Source of the DNA: Laetmonice hystrix
Taxonomy: Eukaryota
Assembly: GCA_965235115.1 (NCBI GenBank)
Contig: OZ249438.1
Location: forward strand, 20,088,001 to 20,152,000
Reading direction: 5' to 3'
Length of the DNA stretch: 64,000 bases
A model generated the notes under the pieces. It was not told where the DNA came from. It did no database searches and was given only the letters and a program-made list of their open reading frames with translations. Both the position numbers and the translations under genes were made by a program. Positions 1 through 64,000 of this stretch are shown in pieces (position 1 is the stretch's first letter; each line of letters starts with the position of its first letter).

Positions 1-1979
1 TTTTCGTTGGTCAAGTGATGGCGTGAACCCGTTCTCGCTGCACACAATTACGCCAACTTTTCAAGTTGGGAACATTGGGAGAAATAAACATTCAATAGAC
101 CCTCCGTGCCTCCCTAAGATAATTGACAACGAAGGCCGAGGACCAAGGACGACTGCCCCAGCCGGCGAGCCTGCCAGCACCGACATGCCACTTTCAACTG
201 GGGGTCAGACGTTTGCACAGCCAGCGGGCGTTTCTCTATCGTCTTGGGGGTCACGCAAGCTTGTTCATTGCTCTTATTATCCCAATTATGTTACCGTGCT
301 GTCAACAGATCAAAGGAAGACACACACGGCTATTTGGTATGCTGTGCCGATAGCAGAAGTAGGGATCTCCGCAGTTCGGTGACTATCGCAGGTCATAGTG
401 GCAAGGCGCAACGGTAAACTGCTCAACGTGTCAATGTAAGCGCATTACCTAGAAGAAACGCAAGGAATTATGTTTAATCGTCTGATAATATAATTGGGAT
501 GATGGATGAGTTAAAGATATTTTCTGACGGGGAAGTCTTGTACGTTATCAGAAAAATTTGGGGGGTATAATCCAGAAAAACACGCATTTAAAAAAAAGAG
601 ATTTAAAAAGTGATTATGCTGTAGTGCGAATATGGCCGTTGACCCAGATTTGCTGACCAGGCCAACAAGATTTCAAGACCCATGATTCAATATAATGTTA
701 GCCAACAACTCTGGATACAAATGAAGCCGCCATGCTTAAGATCTGTAGACAACATGTATCTCTAAAGTCGAGTCGAGGTCAAAGGTCAGAAACAAGTTAT
801 CCCTTGCCCTTGCTGGAGTTGCCATCATTGATCGGGACAAGTAAACCAGTATACCAGACCGGATGTTCTCCCTAGGCGCATGCGCTAACAACCAGAGAAT
901 CCTAAAGCCAGCAGATATTGACCCTAATGATAACTGTACTTCGTGTTATGATTTCCCTGTCCGACCGTAGTCTAAAAACTCTACTATTTAGTAGCTACCG
1001 CCAAACCGCGAGTCGACTTTCTTCGTAATGGAAGACATGGAAAACATTTACCCTAACGTCATTGGCCATTTGGCCTGTTAACTTCCGCGCTTAAAAACCC
1101 ACCTGATACCTCTCTTTGAAGCCAGTGCACTGTCATAAATCAGTAAGGACCATGACTCAATAATCTTAGATAAACGTCCACCTATTCCGCCAAGCGTTCT
1201 CAAGTTTCTCACCTCAGTGACCGCTAGGGGCGCAGCACGTGACCGGCGAATTGGGCGATAATACGACACTTCGTTACGTTAAGATAACGATAAACGGGCC
1301 ACTGATTGATTCTCCGGCGTCTACATATGTCGGAGCAAGGTGTAGCTGCTCGTACACTTCTTCAGATAGGCCTACTTCTCTGCGTTTCTTACAACCAGGA
1401 AATGTAGGTCTTCTGTCTTTGCATGGCCAAGTCAGAATTAATAGATATAGATCCGACGCTATACTCTTTGTACATAAGTTTATGGTTTCATCGTCTCCGA
1501 GACCACGCTTTTTAAAACCATGGCCTTCAAAACACCTTTTACCTGGACATATAATGTGTAGTAGGAAGGACTTCAAGACGAACATTGGCAGATAGGCCGC
1601 AATACTTAGTTTTGGGTTGTTGGTGATCGACTCCCGTGTTGACTATCGAGAGGTAAAAGTTTCTGTTCATCCACCCTGTTCGCAGTATACAGGTGAAGGA
1701 GGCACGACATCTCCGTACTCGGCTCACTCTGTTAGTAATTTCGATAATGTGCCCAACCCCAGCCCAGGCGGCCATCTTCTTCCTCTGATCGTGGTAATTG
1801 GCCGACAAGGCACAAAGACTACGAGTATGATGTCATGAGAACGATGTCATTACCCGGCGACCGGTTAACGCCGACTTGCTTGTCGTTTGACCTCCCATTC
1901 TCTAATTGCCTTTAACGTGAACGTGTGCTCTAATGCAAGCATACCACACAGTAGCATCCAGTCGGTTAGTTTTGACGTG

Positions 1980-2256
1980 GAGAAAGTATCGTCCCAGCCG
2001 TTTGACGGCCAACGTCACGTCCGACACGGGATGTTTAACATTATCGTAGAGAAAGTATCGTCCCAGCCGTTTGACGGCCAACGTCACGTCCGACACGGGA
2101 TGTGTTAACATTATCGTAGAGAAAGTATCGTCCCAGCCGTTTGACGGCCAACGTCACGTCCGACATGAAATGTTTAACATTATCGTAGAGAAAGTATCGT
2201 CCCAGCCGTTTGACGGCCAACGTCACGTCCGACACGGGATGTGTTAACATTATCGT
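1980..2256. repeat. Tandem repeat, about 4 copies of a 69-70 bp unit
   Basis: Unit GAGAAAGTATCGTCCCAGCCGTTTGACGGCCAACGTCACGTCCGACACGGGATG(T)GTTAACATTATCGTA starts at 1980, 2049, 2119 and 2188. Confidence 0.95.
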
Positions 2257-3908
2257 TGCCCGCACGAACTCTTCAGATAAAGAGGCTTACCGACGGCTTC
2301 CGTTCTGACAGAGTTGTCATCTGAACGTCCATGAGGATTATTTCACCTGATGAAATGCAGGAATATTATATATGTTCTTGATCGAGGCCTATATATAATT
2401 TCATAATACCAATTTCGGATTATTTCTTCGTAGGTCCGACGAGGTCAACCAGACACGGTCTACATGCATTTATCATGAGGCTACAGTGTTTGGGGAGGAG
2501 GGGGGAGGCAATCTAAGAAGTGTTGGGCATTACAATATGCAAAGGTTATAACTATCAAATATTCATCCTAGAGACTGGTCGTGTTTTCCATTAGGATTAA
2601 TACCTTACTTTATCGAGGAGCACCATTCTCCGGATCAGGTTAAATTAGGCCTACTGGTATTTAATTTCTAAAATTAGTAAAGACACACCCCCCGGTCATG
2701 CATGCATGCATGGGAATATTAGTATAGCAGTTCTCTTTATGTATAAGTAATCCCATAATCGTGCCGTCCTTTTCACCACATATCCAGGTGTGTTTTAAGG
2801 CGATTCCTCGGCGTCAAACGGTGTGTGATCACAGTCATCACCAACTCCAATCTCAGCCTTTGATTGTCAAGGTCGATAATAAACCACTGGGGAGCTCTCA
2901 AATAACTTCATTAAGGAATACCAATTGCTCAACGACTGTGACGCCAGGCGAGAGCAATTGGAGATCCACCTTTAACAGCTCCTCCTCTTCTCCTTTTTTT
3001 TCTTTTTTCTTTCCTTTTACGAATTTTTACGCAGGTGTTCATGTGTTTTGACATAATTTGAGCGAAGGCCAGCGCGATGATAAGATCAATGGAAGATTTG
3101 TCCTTACCACACACATCAAACAGTGCATGATGGGAGCGGATATACGTGCGCTAACTTCCGTTGTCTCTGAACCAATCATAGAATCGATAGGCAATATGTA
3201 TAAAGTGTCATTTTAAATATAATTAGTCCTTGTATATGAGGGTATTTCGAAATCCTGGCTTTCTCCGTGGATATGACAAATGAAGATAATAGGACGTAAG
3301 ATAAGAAAGCAGACATGATGGTGAACTAAGGTTGAGTTTTAGAGGAGGATTACGTGTTTAATGGCCACCGACCTCTATAGGTAGGTGTACACAGAAAGAA
3401 GTTTTTTTAGAGTTTGTCTTTTGAAAAGCTCGTCTTCTTCGCCCCATGACGACCTCATGTAGTGTATTAAATACACATAGGACGTCTCAGCCAATTCCGT
3501 ACACATCGGTGAGACGTTATCCCCAGTGCAAAGAACATGGGTCGTGCCGTTAAGTAAGCAGAAAATGGCAACTGTCCTAATGCTGTCAATATACGCGACC
3601 ACCCATGCAGGAGTGTGATCACTGACAGGAAATACCAATATTCCGTCGCTATACTCAGACTTGATTATATCACTGACTATACAGGATCACACCATCTGCC
3701 ATGATAATCATGGTAATCGTTTGAATGGAAAACTTGCGGTAAGGGTATAAAAATAGCAGGGTGCTTCTTTATATGATCGCACGAGTTAGGCCGGGCATGG
3801 GTAGTGATAAGCTATCCCTGGAAACCCAGCCAACCACATCATTATCACAGGAGATCATTGGATCATCACTTGAATTTTAGATATCTGCCAATTCTTACAA
3901 TATGGGAA

Positions 3909-4083
3909 CAGGGCCGTGTGCTGCCAAGTGGCCTGGGGCGACCGCATCAGCACCCTTTGTGTGGCTCCAATAAAGGTTAGATATTTCAAAAAAGTCTATC
4001 ATTTATTTTTAAGGCTGGACCCAAGGGGGGTTACAGACACCCTGTAACCCAACCCCCCCCCCCCCCCCCAGGATACGGCCCTG
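3909..4083. mobile_element. MITE with CAGGGCCGT terminal inverted repeats and 5-bp TSD
   Basis: Left end CAGGGCCGTGT, right end ATACGGCCCTG; GGGAA is duplicated on both flanks (3904-3908 and 4084-4088); internal poly-C tract. Confidence 0.7.
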
Positions 4084-7000
4084 GGGAATGTATCGGCATT
4101 CGTTGTGCCCCTCGGGTTACCTCACGCTACCCCCATCCACCAATCAAAGAGACCTGCCACTTTTTGCTCCCGACACTTGAATGCCAGGATACGTCGGCCG
4201 TGTTGTCGGGGACCACGTGTTCCAAGTTATAAAATTATGTTTCAAAACACACAACCGCGGAGGGGAGTCTGGTTGGGTTGGACACCAGGGCTGTAGAGCC
4301 GACCGTCTCGCTCAGTCTCGAGACCATGTTGAGATTCTGATAGGGAAGACCGAGACTAGAGCATCTGGAACTGAGACGGTAAACTAGCCAATTAGATAGT
4401 CGTCAGGTCGGCCCTACGTCGCTGGTTTAGTACCGTTCAACAACAAACACAACGCTAACATGGTCGGACATGTCAGGTGTTCATGTAGATTCGCCCTCAC
4501 TCCCTCCGTCCTCACCTATATACAGTTAGCTGGGTGCGTTTTGCGGGGCCAGGGTAAAGTAGTAAGATTGACTTGTGTTCCCTATTTACCGCCCGCCGCT
4601 GAAGACTTGAGCAGATGCGACTGAAGTTCGAGTCGGTTGTCGGGCGAGGTACGCGGGATGCTATACCAATATGGCCGCCACATGGCAGACGAGGTATAGA
4701 GAATCTACCGTCAGAACCTCATCACAGTCCTGAGCCCAACTCCCAGTCTTAGCCCACCATCGACTCCCAGTCATCGCAGCCCTCATGCCGTATTTAGCGG
4801 GTGAGAGGTATTAAATGGGTCTTTAAATTAGTTTGTATAAAGTTTAGGAAGTACCCATTCAGGCCTGTACGCAGCAGCTGCTCCACCAGGGTTTCATAGA
4901 AATCTACAAAATTAAATTTTTATGTTATGCGAGATAAGAAGTACATTCCGTTGAGGCAAATTGACATTATTGCCGGCATTAATGCCCAAAGATCTCTCAC
5001 AAACATGCAGTTGTTTTTGTATACGTTATGGGCGTATTTGCCTGGAGGAAAATCCTACTTAGGCATAATGTACATAAACCTGCTGTGCTGACCACCGGAG
5101 TAGGAGGTCGCCCCCTGGCCGGCCGGCCGGTCGGTCGGCAGTCAAACTGGGGTGGGGTGGGGGTTGTGTGGGATAACCCTCTGCCCGCGGGCCCCACCAC
5201 AACCCACCCCCACCACAACACAACTTCTCACACTTCTCCCTCCAACCAGGCCACACACTCACGCCTAGTGACGTCACACATGGCTTCACGAGTGGGGACT
5301 CGGCAGTTTCGTCCTATAGCAGGTAATCAGGCATCAGAGATATAAATATCTGTTTATACTAACTGATGTCTTGAATATGATTGTATTATGAAACTTTATA
5401 CAAAAACATGTATACGTTATATAAGAACGACCTAGATAAAGCATTATTCCGGTAAACCGTCATTACGTTATCCGACCCTAAAGGGTCAACGACCGTCCCC
5501 ACCTTTTATTTCGTGTTTTTTATCTTCCTAAGGTCAGACCTATAGTCTACGCATGTGACATGCAGTTATTATGCTAATTTTGATGCGTTTGGTGGAAGCA
5601 TCTTACAGACAGCCCCCCCCCCCCCCTGGTCTATTTTCGTAAACACCTCCATGCATTCCTGCCCACCTCAGTCTGTGACACTACTTTATATGACTTGGTA
5701 ATCACAATAAGAATCGTAAAGAATCGATAAACCCTGGGTTCTAGGTTCACGTTCTTCGTCAGCTCAACATCACCAACGGATTGACCACATCACGAGCTCG
5801 TTCTCTGCCCTCAGGAAGCTGCAGCAGAATTATACACGTCATACCATAGTCCGGGATAACCGTCACACACTGAGCGTACTCAGTGTCTGGGTGACAGCCA
5901 TGTTCAGGGCCTGGACCACACAGTAGTCAGCACACAGGTGGCCTCCGGTGAAGACAACAGAGAAATGGAAGCCCACCTTTAGAGGGGTAGAAGCGGGGCT
6001 GGGAGGGGATGATATGGGGGGAGGGTGTGCTAGGGGTAATGGTCCCGAAATGGATAGGCCTTGCGACGGTAAGCTACACAAGGTAAATAGTTCTTTGTGC
6101 CCTTATTTGTCTCACATTGGTCGATGAGCACCACCCCAGGGTTGGTATTGTAATAAGTACGTCTATGGTGTGTTGCCTTTTATTTCAGATTTTATTATCG
6201 TGTGTGTTCCAGTTATACAGCGTCGATAAGGTTTGTCTGACTGTGCACCAATAAGATTCGGCGGCAGGTTCACCCAAACACAGTTTTCCCGGGCTGCGCT
6301 TGCTTTCCAAAGAAAAGATTTGAAGGCCGCCTTTGCCGACAAAATGGGCCATAGATCGGTTATCAGGGGTGCCGATCTGTATCGGGAGGTTCATTGGAGG
6401 CGTGGGGCCCTTCACCCGACCAGTGCTGCCCCCTACAGCCTGCGGCCACTCACGTTTCAGCACAGCGATTTCAAGCCCCACGAAGCAATCACAATACGCC
6501 CACCATTGGCCTTTACTCTCGACACAATGGCGAAAGTCTAGAGCTGAGCCGAGGAAAGCAGTAGAAAATGAACATTCGGTAAATGAGATTGTGTGGCACT
6601 CGAAGTCAAGAGCGCCTAGGGCACGCTTTATTAGGTCCCTATTATACCACGAAGCCGCTTACGCCTTCAGAGCCGCTAAGCACGTTTTGTACAAAGCGCT
6701 GCTTATTTCAATAATGGCCCTAACCCTCAGTTGATGTGGTGTGTATATAAGAACGTTTAGGGGTGGGTTCAATAGTGTCTCCGTACACAAACGGTGCACA
6801 TTCATCGTCCCCGGAGAGTTCTTCAAAAGCTCTTCAGCTCATCAAGTCGGCGGCTGTCGGGTCATAGACGGTCCGTACGACTCCGACAGTGGCACACCGA
6901 CAGGGCAGCACCTCTCTTTGCCTCTCTCACACACCGCACTCTCGTTTAACACTTGCTGTGATAGGCCGATAATAACCCGGCGACTTTCACTGGTCTAATT

Positions 7001-10000
7001 AGGCGGAAGGAACCCCCATTGTGGCAGGGCAGATCACACGACTCTGGCAATAAATACTGCTGAAAAATGCATTTCCCCGTCGGTAATTTGTGGATTAATA
7101 TCAGTGGCAGCCGATTTCATGCTCATTTAGTCACTCGTGAACTTTGAGCATTTATTGTCGCTGACAACTGACAGAAGGTTGGTGTGAGCCGAGTGGCCCG
7201 GATGTTGGGGGCTAATACGAAGTGAAGGGTGGCAGTGGGGCAGGAGGGCCGCCCGTGATGACCCCCACCTTGACAACCCTCCCACCCCGCTCCACTGCCA
7301 CCCCACTCACCTTTACGCTGCATACCGAACGCTCCAACGCTTTACGCTCTGACTCAATATACCGGCCCACATCCCCCCCTTGTCTCGCTCGACCAGACAT
7401 TGTTCGACCCCAGACATCACTCCACTTATCAGAATCTTCCACTCAAGTATACATGATTGCTGTTTGATTTTCTGGTCCGAGTCTGGCGCAGAGTATGAAA
7501 TAGTTTGTCTCCCTTCTGTATGACAATTGTGTTCTATGTATACTTGACTGAAGTCGTTGCTAGGAGATAGGGGGGGCTATAACCCTTAGTCATATTTTTG
7601 TTGACTGTCCGCTCACCGAATGCCGAATGCTACCCCCCCCCCCCCATCATCTTTCGGCTGACTCAGCTTTACGACTACATGTATAGCCTACATCAGAACA
7701 TTCAACTGGTGAGAATCGATGTCGGGAAACTTGACTGTCGGTTACTTATTAAGACAAACTCTCCCCGGATGACGTTACTTGCTGCAGATCGCCGAGAGCT
7801 CCGGCTACTTCCAGAAGTTACACTGACCACTCGATCATAATGAGGGCCAGGTGTTATTCCACTTTACTTCAGACCGATACCGTCCATAATATGGAAATAA
7901 CATTTTGTTCATAATCTTCAATACCTATCTTCATACCATCGATATTCAGTGTACCTTAGAAGAACACGATCTTCTCTTGACCTCTATCGCCTACAGAACT
8001 ATCGATTCGTGTGTTCTTCACTCACATACATGTATCGTGTTGTAAACACAGAAGGTGCCGTTCTATACGCGCCCATTAACAAATATCCCAGATCCCCAGG
8101 TGGCTATCCGTCGACGTCACTTTGAGTGGGTTCACTCTGACCCCATTTTCATATACTACTCTTGCACGAGTGGCTAATGATCATTTAGCATTGAAAGCCT
8201 GGGAGACAGCCTATAGATAGACAGCCTGGGAACGACCTCGTCATTAGTGCAGGGTCCGGTAGAACGATGATGGTTTAATGGGGCCAAGGAGTCCGGCCTG
8301 ACATCTGGCTGAAAGTTGTGTCGGCATTGGGTGCGACGGCCACCTGGGATCTATTAGGGTGGCAGGGGGTCGGTCCCCCCCCCCCACATACACATACTCC
8401 TGATGGTAGGGGGGAGGCCCCCCTAGGCATCCACGTTACCAGCCTATGACCTACCTCTAGCGTCTCGAGTGACGTCTACACCTAGAAACGTATAGGACCA
8501 CACCCGCCAAAATCTAGTCCTATATTATGTAGCCTAGAACGAAAGAATATCAACTATAGCCACGGAGGCATCCGACTGTTCACGATACAGACAATGTCGC
8601 TGAAGTTTACATGTTGAAGAGACCATCTCCCGTCAAATACTGCGTGGTATACTGCGTGGTTGGCAGCTGCGTCAGTTCAGCACAGACGCAGCGCGAAACC
8701 AATTGGTTTAAAAGAAACCAAGAGTCGGGTAAACTATAGGTCTCTCTGCCTCACCGCGGCTCTTGATGAAACAGAAAAACACGTGGCATAAAATTGGTTG
8801 GCGGATGGAATGAGCCATTTCCCGTGGAGAGGCTGGCACTCGTCCAATCGGCAGTCGGCGCTGAGTACAACAAAAGTTAACAACATTTTAGTAGTCTGTA
8901 CTTCGTGAAAACAGCAACTGATATAATTACTTCGGTGAAAAATCGGATTTGTATTTATACAATTATGAATATTACTCTACTTACTACCATGCAACGCCGC
9001 TAATTTACTTTATTTATACCTGGAATTTGTTTTAAGTTTTGCTGTTGTCTGTTGTCACTAACACAAGGCATCAAGAAATTGTAGTGACGTGACCTTGCCA
9101 AAGATGACAAGAACGATGGCAGGAGCGTTTATCATGATATTGTCGTTTACATTGCTCGTACATTCGTGTGAGGATAAAATTAAAATGTAATACCTGTCGT
9201 ACAAGACCGATATTGATATTTCCTTATGTAAGATTATTGTACACGGTTGTCTGCATACTCATGGCCGAGTTTAGTTTGTACGTTCGAGGCGGAGGGCAGG
9301 GCTGCTGACCACCTGGGTAAGGGCACAATTATCTATTCTGCTGAGAAGACTGCTCGGCATAATATTATCGTGGATTACACCACTCACCGACACAAGGTCT
9401 CAGCTCGGCTCTGTGCTGGGGGAGGGGAAGGTTTTACCGACGTATATAGAAATCTATTTAATTGGTTCCAGAAAGCATCAAGAAACAAAAATAACATGTG
9501 GCATTTAGTTTCAAGACCTAACTTTATTTCACTACCTGAAATGTGGTTAATCATGTTAGGCCGTTTGGTCTTTTTCAACTTTCTCTCTCTCTCGACCGAT
9601 CAAGAGTTGCCACATTTATTGTTGCACATTTCTGGTCAATGATAAGAACGAGAAGTTCATACATAGGCTCTACATGTAAGAATAACTGAACACGTGCTAA
9701 ACCATGATTTCTGCTTACACTGGACGCCCACAGGGACGGACAGACATGAGATGACAACGATTTCATGAGCTCCTCTCGATCTACCCAAGGGATGTAAACT
9801 CGGCTACCTGCATGGCCCAGGCTGGCAGGCTATATTAAGAACGGGGGTATATAGCTTGAGCCGGTAGGTGGTAGGGGGATGGGACAGGCACACCCCCAGA
9901 CCGGAACATTGGCCAGGAGCAGGGCTCGATCTGTATACAATGAATTATTTTGTTTTGGTTATTGAGGGTAGATGACGTATTTGGCCGTGATACCTGGCCG

Positions 10001-11542
10001 TTTAGCGGCGGGAGTCTGTAGTCGGTTATTCATGGACCAGCAGACAGGATGTAATCGGGGCTCAGTGGAAACACGTGGTCCCCACCCGCCAGCCTTTCGG
10101 TCTTCACCAACCTCCCATCTCTGTACGTTAGACAAACCGCAGCAATAAGCAACCTTTGTTTCTCCCTAAACGCACGCCATAACATTCACATGGTCTCTTA
10201 TAGCTGTGTTTAATAACAACTGATCATCTCTGATGCATCCTTAAACACACACGTCCCCTCATGACGTACCCAATTTAATAACAACGAAAACGAGAGATAT
10301 AATTTATATCTTTTATATTTACATTTTGTAGACATTTAACTATATATTACAAATTTGCAGTATAAGATGTATGTATTTCAAATGGATGACATAATTTACA
10401 AATATTGCAAATCTACTTCAGAAGCCACAGTAAACCTGTTTTCCACAATTCATTACGAAGCTGTGAGATATTATGACGGGGAGACGATTATCTATGTACA
10501 TTTATTTCTCTTTAATATTATTCACTATTGTATAATTACAGTTGTGCAGGCGACTTTAAATGCCCCCTCCTTCACTCAACGAGTTCCCTAATCAGCTGAT
10601 GATACAGAAACATTAGGCCTAACATGTCCATCTTTGAAGTCTGCGAAATCATAATACAATCCATAACAATGTGGAAAATAAATACTATAATTATATAGCT
10701 CATTTACTGGCTTGGCCATACCTCTTACTTTGTACCAATTTGTGTTTGTCTCTCTAGTCTGTTTCGGTCGACCAATATACCGTGGATTCCTCGGTTAAAT
10801 GTTCACTGATCAGGGAGGAGAAATGACCTATATTAATACTCTTCTTCCTGTCTACATAGCCAGCTAAACCTTGACGATGTCTCCCATCATTAGATCGTTG
10901 GTGCAGTCATTCCAGACATGTTTCAGGACGACTGAGAGTCGCCCAAAAGGCCTCACTGTGTGCCTGCATGAAATGCTACCATAGTCTTCCGGTGTGCCAG
11001 ACCTCCTACCTTCCCATTTGCATATAAGATTATAGCTTGGGCCACCGCCTCTCTGCATGATCGCCACAGTCTTTGACTTGATTGGTAAATCGGTCGAGTG
11101 GTCGGTCTTCTGTGCCATACAAGCCGAAGGTCTACCAACGACAGGATACACTATCAGGTCATTAGTAGGCCACCAAAGTTACATGACGCACTAACCCCGT
11201 CTTTCTACCGGATGTTTGCTCACCACCAAAATTTTCCATTTTTTTGGACTTGGGGCGGGAACATGAGGTCCCCTGGCCTAGATCTGCGACTGTATATCGG
11301 GTGCTATGAGACATTTTCCCTCAATTCAAACCGTTGGTTGAACTGTTGCCAAGTGAAGTCAGGCTAGGGGACTTTAAGGCTATAGTGGGGATCTACACAC
11401 ACTAGCCCGGGCTACTCGGCAGAGAACGGCAAACTCAACGCGGTGTGGTTGCCGGCGGCGCGGCGCTGACGCTGGGCGCCTTGGTTGCTGTGGACTGGCC
11501 AAAGCATGCCTTCTCCCCTTCTTGGACCCTCCGATCTCATCA

Positions 11543-14500
11543 TCAACGACATCCGCATCCAACTACCACCATGTCCTGGTAATTCTTCAACACTACTTTG
11601 TCATACTCATCTAAATAAAGCATTGAGATAGGGCTGAGCTCGGTGGGAACACAGCATGGCCGCGGTACGGCCTGTGGATTGACCGAGTGGACCAAAGTTT
11701 GTACGATGGCGTGGTTGGTAGTGTTGATGTACTCTGGCAGGGGGAAGTCACACTGGCCTTGACAATAGTATGCCTGATAACCCGGGGGTGCGACGATCCA
11801 GTCATCCCATCCCACGTCACTGAAGTCGACGTACAGATGATGTCTCCGACATTCGTCTTTGCGGTGTTTCTTGTTCCAACTCCTGGATCGTTTCCGGTGT
11901 CGTGAACTCCTCCTGTCCCGGTTTTTCGTACGCCTCGTGTCGCTATCGTCAGAGTACGTCACAAGTAATGGCTGCGTTTTCTGCCATTGTTGATCGTCGA
12001 TATGTACGGATCGCCGCAAACGTACATGCGGCTTTAATTTTATGTTATTGTTAGTGGCTGAATCCGTAGACGACCCAGCTTTGCTAGCGGTCACATGCAC
12101 TTCCAGACCATGGTTCCTGTGAACTGCCTGTCGCCATTTTAATACTGCCAGCCGGACATCAAACGATTCCCATTTGGTCCGTACAGGGTCCACTACCCTC
12201 GTGTCCAACAGCCGGGTTATGGCTTCTCGCGTGGGCGTGGCCGGTCGCAAAACTTCATAAATATCTATCCGTTGTTTCACGAGTGATACGTTTTTATCAC
12301 TATTGTAATCCGGTTGTGAATCAGTGTCACTGTCACTGTTTGGATGCGAACTGTAGGTGTACTGGACGCCGTCTCGAGGGCTGCTCAACTTATGTCGGTA
12401 GAGACGCAGCTCGGCCGCTGTCAGTGTCTCGTCGTCTGGCAGACCCGACATGTTGAAGTAAAACCGACGTCGGTGAGTATCATCGCCCAGGTCGGCCTGG
12501 TGACGTCTGGCTTCTTCCTCTGTAACGGGTAGAGAAGAACACATTTAGCACGACATTCTTTGGTCATTTTACGATCGTCTAACCAGGATATACACGACAC
12601 TCGAAATTAAAACAACAAAACGACAAAGGCGCAAACATTTGACTTATATAATGAAACTTTACACAACTAAGACGTTGTCCCTCAATGAGCGTGCTTCTTC
12701 TCCAGGTCTATACCAGGTATAGGACAACATTCAGGAGTATTTCATTACAATGTCAGATCATGAAGATATAGTTCTGGCCATGTTAGTTTTTCTTCTTCTT
12801 TTTCACACAAAAAAGTAGAGTTATCATTTTATTGATCTTTGCATGCTGGAAATCCCCCTTTTGTTTGGAAGTTAGTTAATGGCGTGTAAAAGATTACTCC
12901 TTCGTGACACAGCACCGTTACGAGTTATGATTCTGACAATGTCTTTTTACACTGCATCAGTTTACAGTTAGGTAGTTCGTGAAGACATGTGACTCCAAAA
13001 ACGATGTTTTCTAGTTCATTTGCGTCATTTTCATAAGGAAACATTTGCTAAATTAAAAAGTATAACACAGTTAACTGAAATGACCTAGGTTTTCCCAATT
13101 TTAGATTAGCAGCGTTTTTCAAAAGAAATTTCGCATTGTTGACATTATATTGCAACAACCATTCGCAGATGTATACAAAGCGAAGTGAAGTGCTGGAGTT
13201 ATTATATTGTCACGACGTTTGCCTGATACAAAACGCTTGTTGCGTCTCAAGTTGAAGGGGACAGTGTATACAGATTGTACCATACATCAACCCACGTCAC
13301 ATCTGTCATCTGAAAAATGTATGGCTGATGTTGATGTCACTCGCACCCACCCACCTTTGTAAGCGAGGTACTCGGAGTACGCGAGCGATAAACGTCTACG
13401 CTCTATATAGTTTATCATGAACAACTGTATGGAGACTAGCGTGGAGCAGGGGTTATAATCACTGTGTATCGCCTCTTGACACTCTTACATGTCTTCCTAC
13501 CTTTGGCTATTAGAGCAATTAACCTACAATTAAGAGTGTAAATAACAAACAAACATAGCCAGCCGACCGTATAAACTTTAATTATGGCGACTAAATGTAG
13601 TTACTCAATGTTCTCTACTAATTACCCGTCAGTGGAACGAGACCAACACATCATCTACCGCCTCCATAATATGATTGTAGTTTGGGGCAAACTGTTCTTC
13701 AACATTGCGTTATCGGTATTGAAAAATCACGTGGTACAAACTATGTTGTAGATGTTTGTGGGTAAATAGTGTACTTCGAATCCTGTCCACGATTCTTCTT
13801 CTAATATCGAGGCGTTTCTCTAAACTATAAAACAGAAAACTTTCTGACTGTAACGGGATCGTGTGGGAGTTTTCCGACCCCGCATTATGACAGTGCCTTC
13901 TCGCCAGAGTTTCTAGAGATTGCCTCGCCCAGTTTGAACTCGTGGAGGAGTATAGGTCGAAAGGGTGAGGTTCTTTTATTATCACCGCCCTCATCATTGC
14001 CAGTAGAGAGCGGGAAATAGGTCCCATCACTGACAGACTGAACAGGTTAAAACTAATCTATTCTCGCGCTGGACACCACCTACGATTGCCAACAAGGCGT
14101 ACAACCACCACTGACTATATCATTGCTCCACTATTTGCTCTAGGTTATTTAGTATTTGGTTCAAATCTGATACCAGTTGTTCATTAATGAAATCAATAAA
14201 GATACAAAAGGTATCTGGAGTCACATAACGTTTCATTTTACAATTGCATAAGGAGTTATCAAGGTAGGCCATGAAATCCATGGTCGGCACGGCCTGAGAG
14301 CACAGCCTCTGTGGCCTGGGAAGCTATGTTATTGTTATGGAGTGGAGAAGGTAAGTGGTAGTTTTTAGCATTGTGACAATGTTCCCCGCCACAGCTTTCC
14401 TGCAAACATATCGTATGAAGGGTGCAGCAGTCGGTTCCCGGGCTACAAGGAACTGCTATGGGCGGAAGGACGAGAGCGAGGTTGTAGATGGTCCAATCGC

Positions 14501-17500
14501 ATGACCCTTTCTTGACACACCGACTATACGCCCTGGCAAGTCTGCCAACCCTGCCAAATACTCGACTACCTCTATAGAATACATTCCTCATAAGTACAAT
14601 TTACTATGATACCGTATATATGCGACACCCGAATCCTAAATACCCTTCTCCCCCGTTGTCGTATACGAAGCCAGGGGGAACTTTGGTTACAATCTGCGTT
14701 TATGACTTCGTGGAGACACAGACTGAGGGGAGTCCAAAATTTATGACACAACGTATGTGTATATAGGTGCAGGCTGTACGCAATGTTTTACATGGCAACC
14801 AAGCTTGCCAGATCGTTAAGTCAAGTTCCCGTGGTATATCAGTTTGAGATAGTGCAGTCAGAACATGTTGAGAAGTTTGGAGGGCGCAGGGGCCACGTAT
14901 GCATTCTGTCAACGACCCAAACGAGTGACAACTCCTATAACCTTCCAATCTATATCTGTCGCATCTACATGGAGTTTCCTATGAAGTACATGATATCATA
15001 CAACAATCACGTCAGTTTTTGCCGTTTTATACCCGAAACCCGTCCCTAACCCTTTACAAACAGACTCTCGTATATCCACCGGAGGGGGTTACATCAACCT
15101 CGGTCTATGGCCTTGGATGAACATACAAAAACCCCACCAGGGTATTTTTATACATTATGCTGAGCTATATGATTTAAGTGTAGACATCACAACGGGAACC
15201 ACATTCCATATTATCTTCTATCTCACAGAAAATGTTTGAGATCTACAACGCAATAATCCTGAGGTTGGAAAGATTGACCCCACCTGGGAGGGGCTAGTCT
15301 ATAAAATATTAACCTCTACTCGGTGTCTGGTCTGTTGTCGCTGTCTCGGTATACGGATTGATATATACAAGCCGGTGCTGGGAGTGACTCGGTACACAGT
15401 ACTATCTCTGTACGGTTTCTCTAGCTCAATTATAACGAACCCACTCCGGGTGACAGGGCCCGATTCCAGGCAACACCCCGGCTGGCTTGCTATGTCAACA
15501 GCACGGACGGCGGCTGTGTTTCATGATGTAGCTGGTAACAGACAGCAAGAGGCCGACATTAAGGTAACCAGCCAGATAGACAGACAGAGGACCCGACACC
15601 CTGGCCTAGATATACTCGGTCCCTCTGATGGGGGGGATCCGTGCGGTGCTGCGACCTGGGGGCGCCCGGCCTAACGGAATCTCACGGTCCGTGTGGAGAT
15701 GCCCGGGTTTCTCAATATGAGACGTGTGGAGGAGCCCGCTCAGTTCTCCACATGGGGGTAGATCTATACATGTGTGTGTATGGCTGTTGAGTCGTGAAGT
15801 CGAGTTGGTGGGAAGGACAATCGTCCAGCTTCCAGTCAGCCTATAGCGGTCGGCTGCCCGGCCCGATCAGTCGGTCGGTCGGTCGGCGGGCCTGCATTCA
15901 CACCACCCCCGGCACCACCAGATCCAGCCGTGTTCACCGCGGTGGTGGTCGACACAAACCAGCTGCCCTCCTCCAAACCGCCGAGCACCTCACAACTTCA
16001 CACCGCGCCTGCTTAAAGTCAGCACACGGTGGGCACCCCAAACACGGGCGGCAGGCGGCGGCCGACGGACGAAAGCCAGTGCCCGGCCCGCAGGCCCGAG
16101 TACCGGGAGGCCGGCTGACTCGGCACTCCCAACATACAACCGCTGCGAACTCCATAATTCTTACTCTTCATTTGGTGGTTGTTAAGGGGCTGGTACGGGT
16201 AAAAGGCGAAGTAAGCGCGAACCTTACACTTCGTATACAACCAGTTGCTTAGATCCACACAGCATCTCAGTATGTACCGTCACAGTTCATGTAGATTGAT
16301 GTGTTTATTATAATAAATATATTAGACACACTTATTGTGTCCCGTAATTAACATCACCTAAAGATAATAATTAACCTTAACAGTTCCAGAACAGTTATGT
16401 TGACATTGTGTCTTGGCTGTCGTTCAACTCAAACTATATTTATCCACGCTGACATGTCTCCTTGAGAGGGTAAAAATCGACGAAAACCCAACCTTGAAAA
16501 GCTGTCCCTCACCGCATGCCCTGCTCGCACTAACCGAAGGCAGCCTTGTGGATCCTCAATCATCCCGGTTATAATCCAATCATTCAGTCAGGGACGTCAC
16601 CCAAAAGTTCACTTTATATACACACTGAGATTTTCGATCAAGTACATGAATGAAACGCCAGTGAAAAGTTCTCTATGCACGTAGGACGCAGGCGGCGGCC
16701 GACGCGAACGAGACGTGAGTAGTATATACAACTGTCCGTTTGTGTCTGGTCAAACTACCAGGTCAAGCTGCTGACCCTGGGGCCCAGATACAGACCAGTC
16801 ACCATATACCTCTCCAGGGTGGGAAATAAAAACATATGCTCGTTTTGATAGGGTCATATACACGAGTAAGAGAATGTCTCTGCACTCTAACCGGGAGGGT
16901 CTTCAATTAGTCACCGGGCAAACACAGTGACCCTTGCCCTGGGAAACTTTCAAAGGTTACTACAGTCGGGCCGTCTTTACTCTATCTTTAGTCATTACAT
17001 GCCTCACTAGATGTTGATGTATTCAAGTGAAAGGCAACGTTTTATTTAGGCTCAGTGGCCATCTCCGAACAGTATAATGGTTCATGGGGTTAAATTCAAC
17101 GCATCAAGTAATAGCGTGGTTGAGTTTCAGATCTGCTATGTCCCATGTGGAATATGAAATAGCCGACATATGAATAAATATCATCCCAAAATTAAATTGA
17201 TTTTACAGATATCACTGAAAAGACTCAAACTGCCATATGATAATAGTGAACTAATGGCATTGGGGATTGATATTGAAATCCGCTGTCGGCGAGAGCTGTG
17301 AATGTTTATATGCGATAGTTCTGTAGGCCTCGCCCCAACTCCCGACTCAGCATCGTTAATTTCTACCAATAAAATGTGACGGTAGTAAACAGGGCTGATT
17401 CTCCTAAAGACGTACATCAGGTAACCTCCACAGATTATGATTCTCAGTCATTCTCAGTGTACCAGACTGGGTGAGTGATCTCACCTTCAAGACCACACGG

Positions 17501-20500
17501 AATCTGTGTAGGTTGTGTATGGTCTCGTGAGTTTACCATATTCTTTCAGAGGTCTCCAACTTTGCATTCGGATAAAACAACATGTCCGAGGGTTGGCTGT
17601 GTTGGTAGTACTGGTATCGGTGGTACTGTAGTAATATATCTGTAGTACCTTAGTAATATATCTGTAGTACTGTAGTAATATATCTGTAGTACCTTAGTAA
17701 TATATCTGTAGTACTGTAGTAATATATCTGTAGTACCTTAGTAATATATCTGTAGTACTGTAGTAATATATCTGTAGTACCTTAGTAATATATCTGTAGT
17801 ACTGTAGTAATATATCTGTAGTACCTTAGTAATATATCTGTAGTACTGTAGTAATATATCTGTAGTACCTTAGTAATATATCTGTAGTACTGTAGTAATA
17901 TATCTGTAGCACTGTAGTAATTTATCTGTAGTACTTTAGTAATATATCGGTAGTACCGTAGTAATGTATCGGTAGTACCGTAGTAATTTATCGGTAGTAC
18001 CGTAGTAATGTATCGGTAGTAGGCCTACTGTAGTAATGTATCGGTAGTACTGTAGTAATGTATCGATAGTACCGTAGTAATGTATCGGTAGTACCGTAGT
18101 AATGTATCGGTAGTACCGTAGTAATGTATCGGTAGTACCGTAGTAATGTATCGGTAGTACCGTAGTAATGTATCGGTAGTACCGTAGTAATGTATCGGTA
18201 GTACCGTAGTAATGTATCGGTAGTACCGTAGTAATGTATCGGTAGTACCGTAGTAATGTATCGGTAGTACCGTAGTAATGTATCGGTAGTACCGTAGTAA
18301 TGTATCGGTAGTACCGTAGTAATGTATCGGTAGTACCGTAGTAATGTATCGGTAGTACCGTAGTAATGTACCGGTAGTACCGTAGTAATGTATCGGTAGT
18401 ACCGTAGTAATGTATCGGTAGTACCGTAGTAATGTATCGGTATTACCGTAGTAATGTATCGGTAGTACCGTAGTAATGTATCGGTAGTACCGTAGTAATG
18501 TATCGGTAGTACCGTAGTAATGTATCGGTAGTACCGTAGTAATGTATCGGTAGTACCGTAGTAATGTATCGGTAGTACCGTAGTAATGTATCGGTAGTAC
18601 TGTAGTATTGTATGAGTAGTATTGTAGTAATGTATCGGTAGTACCTTAGTAATGTATCGGTAGTACTGTAGTAATGTACCGGTAGTACCGTAGTATTGTA
18701 TGAGTAGTATTGTAGTAATGTATCAGTAATGGTAATGATGGTAGTAGTGGCAGAATTAATTAGTTGAGAGTATAATACACTCTAACCGTTTTCGCTTGAG
18801 TTAGTATCTATAGGGCCAGTGACGACGGTAGTCGTAGACGTATCGTACTAGCAGAGTGAAGTAGTAGTAAGTGATAGTGGTGGTAGTACTTGTGGTAGTA
18901 CTTGGTGGTAGAATAACAATAGATATACGGTAGTAGTACTACAACAAGCAACAACCGAATCTCTGTCAAGACTAAAGTGAATCTCTGACGAGATAGAGCC
19001 AAGCTCAGTCGCCCAACTTTTACATCTATTTTAACGAGGCAAGTCTTTTTCTGGGTAAACTAGAACGGTTGGCTGAAGTCCGGAACTTTTAAATAATAGC
19101 AATATTCTTAAAACGGTTGATTGATTAAGGTATGTACAGGATTACTATAGATCTAACATCAATCCATTAATATGCTCAATATAGATTATGTGAAACACAT
19201 GCGGAAGTAGACGAAAGTGAAAACAATGTGACAACATGGTGAATGTCTTGTGAACGCCTTGTGAACGTTCACGTCCCCTTACGCCGAGCCACAAGTGTTC
19301 AGCCATGAGGTTTAAGAACAAAGGAACAAACAGGCATGCGTTTGTATCGCTCGCAATTTGGTTTCGCAGCCCCTAACGAACAGGCTTCCTTTGATCAGGC
19401 ATCCATGTGAAAGTGAGGAATTCGCGAACACGTGTCAAACTGCAAACTTCACGGCGTGGTTCTAACCTATAACAGGCTCGGCATTCCTATACGTATATAC
19501 AGGCGTAGCCATATCGGTGGCCTATATGGGTTCAGCGATCGTTTTGCTGGCTCACTGGCTGGTTGGTTGGCTGGCCGTCCGGCTGGTTGGCTGGCTGAAC
19601 TGGGTCACCAACGTCGGCTGGCCGACCAACGTTAACCTCATGTCGGCCTACGGGGCGTCAGGTTCCACAACGGTGCCATGCATTTACTGGCGTTTTCACA
19701 GCCGATATCGCCTTGATTTCCGGGTAACATAACCCTCGTTCGTGGTTATCTTGTATATATGCGTCTCAGCCGCTGTGCCTGACACTGCCGAGAAATCACA
19801 TCGGCGAATGGAATCGGTTTTGCGTCAGGCCGAGTTATTTGTCGAAAAAACTCCTACTACCAAGAGCTAACACAGCCCTGTGTCCTTAGGCCATCATTAT
19901 TATAGCATGCCTTCTTAAATACAAGCTAAAACTCTTAATGACAAAGCCACAGAAAAGTCAAATTGGGACGGACCTTCAGAAGCTTGTAACTTTGATGTTC
20001 AACCTATGTTCAACCTACATCTGGTAGCAGGACCCCTGTCACACTCACATAAAACTGCCATCAGTTATCCTTGTATCTCAGAATTAAAACTAACTTTGGC
20101 TACAGGTTGTGCCAACAAAGGTAACTGTCACTATGCATGGCGTGTTTCATGGTCAATGATAATGACACGCTTGACGGCACCTGACAGAGAAGATCAAACA
20201 GATCGTCTTTCTCACATCGACCTGTTGTCAAAGGTTATTTAATCACTTCCTATAATACAACAGCCCTACTTCCGTAACGAGAGGAGTCTACCTGTGAATA
20301 CGACTGACTTCCTCGTTCGCCTCAGTTTGGTGGTTCACCGGGTCACGACGTGACGTCCCGGAAATCGACGTCCCGAGACACTGTGACGTGCCGATCTGCT
20401 TGCAATTGTCACCAATAGGAACGACCGAGCCATTTCCGGTTTACTTTGCTTTTGGGAAATAGACTCGGATAGTAAAAGTGTAGAAATTCTACGGACATGT

Positions 20501-22414
20501 AACGGGTCTCTGATTCGGCCGATTGAAAATTTAGTGCAGTCGATTCCTTCAATGAAATTCAACATCTTAAGATGTTGAATTTCTAAGTGTGGTACAATAT
20601 GCGAGCGACGGCCTTCGTTTGCCCTTCAGCCTTTGAGAGAGGAAAGTAGAGACACTCCGGGCCTTATACTCTCGCAGGTGCACTGTGTTGCCATCGTGTG
20701 GGCGCCGCCATTATGGTAAATTTCTACACTTTTACTATCCGAGTCTATTTCCCGAAAGCAAAGTATACCGGAAATGGCTCGGTCGTTCTGATTGCATTGT
20801 CACATGACCTAATAGGTCGGTTTCAGATGGGCACGTCACAGCGTCTGGAAACGTTACGGCGAGTCTATTCCTTACCAGCTTATATAACAATTAGCCTACA
20901 GAGCCGCTCTCTACGCAACGTTTTAATTAGATACAAGACCCCCCCCCCCCCATCACTGACAGTATAGGCCTACCCATAACTAATGCACTTCCGAACTTTT
21001 AGGGGTCTCCTTTTGTCTCAGCCAAATTATACGTAGTGTCTCATTAATCTTGTGATAGGATGCTTGATTCTACAGGAGACTTTCCCTGGTTCCTAGTTTC
21101 AGGTACCCGACCGTACAAGGGTTTTACCCCTCAACTGCTGTGTCAATACATGTAGTATTTCATATTTTGGGACAGATTCCACTTGCCACCCCCAGTTCGA
21201 GACACAGGGACGAGTGTTCCAATGCTCACATTATCAGCACGCAAATAAAGCAAGCAGAGAATATGCCAATATGACAGTTGAACACGCTGAGCTAATCGAA
21301 CGTTGGCATTGTGAGGTCGCGTGTAACAAACTCAGTGCCACAGGTGGGCCAGTTTTCTTGCTCACCCCACCCCTACATACACCCCACCCCCACATACGGT
21401 ACACCCCCACCCCCACATACAATCCCACCCCACATTGTTCACTCTGTTTGATGCATGCTTGTGTTGTGACACCGAACGAGTCAGTAAATCGAACATGTCC
21501 AGCCGTTTGAACCGTCTCTTATACTCTAGCACAGCGATGCGTGCATGCGAAGCCTTTTCAGTGCTTGATAGATTTCGCATAATGAACTATAATTTGATTT
21601 ATTTTGTTTATGACATTATCACTATACCGTGAGCCTACATGTTTTGGAGACCATCATCTGAAAAAGTAGTTAAAGATATTTTTCTTCGGCACTGGTCATA
21701 TTTGATACCTCTGACTTAATTTTCTTCAAGAGGTGCAAGATCGTTTTGCATGAGGGCAAACACCTTCAATATTATTGTTTGTAATGGTGCAACTATGAGG
21801 ACTAATACCTAATCCTGCTTACTCAAACATTATCTACTTTAGTTGACGGTTTGCTGTTGAGCCCAGCCGAGCTTAGAATGATGTTAAATTACGTATACAA
21901 GTGGTACAGGGTCAGTAATAAATGAAATGAAAAAACTCTGCTACTCACCTTCTATGTGGAAGAAACTGCGGACGGTGTTCGCCGAGAACGTATTTGTTCC
22001 ATGCACATTAAAATTATCACTGATATCTTCGCCATTGTTTATATGATTGTGGTATAAATCCAACATATACTGTGGTATGTGAACTTTCCTACTCGGCCTT
22101 GGCCGTGACGTTAGGCCAAACATTTTCAACAAACTTGACTCAAAGGCACGAATGACGTCACTCGACGGTTTCGTATCTGTCCCCCTGGCACTTCCAGAGT
22201 TGATGTCGTTGCTGCTAGTGGTGACTTTAATATTAGCGCTGGTTCTGTGAGTATTTTTCGATCTGTTCGCACGTAGTTTGGCGGAGGTGGAATGGTCGGC
22301 CGCCCAGATGCGGCTCTCCTGGTCGGTGGCGGGCTGAGGAAGCGAATCCACGATTTGACCGAGCACAACAAGAAGTAGGGCTAGCACCAATAGCGTCTGT
22401 CCGCCGCAGGTCAT
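11543..22414 (-). CDS. BMP2/4: BMP2/4 (decapentaplegic-class) TGF-beta ligand precursor, 480 aa, two coding exons: 22414-21949 and 12519-11543
   Basis: Exon A encodes signal peptide [19 protein letters not shown], then [27 protein letters not shown] and [11 protein letters not shown], ending at a phase-1 GTGAGT donor. Exon B follows a TTCTTCTCTACCCGTTACAG acceptor and encodes the prodomain (RFYFN, AELRLY, LLDTR, WESFDV, HVRLRRS, QPLLVTY), basic furin sites and a seven-cysteine mature domain [25 protein letters not shown]...NHAIVQTLV...[37 protein letters not shown]. Spliced length 1443 nt is in frame. An acceptor at 22431-22433 implies a further upstream non-coding exon. Confidence 0.96.
17620..18727. 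repeat. 22-bp minisatellite (about 50 units) in the BMP2/4 intron
   Basis: TGTAGTAC(CT/TG)TAGTAATATATC units switch near 17950 to GGTAGTACCGTAGTAATGTATC units. Confidence 0.97.
20368..20854. mobile_element. Foldback/MITE-like element with about 120-bp inverted arms, in the BMP2/4 intron
   Basis: 20368-20489 (ACGTCCCGAGACACTGTGACGTGCCGATCTG...CATTTCCGGTTTACTTTGCTTTTGGGAAATAGACTCGGATAGTAAAAGTGTAGAAATT) is the near reverse complement of 20719-20854, apart from a short insertion in the right arm. No TSD identified. Confidence 0.7.
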
Positions 22415-25400
22415 CGTGTGTCCGCCGCGCCTGCAACATACCAACAACAACAATACAACAACAGTACAACAACAACAACAATAGCCGACAGATATGGGCC
22501 TACTGTAACGCTGGCTGATTTTACAAGTCCGGGTTACATGTAATGTTGGAAGAGTGACACAGAGATGATAGTTATGATCATGACAGACGTCCATGTATTA
22601 TAACATCCGTCCTAATGAGTTTAAACGTCAGTTTCATACCTATAGTAAAACTATCTAACGTATAGCTGGTATGCCATGTGATCAGACAATGGTGAGTCTA
22701 CTCAGAAAACTACGAAAGTAGAAATATATTTTATGACTGGTAACTAATGTGTACGCTGGTAGAACCATCTTTATGCATAATCACGACAAACAGCGATAAT
22801 AATACTGCAGGCACAATACAAAAGTTTGTCAATAACGTTATATGAACTTTCCAAAACTTTCTTCTATCAGCTAACTGATGTACTTTTAAGTGTCACCAAA
22901 ATACTACTCATGTAGTACATGCCTGCATGCGATATGATGAAACGACAAGATACTTTTAACAATATAGAAAGTAAGGAAAGTTTTTCTTTTCACAAGCGAG
23001 TTTGAGTTTGGCGTGTGTCTCTCTGGTTTAGGGTGAAGCCTCCTGAGGAATCGCATGATCGCTTGTCCTTCTATTACATTTAACATTTTCAGCTCCCTCA
23101 AACCACTTTCAAATGATAACCATCAATCTTTTTCTCTTTGCTTCCCATGTTTTGTGCCGTGTATCTTTCATGCGCAATAGGAGAATATGTCTATGTTTGA
23201 GTGAATCCAGGGCCATCAGACGTCCAAGATCATTGTACCATCCAGACTAGGCGGTTCGTCTATGTGCAATCCAGTTTTCTGGAAATGTTAGCATTATCTT
23301 GAATATATACATTGTATCAGTACTGTATATCTTAGGTCCTGATACGTAACAATAGAGGACCAAACCGTTGTGCCCCATGGCGTGCGCGCATGCATGTCAC
23401 ACAATCTCCTTCACAGTCATTTACGTTTTTCTTCATGTGAAATGATAATTCATACAATAAGAGTTCAGCCAGCAGCAGGCCATTGACGGGTTACACAACT
23501 ATATATAGACCTTTCATGTATGTACTTCTCTCATTATTCATGAGGCTTGCTAAGTAATTAATAGGTCCTGTACAATACTTTGCCTCATACTATACAAATC
23601 CAATAAAATGCTATCTGAAATGATCTCTGTGTTTTGGCTGTGCCGGTCACGGTTAAGCACAGAGGAACCCCTCTATAATCCTGTGGTGAGGAAAGTCGTG
23701 ACCAGTGTCAAGCTAACCGGAACCAACTTGATCACTCTTTAAGCGCTGGATATTCATTGTCAGTAATGGTTCTTTTTTCGAATGCAGATCAGGTAATCTA
23801 GGCCATGCCTGTTGATGCGTGTGACATATATTCATTATTATATTGTAGCTCTTACATTTATCGGTCAGTGTTGATGGGCTGACGCTTCCTTGCCGGTGCT
23901 TAGGATGCCATTAATGGAAAGAAATAGGCGATGAAGTGATATTTGTAACTGGTTGTTAATTGTGCTGACCCGGTTCGCAGTGATTGTCTGGTTGAGGAGG
24001 TGTATAGTGAACATTGCGAGGGGGAAGTATGTAAGGGCAGGTACTCAGTGTTATATTCGTTATCAGCGGCACGAATATATCACATGTCATCGCCTGTAGA
24101 TAAGCTAACTTGCTGTGTTTCCACGTTGTTCAATTCTGAAGCGTCAGTTGTATACGATGTAGCCGTCCCTCGCCCACGATATAAATAAACGTTTAGATTC
24201 TTTCAAACGTGCAGCGTGCCGACGGCTCGGGCCGGCTGGGGCGGATGGTGGAGCAGATAACCTGAATTTTGTGGTCCCTACCTTCGTCTTGATAGTGCTC
24301 AGATCGTCCTGCCTCTATCATATCGAACCGCGCCACTCTGGCTCTCTGTAATGTCCTGAATCCTTATTGCTGGTACAGTACTCCGATTAGAGGGTGAGGC
24401 TGTTGGGCCGGTGTAATCATAAACTCTATACGGGGTTGTGTGTTCGTCTCTGGTTCCGTATGGGAGTGGAGAGAGAGCGGTTTGAGATGAAGTTAACCCA
24501 GGGTTGTAATTCCCGCCACCACTGAGGTGTGATGTTGAGGTGTGTATCACGGGTGACACGTGTCCTCACATAACTGACGTCAATTGTTAACTCATACTGA
24601 CGCGAGTCACTTGTTGTCACAAGTTCCCTTGTTATTAATAACTTGACACCTTCCAGCTTGATAGGGGAAAGGTTTGCGTTCAAAGCAGGTGAGAGAGAGA
24701 GTGAGAGAGAGTGAAGGTAAAAAATCTCACCTTTATTGAGTGTGTATATAATATAGTGCTAAACGTTCGCTGTTACTATGTACAATCACATATACACTTC
24801 TAAATGTCTGAGGATTCAAACTTTTGTATATGCTAAATTGTACGCCTATGTATTGTACATATCACTATAATAAAATAAAAACCTAAAATAACCTTACCAC
24901 ATGTCTATAAACAAATATATAAACATTAAATTTATAGGCCTACATGTATAATACATGTATACAGGCCTATATAAATTCACCCTTCTTGCCCACGTTTCTG
25001 GACAGCATCCGTCCCAGTTCCACCCCACTACAGAATCCTGTTTGTTAAACCGCTTTGTCAAATATACACTTTGAAAGTCACCCTTTTTGCTCCAATCAAT
25101 GGGTAATGAACTATTGGAGCTAGAGGAGCTTAACACCGATATGAGCTCACGTAATCGGTTTAGTCTGCAGGATTTCTCCCCCATAAGCCGAACCTGAGTT
25201 TGTTGATGTGGCCAAATGCTTGCTCAATTACCCCGTGGGAAAACATACCCTTTAAACAGCGCACATACAATTGACGGCGGTGCAGTTGACGGCGCTGTGG
25301 CGACGAGATTTTGTTAAAGCCGCAAGTGTTGTTCAAAATAGTTGTGTCTATAGGTACACCGTAGCCGGCGTGTTTGAAGAGTTTAGCGTATAGCCAGGCA

Positions 25401-25865
25401 CGGACGACGTTAGGGACGCGGCGGGGGGCTCGGGTGGTGGTGACGGTACCCCTCAGGGATCCGTCGTAGGACTCCGAGGAATAAAGCCAGCGACTGTGGT
25501 GGTTTGCTGATCCCACCTGCGCTTGGCCCGCACCTCTGAGATGACATGTCTTGTGCCTGTGTAAACAGTTCCCGGCGAGCGCAGGTGTTCAACCATCGTG
25601 TCAAGGCCCCGTAGTGATTGCCACACAGTGAACACTGTTATCTGCCCCTTCAGGCATACCGACTTCTTTTCTCTTTTTTTGTTAAATCGATTTATTAAAA
25701 TTTTTCATTGAATATGGAAACAGAGAGGAAAAACGAAAAATGTCTTATGTTCGCGTGTTTCAAGATTAGGTTATTTAGATGGGATGTCTGTCTCCAGCAA
25801 TGTCTGCCTAATATATGGAAAATGTCTTGTAAAACCAATGTCTCCCAGGACATGCATGGTGATTT

Positions 25866-26101
25866 NNNNNNNNNNNNNNNNNNNNNNNNNNNNNNNNNNN
25901 NNNNNNNNNNNNNNNNNNNNNNNNNNNNNNNNNNNNNNNNNNNNNNNNNNNNNNNNNNNNNNNNNNNNNNNNNNNNNNNNNNNNNNNNNNNNNNNNNNNN
26001 NNNNNNNNNNNNNNNNNNNNNNNNNNNNNNNNNNNNNNNNNNNNNNNNNNNNNNNNNNNNNNNNNNNNNNNNNNNNNNNNNNNNNNNNNNNNNNNNNNNN
26101 N
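25866..26101. other. Assembly gap (N run)
   Basis: Run of N. Confidence 1.
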
Positions 26102-28473
26102 AGCCAAGATATCGGGCGAGTTCTTGGCGTCATAACACCAAGGAAGCGACCGACTGCAGACATACCGTATCCTATACCGTAAATAAATATCAGTCCCCAA
26201 AGAAGATAGTTTCATCTTGCACGAATACGTTTTATTATTAGTCCAAGGTCCATCTGCTCGAGTCAATAATTCTTTCTTTCCACTTCCTTACAATAACTAA
26301 TGAAGGTGTCTTACGAAACCCAACATGTCCGCCAGTCATTTGTAAATCTTAGCACTGCACACATGGGATCTCCAAGTTTGGCAGGACGGTACAGCCAGTG
26401 GACAATGTAACCGCTGTCTATATGATATATACATATTGCGTCTCGAGCTTTCTGACATTGTTTGTCGATGACATCACCAGGATAGAATACAACCCGCTGA
26501 TGCCGGTGCCAATTGTAAACTCTTTAACCTATGACAAATACTGTAGGAGGGGCGGAGTAGAAGAAGGCATTTTGCGGTTTGCCCAGTCTGTGCTTCTTTT
26601 CGCACCCCGTCGACATGGAGTCAATTAAGGCCTTCTAAAGTAAACACAGTCGTGACATGGTGAGGAAAAAGTGTCTACAGAGTGGCCAGCGGTAGTGGGT
26701 CGGCTCGATGTGTTCATGCTGAGGTCGATTGATGATTAACTGATGGCCTCAAGTCAAGCCGAGCTGGGCCGCGTCAGGCCGCACAGGCCTGGCCAGGCAC
26801 GGTACCTCATGCCATCACCGCGACCGACTCAGCAAACTGCATGCAGACAACCTCTGGCTTGGTCGTCTATCGCAACAGTTCCTAATCAAATTCAATACAA
26901 AACGCACTTTTATTTCTCTCGATAGGCCTATAGCCCAGTGAACGCAAACGGAATGTATATACAATATCCGACGTAAGCAATGGTGATTACTCATCCTTTC
27001 TGTTACCATCATTTGACTACCTGAATGTGCGAGATGAGTAAGCACTCATGTCGCCCGCAGTGTATACACCCGTCCAGGCCTGGGTGATCCCGGCCGGCCT
27101 GCACCCTCCTGCACACCTGGCCACGTTCGAGTCGTCATCACTTGCTGTAACCCACTCTCTTTGTGCTCCTACTCCCTTTAAATCCCAACATTGAAACTTT
27201 CCGTACCTCACGGTGACAACTTAGCCAATCTCACCGATCAACTCACCTTGACTTGAACTCAACTAGGGTCATTTTGTGTCATCATCTCAGACACCACTGA
27301 TGTCAAACTACCTGCTCAGCCGACCTCCGACGTTCCGAACAGAGCCGGTGTCACTCTGCCCTCAGATATGAGCAATTCACGTACTGTGACATGTGTAAAC
27401 GGGGGCCCCGGGGCCGCACGGGTGCGGGGAGGGTGGAGTGGGGGAGGAGGCCGGGGTCTCAGGCGGAGGGCTTGGTGGTGGTTTAGGGGTGTTAAAGGAT
27501 GAGGGCCGGTCGGCCGAGAGTAGCCAGCTGGCCGGCACTGACGTTCTAACCACCTTGAAGGTTATACCCAACGGCTACCACTCCGTAACCTTGACATGAG
27601 ATTATCAAAGTTAGACATGTCTTAGTCTATTATAATCTCATGTTGGGTCGCTCATCAAGATCCTCACATGGGAAACCCCCCAGAGTGACATAAGACCAAG
27701 AGGGATGTGTTTCGTACAACCAGTTGGGACCACTCAAACGTTCCGCTGAAACCAGTAGCAGGATGCAGTGTAACCGTGCACCGTGCGCCCCCTCCCGACC
27801 CTCCTCGGTACTATCCCGGCGGCCGGGTGTCAACGCCTTGCCCGATCGAGTGACACAAGCCAGGGAATCGAGCATATGGGCCACAAGATGGGTTTTCGGG
27901 CCCAGTCAGTGTCATTGAGACTACGTACACATACAATGGAAGCCAGACACTGAAGTATGACTAAGAAGCCATGGAACAATACACCAATAGCCTCCTTCAC
28001 TCTAAGTAATTATCTAGGCGAGTGGCTTCTGTGTCATACTTATAAATGACGTAGTATATATTTTCGTCCATTTTCTCTCAAGCAGACGATTATTGCGTAG
28101 GTACATGGTAGCGGTATCATGGTGGCTTACTGACCAGACAAGCTGGTAGTATTGGCACGTGTTTCTGGTGAGTGTAAATGATGGCAGTAGGTGGTATCTT
28201 GCAGTGGTGGTGTTTTTAAGGAGGTGGAACGCCACTGACCCTGTAACACTATCACCTAATGGACTAACTAGCCATGGCTATGTATACCTACTTGCCGGCG
28301 TCATGGCGTGTCTATTAAACCCGCATTAGCCGTAGTATGCGTTGCAGAGAACTATGTGATTGTTGACACAGTATTTTGCCTACACGTGCCGGGGATGGTC
28401 TTTGCGGCGAGCAGCTGTTTTTTCTGTTGTTTCTTCTGGCTTCTACACCATCGACTTGCAATAAACGTCACTC

Positions 28474-29798
28474 GGTAGCTCCAAGCCTGGGTTGAGGGGT
28501 GTCCCATGGGGGACAGACGGGAGCTCCGAGCCTGGGTTGAGGGGTGTCCCATGGGGGACAGACGGTAGCTCCGAGCACGGGTGTCCCATGGGGGACAGAC
28601 GGTAGCTCCGAGCCCGGGTTGAGGGGTGTCCCATGGGGGACAGACGGTAGCTCCGAGCCTGGGTTGAGGGGTGTCCCATGGGGGACAGACGGGAGCTCCG
28701 AGCCCGGGTTGAGGGGTGTCCCATGGGAGACAGACGGTAGCTCCGAGCACGGGTTGAGGGGTGTCCCATGGGGGACAGACGGTAGCTCCGAGCACGGGTT
28801 GAGGGGTGTCCCATGGGGGGCAGACGGGAGCTCCGAGCCTGGGTTGAGGGGCGTCCCATGGGGGACAGACGGGAGCTCCGAGCCCGGGTTGAGGGGTGTC
28901 CCATGGGGGACAGACGGTAGCTCCGAGCCTGGGTTGAGGGGTGTCCCATGGGAGACAGATGGTAGCTCCGAGCCCGGGTTGAGGGGTGTCCCATGGGGGA
29001 CAGACGGGAGCTCCGAGCCTGGGTTGAGGGGTGTCCCATGGGAGACAGATGGTAGCTCCGAGCCTGGGTTGAGGGGTGTCCCATGGGGGACAGACGGGAG
29101 CTCTGAGCCCGGGTTGAGGGGTGTCCCATGGGGGACAGACGGTAGCTCCGAGTCCGGGTTGAGGGGTGTCCCATGGGAGACAGACGGGAGCTCTGAGCCC
29201 GGGTTGAGGGGTGTCCCATGGGGGACAGACGGTAGCTCTGAACCCGGGTTGAGGGGGGACAGGACAGAAGGTGTCCCATGGGGGACAGACGGTAGCTCCG
29301 AGCATGGGTTGAGGGGTGTCCCATGCTATGATAGGAGACAGAAGGTAGCTCCGAGCACGGGTTGAGGGGTGTCCCATGCCATGATAGGAGACAGACGGTA
29401 GCTCCGAGCACGCGGGTTGAGGGGTGTCCCATGCTATGATAGGAGACAGACGGTAGCTCCGAGCACGGGTTGAGGGGTGTCCCATGCCATGATAGGAGAC
29501 AGACGGTAGCTCCGAGCACGGGTTGAGGGGTGTCCCATGCCATGATAGGAGACAGACGGTAGCTCCGAGCACGGGTTGAGGGGTGTCCCATGGGGGACAG
29601 ACGGGCGCTCCGAGCCTGGGTTGAGGGGTGTCCCATGGGGGACAGACGGTAGCTCCGAGCACGGGTTGAGGGGTGTCCCATACTATGATAGGAGACAGAC
29701 GGTAGCTCCGAGCACGGGTTGAGGGGTGTCCCATGCCATGATAGGAGACAGACGGTAGCTCCGAGCACGGGTTGAGGGGTGTCCCATGGGAGACAGAC
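28474..29798. repeat. GC-rich 45-bp minisatellite (about 28 units, with longer variants)
   Basis: Unit GGGTTGAGGGGTGTCCCATGGGGGACAGACGG(T/G)AGCTCCGAGC(C/A)(T/C); variant units carry ATGCTATGATAGGAG. Period 45 (28489 to 28534). Confidence 0.97.
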
Positions 29799-30012
29799 AG
29801 GCCGAGGTGTCAGTCCCAGTACGGCGCTGTCTGCGACCGCTATACGTTCTCCTATTGTTGTGTCTCCTTATATGTTTTTTTCTGGTCCAACCCCGGCAGT
29901 CTCCGACCACATTCCTCCGTAAACACTATACCCATGAGCGGATTAACTTAAGGCGTATTGTTTTCTCTCATCCCTTAAACCAACGAGTATAGACACAGAG
30001 TTTGTCTGCTGC

Positions 30013-30584
30013 AATCTACAGTCATATTGTGTGAGTGGGGTGGGCTCTCGGTACAGGCTCCAAGAATCTACAGTCATATTGTGTCAGTGGGGTGGGCTCT
30101 CGATACAGGCTCCAAGAATCTACAGTCATATTGTGTCAGTGGGGTGGGCTCTCGGTACAGGCTCCAAGAATCTAGTCATATTGTGTCAGTGGGGTGGGCT
30201 CTCGGTACAGGCTCCAAGAATCTACAGTCATATTGTGTCAGTGGGGTGGGCTCTCGGTACAGGTTCCAAGAATCTAGTCATATTGTGTCAGTGGGGTGGG
30301 CTCTCGGTACAGGCTCCAAGAATCTACAGTCATATTGTGTCAGTGGGGTGAGCTCTCGGTACAGGTTCCAAGAATCTACAGTCATATTGTGTCAGTGGGG
30401 TGGGCTCTCGGTACAGGCTCCAAGAATCTACAGTCATATTGTGTCAGTGGGGTGGGCTCTCGGTACAGGCTCCAAGAATCTACAGTCATATTGTGTCAGT
30501 GGGGTGGGCTCTCGGTACAGGCTCCAAGAATCTACAGTCATATTGTGTCAGTGGGGTGAGCTCTCGGTACAGGTTCCAAGAATC
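30013..30584. repeat. 52-bp minisatellite (about 11 units)
   Basis: Unit AATCTACAGTCATATTGTGTCAGTGGGGTGGGCTCTCGGTACAGGCTCCAAG; some 50-bp units lack CA. Confidence 0.97.
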
Positions 30585-32279
30585 AAACTGTGCCATTCGC
30601 ATTGGCATCGATATCAGACCAGTTGCGCTGAAATTAAATAAAATGACAAATCTGCTATTGTGAATGTGCTCTTCACCACGCATGACCCTCTATGCATGAC
30701 GCGTTTGAGGTCTTGCTGGCGAGGATCTGATTACATCAAAAGTTAGAAGTTGCCGTACTTACCAAAAATGCAGACTTTGCATGGGGAGCCGATGTTCAAA
30801 CGACCGATTGTGCGGAGGCCATCGGGCGGGAGGGCCCGGGGAGCGCCGGCGGAGGGGCGCTCGGCGGCCTGCCGTGGCGGCTTGGTGCGGGCTCTGTGAA
30901 CCGGCCGCCTCGGATACGTCCGTAATCCCATACAATCCTCCGTCCAGGTAGACTACACACGGAACTTTACCACTCGCTCCTGATAACGCCAAACTTGAGG
31001 ATCGGAAACACTTTCACTTCACATTCGAGAGCCCGTGTTGGGGTGTTGTTATGGCATGGATGCGGGGCCCTCAAGGCTCAAGCATCGATCTTGGTGCGTG
31101 GCCCGCTCCGAGGTTAGCGGAGGATGCAAGTTTCGGGAAACGTTTGTAGGTCGTAAGTAAGCGACACTGGAGAGGAAGAGAAACCCGATTCACGACCTCC
31201 CACTGTAACGTGTATATCAAACCTTGCTATGGGTGCTGGAGGGGCCGGCGATGCGGCCGTATAACATGGGAGGGTGAGCAATGGCGGTGTACTCTAGGCT
31301 GCAGCCACAGCGCGCGCTGGTCGGCGGCGGCGGTGGCGGCGGGTGGGACCGGGCGACGGGCGCGAACCTCGCTACCAACATCCTTCACATCGGGGCTGGT
31401 ACCTCGACTACCACCACACGATACATTCAATCCTGGCTCGAGTCTGGCGAGGCAGTTCAGTACACAAAGCGGCCAACCAATCCAACCAGCCCCTCCTTTC
31501 CTCTCTACTGTCCTATCGACCAGCGTCGTTTGCTACTCAGGGCTTAGCCCGCCTGGCTTTCACAACCACTATACTTGTTAACATCTTCCCCCAAGCGGCA
31601 CCAAACTGTGAGTATGTATAGGCTACTACAGTTCTCTCTATGGCAAGGCAGTTAGTTGAGGTTGATAGAAGTCCATGCAGGCCCCGCTGTAGGTAGCCAA
31701 GTCGCCGGTCACCGATTCTCCAAGTATCCGATTCTCCAAGTGACTAGAGGGTCCTACTATTATAGTTTAGCCGAAGTTTGTTGATTGGAGGACCTATACC
31801 CCGACATCACCGGCAGTCTGCGCAAGCGCACCAAGTTTCGTGCCACTTTCTTATAAGACAGAACTGTCCCACAGACCTTGGGGGGTTGTCTCCCACATCA
31901 GTCGGCGCTCAGCAACAGGGGCGACACCTGGTGGGAACAAGCCGACGTCGACTGGTGGCTCGGGCGATGCAGACGCTCATCTCAACATATACGTTATATA
32001 CCTGCACAACGCACGAGAAGAATTTCTAATAGGAATTAGACATAATAGGGATTAGGCAGAAATATATTCGGGGGCAGGGAGGAGGTCCAAATGTTCACAC
32101 ACACCCTTGCCCAGACCTTTACCGTGCACGACCCTGATTTAGGAGAATACGACACCTATAATGTGTTTCATGAAAGTTTATTCTCACCAGATTGAACTGA
32201 TCACTACGTGTCACTACCACATGTTTGAATTTCCGTATCTATGAAATTGGCAAGTGATGGTGTGCTCTCTGTCTCTATG

Positions 32280-32280
<1 letters not shown>

Positions 32281-32322
<42 letters not shown>
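32281..32322. repeat. (CT)n microsatellite
   Basis: About 21 perfect CT units. Confidence 0.95.
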
Positions 32323-32325
<3 letters not shown>

Positions 32326-33175
32326 CCCCTCTCTCCCTCTCTCTCTTATGCATTAAGCCCTATTGTCTGGTACAATGATAATCTTATTTGTTCAGGTATA
32401 ACTCTTATACGCATAGACATTTTAATTGAAAAAACGTTGTAAAAAATGCGGTAATTGTTGGTAGAATGAGGCAACCGGCATGCAGCACCATTCGTATTAA
32501 AGGGCAATTTTGTTGCCTTGTCGTAACACATTAATTCACCATCCTGCAGTTGTTGGCAATTAACTCCCTTAAACATCTAGATTTATCATAATGATTAGTT
32601 GTAATTAGTGAAGGGCCTGATTGGAATTCATGCTTCGTAAGCAACACTATCAAAGTTCCTTTTCTACATGGGTGGCACCAGGCAGGAGTGGCCTTTATGG
32701 CCCATCTATGAAGAACAAAATGTTTATAGTTATATTATGAATCCATAATAGCACAGTTTCTTTTAATTTCCAATGGTTTAATTTGTTAGATATTGATACC
32801 GTGAAATGATACTGCAGAATGTTGTTCATGTATAATATAATATCAAAATACGTAATGACTGATCTAAACGTATCATTGTGCATGTACCAAACAAAGATAC
32901 TGCTTCACAATTCTGTGTGCGTCTAATATATATATTATATATGCACTATAATATGCTCTTATGAGGAACCACGTAGGCTATGTTGTTCAATTTGATTTGA
33001 AACAAACACTAGACATTATTTAAAATATTGCTAAACCAATTATACATTTTCGATCATGTTTTTCGGACACCATTATCATGCCCATTTTGTTTTAATCGTT
33101 CCCAAGGAATGAGGTCACCCTCACATCCTGATCGATAGTCCCATATGATAATGTTACAATTGATGAAAGCTGCCG

Positions 33176-34242
33176 TCTGAGATTGTCTTATAGATACACA
33201 CGGGGTTTACTTTGGTGAAGATGTTGGATTATTACTGTGTATGGGTGGAATATCTGAGATTGTCTTAGATACACACGGGGTTTACTTTGGTGAAGATGTT
33301 GGATTATTACTGTATATGGGTGGAATATCTGAGATTGTCTTAGATACACACGGGGTTTACTTTGGTGAAGATGTTGGATTATTACTGTATATGGGTGGAA
33401 TATCTGAGATTGTCTTAGATACACACGGGGTTTACTTTGGTGAAGATGTTGGATTATTACTGTGTATGGATGGAATATCTGAGATTGTCTTAGATACACA
33501 CGGGGTTTACTTTGGTGAAGATGTTGGATTATTACTGTGTATGGATGGAATATCTGAGATTGTCTTAGATACACACGGGGTTTACTTTGGTGAAGATGTT
33601 GGATTATTACTGTGTATGGATGGAATATCTGAGATTGTCTTAGATACACACGGGGTTTACTTTGGTGAAGATGTTGGATTATTACTGTGTATGGATGGAA
33701 TATCTGAGATTGTCTTATAGATAGATACACACGGGGTTTACTTTGGTGAAGATGTTGGATTATTACTGTGTATGGATGGAATATCTGAGATTGTCTTAGA
33801 TACACATGGGGTTTACTTTGGTCATGATGTTGGATTATTACTGTGTATGGATGGAATATCTGAGATTGTCTTAGATACACACGGGGTTTACTTTGGTGAA
33901 GATGTTGGATTATTACTGTGTATGGGTGGAATATCTGAGATTGTCTTAGATACACACGGGGTTTACTTTGGTGAAGATGTTGGATTATTAAAGTGTTATG
34001 GATGGAATATCTGAGATTGTATTATAGATACACACGGGGTTTACTTTGGTGAAGATGTTGGATTATTACTGTGTATGGATGGAATATCTGAGATTGTATT
34101 ATAGATACACACGGGGTTTACTTTGGTGAAGATGTTGGATTATTACTGTGTATGGATGGAATATCTGAGATTGTATTATAGATACACACGGGGTTTACTT
34201 TGGTGAAGATGTTGGATTATTACTGTGTATGGGTGGAATATA
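33176..34242. repeat. 75-bp minisatellite (about 14 units)
   Basis: Unit ATCTGAGATTGTCTTAGATACACACGGGGTTTACTTTGGTGAAGATGTTGGATTATTACTGTGTATGGATGGAAT, with +2 and +6 nt variants. Confidence 0.97.
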
Positions 34243-37200
34243 TTTTCTAGTGATTGATGTAAAGTTTCTATCTGACTCCTCATTTTACCCTCGGGTTTTT
34301 AAAATCTAAAAGAAATCTTTAAAGGCTCCTTGTTGAGCATTAGGCATTTATCACCAGGTGGTCGTTGTAGAGTTGAGACGGCCAGGTCAGGTGGTACGTC
34401 CGCCGGCCAAGTTCGGCGAGATAAATGACATTTTCCTACAGGCCGACACTCTGTTTGCCTCTTTCCCTCAGTACGGTCGCTCGTTACGATGTCTAACCGA
34501 GTTAGCCAACGGACATAATGACCCTCGACCAACGACAAAGATCAAAAGACAACTTGACCGGAATACTTGATCTTCTACAGGGCACAGAATAGGCCCGATA
34601 TTTCAACTAAAGTGTCCTCAGCCCACGAGGGCATGCACTATGGCCTTTATAATGGACAGCTGTTTTAGTTTGACTAGCGCTAAACCGCCAAGACAAGTCG
34701 CAGTGTTTTCATGTTGCAAGACGATCTGAGATCGAGTGGGCTTTGATGTCAGCAAAACGTGTGCGTCTTGTCACCCGCTTGTCAAACACCGCCGTGCGCG
34801 AGTTGTCGGCGTGAGTTCGCAAGAGGTAGCCAATGGCGATTTGTCCTGCGTCATGTGGGGCACTGAAAACGTTCTACCCTTAAATAGGTGGCGCACTTTG
34901 TCAAGTTCATTCTCCCCTCCTTGTTGTCGATAAACACGTCACTCATCTTTCCGGCCTCTTCACACAAAGAACACGTTCACAAGATGTTCAGGGAAAGCAC
35001 CTTTTTTTTCCTTTCGATATTCTGACATTTACTGGGGGGTCATGGCTAATAATGAATAGATAACTGTACAAAGATCTCGACTTTTTCTGTAACGAAGTTT
35101 GAAAATGACCATTTCGTTATAAGCTCGCTCTCTCTCTCAGCAGCCCCTTGACACCCCCCCCCGTCCGCCCCCCCCCCTCCCACAGAATCTGATATAGATG
35201 GAGATCCTTGACATGCATGCACTCAATACCCCCAAATGTTCCCAGTCACCTTCCATCAAGAAATATATCTCACTTCAGAACTTCAGACACACTCAAGAAA
35301 AGCGATAACGAGTGAAGAAGTCATCGCTATGTTTTCTGCTCTTATACCCACCACACCCCCACTAAAGAACACCAGCATCTTCTCAAAATGGTATAAGCTT
35401 CCACATAAACCGACTTCTGTCGTGGTTTTTATATTATCTTGGGCCACTTCATTGCGATACTCTGACATGAATGCTACTTTGAAAAATGAATTTTAAATTT
35501 TTATACACCCATATGTCACCAAATGTTATGACCTATATAGTCCCTGCCCAATACACACACACCAACTAGGAATGTCATTGATTTCAAAAATTGGCTTACG
35601 CTCAGAAAAAATGGCTTTCACACGACGTTTAAATAGTCCACATCAGTGTTAGTAATTAATAATATGGTATACTCTGCAAACTGTGTGCCCCAGCGGGAGA
35701 AAATAAACTGACGTAAATTGCGCCCGCCTCATTCTTTTGTTGAGTGACAAATTACGGCTGTTTCTGCACTGCGCATGCACGTGGGAGTGGGCGAGATAAG
35801 GAAGCGGTTTCTTTCAAGCCAGCTGCGTGACCGGCAGGTTTGGGGCTGGCCGGACGGCCACCAACCCACACCCCCACTCCACCCCACCCTGGCCTCGCTG
35901 GACAACAACAACACACAACGCTGCTTTCTGTTAGAACTGTCTCAACCAATAGCCTCGAGCCTCCATGCCAGTAAATGTCGCGCACCAATTTGTCATCTCG
36001 AGAGACAAATATTGTCATTATGCCCCCTGTGGCCATATATGACTTGTCAAACTCTCTGACAGTGTTTTACAAGGCTTTGTCAATCGCTGCTTCTCCAGTA
36101 TGTCTTCCGAACACACGCAACGAATCCTTCAACAGGTCGCAAGGACCTGCGGATAATATCTAAGTATTAGGATTAGCCCCTCTGTTCCGTTCATTGACAT
36201 AAAACAACTTGGCCATCTTAAACAATCTAACCACCAAGTTGCAGAATTGACTCATCAATTCTATCAGGAAAAAAAACTAGACATATATTATTATCATATT
36301 TGTATGAAGAGGAAATTATGGTGCATCACTAATGTCGTCATAATTCCGTATATTGTTTAAAAAGTTGCGTTTGAAAATAGATAGAGCTTAATGACTGTCA
36401 TGTTGAAACGTACGACTTCACGGAAGAGCGGCTTTACGACTTCATCCATGCCTTTTTGGCAATGCCTTGAAAGTTGTGGGACCGGATGGAAATGCACCCA
36501 CATGACCTCAAAGGGCCGTTGGCTCTGGACGAACATCCGGGGAAGCAGCTCTGTCGGTTCCTCGTGTAGATGGGACGGTTGTGTGGGCGGGAAGGGGATC
36601 GTCCAGGCCTGGGGGGCATTTCCACTTCAGGATGGGCTTCTGGGAATGCATTAGGGATCTCAGTGATGTAATGATAACATACAAATCAGAACGTTTATCG
36701 TGGAGACATGAGGAGCAATGGAAGGCGATACCCCCGTCTTCCTACCCGGCCAACCCCCAGCAAGGCCCCGCCCCCACTCCCACCCCGTCACTGATGATCA
36801 TAGCAGTTCCATTAATGGTAACATGGCCTGACGGAGTGTGGAGAAGAGAGCAAGTTGTATTCGTAGGAAGCGGAAACAATCGAGATACCACGATCTATAT
36901 TAACTGTGCTGATATCCGCACGTGTCCATCCTAACGTACATTAAGGTCGATATAGTGAAACATGCGACCCTTTTCACGTTCTCTGAAACACTTTGTTGGA
37001 AAGAAAAAGTAAATGACAAGAAATTGAAAATAAATGTTTATACTAATGGCCGCTAGGGTAAAAGCCGAGGCTTATAACATAAACAAAAGTCGTAGAAGTG
37101 ATGCATTCAAGAATACGTTTGACTCATGCTTCCAATGAAGCCGGGCTGCATGGAAGGAATCTTCGTATATCATTGGGAAGTTAGTGATTCATGAAGACAG

Positions 37201-38162
37201 TTTGACCTCTATTGTTAGATCTCAGATCTTGATTGATCCGTAATTATTAGAACGGAAAACATTATATTTGGATCAAAATCTATGGAAAGAAGAGGACTTT
37301 TGTTGGCGTAGCAAAGCGCAGTTCTCGAGTAGAGACCTTGGAAATATTGCGATACAAGTGTCACCCAACTCAGACTCTAGATTTTAGCGGAAATGAATTT
37401 AGATGCTGCAAATCTGACTTAGGTCCGACATCCTTTTGAATTTATCACGCAATCCAGCTGAAATATGGTTTTATTTGTCTTATTTGAGTTGCCCAAAATA
37501 CGTCTTAAATAGAGTTAAATCCTATCTACAGGAGGGACCAGTAATCTAGTTCTAATGTCTCCTTCGTGTCAAATCTAACGTATCAGCCATTGTTTAACGT
37601 AGCCTACCTAAAGCAGCACAATGATCCTATGTGCCAATACATCACTGTGTGGGCAAGGTATTCCTCTGGGCTATATGGTAACCTTTCGATCTGAAATCAC
37701 TCGACAGTTGTCATATGCAGCTGAGTTGGCGTTGTCATCCCGGTGAAAGTGTTTGTTCACCACGAGGCAGCCAAGATATGTCTGGACCGATATCTGGCAA
37801 CTTTATGCATTTATTCCCAGAGTTGACCTAATCGCGGTCGTTGCCAGAGGCGTTAGGCAGAGAGAGGGGACATTTGTTCGGTTTTCTTTTGTCAACCACC
37901 TGTGTATATCTATTCTTTACTGCCCTGCCTTTGTCAAAGATTGGTAGGAGAATAGCTCATATGATGATGATGGTTACCTAAAACATCATAATCATATTCA
38001 GGATGTTATGGATCGCGTGACAAGGGATCTCCTCATTTATTATGGATGATATGGATCAAAACAGATCCTTTACAAAAGGCATCTCCCCGCAAGAAACCAA
38101 TAGAAAATATAGTCAAACCCACATGTAGGACTAATTGAGTATATCAAAGTGTTTACTCATCT

Positions 38163-38257
38163 ATAGTATGGCCTCTTGATGGTGTAGGCTTGCCTACTTC
38201 TGCCCTAGATAGTATGGCCTCTTGATGGTGTATAGGCTTGCCTACTTCTGTCCTAGA
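38163..38257. repeat. Two-copy tandem duplication (about 47-49 bp)
   Basis: ATAGTATGGCCTCTTGATGGTG(TA)TAGGCTTGCCTACTTCTG(C/T)CCTAG occurs twice. Confidence 0.85.
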
Positions 38258-38503
38258 TTAAGGACGAGTGGTTTCAAAACGCATCTAAGGTCATATTGAT
38301 GGTGACAATAGGCTGTTCCAGATTCTCGTAGTTTCCAGGATCCCACAGGAGAAATGATGGCAATGATAATGATAGAGCTTTAAGCAAACCTTATATAGTC
38401 CACTCACTACCCCATCAGATACCGGGTCCACACGGGTTGCTAGCAAGGGGGGGGGGTGCAATAATCGTGGTTAGATCCACTAAGTTGTTTTACTAAGAGT
38501 ATT

Positions 38504-38660
38504 NNNNNNNNNNNNNNNNNNNNNNNNNNNNNNNNNNNNNNNNNNNNNNNNNNNNNNNNNNNNNNNNNNNNNNNNNNNNNNNNNNNNNNNNNNNNNNNNN
38601 NNNNNNNNNNNNNNNNNNNNNNNNNNNNNNNNNNNNNNNNNNNNNNNNNNNNNNNNNNNN
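38504..38660. other. Assembly gap (N run)
   Basis: Run of N. Confidence 1.
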
Positions 38661-39161
38661 GCATGTTAAAGAGGCTCTTCTTGTCAAAACCAACAAACGT
38701 GACTTTTCACGAGAATATTGAGTGTTTCTATAGATGGTAAAGACATAGATCTATATGTAAAACTATTGGCGCGATACCGTAGAGACGTATAACACAATTT
38801 CCACAAGATTCAGAAAATGTTTGACCGCTAGATGTAGTCGTATACGTGGCTGTGCCAGACGCTGTCATTCAAGAGGAGATGCGAGTGCCCTGATTAGCTA
38901 AGCGTTTGGTCGAATAGATTTAGACTCACTGCATCATCCATGCGAATTGGATTGAAGTCGGATGTCACAAGTTTGTTCCTGTAAGTACGTATTGACCACC
39001 TTGGGACACATGCAAAGTAAATAATTCATGTGTGAATTCGTCAATCTGATACACTGAAATGAGCCCCTTTAAAATGGTAGATCTAGGCATACTATCAGTA
39101 TTCAGGTTAGAGACAAAACCAATTTTACGAGACAATGGGCCGAGAAGAAGAGAGACGGATA

Positions 39162-39760
39162 TTTTTTTTTTTTTTTTTTTTTTTTTTTCAATTACCACTT
39201 TCAGGGATATACCCTGATCTTCCAAGTAGGTACATACAGTTACAAATATATACACATACAGGCAGATGTGCAAGTCAACAAAAAGTATCGGTGCAGCGAG
39301 TGCGGGGCAAATGACAATATTATACATAATGGCGATGAACATAATTTAGTATACATTTAGGTTATAACAGGCTATCGAAACGAAACAGAACATTCATTTG
39401 CGCAAAGCAAGTTTGAAAGAACGCTTGTCGGGTGAATGCTGAACAGAAGAGTCAAGAGCGCCCCATAGATGACATCCTCTGTAAAGAGGGCTACGCTTAA
39501 AAGCTTCACATCTGGGACGGTCAATTTTGAAAACTATTTTATTACTCCGAGATGGTCGTTCCCGTGAAAGTATATGTGACGGAATCAGGGAACGTTTATA
39601 CATAAGTGTGAGTAACTGGCGTTCGCGTCTTGACTCTAACGGTTCAACATTGGCATTCGTATGCAAGTCATAGACAGACATGTCACGCTGATTATATACA
39701 GGATGATTGAAATTATGATTCTATATAGGCCTGCATTCAGTGCTGCAAGTCTATCTATAC
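39162..39760 (-). mobile_element. 5'-truncated non-LTR retrotransposon (CR1/L2-like ORF2 C-terminus, 3' UTR and polyA tail)
   Basis: ORF 39681-39394 (LHTNANVEPLESRRERQLLTLMYK...RSPLYRGCHLWGAL...SFKLAL) resembles the post-RT C-terminal region of CR1/L2-clade ORF2 (L..L..RR...L..MYK; RS..YRG..LWN.L...FK). It is followed by a short UTR and a 27-nt polyA (T run 39162-39188 on +). Confidence 0.75.
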
Positions 39761-40540
39761 ACGTAATATGTTTGTTGTTGGTGCGGGCCCAGCAGCGGGC
39801 TTATGCTGTCCGACCTGGAGGTCCCTGCGATTCCTGTCGCAGGGGTCACATTTTGTCGGTAGATTCGCGTTACTTGGATCATTATGCATGACATACTGCC
39901 GGTCCAGCCTGAGTTTTACGACCAAAGTAGAATCGCCTGAGTTTCTGTTTACCATAGGAAGCTATACGTCATTACACGGAGCTGCCAAATGCCGCAACTT
40001 TAGGCGCAGCCCCTGAAGCCAGATGACACCCTACTACCCGTGACGGAGGAATCAATTGCACCCTGAGCAGCCCAATCGTACCACAATAATGACTCTGAGG
40101 GACGGCCAGGACGGGACCAACCGTACTATGGTCCCATCATTACATATACGGCGTACGCTTCCGTTCTGGGTCTGAAGACAAAAGGCAAACAAATCTCACG
40201 AACCATCGCCGCCAGCAAAACATTTGTTTATTATAGGGAGGATGCACAAGTTCGATGACCAATTTGTTTGTGGGTATTTGTTTAAGAAACTGGGGAATCG
40301 AATCGGTGTTGCCCACGGCTACACGGGCATTAGGCGATTTGTGGTGTGGGTAGAATAGCCAGACCGTAGGGCCTATGCGGCGAGTGACCAGGTATTTGGC
40401 TAAACTTGCACAATCCCTAGGATCCCAATCCTGGTGGCCTATATTGTTTTACATCAAATGCCATTCTATTCATGTCTTGGAAAGAACGTACAGGCGTGCA
40501 ACCCCCGCCCCTCTCCCACGTTCAAACACAACTATCTGTC

Positions 40541-40543
<3 letters not shown>

Positions 40544-40598
<55 letters not shown>
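40544..40598. repeat. (CT)n microsatellite
   Basis: About 27 perfect CT units. Confidence 0.95.
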
Positions 40599-40602
<4 letters not shown>

Positions 40603-43600
40603 AAGACCTAAGTAAAGATGGTATCGATGATTGATGTGTCAAACAAAGTTTTGTATTCAGACCTACAGTTCCGGATCTATATATTTATAGCAGCTACAGT
40701 TTCTGCCTAGGACACTTTCAATCAGATCGAAGGAACGGAGGGCACCTACAAGTTAGGCAAGCCTACCCCGCTCCTCCACACCAACTTCCAAATCTTACCA
40801 TATACATAGGAGAAGGCCTATTGCGGGCCATACTTCCAACTGTACGAACCAGCAAGTCTACTAGCTACCGGCATATACTGCTGGTCTCCATCCATCTTGA
40901 ACAATGGCCGCTGTGTAGCGCTCAGGTGGCCGCCGACCTGTTGAGCTGCCATGACCCATTGATAGACGATTGGCTCCAATGATAGGTTGGTACGGGGGGC
41001 GTGGTCGGGGTCCCTCATACAATCAAAGGGCCGCCAAGGGCCACCCCATCAGTATTGTGACGGGGTAGCACGTGCTCCTATAGATATACAGTGTCCCCGT
41101 AATAGAACGCTTCTCCCGGCTATTTGAGGCCCAAGGAACACTGTGTCCCCCATACAGTGTGTGTATATAAAGCTTTAGTCATCACTCAATGAATCTCATC
41201 TATGTTAAAATGATAGATAAATACAAGTATACCACAATCTACAAACATCCAATCGAATACGATAAGAAGGGCTCGAGGCAAGTATTCAATGGTGGTCATC
41301 TTATGTAGTCTTTGAGGCAATATTGGTTAAAATAATCTGTTACTGACGATTTCAGGGTGGATATTTTGTGCATATACCAGGCTTTACCTACAGCTGGGTT
41401 TATCCATCCTTGATAGACCCGGCAGAGATTATGTTCTGGTTCGAGCGAATACTTGGGATCTAGAAACTGCTTTCCGCTTTCAGATGTGCCGCGCTGCTTG
41501 CAAAAGGCTATCTATGTCTGTATATGAAAGCGGGAACTTTTTATGTCAATAAAGTGCCGTTACATTGTCATTTGGATAAACCCGCTTTTTGTCTTTTCCT
41601 GCAAACAGTTCAACAATGACTACGGATCTGATTTCGCCGCGCCACACAGAAGCGTTGACATACACTTGTGCGCAGTTTGCCAGGTAGTTTGGCTGGAGGC
41701 CGTTCGGCCGAGGAGAGGTGATCGCCCGGTTTCAGAGCGTCTTTGCTGCTGAGGACGTCAAAACTATATACGGTACGTCTTCAGTGGCTAAACTTTGGTT
41801 GTCCTGTAATGGACTGGTCCCCTGTACAAGTACCTGCCGGTCCACTCGAAGCTAACAACATGCCTTTCTTACTCATACAATCGCTTCGTTTTATAGCCAC
41901 AGTGCCGTGGTGGTAAGGCCACGCATGGCGGATTTAGGATTCGGTTTTTCCCACCGTTGGTTGGAGAAGGCGGTAAGAGGCATTGTGTTGGCATTGTGGG
42001 CCGGTGTGTACGCGGCCTCTGCCGCCGGGTGTACGGTTTCGCCGACCACCGGCCGGTCCCGTGTCGGATTACCCGGCACCTGCGGCCGCCCAACACCTGG
42101 CCGACCACCACCCGATCCGAATCACCAAAATGGAAAGACGCACTCTCACAACTTGTCGACATCGGTTCTACACATTGTCATGGGTCCCAAGATTGGAGTT
42201 TTTTTTCATGAACCGAAACCCAAGCGCATATCATCAGATACAAAGTTTTTTTAAACGAATTGTATAAAGGGGAAAATATAAGAACTATACTGTAGGACCT
42301 CGTCTCTTTCCCCTTCAGGTCCATTAACGTGTAATCTTGTCGCAAAGCTTCTCCTCTTTCAATAATCTTTGCCCCTAATATGGATGCATCACTTTTTTCT
42401 GGCATTCTTGCCGTCTTTCAGAAACTGAAACCCGATGCGACTGGAAATTGCCATAATCTGGGAGTGCGATGGTTCTCAAGGTGACCGCTGATCGGTTGGT
42501 ACTGACTCGTCCATTCAGGCCTCGCTCACGACATGCGCACGGTGCCCACCGCGACAGTTGGATGGACTTTAGATATGCCATAATTTAGCGAGTCTCTTCT
42601 TAACAACTCCAACAATTGGACCTGTCATGCAGGTAACAAGACTAAGTTGTTATTCATATTCATGAGCACACCTGCAGACGCTGCCGACGGAAGGCTGACC
42701 CCCACACCTGTGGAGGACACGGCCCCAGGGGGCAATCCTGCCATCCCTGGCGGCCGCTTACGGACAGGGGTTGAGAAAGCGGCGTGACCCACCAAATTAA
42801 CAGTGTCACTGTCCCCTCAACCCCCACCCCTTTACCCCACCCCCAACTATCGTCACCCGCCGCTCACTGACCAAACTACGGGTTCAAAGATACTCCACAC
42901 ATATTTGGAAAAACTTGAGAGTTTGTTCATCTCCGAAAACACAAATCTGAGGATATCATGCAGAAGTAGAGTCTACATGTATTCAGTATGCTGAAAATAT
43001 TATGGGATCCTGTCGTTCCTGTCAACTCTGCATGTGTAGAAATTTCAACATGTATTTGAAGAGAGTAGCGCCTTTGATAGTGGGTTTCCTATTGAAGGGA
43101 CACTGCATGAAGTTAAAGAGATTTAAGCATTTTGGCAAGAAAAATATACCTGTTATAATTTTCTCCTTACCTCCAACTTCATGACGTACTAACAAATAAT
43201 ATCAAAAGTCAATACTTGTTGCGGGTTTTTCAATATAAAATCGTCGCGATAATGTACAAAGCATACTGTAATCGAAATATTCTGATAATTAAGGCGAAGA
43301 TATCCATTTTCCCTGTATCCATGTAAAGAGGAATTCGAAGGGGAAACTAGATAACGTGCATGGTGTGTATAGGTTGTATGGGTAAAAAGTTATGGTTATC
43401 TGAACTCTTTCATGGGTGCAGTGAACTATGCAGTTTGCATGCGTTCAACGCAGTTCTCTCCATATTCCAAACATATTTTCCTAACTTCCAAGGTTACATA
43501 ACAGAACGTATTGCATTATTACTTTAAGAAAGTGGATACAGGCAATAAATGACACGTTATACGTTGCCTTTGTACATTATATTTTTGTAACCCTTACTTT

Positions 43601-46372
43601 TTTATTTGCAGTAGGCCATAGCGATTGATGAATAGTCTAGAGCTGTAGCATGACCTGGCAATATATGTTATACATGTTGCATGATATGCAACAATGCATG
43701 ATATCTTTTTCCTGATTGCCCAAGTCATGATTGCTTGGTTTTGGTAAGTCTTCAACACGACCTATACTGACCTGTTTTTATGCTAGATACAGTCTCACAG
43801 AGATCGTCCTATTCACAAGGCGAACAGCAAGAGTAGAAGCCAGAAAAACGTCCTGCAAGGTTTCTCCGTCGTCAAATGACACTTCGACTGTCGCGTAACG
43901 AGAAACGTAATTACTGTGAGGGCTGCATTTTGTCGCGACCACTCTAGAGTGATAAGTTGAATGACATAGGGCCATGGAAATTGCGCGTATCTCAAACGCA
44001 TACATTTCACAAATGCATTTTATTTTTCAAACTTTGAAATAACACTATCCATATCATTATAATAATATGCCTATATACACATGCCATGTATAATATAGCG
44101 TTGAAACATTTGTAAAACAGTTGATTGTATTGTAATTATACAGGCAATTGGAATTTTCCTCCTGCCACCATTAATGGAGGGGGGGGGGCTCCCCAGGCTA
44201 GCCTGAACCATGACGTATGACGACCCCACGCGCGCCGTATTTCTCCACTAATCCTACCCACAGTCAGTGTCTGAAGATGATAACAGTCTATATAGGGCAT
44301 TGTGTGTTTGCTGATGACAGCGATAAGAGCAGCAGATATCGGGGCAAACACACGACAACATTGCCCCAGACCGCCCCTTCACATCTAATTTGTGCCCGTT
44401 ATCAATGATCTCGGGCGATGTTTAGTTCCAAAGATCCTCGTCATTTCTTGCTGACGTCTGTATTTGATTACCCCCCCCCCCCACCCCGCCAGTTCCCCAA
44501 CTCATAACCACACCTTTCAGGTACATGACGTAAATTATTTACAAACAAGAATAAAAAGAAATGTGTTTGTCGTGATATCTACATTCTGGTGCTACATATC
44601 TTAACTAAGTAAATCATTGTTACCAACACTATTACACTCTTAAATATCTCAATTAAAAATATCAATTGGCATTGTTGATTTCATCAGATAATTTACACAG
44701 CCATAACATGGTCTATCAATAAAAAGGGCAAAACGTTATAAGGGAATTCTTTTTATAAAGTGGCGTTCTGATTATGGGTCATGAAGGAATTCATTCCGAT
44801 TAAGTTTACAGGTTTGAACTAAAAATACGCAGGTTGTCTGCAGGCGAAAAACTGGTGTTCCATTATAGCCAAAGTGTTATTTTTCAGTATATAGCAGTGC
44901 TGAGACTGTCAATGGTGAATCCCCGTGACCAGTTAAATCGGACGGCAGGCACAGCACTTGGGCCCCCGCAGAGCCTCAGTATCGAATCTATTCTGCGGCC
45001 GAATCTGGAGAAAATCAAAGCACCCCCCGTGTCACGGGGTCGCCGAGGGGCCTGTGGATGCTTAGACTGTTTCAGAAACTCAGTAGCAGGCGGGAGAGGA
45101 CCGCACCGCGACTCTTTCAGGTCTGGCCACGTGAGGCGGGCTTGTGAAATGGGGGAGAAAGGACTCTGGCAAGCCCTTTGACGGGGCTTAACTGGTGGAA
45201 GGGCGTCCTGCAGAGAGTGGTACTCAGCCGTATAACTGTCAGTTGTCAACACGCCGTCAAAAGCGCACGACACTTTAAATAGCCGTATTTGCTGTGCTAA
45301 GGAGTTACAGCATGTGATCCTCATAATGTTTCTCATCAAAAAAGGGGTTCGGACATGTCCATCCATTCCTTTACTGGATTCTCATTGCCGGGGTCAAAGG
45401 TTGTGCTCCCAAACACCCATCGGGCACCCGAAATGGACACCCAGGGCAGCTGCAATGCACGTGGCATTTTCTTGCTCTCGTGCGAACTCTTGTTTTACAA
45501 ATCTTCCAAGAGTGTTGTATGGTAGGTCAGACCACTTCATACCAAAAACCGGCTGAGATGCGACTGGTCCTCCACGCAGCTGAGGCAATATTTATCATGT
45601 TTATAGACCTGCCGTGAGTGCTTCCATAGCCCGCGGACGTTGGTTGCCTTCCTACGTCAGTCACGCGAGTAATCTGGCGAACACAGACAAGGATGACTGT
45701 ATTATAAGGCGAACTAAACAGAACTTACTGCGTGTTAAATGGATCCCTTCACAGATCCTTCCTATTGAATGTTGTCTGGGAGGAATGTTTTCAGTCTGGC
45801 AGGGAGTTCCATGCTGCCCCGACATCAATTCCGATCAGTCGAAATACATTGATATCATACTCTTCTTTTGAGTTTCTTCTTCCTTTTCTTCGTTTAAATG
45901 GAGTGAAGCATTCTTATTTGGTGGCAAACGTACCTTTACCTGCACGCGTAGGAGATGATTCCATGGTTTGTGACTGATTTACGGATTGACGTATAGACAT
46001 GACGGAACAACACGGGAAAGTGAGGATAAATGAAAAGCAAAACAAGAAACAAAATATATACTTTAAAAACACTCACACATACATAAGTAGGAATGGGTCG
46101 AGGAGAAATTGTAATATCAGATGAGGATTCTGTTAACCTAGTTCATTTTATTCTCAATAACATGCAGTTACATGCAGTAAACACCTTTTGTTTCTTGGTC
46201 ACTTGTGGTTCTACCGAATTTTCTCACTTCAAGACAAGGCTAACCATCGGCTACACATTTCCCTTCTTTAGATATTGTTTTATCATCCATTCAATGTATC
46301 ATTTTACTGTGTATCACTGGTCACAGCAACAAAAATCAATTACAAAACCTTAGGTTGTTCTGTACTTGTAAG

Positions 46373-46378
46373 TTTATT
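46373..46378 (-). promoter_or_regulatory. Candidate polyadenylation signal of the DapF-like gene
   Basis: AATAAA on the minus strand, 8 nt after the TGA stop at 46387-46389. Confidence 0.5.
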
Positions 46379-46386
46379 ATTATGCT

Positions 46387-47268
46387 TCACTTTTTAGAGT
46401 ATTTAGATTTAGGGTTTGCCAAATAAGCTTCGTAATTAACTTCCCCTTTAAATACCCTTTTTGCGGGTCCAATCAGATGGATGTTTTGAAATTCAGTTGT
46501 CCCTGTGCGTTCGAAGGAAACGGAAAGCTTTCCACCTTTACATATCACTTCCGTTCGTTGTACTTCCGGTTTCGATGACGTCTGCCATGGTTTGGTCGAC
46601 TCGTAAACCAAGGCTGAAGCCACGGATCCCGTACCACAAGCTAACGGCTCGTAATCTACTTTCGATTCCAGACTTCTAACACTCAACTGACCATCACTTT
46701 CAACTTGAATAAACATGACGTTCATTCCTCCGCTCGTTTCATACCTTGGATCCCGACTTATCCTAACACCTACTCCGGCAGTGTCGTAATCCCACAAATT
46801 CTCCACGAACGTCACATGACGTTCGTTGCCGACATCAATGAAATAATTCTCCTCGTCATATTTTTTTATTTCCCGAACACTGTTAAATTGAATGAAAACG
46901 TCCTCGGTCTCCTCGTCCACCCAGCCAACGTGCGGACCGTCTCTCGCCATGAAGTTAAACTTCTCTCCGACACGGTGAACTCCAAGGAAATGGGAAAAGG
47001 CAACGGCGCATCGAGATCCATTACCACACAGATACGGCCCCTTCACGCCTTCTTCACGGGTATAAACCATTTCAAAGTCACACTGCGGGTGTGCACGGAC
47101 CTCTAACACGCCGTCTGCCCCGACTCCAAAGTTTCTGTCACACAGCCACTGTATGAAAGCACGGTCGTCACTGTACTGGTCAAAGTGACCGTCGCGATTA
47201 TCAATCAGGATAAAGTCATTCCCCGCACCGTGGTACTTATAAAACGTGATATCTCCGGACAAAGCCAT
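46387..47268 (-). CDS. dapF: Diaminopimelate epimerase (DapF)-fold protein, 293 aa, intronless ORF, bacterial-type
   Basis: Full-length DapF motifs in order: FYKYHGAGNDFILIDNR, LCDRNFGVGADG, CGNGSRC (catalytic Cys 1), GN..HV.FV, G.NV.F, ACGTG (catalytic Cys 2), GGKL.V.F, L.GPA..VFKG. The overall layout recalls Bacteroidota DapF (inference, not searched). Confidence 0.92.
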   Translation of the reverse strand: MALSGDITFYKYHGAGNDFILIDNRDGHFDQYSDDRAFIQWLCDRNFGVGADGVLEVRAHPQCDFEMVYTREEGVKGPYLCGNGSRCAVAFSHFLGVHRVGEKFNFMARDGPHVGWVDEETEDVFIQFNSVREIKKYDEENYFIDVGNERHVTFVENLWDYDTAGVGVRISRDPRYETSGGMNVMFIQVESDGQLSVRSLESKVDYEPLACGTGSVASALVYESTKPWQTSSKPEVQRTEVICKGGKLSVSFERTGTTEFQNIHLIGPAKRVFKGEVNYEAYLANPKSKYSKK

Positions 47269-47277
47269 TCTGCAAAT

Positions 47278-47300
47278 CTGAAAGAGACGTAGCGGAAGTG
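47278..47300 (-). promoter_or_regulatory. Spliceosomal 3' splice acceptor upstream of the DapF-like ATG
   Basis: Minus strand reads ...CACTTCCGCTACGTCTCTTTCAG|ATTTGCAGA ATG: a pyrimidine tract plus CAG, 9 nt before the start codon. Confidence 0.6.
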
Positions 47301-47323
47301 TGAACTCGCAAAGAAAATACTAA

Positions 47324-47476
47324 NNNNNNNNNNNNNNNNNNNNNNNNNNNNNNNNNNNNNNNNNNNNNNNNNNNNNNNNNNNNNNNNNNNNNNNNNNNNN
47401 NNNNNNNNNNNNNNNNNNNNNNNNNNNNNNNNNNNNNNNNNNNNNNNNNNNNNNNNNNNNNNNNNNNNNNNNNNNN
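47324..47476. other. Assembly gap (N run), bordered by GA/GACA simple repeats
   Basis: Run of N, followed by AGAGAG/GACAGACA/GAGACA repeats to about 47545. Confidence 1.
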
Positions 47477-48308
47477 AGAGAGGCAGAGAGGGAGACAGAC
47501 AGACAGACCAACAGGGAGAGAGACAGAGACAGAGACAGAGACAGAGTAGGCCTACTGGGGGAGGCCAAGGCTAAATCTATTTGGCTGGTGTACCAATTTG
47601 GTCCTTCATCTAAATAATAATATTGAATTGGGAATACATATGGCATGGGGGCAGACCTCCGCGCATAAAGGACCAAGAGGAGCATAGGTCCTATGCATAG
47701 GGCCTATGCTTTATACCCTTTCCAACTTCAGTACCACAGTCCAATGGCTTGGCTTGCGGATAGTGTTTTATTACTTATACTGAAGGTGTCGCCACAAGCG
47801 GTACAACCACGGCAAACCATTGAATGGGGGGAATATTTGCTTCGCTCAGATTACACTAGACGGCAGTGCGGTAGTTAACTTCGCCAGCAAGGACGACACT
47901 CCATAAGCTATATACATGTATTAGATAAGGCCTGCCTCTAGACAATGGGATGTCGCCTCTTAGTTCGAATATATCATAAGAAAGTATAGACCCCCTATAC
48001 ATGGCCAATGTAAGATTACATTTCGTGATTTTGGTGAGCCTCAATAAACCAAAACACAAGACACTTAGACAGACACGGTAGCGTCCTACATCCATAAGGG
48101 ATCAAATAGGCCTAATATGATCATCATGCACGACAAGGGGCGGATCCAACAGGGAGGGTATAGGGCAGGTCTATCTATAGGGGGTGGGCTCTTTCTCGGA
48201 AAGCGATTAAACAAGTAACTGTCATCTAAGTGAGGCCAAATATTAAAACTGTAGGCCTACTGTGCATGCAGCCTAACTGACAAGTCTAAACAGGATATAA
48301 TACGCTAC

Positions 48309-48569
48309 CCCTGGCGGATCCAGGATTTCACTAAGAGGGGGGGGGGGCACAGAAAAGCAATTCATGATTGTTTGCATTAAAGCTGATGCTCTTGAATGAG
48401 AGTTTTAGAGGTATATGCCTACATATAGCTCGGGGTTTCCCTGAGACACACCGTCAGTGTTAAAATTAATTAAAAATGAGTAGGCTATAGCCGTGTAGGC
48501 CTATAATTAATGAAGCTAAAGGAGGCACGTGCCCCCTGTGCCCCCCCCCCCCCCCTGGATCCGCCTTTG
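48309..48569. mobile_element. About 260-bp MITE, copy 1 (GGCGGATCC TIR core, 5-bp TSD GCTAC)
   Basis: CCCTGGCGGATCCAGG...CCTGGATCCGCCTTTG flanked by GCTAC at 48304-48308 and 48570-48574; near-identical to 49415-49677. Confidence 0.85.
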
Positions 48570-49414
48570 GCTACATAGGCTACTAGGCCTACCTGTTATT
48601 GAGCAGACGCTGTCCCGTTATACAGAGACTGACCTCTACGAGCACAGAGGATCGACAGGTTGTCTCTGGGTGTTCAGAGATTTCTTATCGCTCATACAGA
48701 TAACAACCAATATTATAGACCCTGGGGCCGTTATTTTTCATCTTGTGTTATGGTTTCTCATTGACTGACTTCATTTGAAGGACCAATCACTCTGAAACAA
48801 GAGTTCAGTCTTAAGATTTGAATCTACAGTCTCGGTTTCCAAACTAAAAACCAGGACCAGGGCCGGGCTTAGTCTCCAATGATGGGATTACTGTTTAGGG
48901 CAGGGGGCTGTTCCGACACCTCTGACTCTGTGGCTTTGAAAGGTCTTCAGCACGTGACGTCAACACTTTTAACAATGACTCGAAGAACAGTTCTAAGTAG
49001 GCCTAAATAAGGATGCCTACCTGGAGACGTATACCAGAATCCCTTGGTCTATGCGTAGGGGGAGCTACAGGAATAGGCCTATTGGATTCTATGGGGTAGG
49101 CCGTGCGCGGCGGGGGGGGGGGTACTAAAAGTTAGACATATTTCTATCAATTCTAAGGGCGCAGGCTGTCTGCCAAAAATGGAACTTTTTCCAGGAAGTT
49201 TTTTAGGACTATGAGAGGAACTTTCCCTCCATATATTTAGCCAAGCCTACGCATCCGGGCCTATAGGCCCTACGGCTAGTTACACGTTACATCTACATCA
49301 AGTAGGAGCAATCCATATCAGGCCCATTTCCCGGCAGTCTGGCTGACCCTGACTGCCTGGCCCAGTTCGTGGAATATCTCTGGCGACCGGCTGGCATCGA
49401 AGGGCAAACGTTTG

Positions 49415-49677
49415 CACTGGCGGATCCAGGATTTCACTAAAGGGGGGGGGGGCACAGAAAAGCAATTCATGATTGTTTGCATTACTAATTAAAGCTCATG
49501 CTCTTGAATTAGATTTTTAGATGTATAGGCCTACATAATAGCTCGGGGTTTCCCTGAGATACACCGTCAGTGTTAAAATTAATTCAAAATAAGTAGGCTA
49601 TAGCCGTGTATAGGGCTAATTAGTGAAGCTAACGGAGGGGCACGTGTCCCCTGTGCCCCCCTCTGGATCCGCCTTTG
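49415..49677. mobile_element. About 260-bp MITE, copy 2
   Basis: Direct-orientation paralogue of 48309-48569 along its whole length (GGCGGATCCAGGATTTCACTAA...GGCACAGAAAAGCAATTCATGATTG...GGATCCGCCTTTG). Confidence 0.85.
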
Positions 49678-49979
49678 GAACTTTGTCTACCAGGTAAGTA
49701 GGTGCATTGTCGCCAGTAAATGTCCACTTTAGGCCAGTGGCAGCATAATTTGAAGGATGGACCAAGACTGACCTGAAAGCGTTGGATAGGTCTACCTTCG
49801 CCAGGTATGCTCCTTGTGACAGGTGGACAGTTTCCGGTTTAATTTCGCGACTGATGGCGGAGCAGTTAGAAGGTTATTGATCCGTGTCCTCCCTGCACAC
49901 TATCCGCCAACTAAAGTAAACAATTTCTCTCCCCGCCCCAGTTTGCTGACACACATTTACATTCACAGGGCTCGGAAAA

Positions 49980-51736
49980 ATGGCGACCACTATAACTACC
50001 GGTCTGGTTCTCGGTGTGGTACTTTGTACCTGTCTGGTGGCGTCCTACAAGTATGACCGAACCCAGGAGTCAAACTGGTTTAAGGTCTTGTCACGAGACA
50101 GAAAACTTTATGGGTATCGTTCCGCAAACGAAGTAAGTAGATGTACATATCTATCGGCCTCGGCCTGGCAGTGTCAATCCTTTGTCACTTCATCATGTTC
50201 ATGTGACTATGACTAGTAATATCAAACAGGAACTAAGGCCCGGAGATATAACGTTCCTGTTGGTCGGCCATGTGTCATCATTTATCATTTTATATCACAC
50301 AATATGTCAAGGACCCAGACGTCAACCCCCTAGAAACCCAGACACCATGATTAGAGATCCATCTCTCTTTTGTAATCAGATCTTTAGAACTGGTCCTTGC
50401 TTCCTGCAAGCTTGGACCAACTAGTCAATCTCTCCCAGGGTTCACCGCGCCGGGGACGATGGCGCGGTGAACCCTGGGAGAGAATGCCAACTAGTATTTA
50501 TAAGCTGCAAGCCCTCGCAATTCTGATGCTTAACCGCTTCGATCAAGCCTAAAAGGCCTTTGTCAAACATTCTGTAGCTTAAATTCCGCCCCCAGCCGAT
50601 GAGCAAGGCATGATCCTACCGGCCTGCCCAAATCCCATTATGGGTTGTGCGCCTTCTCTTTAAAATGATCAAATTATGTAGGTTTTCAAGATTCCGATTC
50701 CTGGGCCCGTATGCATAAAAAGAGGTATACCTATAGCCTACTTTGTTTACCGGGTGTAACTATAAACGGCTGGTTTTCTTGAACCCCATTTATGCATACG
50801 GACAGAGTTAAACTTTAGTTTAAGCCCCATTAAGCCACCTTTATGTATACGGGGCCCTGGTGTTTTACTTGCAGGTGTTGAGAAAGTCGTTATACTTGGA
50901 GAAATTTCATTGGAAGAACTGCGGGAGCAGCTCCGACCCGACCCAACTCAAGTCGCTCACCCTGAGTCCTGACCCTCTCCCCATCCCGGGTAACTTCACC
51001 CTGGGCTTCAGCGTTTATAGCAACGTCCCACTCCGGTCGCCCCTCAAGGTAGGTGACATGGCGAAGGCGGGTCAGGGAATGGAGAGTCCGCACGCCATAC
51101 ATCCCTAGAAACAGTAGTATTATGGTACAGGAGCTCGAGGGGAAATTCTTCCAAATGAAGTGGATTGCAAGCTATGGTGAGCTCATTACAATCTGAGGCC
51201 CGCTGCCCTTGCAGATCGAGATGTTGGTGAAGAAGAAAGAGTTGGTATGGATTGAGATTCCTTGCGTGGAAAGCATAGGCTCGTGTACGTACACAGACAT
51301 TTGTCAGTTCCTGACAACAATCCAGGTCTGTCCCGAAGTGCTTGTCGACCATGGAATCCAATGTCTGTGTCCATACAACGCTGTAAGTACCCGTCCTTAC
51401 ATATTACAGTTTACATACCAAGTCAGAGAAAGCAACTAATAATGTAATTTCAAAAGACAAACACTTTAAGTAATTCATTTAGGATAATAAAGGCACCCAA
51501 GATTTTCAGTTCACTTTGTCAAACATATTCCCCTGTAATTGATGTATGTCTGGTTGTGACAGGGCACGTACACACTGCCACCAAGTGAGGTAATCATCGG
51601 GTCGCTGCCGTTACCTGAGTGGCTCAGTCAAGGCCAGTATCAAATCACGGCCAAGTTCAGTACTAACGGCCAGCCTCTCGGCTGTATCGAGATCTACGTG
51701 ACCTTGGCTGACCTTGGCAAACGTCCGACAAACTGA
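49980..51736 (+). CDS. GM2A: Ganglioside GM2 activator-like protein (ML lipid-binding domain), 222 aa; exons 49980-50132, 50875-51048, 51215-51382, 51563-51736
   Basis: Signal peptide MATTITTGLVLGVVLCTCLVAS, then FHWKNCG, LSPDPLPIPG, IPCVESIGSCTYTDIC, CPEVL..GIQCLCP, GTYTLP, LPEWLSQGQY, LGCIEI. Eight cysteines match the GM2A pattern. All introns are GT-AG, phase 0, and the spliced frame ends in TGA at 51734-51736. Confidence 0.93.
50426..50486. mobile_element. 61-bp hairpin mini-element with 9-bp TSD, in GM2A intron 1
   Basis: 23-bp perfect inverted arms (50429-50451 and 50461-50483) flanked by the direct repeat CCAACTAGT (50417-50425 and 50487-50495). Confidence 0.8.
50704..50856. mobile_element. 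MITE (GGCCC termini, CTG TSD, PIF/Harbinger-like) in GM2A intron 1
   Basis: GGCCCGTATGCATAAA...TTTATGTATACGGGGCC with CTG on both flanks (50701-50703 and 50857-50859). Confidence 0.65.
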
Positions 51737-52499
51737 TATCATCCGCTCAATGACACAACCCGTCGACACATTGCTTGCTGACATTCCCTTCAGGTATGAA
51801 GGAATGGTGGTCATTTGGTGGGGTGAGATGGGGCATCCATTCCGTACGTAGATACAACATTTCAAAAACACATTCTTGACAGCCTGACCTCAGCGCACAG
51901 GCGGTACGCTAGAGCCTACCCCCCCCCCCCCCCCCCCCCATGTCCATTTCAAATGAGGAACCTGATAAGTAGAAGATCTTTAGTGTCAGTCACTGACAGC
52001 ATCCTGATCCATACGTATAGATTCAAACTGTATAATGTATAACTGTATAATATAGATTCACGAGATCAATATTGCATTAACTTGTCCATTTCACGTAGCT
52101 CTTATGTTGTCTATGACGAAACTGCTTATACTATGACCTCTTGGACTTCACCGTCAAAGGACAACACTGGTAACTGTGAGGCAGGATTCTGTCGGTGTGG
52201 CTTCTACATATAGCCTCCTACCCCGGTAAGGTTCTAACAAACAACAGTGAAACTGGGACCAATAGACATCACGCATAACTTGGTATACTCTCACAAACTT
52301 ATAATCTCACAACATAATACAGTCATATCATAGTTGTTTGCATGACGTATTTCATGTTAAATATATTCCGACAGTCTTTCATAAAGAAAGCTCGGGGATG
52401 TGTAATGATATCAGAATGATTTGCATACCGCCGTGATGTGTAATTTCAAAACAAGCAACAAGGAAATGTGTTGTTCTGTCCTGATATATCAAGGCCTTG

Positions 52500-52664
52500 C
52501 AGGGGCGGATCCTGGAATTTGGAAAGGGGAGGGGTCCATATGGGGGGGGGGGGGGATCTGGCAAAGGGGGGGGGGAGGGCAACACGGTTCATTCAGAAAG
52601 CTTACATGGAAAGAGAAAGATTGGCGCCAAGGACCCCCTTGACCCACCCCCAGATCCGCCACTG
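52500..52664. mobile_element. MITE with CAGGGGCGGATC TIR
   Basis: CAGGGGCGGATCC...GATCCGCCACTG; flanks CCTTG/TCTTG (4 of 5 match); internal poly-G tracts. Confidence 0.7.
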
Positions 52665-53154
52665 TCTTGTTAACACGCTTTTAATTGCAGAACTGTAGTA
52701 TCCTATATTTTTGTACTATTGAAATGTACCCTGAACGGTTGAAATTACTCGGGCTTTGTATCTTTGACACTTGTCATTTTTTCTATTTGTACCCGAGTGA
52801 ATCAGTCAAGGCCAGTATCATATCACGGCCAAGTAAACATTTACTGCTGTGAGATGTCTATTTTTACACCTCATACTTTTGATATAAATTCTAGTACGGG
52901 ATTTCGTACCGTTGTTATATTTTAGCAGTGCCATTTATAGATCAGTTTCACTCCGATCTAAATAAACTGAGATTTTCAAACATGATCTTTGTTTTTTATT
53001 ATTAATGACATTAATTAATATTTAGAGTATTTCCAGTTAGTACATGCCATGGTGATAACCACGGTTACCGCCCCACATTGCCTGACCCATTGTAAAATCT
53101 ATTTGTTTACAGTCCATAAGACGACTCTTCTACTTGTACATTTTTCAACACACC

Positions 53155-53311
53155 CAGGGCCGTAGCCTGGCCCATGTGGGGGGCGGTAGACCTGCCATGT
53201 GATATTGCATCATTGCGCCGGTCGAGTTGGCCCAGGGTGTGGTTTAAAAAAAACACACAAAAAAACGGAAATCCCAGGGGGGCAGCTGCCCCCCTGCAGG
53301 CTACGGCCCTG
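53155..53311. mobile_element. MITE with CAGGGCCGTAGCCTG TIR
   Basis: CAGGGCCGTAGCCTG...CAGGCTACGGCCCTG perfect 15-bp inverted termini. Confidence 0.75.
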
Positions 53312-53840
53312 TCACTATCGGAGACTCATACGCCAGCGGTCGTACCGCAGTCAGCCCTACACTATCGCCATCTATCGGCTGCCGTCATTACCTTTGTAAA
53401 GCGGATATTTAACGGCAGATGGCGCTCTAGTGAATGGGTCGCGCCTGTGCCCCAAACTACCCGTTGTTTCCGCTAGGTGGTGCCCACGTTGGATATGTTC
53501 CTCGGTATCTCGTGGGAAATGCTGATTACAAAATAAAGATTGGGAAAGCGGCCACCTATATACAAGAAATTATCGAAGACAATGGAAGAACAAGGCTGAT
53601 CTGATCTCTTACAACGGGAACCTTCAAAATATTTGAACTAAAGACAGCAAATAAATTGGTAATTTCTATTTTATTTTCCTACAACGTAAATTCTTTCTTC
53701 ACAAGACAGAACTTCTTTCATTACCACGCGCACGTAGGTAGGAGAGAACCTGACTACGACACAAAGACGTTTACTGGGTACCATAGTGCTTACCATAGTT
53801 TTTAAATTCACTACTTGTCTAGCTCCAACGTGGCCTGTCG

Positions 53841-56800
53841 TCAACTGCCCTCTCTCAGACAGTCCAACGCTCTCTGAATACGACTAACATCTGCCCTCAC
53901 TTTGGAAAGCTGCAATATAAATGGACACACATTCTGATCAATTTGAAGACTTTCATATTTTCAAAATGTTGCCTTTCTCATTTGATCATTTTTGGCGGTA
54001 CCATTCCCAATCTATCCTAGAGTGGTATACTCCTTGATATACTTGCTGTTCTTTCCTCGAGATGACAACAATTTCACTTACTTTCTCAACTTCGGTCATT
54101 TTGATCTGAGCAGGAATGGATGCACTGTCCTGTCGCTTAACCAAGCACCCAATCTCATCGTGAAGTTTGCTCAATCGTTTCTGCAGGCGGGTTATTTCAA
54201 CATCGAAGTCTAGAAGTCCCTGTAAAAAATATACTTCCAGTTATATCATAACAACACGCAGCCAAACGTATAATCGTTAAACATGTTAGTGCCACTTGAG
54301 ACCCAGAAAACTTTAACTGACAACTTTCAATCTTACCTCGAGTTTCAGGTGAAGCAGGAATTTAGGTGTCACAGGTACACTAACAAATCCTGTACGGACA
54401 GTCCGGCCCTTCCTGGTCAGGTCCTGTCCCATGGGGTCCTGTCCCATGTGGTCCTGTCCCATGGGGTCCTGTCCCATGGGGTCCTGTCCCATGTGGTCCT
54501 GTCCCATGGGGTCCTGTCCCATGGGGTCCTGTCCCATGTGGTCCTGTCCCACAGGGTCCTGTCCCACAGGGTCCTGGACCGCAGTGAGTTGACCCACACT
54601 GACAGTGGAACGTGTCAGAGTTTCGAGAAGCTCACGGTGGTGTTGGAGAGCTGATACGGTGGCGTCAGACTGCACTTCTAAGCACACTGAAAGACATACA
54701 CTCACTTATATGTCTTCTCGCTTCACAATAATGTGTCTTCTCGCTTCACAATAATATATCTTCTCGCTTCACAATAACAGCGGAAATACAAAGGGGTTAA
54801 ATCAATAACACAGAAAATTGGACAATAATATGAAAGTAATAGTATGTACAAAGATCTCCCATTCAATGATTGTTATATTGAAGTCCAAAGAAAACTCACT
54901 CACCCTCGAGTTGAGTCTTTGTGAGGCCAAAGTCTGCTTTGATGGAGAGGATACTGTTTACGGCAGAAGTGACTTCATTCATTTCTGTCTCGAGATCCAT
55001 ATCAAACCAAAGATACTAAAACATGGTAAAGCAATGATAATTGAATCATTTTTTGTCACTTCCATAGATTTACAACTACAGACCATTACAATTAGGCTTC
55101 AATGACAGAATGCCAGGCTTCCTGGGTGAGAATCACCAACTCAAACTATTTAAATGTCAAAATGTCAAAATATGCTGGACTGTGTCCAAGTCGTTTACCT
55201 GGTCAGGCCGTGGGTAAGGAGCTACCATGATACTAACAGGTTTGGTAGAGCCACCTGCTGGCAGCCGCTGGAACAACTCTTCTGTCACATATGGCATGAA
55301 TGGACTGAGCGCTCGGAGACCCGTGGACACACAGAGTAGGAGGACTGACTGCACCAGTGCTGCCCTCTCTCCGCCTTCTTGCAAAACTTTCTTACTGTAT
55401 TCCTGAAACAGAACCGGTTACACCATTGGAAACCACTCCTTGAAACCTGTATGAATCAAAACAATTATAAACTCACAAATAGAAACATGTGCCTAGTTAC
55501 CAGATAAATGCTGCAGAAGTCCCACCAGTACTGATGGAGGGCTTTGGTTACTGAGTTCAAGGTGTAGGTTTGGAAACCCTGCTCACACTGCTGCACGAGG
55601 TTTGAGGTCCGACTCAGCATCCACCGGTCGGTGTTGGTGGCACACGATGGCAGCTGACAAGAAACACAGGTCACCGTTAGTGCAGGATTTACTCAACCTT
55701 CCACAGGTCCTTATAACTTATTTTACAACAACGCCTTCTCTGGTTGACTTACGTTTTGCAGGTCTGATGGCACAAACTCTTTGGTCCAGTGTTGAAGGCA
55801 AAACCTGAAAGCCTGCCATATTTTGTTACAGAACCGTCGGTTGGCATCGATATGACTGACGTCTACATTGGTAAACTGACCTGTAACAAATGGGGGTACA
55901 ATCACTGGATACACTAAGATACATTCGATCTATCCAATGGATTATTCTATGGTCATTTAAAATGTGTTTCAATGACAGTCCTAAACATTTAATCCAGAAT
56001 AGCTGCCAGAGGCTGGGAGTGCTTGTTCAGTGTTTACTTTTATAGTTGTACGAGCAGAGGGTGAAGCGCAGAGCATCCACTCCACACTCTGGGATACCGA
56101 GTGGGAAGTCCTTCTTCTGTCCGGCAACAGCCTTTGTAATTTCTGACTTGCTCAGTCCACTTGACGAAACCTTTGCTTGCAAGCCCTAGAAAGAAAGACA
56201 CAAATTTAGAACTCACTTTTGCTGTAGAAATAAAATAAAAAACTAGGGCTTGCCTTTATTCTGCTACCGTACTCATGTTTACAGTTGTAAAAATAATACC
56301 ACTACCAGTACTGAGAAAACTTAAATAAGAACGTTGTTTTTTATGAAGGAATGTGTTGGAATAACAAATTTCTTTACCTCCAGTGAAATTCCATGGATAA
56401 TATCGAGAGGATCAATGATATTGCCCAGTGATTTACTCATCTTTCGACCATAGCGATCCTGCAGGATGCTGTGAAGTAGCACCTACTGGGCAATAAAATA
56501 ATCATAATACATAAATCACAATAAACTGTTATTGTCTCTAGACCATGATCAGCAATAATGTTTTCATCCAAATCTGTCCATCGATAGGTGTGTAACATGG
56601 TATTTTAATACAAAAGTGACAAAGCTATGGGTGACCTGTTTAAACGGTAGTTGTCCCGTAAGGTGCTGGCCAAGCATGACCATCCGGGCGACCCAGAAAA
56701 ACAGGATATCACTTGCTGTCTCCAGTAGGTCCGTTGGATAGAATCTTTTAATGTCTGATGTCTGAAACAGACGTAAAAAAATACGATATAAGTTTAGTTT

Positions 56801-59800
56801 CGTTGCTTTTTTTTTTTTTTTTAGGTGGGAGGGGAATTGGGTTCTTTTTATAAGAACCTCAGCATACACCTTGGAAATGTTTACATTAAGTTACACTCAG
56901 ATCATGTGAGCTATACCAAACCTGGAGGTAAACCAATCAATAATTATCACAGGTTGATATTATCATACAGGAAACCTTTCTATTGGGTACACACCTGTTC
57001 TGGCCATCCCAGTGCAGAGAAAGGCACAAGGGCAGAGGAAAACCAGGTGTCAAGAACGTCCTCATCTGAAACATGCAATTATATAAATATATGCAGACTG
57101 GCATCAAGGAGATTGTCATGAGATTCTTACCCTAGTTTCACCTTTCTCTGACGATATAACCATGTATGTAGGATCCTTGCTTACCCTGAGTGAGTGCTAG
57201 GTGTTCGCTGGGTATGCCGAGTTTGGCACTCGCCTTCCGGAGTGCCTCAGCCTCTGACCGCCCACTGACCCACTGTTCTCCATCCTTCTCCACGTCCTGT
57301 CACATACATATTATGTAAAACTGACTTTTTTCTCAGACTGCCAATATGGACAGATAGGTTTATTCTACGAATACTGAGCCGGTAAAATTTCGTTAGCTTA
57401 TCTATGAGGACATGTGACTTTATTACAAGGTAAAACTGACCTTTGATGACTTGAGATTGACCTTGAAGGCTGGAATACGATGACCCCACCACAGCTGACG
57501 AGACACACACCAGGCTCTGAAAGGACATTTTACCAATCATACACCGCTGTGTGTACAGACCGTGGCCACCCCCTGAATGATATTACTCACATACATACAT
57601 TCAAATATAGCTCTCACAAACGACAAATTCTTGTAATGTCTTCAAGATAGAGACGAAACCAACATGCAAACATCAGCTGATGTAAGACTTACTTGCTATT
57701 TGTAAGCCACTGGCACCAAAGTTTGTCATACTGTGGGGGAACCAGTTCAAGGCATCCAGATTTTACTGCCTAGAAAAGAGTAACTATAGGTCATCGAAGG
57801 CGACTAGAATTGGCATCTGCTAAACAGATGTATTTGTTCTCACAAGCTTACACTCAAAGTTTAAATGAATGAAGTTCACATACCTCTTTGGCCTGTTCCA
57901 TCATATCTTCACAGTCCACATACCACTGTTCCTTCAGGAGGGGCTCAATTATATCACCTGTTCGACTGAAAAAGTAAAGTAATTAAATGTTTTAAGAATT
58001 CTCTTCTGAATATATTTGTCAGTAAGGAAATACTCTGCTCTCTCACACAAGGAGCTCATTTCCTTACCTGCACTGTGGTAGTACCATGCCATGTTCAACA
58101 TCCCCTCGCAGCAGTTCCCTCGACTGGAGAAAATCTCGGACGAGCTGTCGTGCATTGAACCTCTTCACGCCCTGAGAATCCAATGACCAGTGTTAGGGTT
58201 TCATAATGTTATTCTTCAAATACAATGTAATTGTGTCTTGTCATAGCACTTAGTTTTCTATTTTTAAATGTGAAAAGTAAGGTAACCATAAAAACTGTTT
58301 CATTAATAACTATGAAAAGAAAACTGGACAACTTCGTTCAGACCAATCAAGGTACCAGTACTAAACATTACAAATGTCCAAGTTTACAATAAATTCCACA
58401 GTCAAAACCTACCAGAAACTGCTCAGGCACATTGATCATACAACCATCCTCACTAATGACATGAACCACCGGGAGGCTGTGTCTCTGACCAACCTCATAG
58501 TCAGTCTGATCATGCGCCGGTGTGATCTTCACAGCTCCTGATGGCAACCAAACCACCAACATATACTACCGAATCTACCAATATCATCTCGAAAAATACC
58601 ATCTGTAAGTACTGGTAATTATATTGTAATCTGTGTATAACTGTGTGAACAAACTTGATGGTTATTACCTGTTCCAAACTTTCTGTCCACAAACTCGTCA
58701 CAGATAATGGGCATTGTTGCTCCAGAGATGGGATGCTGGACAACGCAACCATGAAGATGGCTGAATCTTGTGTCCTCAGGATGTACTGCCACAGCAACGT
58801 CCCCAAGCATGGTCTCTAGGCGGGTCGTCGCCACGACAACCTCCTCATCTGAAGTCATTTCAGCATTACATTCTTAGACTAGTTCTGTCAGTAGTATAGA
58901 AGCTGAGAATACGGTGACAACATATACACTACAGAGAATTTCAGACTGTTGGGGTAACTATTTTTTTAACAGCAGAGAGACTAAGAATATAGCACCTACC
59001 TGACCCTATAACAGGATAGGCAAACGAAGTGAGCTGGCCAAATGTTACAGGTTTCTCATAGCCAGGAACTCTCACCTCAGTTTTACCCTCAACTGGCACT
59101 GACTCAACCTATATTAAACAAAACCTCATCGCATTGAGTTGGTGTTGCACATTAGATCACTAATAAATATTTGCCAGAAAAACTGTTATACTTTTTCATA
59201 GTTATGCTCCTTAAGAACCTGTATAGGGCCTATGTGAAAAAGTCAAAATTTATGAAATATTATTAAAAAAATGGAATAGTTCAATAATTCATAGTTCATC
59301 TAAAATACTGATATGGTTTTCTGAGATGTACTCACCTCTATGTCTGAGATAGCCGACTTGAGGGCACATGACCAGTTTACAAGCCTCATGCTGCGATATA
59401 TCAATCCTTCATCATGTAAACGTACAAAGGCTTCAGTGACAGCCTTACTGTGCATCTGCAAGAAAACGGTCCTCAACTCCAACCTTCACTGACTGGGTCT
59501 ATGACCTCAGGCAATCAAGGATATACAAGATAAACATCAATAAAGAAAGCCCACCTACACGGTGAAGATACAAGTCTGAAGCGTAACATGCAGATGACAA
59601 TGATAAATTTGTCGGTGAAAAAAATTGTCAAATTATAAAAATGACAAGGAAGAAAATTAATTATGTAGTTACAATGGTGAAGTTGAATTTTATAAGGGAG
59701 AAAACTCACTGGATCGAGTGTGAAACAGTCCCGTGACCAATCAAGTGAGGAGCCAAGCTTTTTCATCTGGTTGTATATGATGTCTCCTTTCCTACAAAAC

Positions 59801-61100
59801 ATTCAGATGTGTAACGCAAGCCGTTATCATGCAATATCAATGTCAGTCTAAGGATGACTTAGAACATGTAGATCATTGGACAATATGTGTATATTATATT
59901 AACATGAGAAAACTTCTGACTTACTCTTTTTTCCATTTCCATGCTTCCTCTACAAACTTTTCCCTTCCAAGGTCATGCCGAGTCAGTCCTTTCTCTACCA
60001 TCAATTTCTTTTCCACAACAACCTGTGTGGCTATACCAGCATGGTCGCTGCCTGGCACCCACAGGACCTCACGTCCACACATCCGATGCCTGGTCAGGAG
60101 AATCATAGCCTACAGTTCTTTCACAGGTCTTACCTTCAAAACTTTTCTTTGAAAGTTGGGTGCATATATATTTAAGTACCTTTTGGTTGGCACTACATGT
60201 ACTTCTAACATGATACATTTTCTCAAAAAGAAATAAAACATTCATCTTGTCCATCAGCATTGCCTTACCAGCGTATAATAGCATCCTGGATACTGTTTCC
60301 AAGGGCATGACCTAGATGAAGTGTTCCAGTCACATTGGGTGGTGGTAGACACAGGACAAACCTGTCCTTACTCCCCACCGCCGCACCTGTGGCCTGGTGG
60401 GAAACAACACGTATAACACAATCAAACAATCTGTGACTGTTAGCACCTCGCGATTATTGGAATGATTCCGATTGCAATCTAACAAGGGAATGGGCAAGAA
60501 ACTTAACAAAGAATTATTTTGCAGGACAATGAAATTTCAACAACAACAAAAAAGTACACAAAGTATAACAGGTGATGGCACAATTTGTTCCTTATGTATT
60601 TAAAAGTGAAGGAGTAGCCTTACCAGACGGTCAGGGCTGAAGAATCCTGACTTTAGAGTAGACTTACCAGACTGTCAGGGCTGAAGAATCCTGACTTTTG
60701 CCACCATTCATACCATACACTCTCCACAAAGGCTGAGCTATAGGACTCAGGCAGGGGTATATCAACATCTATAAATCAATTCAATGATCATATATTAAAG
60801 TTATATCCCATGCTGTACATTATCTATTCCTGGACATTCTGTTATAAATGCCCATACATTCCAGACTGTATGTTAAAAGCAATTCGTTTGGTGCAGGGTA
60901 GTTTGTTATAGTGTTGTCCTTTATGAGTATAGAAGAGAATTTATTATGTTATTACTCAAGTCCATCCCAGCTGAAAATAATACCTGAAACAGTCTTCAAA
61001 ACTAATTTATGAATATTATGGCAATATCTTGATTAGTCTAACCTTTCTTCTCTCCTAGTGGTGTTGAGATGCTGTATGTTGAAGATGTCTGACTTGATAT
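53841..61100 (-). CDS. VARS2: Valyl-tRNA synthetase, mitochondrial type (5' end unresolved); 25 exons traced: 61100-61043, 60768-60668, 60393-60269, 60089-59925, 59791-59710, 59455-59336, 59108-59000, 58848-58669, 58537-58413, 58171-58068, 57965-57884, 57769-57693, 57516-57441, 57296-57185, 57065-56995, 56761-56636, 56482-56378, 56185-56038, 55880-55753, 55653-55501, 55402-55199, 55015-54904, 54686-54337, 54219-54082, 53909-53841
   Basis: Class Ia motifs [13 protein letters not shown] (HIGH), [82 protein letters not shown] (KMSKS), [18 protein letters not shown]. All junctions are GT-AG with matching phases; 3120 nt spliced in frame to TGA at 53841. No GST-like N-terminus is seen and VLLHS..DR.GRKMSKS is closer to the mitochondrial paralogue (inference). 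Confidence 0.93.
54421..54575 (-). repeat. 15-bp coding minisatellite, 10 full units, encoding (M/V)GQD(P/H)
   Basis: + strand unit GTCCTGTCCCA(TGGG/TGTG/CAGG), lying inside exon 54686-54337 without breaking the frame. Confidence 0.95.
54709..54778. repeat. Three copies of a 23-bp unit in a VARS2 intron
   Basis: TCTTCTCGCTTCACAATAA with AT/GT spacers, three times. Confidence 0.85.
60612..60698 (-). repeat. 44-bp tandem duplication spanning a VARS2 exon end and its splice donor
   Basis: Minus strand AAAGTCAGGATTCTTCAGCCCTGAC(A/C)GTCTG|GTAAG(T/G)CTACTC occurs twice. Confidence 0.92.
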
Positions 61101-61785
61101 CTAAATACAGAGCAGATGATGACGATGAGCCATGGTACAGTACCAGAAATAAAGTAAGTTAAGAGTTTTAGAAATCTCAACTGACCCTCAGCCTACTAAC
61201 AATCCTGTCCAATTTATTGTCGAGTCTGATAGCGACTCTAGGTCTAGGTAGCTGGACTAACCCTCAGCTGCATCCATACTAAAGGGTGACAGCATTTTAT
61301 GAAATTCGGCACATATTAAAAGGTCATGGGTCAATTTTTTTCTGGAGAGGGCTAAAGTATTCTGGTGGGAGCTTATTGCTTATCCCTCGTCCCTCTCCCA
61401 TGGCCCTCAGCACGTAGAGCTGGCAGCCTGCCGGTTGTATTAATTAATATTATTATAGGCCTAAGCGTCTGTTCTACTAGTGACAGTCCACTGTTGTGAT
61501 GTAGACATAAAGAAGAGCAAGAGGTGAGATAAATACTTAAGATCTCCGTTGGTCGCAGATCTCCAGAGGCATGGTTTCCTATTGTTTAGATGCTGAATCT
61601 GACTAAGTCAGCATGCATGAGTCGGCATTTGGGCTCACACCTCCGGTCGTCTGCTACCTGATGGGCGGTGGAGTTTTCTTCCAAACAAGAATAAACGACA
61701 GTCTGGATAGGGAAATTGTAAACCAAATATCACAGAGAAGATGAGAGTAATTGCATGTGACTCAACTGAGACCTGTGCCCGGTTT

Positions 61786-62254
61786 TTCAAAGATTCTCAA
61801 GCTTTACTTAAGTAATTTGCTCAACATACTTACTCAACTCGTTCTCAACAACTCTGAAGTGTTTTTCAAAAATTCTCAAACTGAGCAAACTTTCTTAATT
61901 CCTGAGAACACAGGTTTAAGTTACGTCATTGATAACAAACGGCGACGTCACAAATAACAAACGGTGCTGACAAACGATGATAACGTTCGTTGCTGTGCGC
62001 ATAGATCTATTGTGACCCTGCAGTGACGGGACATTTTTGTTTACACTGCCAGTTTTGACATATGATTAGTCAGAAATCTAGGCCTAGAGATTGTTTCAAC
62101 ACGTCAAATGGACATAAACACACGTAGGTAATCGAAATATTGATGTAGTCTTTTTGTTTCTTGTTTTATCCTGTGCATTGCTGGGAACTATGACTTACTC
62201 AACTTGAGTAAAAGTTACTTAAGTAATGCTTGAGAATTTTTGAAAAACCGGGCC
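61786..62254. mobile_element. MITE, about 470 bp, about 40-bp TIRs, CTG TSD
   Basis: TGCCCGGTTTTTCAAAGATTCTCAAGCTTTACTTAAGTA versus reverse complement of TACTTAAGTAATGCTTGAGAATTTTTGAAAAACCGGGCC; CTG on both flanks. Confidence 0.8.
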
Positions 62255-62409
62255 CTGATATTTCGGATAGTTAGATTAGAACACATGGCTATGCAGCTAA
62301 CCTCCCGGAGATCTGAGACCATATGAGAACGCGACACCGGCAATGGCTGAATAATATTATCTTGGTTTGGCTAACGACCAAATCCAAACAAATTGCTTGA
62401 GCTGCCTAA

Positions 62410-62608
62410 AGCTGTATCCTCACTGGACGCGTGCGACGCGTGCGACGCGCGCATTCTTTTTAGAAATAATGGAAATGAATGGCTCCATCTGTACTGACCG
62501 CGCGCAACGCGCGCGGCATTTTTTGTGACGCGTTCCATTCATTTCCATTACTTCTAAAGAAAAACGCGCGCGTTGCTCGCGTCGCACGCGTCCAGTGAGG
62601 ATACAGCT
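62410..62608. mobile_element. 199-bp palindromic Tourist/PIF-Harbinger-like MITE, TAA TSD
   Basis: AGCTGTATCCTCACTGGACGCGTGCGACGCG...CGCGTCGCACGCGTCCAGTGAGGATACAGCT with about 70-bp inverted arms; TAA at 62407-62409 and 62609-62611. Confidence 0.9.
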
Positions 62609-62680
62609 TAAGCAGGTTAACTTAAACCAGTAAGGTCAGGATTAGGGTTAGTTTTATTTTTGTCTCAAATTGCCTTAAAT

Positions 62681-63932
62681 TAGTAACAGGGGGCATTAGA
62701 GACCTGGGGGCATTAGTGCCCACTACATATAACACATATTGTGAAAGCTATCATGAGGGAGCCATCTTGCCCAATCCAGCCTGGCCAATCATAGCAAGGC
62801 TAATATATGTCATTAGGCATAATAAGCCAATAGGGTGGCTCTTAATATAATGGGGAGGCAAGTTTGAAAATCAGTCCACAGTAAACCTTCATTTTGCGAA
62901 GCCATCTTGCTTTTTTCCTACCAGACGAAACTTTGCAGTTTGTGCTATATTATTGTGTTTGACACTTGTTTTGGAGTTGAAGAGAATTCTTTTACTGAAA
63001 AATCAGTTGGTGAGTATTATTTCAGTACTTTTGAAAGGAAGTGGGTGGTAATATGATGAAAATGGGCACATTTAATTACATGGGTTAGTGTCGGCCATTT
63101 TGGTTTTCCAGTATCAGTCACTTTGTGGAGTCATGTGTTGAAGCTTGGCATTTGAAGTAAAATCTACCCATAAAATGATCAATTAACATGCACCAACATT
63201 GAATATCATTAGATTATAAAAGATTAACATTGATGCTTTCTACTTTCTAAAGAACTTGCTTGCCTAAAATTATCCATTTCTAAAGCGGTCATTAATGCCC
63301 CCCAAAAGGGGGTCATTAATGCCCCATCTAGGTCAGAAAATTATAATTATTGTATTTTCCCTTTTATAGTGTTTGTACTTTTATGTGTCAATGACAAGTA
63401 TATATATGTATGCTACCATATAGTTGAACTGTAGGGTCAGCTAATAGCTTATTAGGTTTTAGAACAATAATTTCAAAAGTGGTCACTAATGCCCCCTCTT
63501 TTCGAACACTACAGAGTTCAAAATGGTTCGCAACTCGGGTTATAACAAGAAAGATCTTTATTACTCTTATAATTTTCATGGTATATAGCCTTTTTGAACA
63601 TTTTATTGCTTTTGAAAATGCTGTTTTTTTGTGTAAAATAAAAGAATGAGCAAAGTTGTTGTAAATGTTGACTTTAAGTGTACTTTATTGCCAATGGTCA
63701 TTAATGCCCCCAGTGGTGGTCACTAATACCCCGGCAACGGGGGCATTAGTGACTTTTGAAAATTAAAGCCTATTATAATTCTTAAGCGAGAATAGTGAAT
63801 AATGTATGTATAATTGGATAAGTCTTGGGCATCTGGTAAATTAGGAATACAAATTTCAAGGTGCCTCCTCAAGATAATTTTTGTGTACCCCATAATATAA
63901 AAAGGGGGTCACTAATGCCCCCAGTTACCCTA
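62681..63932. mobile_element. About 1.25-kb non-autonomous DNA transposon with TA ends and repeated subterminal motifs
   Basis: Left TAGTAACAGGGGGCATTAGAGACC matches the reverse complement of right GGTCACTAATGCCCCCAGTTACCCTA. The motif GGTCA(C/T)TAATGCCCC recurs at 63287, 63311, 63481, about 63696, about 63718 and inverted at about 63741. No ORF. Confidence 0.7.
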
Positions 63933-64000
63933 CACTGCCTAAATTAAAACTGAAATTTAAAATTACGTTTATACTTCATTTCACTGCCACTGTGTGGTCC

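What the first reader, a model, noticed from the sequence alone, without database searches (positions are those of the whole stretch)
46387..47268. Bacterial-type DapF gene embedded in an animal chromosome: candidate horizontal gene transfer
Seen: an intact, intronless 293-aa ORF with all DapF-family motifs, lying between intron-rich animal genes (BMP2/4, GM2A, VARS2). It is on a gap-free contig (38661-47323) that also holds a polyA-tailed LINE fragment and a (CT)n microsatellite, which argues against a bacterial contaminant contig. No neighbouring bacterial operon genes are visible. Established: DapF works in the bacterial/plant DAP-lysine pathway and in peptidoglycan meso-DAP supply, and animals generally have neither. 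Inference: horizontal acquisition, with a Bacteroidota-like layout (N-terminal FYKY.G.GNDF..IDNR, GGKL.VSF, C-terminal GPA..VFKG). Whether relatives already carry annotated orthologues cannot be judged here.
Basis: partly seen in the sequence, partly recalled or inferred. Interest (0 to 1): 0.85.

Follow-up and report, generated by a model that had tools for sequence, protein, structure and literature searches.

The report
Domesticated bacterial DapF-like animal gene
An animal chromosome carries an expressed, spliced gene descended from a bacterial (Bacteroidota-type) diaminopimelate epimerase; it belongs to an old, multi-copy family also found in molluscs, and its substrate pocket has changed although the animal has no lysine/DAP pathway.

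Summary
The 293-aa ORF at 46387-47268 (-) is real. It scores above the curated DapF cut-off, folds as DapF (pLDDT 93.5) and keeps both catalytic cysteines.

It is not a contaminant:
- Its k-mer depth equals that of the animal flank in three DNA runs.
- A transcriptome-like run joins it through a canonical GT-AG 5'-UTR intron (47278-49772, spanning the assembly gap) to an exon 2.5 kb upstream.
- The genome holds two more intact paralogues on other chromosomes.
- An orthologue in another animal genome has a spliceosomal intron inside its CDS.

About 25 animal-context sequences form one clade (UFBoot 99). Named members are Gigantopelta aegis, Lottia gigantea and the chiton Liolophura. The clade groups with Bacteroidota-type DapF against other phyla (98). 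An AU test cannot tell nested from sister (p = 0.56).

lysA, dapB and dapL are not found. Three positions invariant in 108 bacterial DapFs are replaced here and in two orthologues (N64R, H159R, R209S).

Best reading: an anciently transferred DapF, now a PLP-independent racemase/epimerase with altered specificity. Mollusc members are database-annotated, but I found no paper on them. The scan's only earlier notes are re-reads of this same stretch, none on other DNA.

The parts
46387..47268 (-). Coding sequence of the DapF-like protein (293 aa plus stop), uninterrupted
   Evidence: ORF list and sequence. PF01678 and TIGR00652 above their cut-offs. AF2 model pLDDT 93.5 with DapF as the top PDB fold match.
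47026..47028 (-). Codon of catalytic Cys81 (E. coli/H. influenzae Cys73) in the motif CGNGSRC
   Evidence: Alignment to E. coli DapF and 108 bacterial DapFs. Read directly from the sequence.
46636..46638 (-). Codon of catalytic Cys211 (E. coli Cys217) in the motif ACGTGS
   Evidence: Alignment. Read directly from the sequence.
46133..47277 (-). Exon 2 as seen in the transcriptome-like run X4: 9-nt 5' UTR, the CDS, and about 254 nt of 3' UTR
   Evidence: X4 contigs cover 46133-47284 at depth ~55 and nothing of 42000-46093. The lower limit is approximate because a unitig boundary lies at 46133 in all runs.
47278..49772 (-). 5'-UTR spliceosomal intron (2,495 nt, includes the N gap 47324-47476). 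Donor CAG|GTCAGT, acceptor TCTCTTTCAG|A.
   Evidence: The X4 contig leaves the genome at 47284 and continues with 28 nt that match only 49780-49807. Splice signals were read. The DNA-run contigs read straight through.
49773..49807 (-). 3' end of exon 1 (non-coding); the transcript start is not determined
   Evidence: 28 loose letters plus 7 shared letters of the X4 contig.
46147..46152 (-). AATAAA hexamer, candidate polyadenylation signal 14 nt upstream of where X4 coverage ends
   Evidence: Sequence and the end of X4 coverage. This is an inference; no poly(A) reads were seen.

Best explanation
Origin and gene structure. The gene is a genuine, transcribed nuclear gene of a bilaterian animal. 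It descends from a bacterial diaminopimelate epimerase of the type found in Bacteroidota. The transfer was old. The gene has since duplicated into a family with three intact paralogues in this genome (C3, C8, C29). Relatives occur in gastropods, a chiton and several unnamed animal genomes. It has acquired eukaryotic gene architecture: a spliced 5'-UTR intron here and a coding-sequence intron in an orthologue.

Protein. It keeps the two-domain DapF fold. It also keeps the two catalytic cysteines (C81, C211) and the residues that hold the reacting alpha-amino-acid centre (N17, N83, T213). It therefore most likely still works as a cofactor-independent, two-base racemase/epimerase.

Function. The animal lacks lysA, dapB and dapL, so the enzyme cannot serve lysine synthesis. 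The residues that clamp the distal end of diaminopimelate are rearranged in this copy and its orthologues: N64 to R71, R209 to S202, H159 to R150.

Inferred and not shown: the substrate has shifted. The pocket stays polar and gains positive charge, so the substrate is probably another acidic or dicarboxylic amino acid, or a DAP-like compound derived from bacterial cell walls.
For: Family and fold:
- TIGR00652 scores 131.5 bits against a cut-off of 114.65.
- The AF2 model has pLDDT 93.5 and pTM 0.91.
- Its best PDB matches are DapFs and the DapF-fold O-ureidoserine racemase, TM 0.72-0.79.

Integration and expression:
- The ORF contig's depth equals the flank's in three DNA-scale runs: 44.1 vs 41.8, 62.7 vs 55.1, and 42.6 vs 29-51.
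- Run X4 covers only the gene. It joins 47277 to 49773 across canonical GT-AG signals.
- The genome is chromosome-scale, 627 Mb in 35 sequences. It holds three intact DapF-like ORFs.
- The other two paralogues lie beside BTB-Kelch and dual-specificity phosphatase genes.
- Orthologue L001 has a 907-nt GT-AG phase-2 intron that restores a full 294-aa product.

Phylogeny:
- The animal clade has UFBoot 99 / SH-aLRT 98.
- It lies inside a 98-supported Bacteroidota-type clade, set against 11 DapFs of other phyla.
- Its immediate unlabelled neighbours P0205 and P0173 sit in bacterial operon-like contexts.
- Named members are Liolophura japonica, Gigantopelta aegis and Lottia gigantea.

Selection:
- Against L001, dN is 0.37 while dS is saturated.
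- The chiton tandem pair gives dN/dS 0.27-0.33.

No pathway:
- lysA gives only a 37-bit exon-sized hit.
- dapB gives no hit.
- DapL gives only 25.8 bits.

Pocket:
- In 108 bacterial DapFs, N11, N64, C73, N75, H159, N190, E208 and R209 are invariant. C217 is C in 107 of 108.
- The window copy, P0001 and L001 share R64 and R159. Position 209 is S in the window copy and P0001, and A in L001.
- The roles of these residues are taken from PMC8225329.
- That paper also shows that a DapF homologue with a substituted distal pocket racemises a different amino acid.
Against: - No enzymatic data exist.
- N190 and E208 are kept, and position 157 is Asn as in E. coli. The positive charge has moved from 209 to 64 rather than being lost. 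DAP itself therefore cannot be excluded as a substrate.
- H159, invariant in bacteria, is replaced, which could impair catalysis.
- X4's library type is not on record. Calling it RNA rests on its coverage pattern and the exact GT-AG joint.
- All four runs come from one sample and one study.
- The AU test leaves nested versus sister to Bacteroidota open.
- No named choanoflagellate, plant or other eukaryotic DapF could be placed in the tree. Their absence from the clade is inferred from ranking only.
- The host species is not identified.
Confidence: 0.7

Rival explanations
1. It is still a canonical diaminopimelate epimerase. It acts on free DAP released from ingested or resident bacteria, for scavenging, detoxification or modulation of DAP-type peptidoglycan signals.
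For: It scores above the DapF equivalog cut-off. The catalytic Cys pair, N11, N75, N190 and E208 are kept, and position 157 is Asn as in E. coli. About half of the animal clade, including the Gigantopelta and Lottia proteins, keeps the full canonical signature. So DAP epimerisation may be the family's ancestral animal function.
Against: N64, H159 and R209 are invariant in 108 bacterial DapFs. All three are replaced in this copy and its two orthologues. No lysA, dapB or dapL exists to use the product. This genome has no canonical paralogue at all.
Confidence: 0.17
2. It is a catalytically dead or non-enzymatic descendant, either a binding protein (pseudoenzyme) or a gene drifting towards loss.
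For: H159 is replaced. Sister paralogue C8 has lost catalytic Cys73, with Gly also present in its orthologue P0134. C29 is highly divergent at 54 bits.
Against: The ORF is intact in three species at 55-69% identity, with dS saturated and dN 0.37. Both catalytic Cys motifs and the alpha-site residues are conserved. The gene is transcribed and spliced. The fold model is confident.
Confidence: 0.1
3. It was inherited vertically from an early eukaryotic or holozoan ancestor and lost in most animals, rather than transferred from bacteria into an animal lineage.
For: Choanoflagellates have dapF and other DAP-pathway genes, and the same paper reports that candidate HGTs of amino-acid metabolism have orthologues in sponges and cnidarians (PMC7971027). 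The AU test allows the animal clade to sit outside the sampled Bacteroidota.
Against: No named non-mollusc eukaryote appears among the best 120 hits of either the single-sequence or the clade-profile search, while hundreds of Bacteroidota do. Arabidopsis DapF scores 77 bits against about 200 for Bacteroidota. The union with Bacteroidota-type DapF against five other bacterial groups has support 98. Named members are all molluscs.
Confidence: 0.03
4. It is a bacterial contaminant contig or an assembly mis-join.
For: The ATG lies only 55 nt from an assembly gap. The coding sequence has no intron.
Against: Depth equals the flank's. A spliced transcript bridges the gap to an upstream exon. There are three chromosomal paralogues in eukaryotic neighbourhoods. 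Orthologues lie on 0.3-81 Mb animal contigs, and one has a coding-sequence intron. GC3 is close to that of a host exon.
Confidence: 0.01

Closest known systems
Bacteroidota diaminopimelate epimerase (DapF, TIGR00652 / PF01678)
   Same: Same fold, length class and catalytic Cys pair. 38-43% identity. Nearest relatives by sequence search, language-model features and tree.
   Different: The gene sits on an animal chromosome with a spliced 5'-UTR intron. There is no DAP pathway around it or elsewhere in the genome. N64, H159 and R209, invariant in 108 bacterial sequences, are replaced. It has a 15-aa C-terminal tail shared with its orthologues.
Mollusc 'diaminopimelate epimerase-like' genes (Gigantopelta aegis RefSeq; Lottia gigantea LOTGIDRAFT_162386; Liolophura japonica tandem pair)
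   Same: Same animal clade (UFBoot 99), chromosomal, intact ORFs.
   Different: They belong to different sub-lineages. The Gigantopelta and Lottia proteins keep the canonical DapF active-site signature. The window copy and the chiton pair do not. I found no paper discussing any of them.
Horizontally acquired dapF of sap-feeding hemipterans (whitefly Bemisia tabaci, mealybug Planococcus citri)
   Same: A bacterial dapF fixed and expressed in an animal nuclear genome.
   Different: The hemipteran genes come from Enterobacterales and Alphaproteobacteria. They complete symbiont lysine synthesis together with acquired lysA and dapB (PMC4943190; PMC8659303, listed). Here the donor type is Bacteroidota, no partner genes exist, and the family has duplicated and diverged.
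DapF-fold racemases with retargeted pockets: PddB (2,4-diaminobutyrate racemase), DcsC (O-ureidoserine racemase, PDB 7vdy), CntK (histidine racemase, PDB 6jis)
   Same: Two-Cys, PLP-independent chemistry on the DapF scaffold with the distal-site residues substituted. DcsC is as close structurally as true DapFs, TM 0.75-0.78.
   Different: Those are bacterial enzymes of secondary metabolism with known substrates. The substitutions here (R64, R159, S209) are different, and the substrate is unknown.

Membership tests
DapF (diaminopimelate epimerase, TIGR00652 equivalog) | Full-length HMM score above the curated cut-off | tested here: met
   131.5 bits against 114.65, residues 7-277 on profile positions 1-268. 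PF01678 at 89.3 bits against 34.7.
DapF (diaminopimelate epimerase, TIGR00652 equivalog) | Two-domain pseudo-symmetric DapF fold | tested here: met
   AF2 pLDDT 93.5, pTM 0.91. Top Foldseek PDB hits are 5ha4, 8qzy, 2q9h and 9mro, E about 1e-23.
DapF (diaminopimelate epimerase, TIGR00652 equivalog) | Catalytic cysteine pair (Cys73/Cys217) at the N-termini of the two active-site helices | tested here: met
   C81 in CGNGSRC and C211 in ACGTGS.
DapF (diaminopimelate epimerase, TIGR00652 equivalog) | Residues binding the reacting alpha centre (Asn11, Asn75, Ser/Thr219) | tested here: met
   N17, N83 and T213 are present.
DapF (diaminopimelate epimerase, TIGR00652 equivalog) | Distal-site residues binding the second carboxylate and amine of DAP (Asn64, Asn157, Asn190, Arg209, Glu208) | tested here: not met
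   N64 is R71 and R209 is S202. N190 (N183) and E208 (E201) are kept. Position 157 is Asn. N64 and R209 are invariant in 108 bacterial DapFs. Residue roles are from PMC8225329.
DapF (diaminopimelate epimerase, TIGR00652 equivalog) | His159, invariant in the bacterial DapFs compared | tested here: not met
   It is R150 in the window copy, P0001 and L001.
DapF (diaminopimelate epimerase, TIGR00652 equivalog) | Works within a DAP/lysine or peptidoglycan pathway (lysA, dapB, dapL/dapD present) | tested here: not met
   In the whole 627-Mb genome, lysA gives only a 37.6-bit exon-sized hit, dapB gives none, and DapL gives only 25.8 bits. dapD and dapE were not searched.
DapF (diaminopimelate epimerase, TIGR00652 equivalog) | LL-DAP to meso-DAP epimerase activity | not testable with these tools
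   Needs an enzyme assay.
Bacterium-to-animal horizontally transferred gene | Physically part of the host chromosome | tested here: met
   Depth parity with the flank in three runs. The transcript links it across the gap to an upstream exon. Paralogues lie on the 32-Mb and 22-Mb sequences C8 and C29.
Bacterium-to-animal horizontally transferred gene | Eukaryotic gene features and expression | tested here: met
   GT-AG 5'-UTR intron here. GT-AG coding-sequence intron in L001. The X4 coverage pattern. Caveat: X4's library type is not on record.
Bacterium-to-animal horizontally transferred gene | Phylogeny groups it with one bacterial lineage to the exclusion of others and of other eukaryotes | tested here: met
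   98 support for the union with Bacteroidota-type DapF against 11 sequences of Pseudomonadota, Bacillota and Actinomycetota. Other eukaryotes were excluded by ranking only.
Bacterium-to-animal horizontally transferred gene | Nested inside the donor lineage's diversity | tested here: inconclusive
   The free trees nest it, among Cytophagales and near Flavobacteriales. Backbone support is about 80, and the AU test does not reject a sister position (p = 0.558).

The most novel reading that the evidence does not exclude
A single ancient transfer of a Bacteroidota DapF into an early mollusc (or wider lophotrochozoan) ancestor founded an animal-specific family of cofactor-independent amino-acid racemases. 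Its paralogues have since specialised. Some remain DAP epimerases acting on bacterial cell-wall DAP. The lineage of this gene (R64/R159/S209) is retargeted to another, probably acidic, amino acid. That would give these animals a PLP-independent route to D-amino acids or to processing of peptidoglycan fragments.
Probability: 0.3. Interest if true: 0.8.

Novelty: new variant of a known kind. Interest (0 to 1): 0.6.

Why it matters
Functional bacterial-to-animal gene transfers are few. The known dapF cases are all in sap-feeding insects, where the gene plugs a gap in a symbiont's lysine pathway.

Here a DapF of different origin has persisted in animal chromosomes, apparently since before gastropods and chitons diverged. 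It has multiplied, gained introns and been remodelled at its substrate pocket, all without any DAP pathway.

This makes it a tractable case of what an animal does with an orphan bacterial enzyme. It is also a candidate new source of D-amino acids, or a DAP-handling activity, in marine invertebrates. D-amino acids are abundant in these animals, and the routes known so far depend on PLP (this last point is from my own knowledge, not tested here).

It also shows that database labels such as 'diaminopimelate epimerase-like' in mollusc annotations hide at least three functionally distinct sub-lineages.

Tried and rejected
- Contamination or mis-join: rejected.
- Rooting with E. coli alone: its long branch was pulled to the animal clade. 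I discarded that tree and rebuilt it with 11 outgroups from the plasmid collection.
- Two GTDB genomes labelled Janthinobacterium and Bifidobacteriaceae were tried as sources of outgroup DapFs. Each holds only the Bacteroidota-type gene, so they are mislabelled or mis-binned and gave no outgroup.
- 'Relatives' sampling around a Cyclobacterium genome gave unlabelled genomes only. One extraction from it, L090, had a 7-unit branch and was dropped.
- Flank synteny between the window and orthologue locus L001: none within +-10 kb apart from a low-complexity repeat.
- dN/dS between orthologues: dS is saturated, so only a qualitative statement is possible.
- The RNA search found no run on record as RNA. 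Expression rests on run X4's behaviour.
- The context of P0178, which lies inside the animal clade, could not be looked up. DNA for P0001 and P0126 was not retrievable.
- Literature: no paper links diaminopimelate epimerase with molluscs or Gigantopelta. The metazoan HGT compendium's tables are not held.
- The host species could not be named. The best named BMP2/4 hits are about 50% identical and spread over several phyla.
- LINE identity of the poly-T region: no RT/EN domain was found.

Full report
THE OBSERVATION

The minus strand of 46387-47268 carries an uninterrupted ATG-to-TAA frame of 293 codons. It matches Pfam DAP_epimerase (2.6e-25). It also matches the NCBIfam DapF equivalog TIGR00652 over its full length, at 131.5 bits against a curated cut-off of 114.65. 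Seventeen solved DapF-family chains match by sequence.

An AlphaFold2 model built on a 23-sequence alignment is confident (pLDDT 93.5, pTM 0.91). Its best PDB neighbours are DapFs of Acinetobacter, Pseudomonas, Haemophilus and a cyanobacterium. The O-ureidoserine racemase DcsC is equally close, with TM 0.72-0.79.

The window's three N runs are at 25866-26101, 38504-38660 and 47324-47476. The ORF's contig (38661-47323) also holds a 27-nt T run and a (CT)27 repeat.

The neighbourhood is animal. A two-exon BMP2/4 gene lies at 11546-12544 and 21944-22594. A class-I aminoacyl-tRNA synthetase exon lies at 56567-56869. GM2A and the LINE identity of the poly-T region were not verified.

IS IT PART OF THE ANIMAL GENOME?

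Four independent lines say yes.

1. Logan contigs of three genome-scale runs give the ORF contig the same k-mer depth as the 4.1-kb flank: 44.1 vs 41.8, 62.7 vs 55.1, and 42.6 vs 29-51.

2. A fourth run, X4, has only 58 Mb of contigs. It covers 46133-47284 at depth ~55 and nothing of 42000-46093. Its contig leaves the genome upstream of the ATG and continues with 28 letters found only at 49780-49807.
   - A 7-nt string (CTTTCAG) is shared by both sides. Once that is resolved, exon 1 ends at 49773 (...CAG).
   - The intron runs 49772-47278, from GTCAGT to TCTCTTTCAG. Exon 2 starts at 47277, 9 nt before the ATG.
   - The DNA-run contigs read straight through. X4 therefore behaves as cDNA, although its library type is not on record.
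   - This spliced junction also ties the two assembly contigs together across the N gap without touching the gap's letters.

3. The genome (627 Mb, 35 sequences; the window is C3:20,088,001-20,152,000) holds two more intact DapF-like frames, at C8:16.39 Mb and C29:19.29 Mb. They lie near a dual-specificity phosphatase and a thioredoxin exon, and near a BTB-BACK-Kelch gene, respectively.

4. The closest database relatives sit on large, ORF-poor contigs with eukaryotic neighbours such as a hAT transposase, MIF4G, PML_C and a B-box/NHL gene. In one of them (L001, 55% identity) the coding sequence is split by a 907-nt phase-2 GT-AG intron with a polypyrimidine tract. Splicing restores a 294-aa protein.

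WHERE DOES IT COME FROM?

- Sequence search of 5.8 billion proteins gives two animal-context hits (69% and 55%), then hundreds of Bacteroidota DapFs at 38-43%.
- An exhaustive HMMER scan gives the same picture.
- The best 80 matches among 185,579 species genomes are all Bacteroidota-type. Two carry other labels but hold only this DapF type.
- Language-model and structural neighbours in the ESM Atlas are Bacteroidota.

A first ML tree put 11 animal-context sequences in one clade (SH-aLRT 98) among Cytophagales. Adding all 150 top representatives enlarged the clade to about 25.

With E. coli as the sole outgroup, its long branch was attracted to the animal clade. I therefore fetched 11 DapFs of Gamma-, Beta- and Alphaproteobacteria, Bacillota and Actinomycetota. 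In the resulting tree (LG+C20+F+G4):
- The outgroups separate from a Bacteroidota-type clade of 77 sequences (SH-aLRT 98).
- That clade contains the animal clade, which has UFBoot 99 / SH-aLRT 98 in the careful search.
- The nearest unlabelled outgroups checked are in bacterial operon-like contexts.

The backbone inside the Bacteroidota-type clade is weak. An AU test does not reject a tree in which all bacterial members form a clade excluding the animals (p = 0.558). The firm statement is 'closest to Bacteroidota-type DapF'. The donor order, and nested versus sister, remain open.

HOW OLD AND HOW WIDE?

A profile of the animal clade retrieved named members: 'diaminopimelate epimerase-like' of the vent snail Gigantopelta aegis (on an 81.6-Mb chromosome) and LOTGIDRAFT_162386 of Lottia gigantea. 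P0153 lies with a tandem paralogue on a 31-Mb chromosome of assembly GCA_032854445, the chiton Liolophura japonica.

Each of this genome's three paralogues pairs with a different set of sequences from other genomes: C3 with P0001 and L001, C8 with P0134, C29 with P0155. Each pairing has support 99-100. The duplications therefore predate those species splits.

I could not name the host. Its best named BMP2/4 hits are about 50% identical across several phyla. That all named family members are molluscs makes a mollusc of an unannotated class a reasonable guess, but this is inference.

No named non-mollusc eukaryote appears in the top 120 of either search. Arabidopsis DapF scores 77 bits.

WHAT DOES IT DO?

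The genome lacks the pathway DapF normally serves. lysA gives only a 37.6-bit exon-sized hit, dapB gives nothing, and DapL gives 25.8 bits.

I aligned E. coli DapF with the whole set and read the positions whose roles in H. influenzae DapF are summarised in PMC8225329.
- In 108 bacterial sequences N11, N64, C73, N75, H159, N190, E208 and R209 are invariant. C217 is C in 107 of 108.
- About half of the animal clade, including the Gigantopelta and Lottia proteins, keeps this signature.
- This gene keeps N11, C73, N75, N190, E208 and C217. It has R at 64, R at 159 and S at 209. P0001 is the same, and L001 has A at 209.
- The C8 paralogue and its orthologue have Gly in place of catalytic Cys73.
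- C29 is changed at most positions.
- So this genome has no canonical DapF at all.

The C3 lineage is under constraint. It shows 55-69% identity across three genomes, with dN 0.37 and saturated dS. The chiton pair gives dN/dS about 0.3. In the laid contigs the ORF piece differs from the assembly at 3 of 961 positions. The flank differs at 46 of 4,163 in run X1 and 25 in run X2.

There is precedent for retargeting. PddB, DcsC and CntK are DapF-fold, two-Cys racemases whose distal pockets are substituted and which act on other amino acids.

My reading is that the protein remains a PLP-independent two-base racemase/epimerase. The clamp for the distal end of the substrate has been rebuilt, with the positive charge moved from 209 to 64 and a second one added at 159. 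This points to a changed substrate that is probably still acidic or dicarboxylic. That last step is inference, and DAP itself is not excluded.

COMPARISON WITH WHAT IS KNOWN

Animal dapF transfers are documented in whitefly (Enterobacterales donor) and mealybug (alphaproteobacterial donor). There they act with co-acquired lysA and dapB in symbiont lysine synthesis (PMC4943190; PMC8659303). A prokaryote-derived dapF is also reported in the choanoflagellate Salpingoeca rosetta (PMC7971027).

The present family differs in donor type, recipient phylum, lack of pathway partners, paralogue expansion and pocket remodelling. Its mollusc members are auto-annotated in RefSeq and UniProt. I found no paper that discusses them, though the searchable library is incomplete.

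I classify it as a new variant of a known kind, with interest 0.6. The origin and integration are solid, the family-level picture appears undescribed, and the biochemical novelty is plausible but untested.

Noticed in passing
G000:C8:16394524-16395336 (L002 1465-2343): An intact 292-aa DapF-like paralogue scoring 159 bits on TIGR00652. The first catalytic cysteine is replaced by Gly (FGGNAGRC), while H159, N190, E208, R209 and C217 are kept. The same Gly is in its orthologue P0134 (46% identity). It is either a conserved single-base enzyme or a pseudoenzyme.
   Followed up: partly
G000:C29:19288621-19289385 (L004 1483-2337): A third, very divergent intact paralogue (54 bits, below the DapF cut-off). 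Both Cys are kept but N11, N64, N190, E208 and R209 are all changed. It pairs with P0155 and lies about 6 kb from a BTB-BACK-Kelch gene.
   Followed up: partly
window 46325-46362 and 46133-46267: Contigs of all four runs differ from the assembly in the 3' UTR. A 38-nt stretch is replaced by TT, and there is a length difference in a short tandem duplication (joint 46267 to 46133). These are probably allelic or assembly-collapse differences.
   Followed up: no
window 49349-49411 and 49685-49816; L126 (G000:C13:16412332-16415359) 1492-1684: The end of exon 1, its splice donor and part of the intron have a ~195-nt near-copy (92-98% identity) on chromosome C13. There the two pieces are adjacent. 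It is a short duplicated fragment or small repeat of unknown meaning.
   Followed up: partly
L123 8001-8837 and 11075-11914 (Liolophura japonica CM072731.1): The chiton carries two tandem DapF-like genes 2.2 kb apart. They are 70.6% identical with dN/dS about 0.3. For the first copy (P0153) the mapped positions read R64, A159, V190 and C209. The second copy shares the ECGV motif at 208-209, and its other positions were not mapped.
   Followed up: partly
L137 (Parabacteroides distasonis record NZ_OY725754.1): The Parabacteroides DapF, which lies next to an LL-DAP aminotransferase gene, groups with Bacillus thuringiensis (SH-aLRT 92) among the non-Bacteroidota outgroups rather than with the other Bacteroidota. 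So Bacteroidota carry at least two DapF types.
   Followed up: no
L051 and L063 (GTDB genomes labelled Bifidobacteriaceae and Janthinobacterium lividum): Both MAGs contain a single DapF, and it is of the Bacteroidota type. The record labels or bins are probably wrong.
   Followed up: partly
window 28352-29768: Long ORFs (460 and 441 aa on the minus strand, 273 aa on the plus strand) overlap one another and have no Pfam match. They may be a repeat, low-complexity coding sequence or an unannotated gene.
   Followed up: no
window 54425-54568; L001 217-285: A short internally repeated translated motif is shared between the window and the orthologue locus L001 (72-78% over 22-23 aa, several registers). 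It looks like a simple repeat rather than synteny.
   Followed up: no
window 46387-47268 vs 38661-46386: CpG observed/expected is 1.28 in the ORF against 0.83 in the rest of its contig. GC content is similar (46.7% vs 44.3%), and GC3 (0.48) is near that of the BMP exon (0.55).
   Followed up: no
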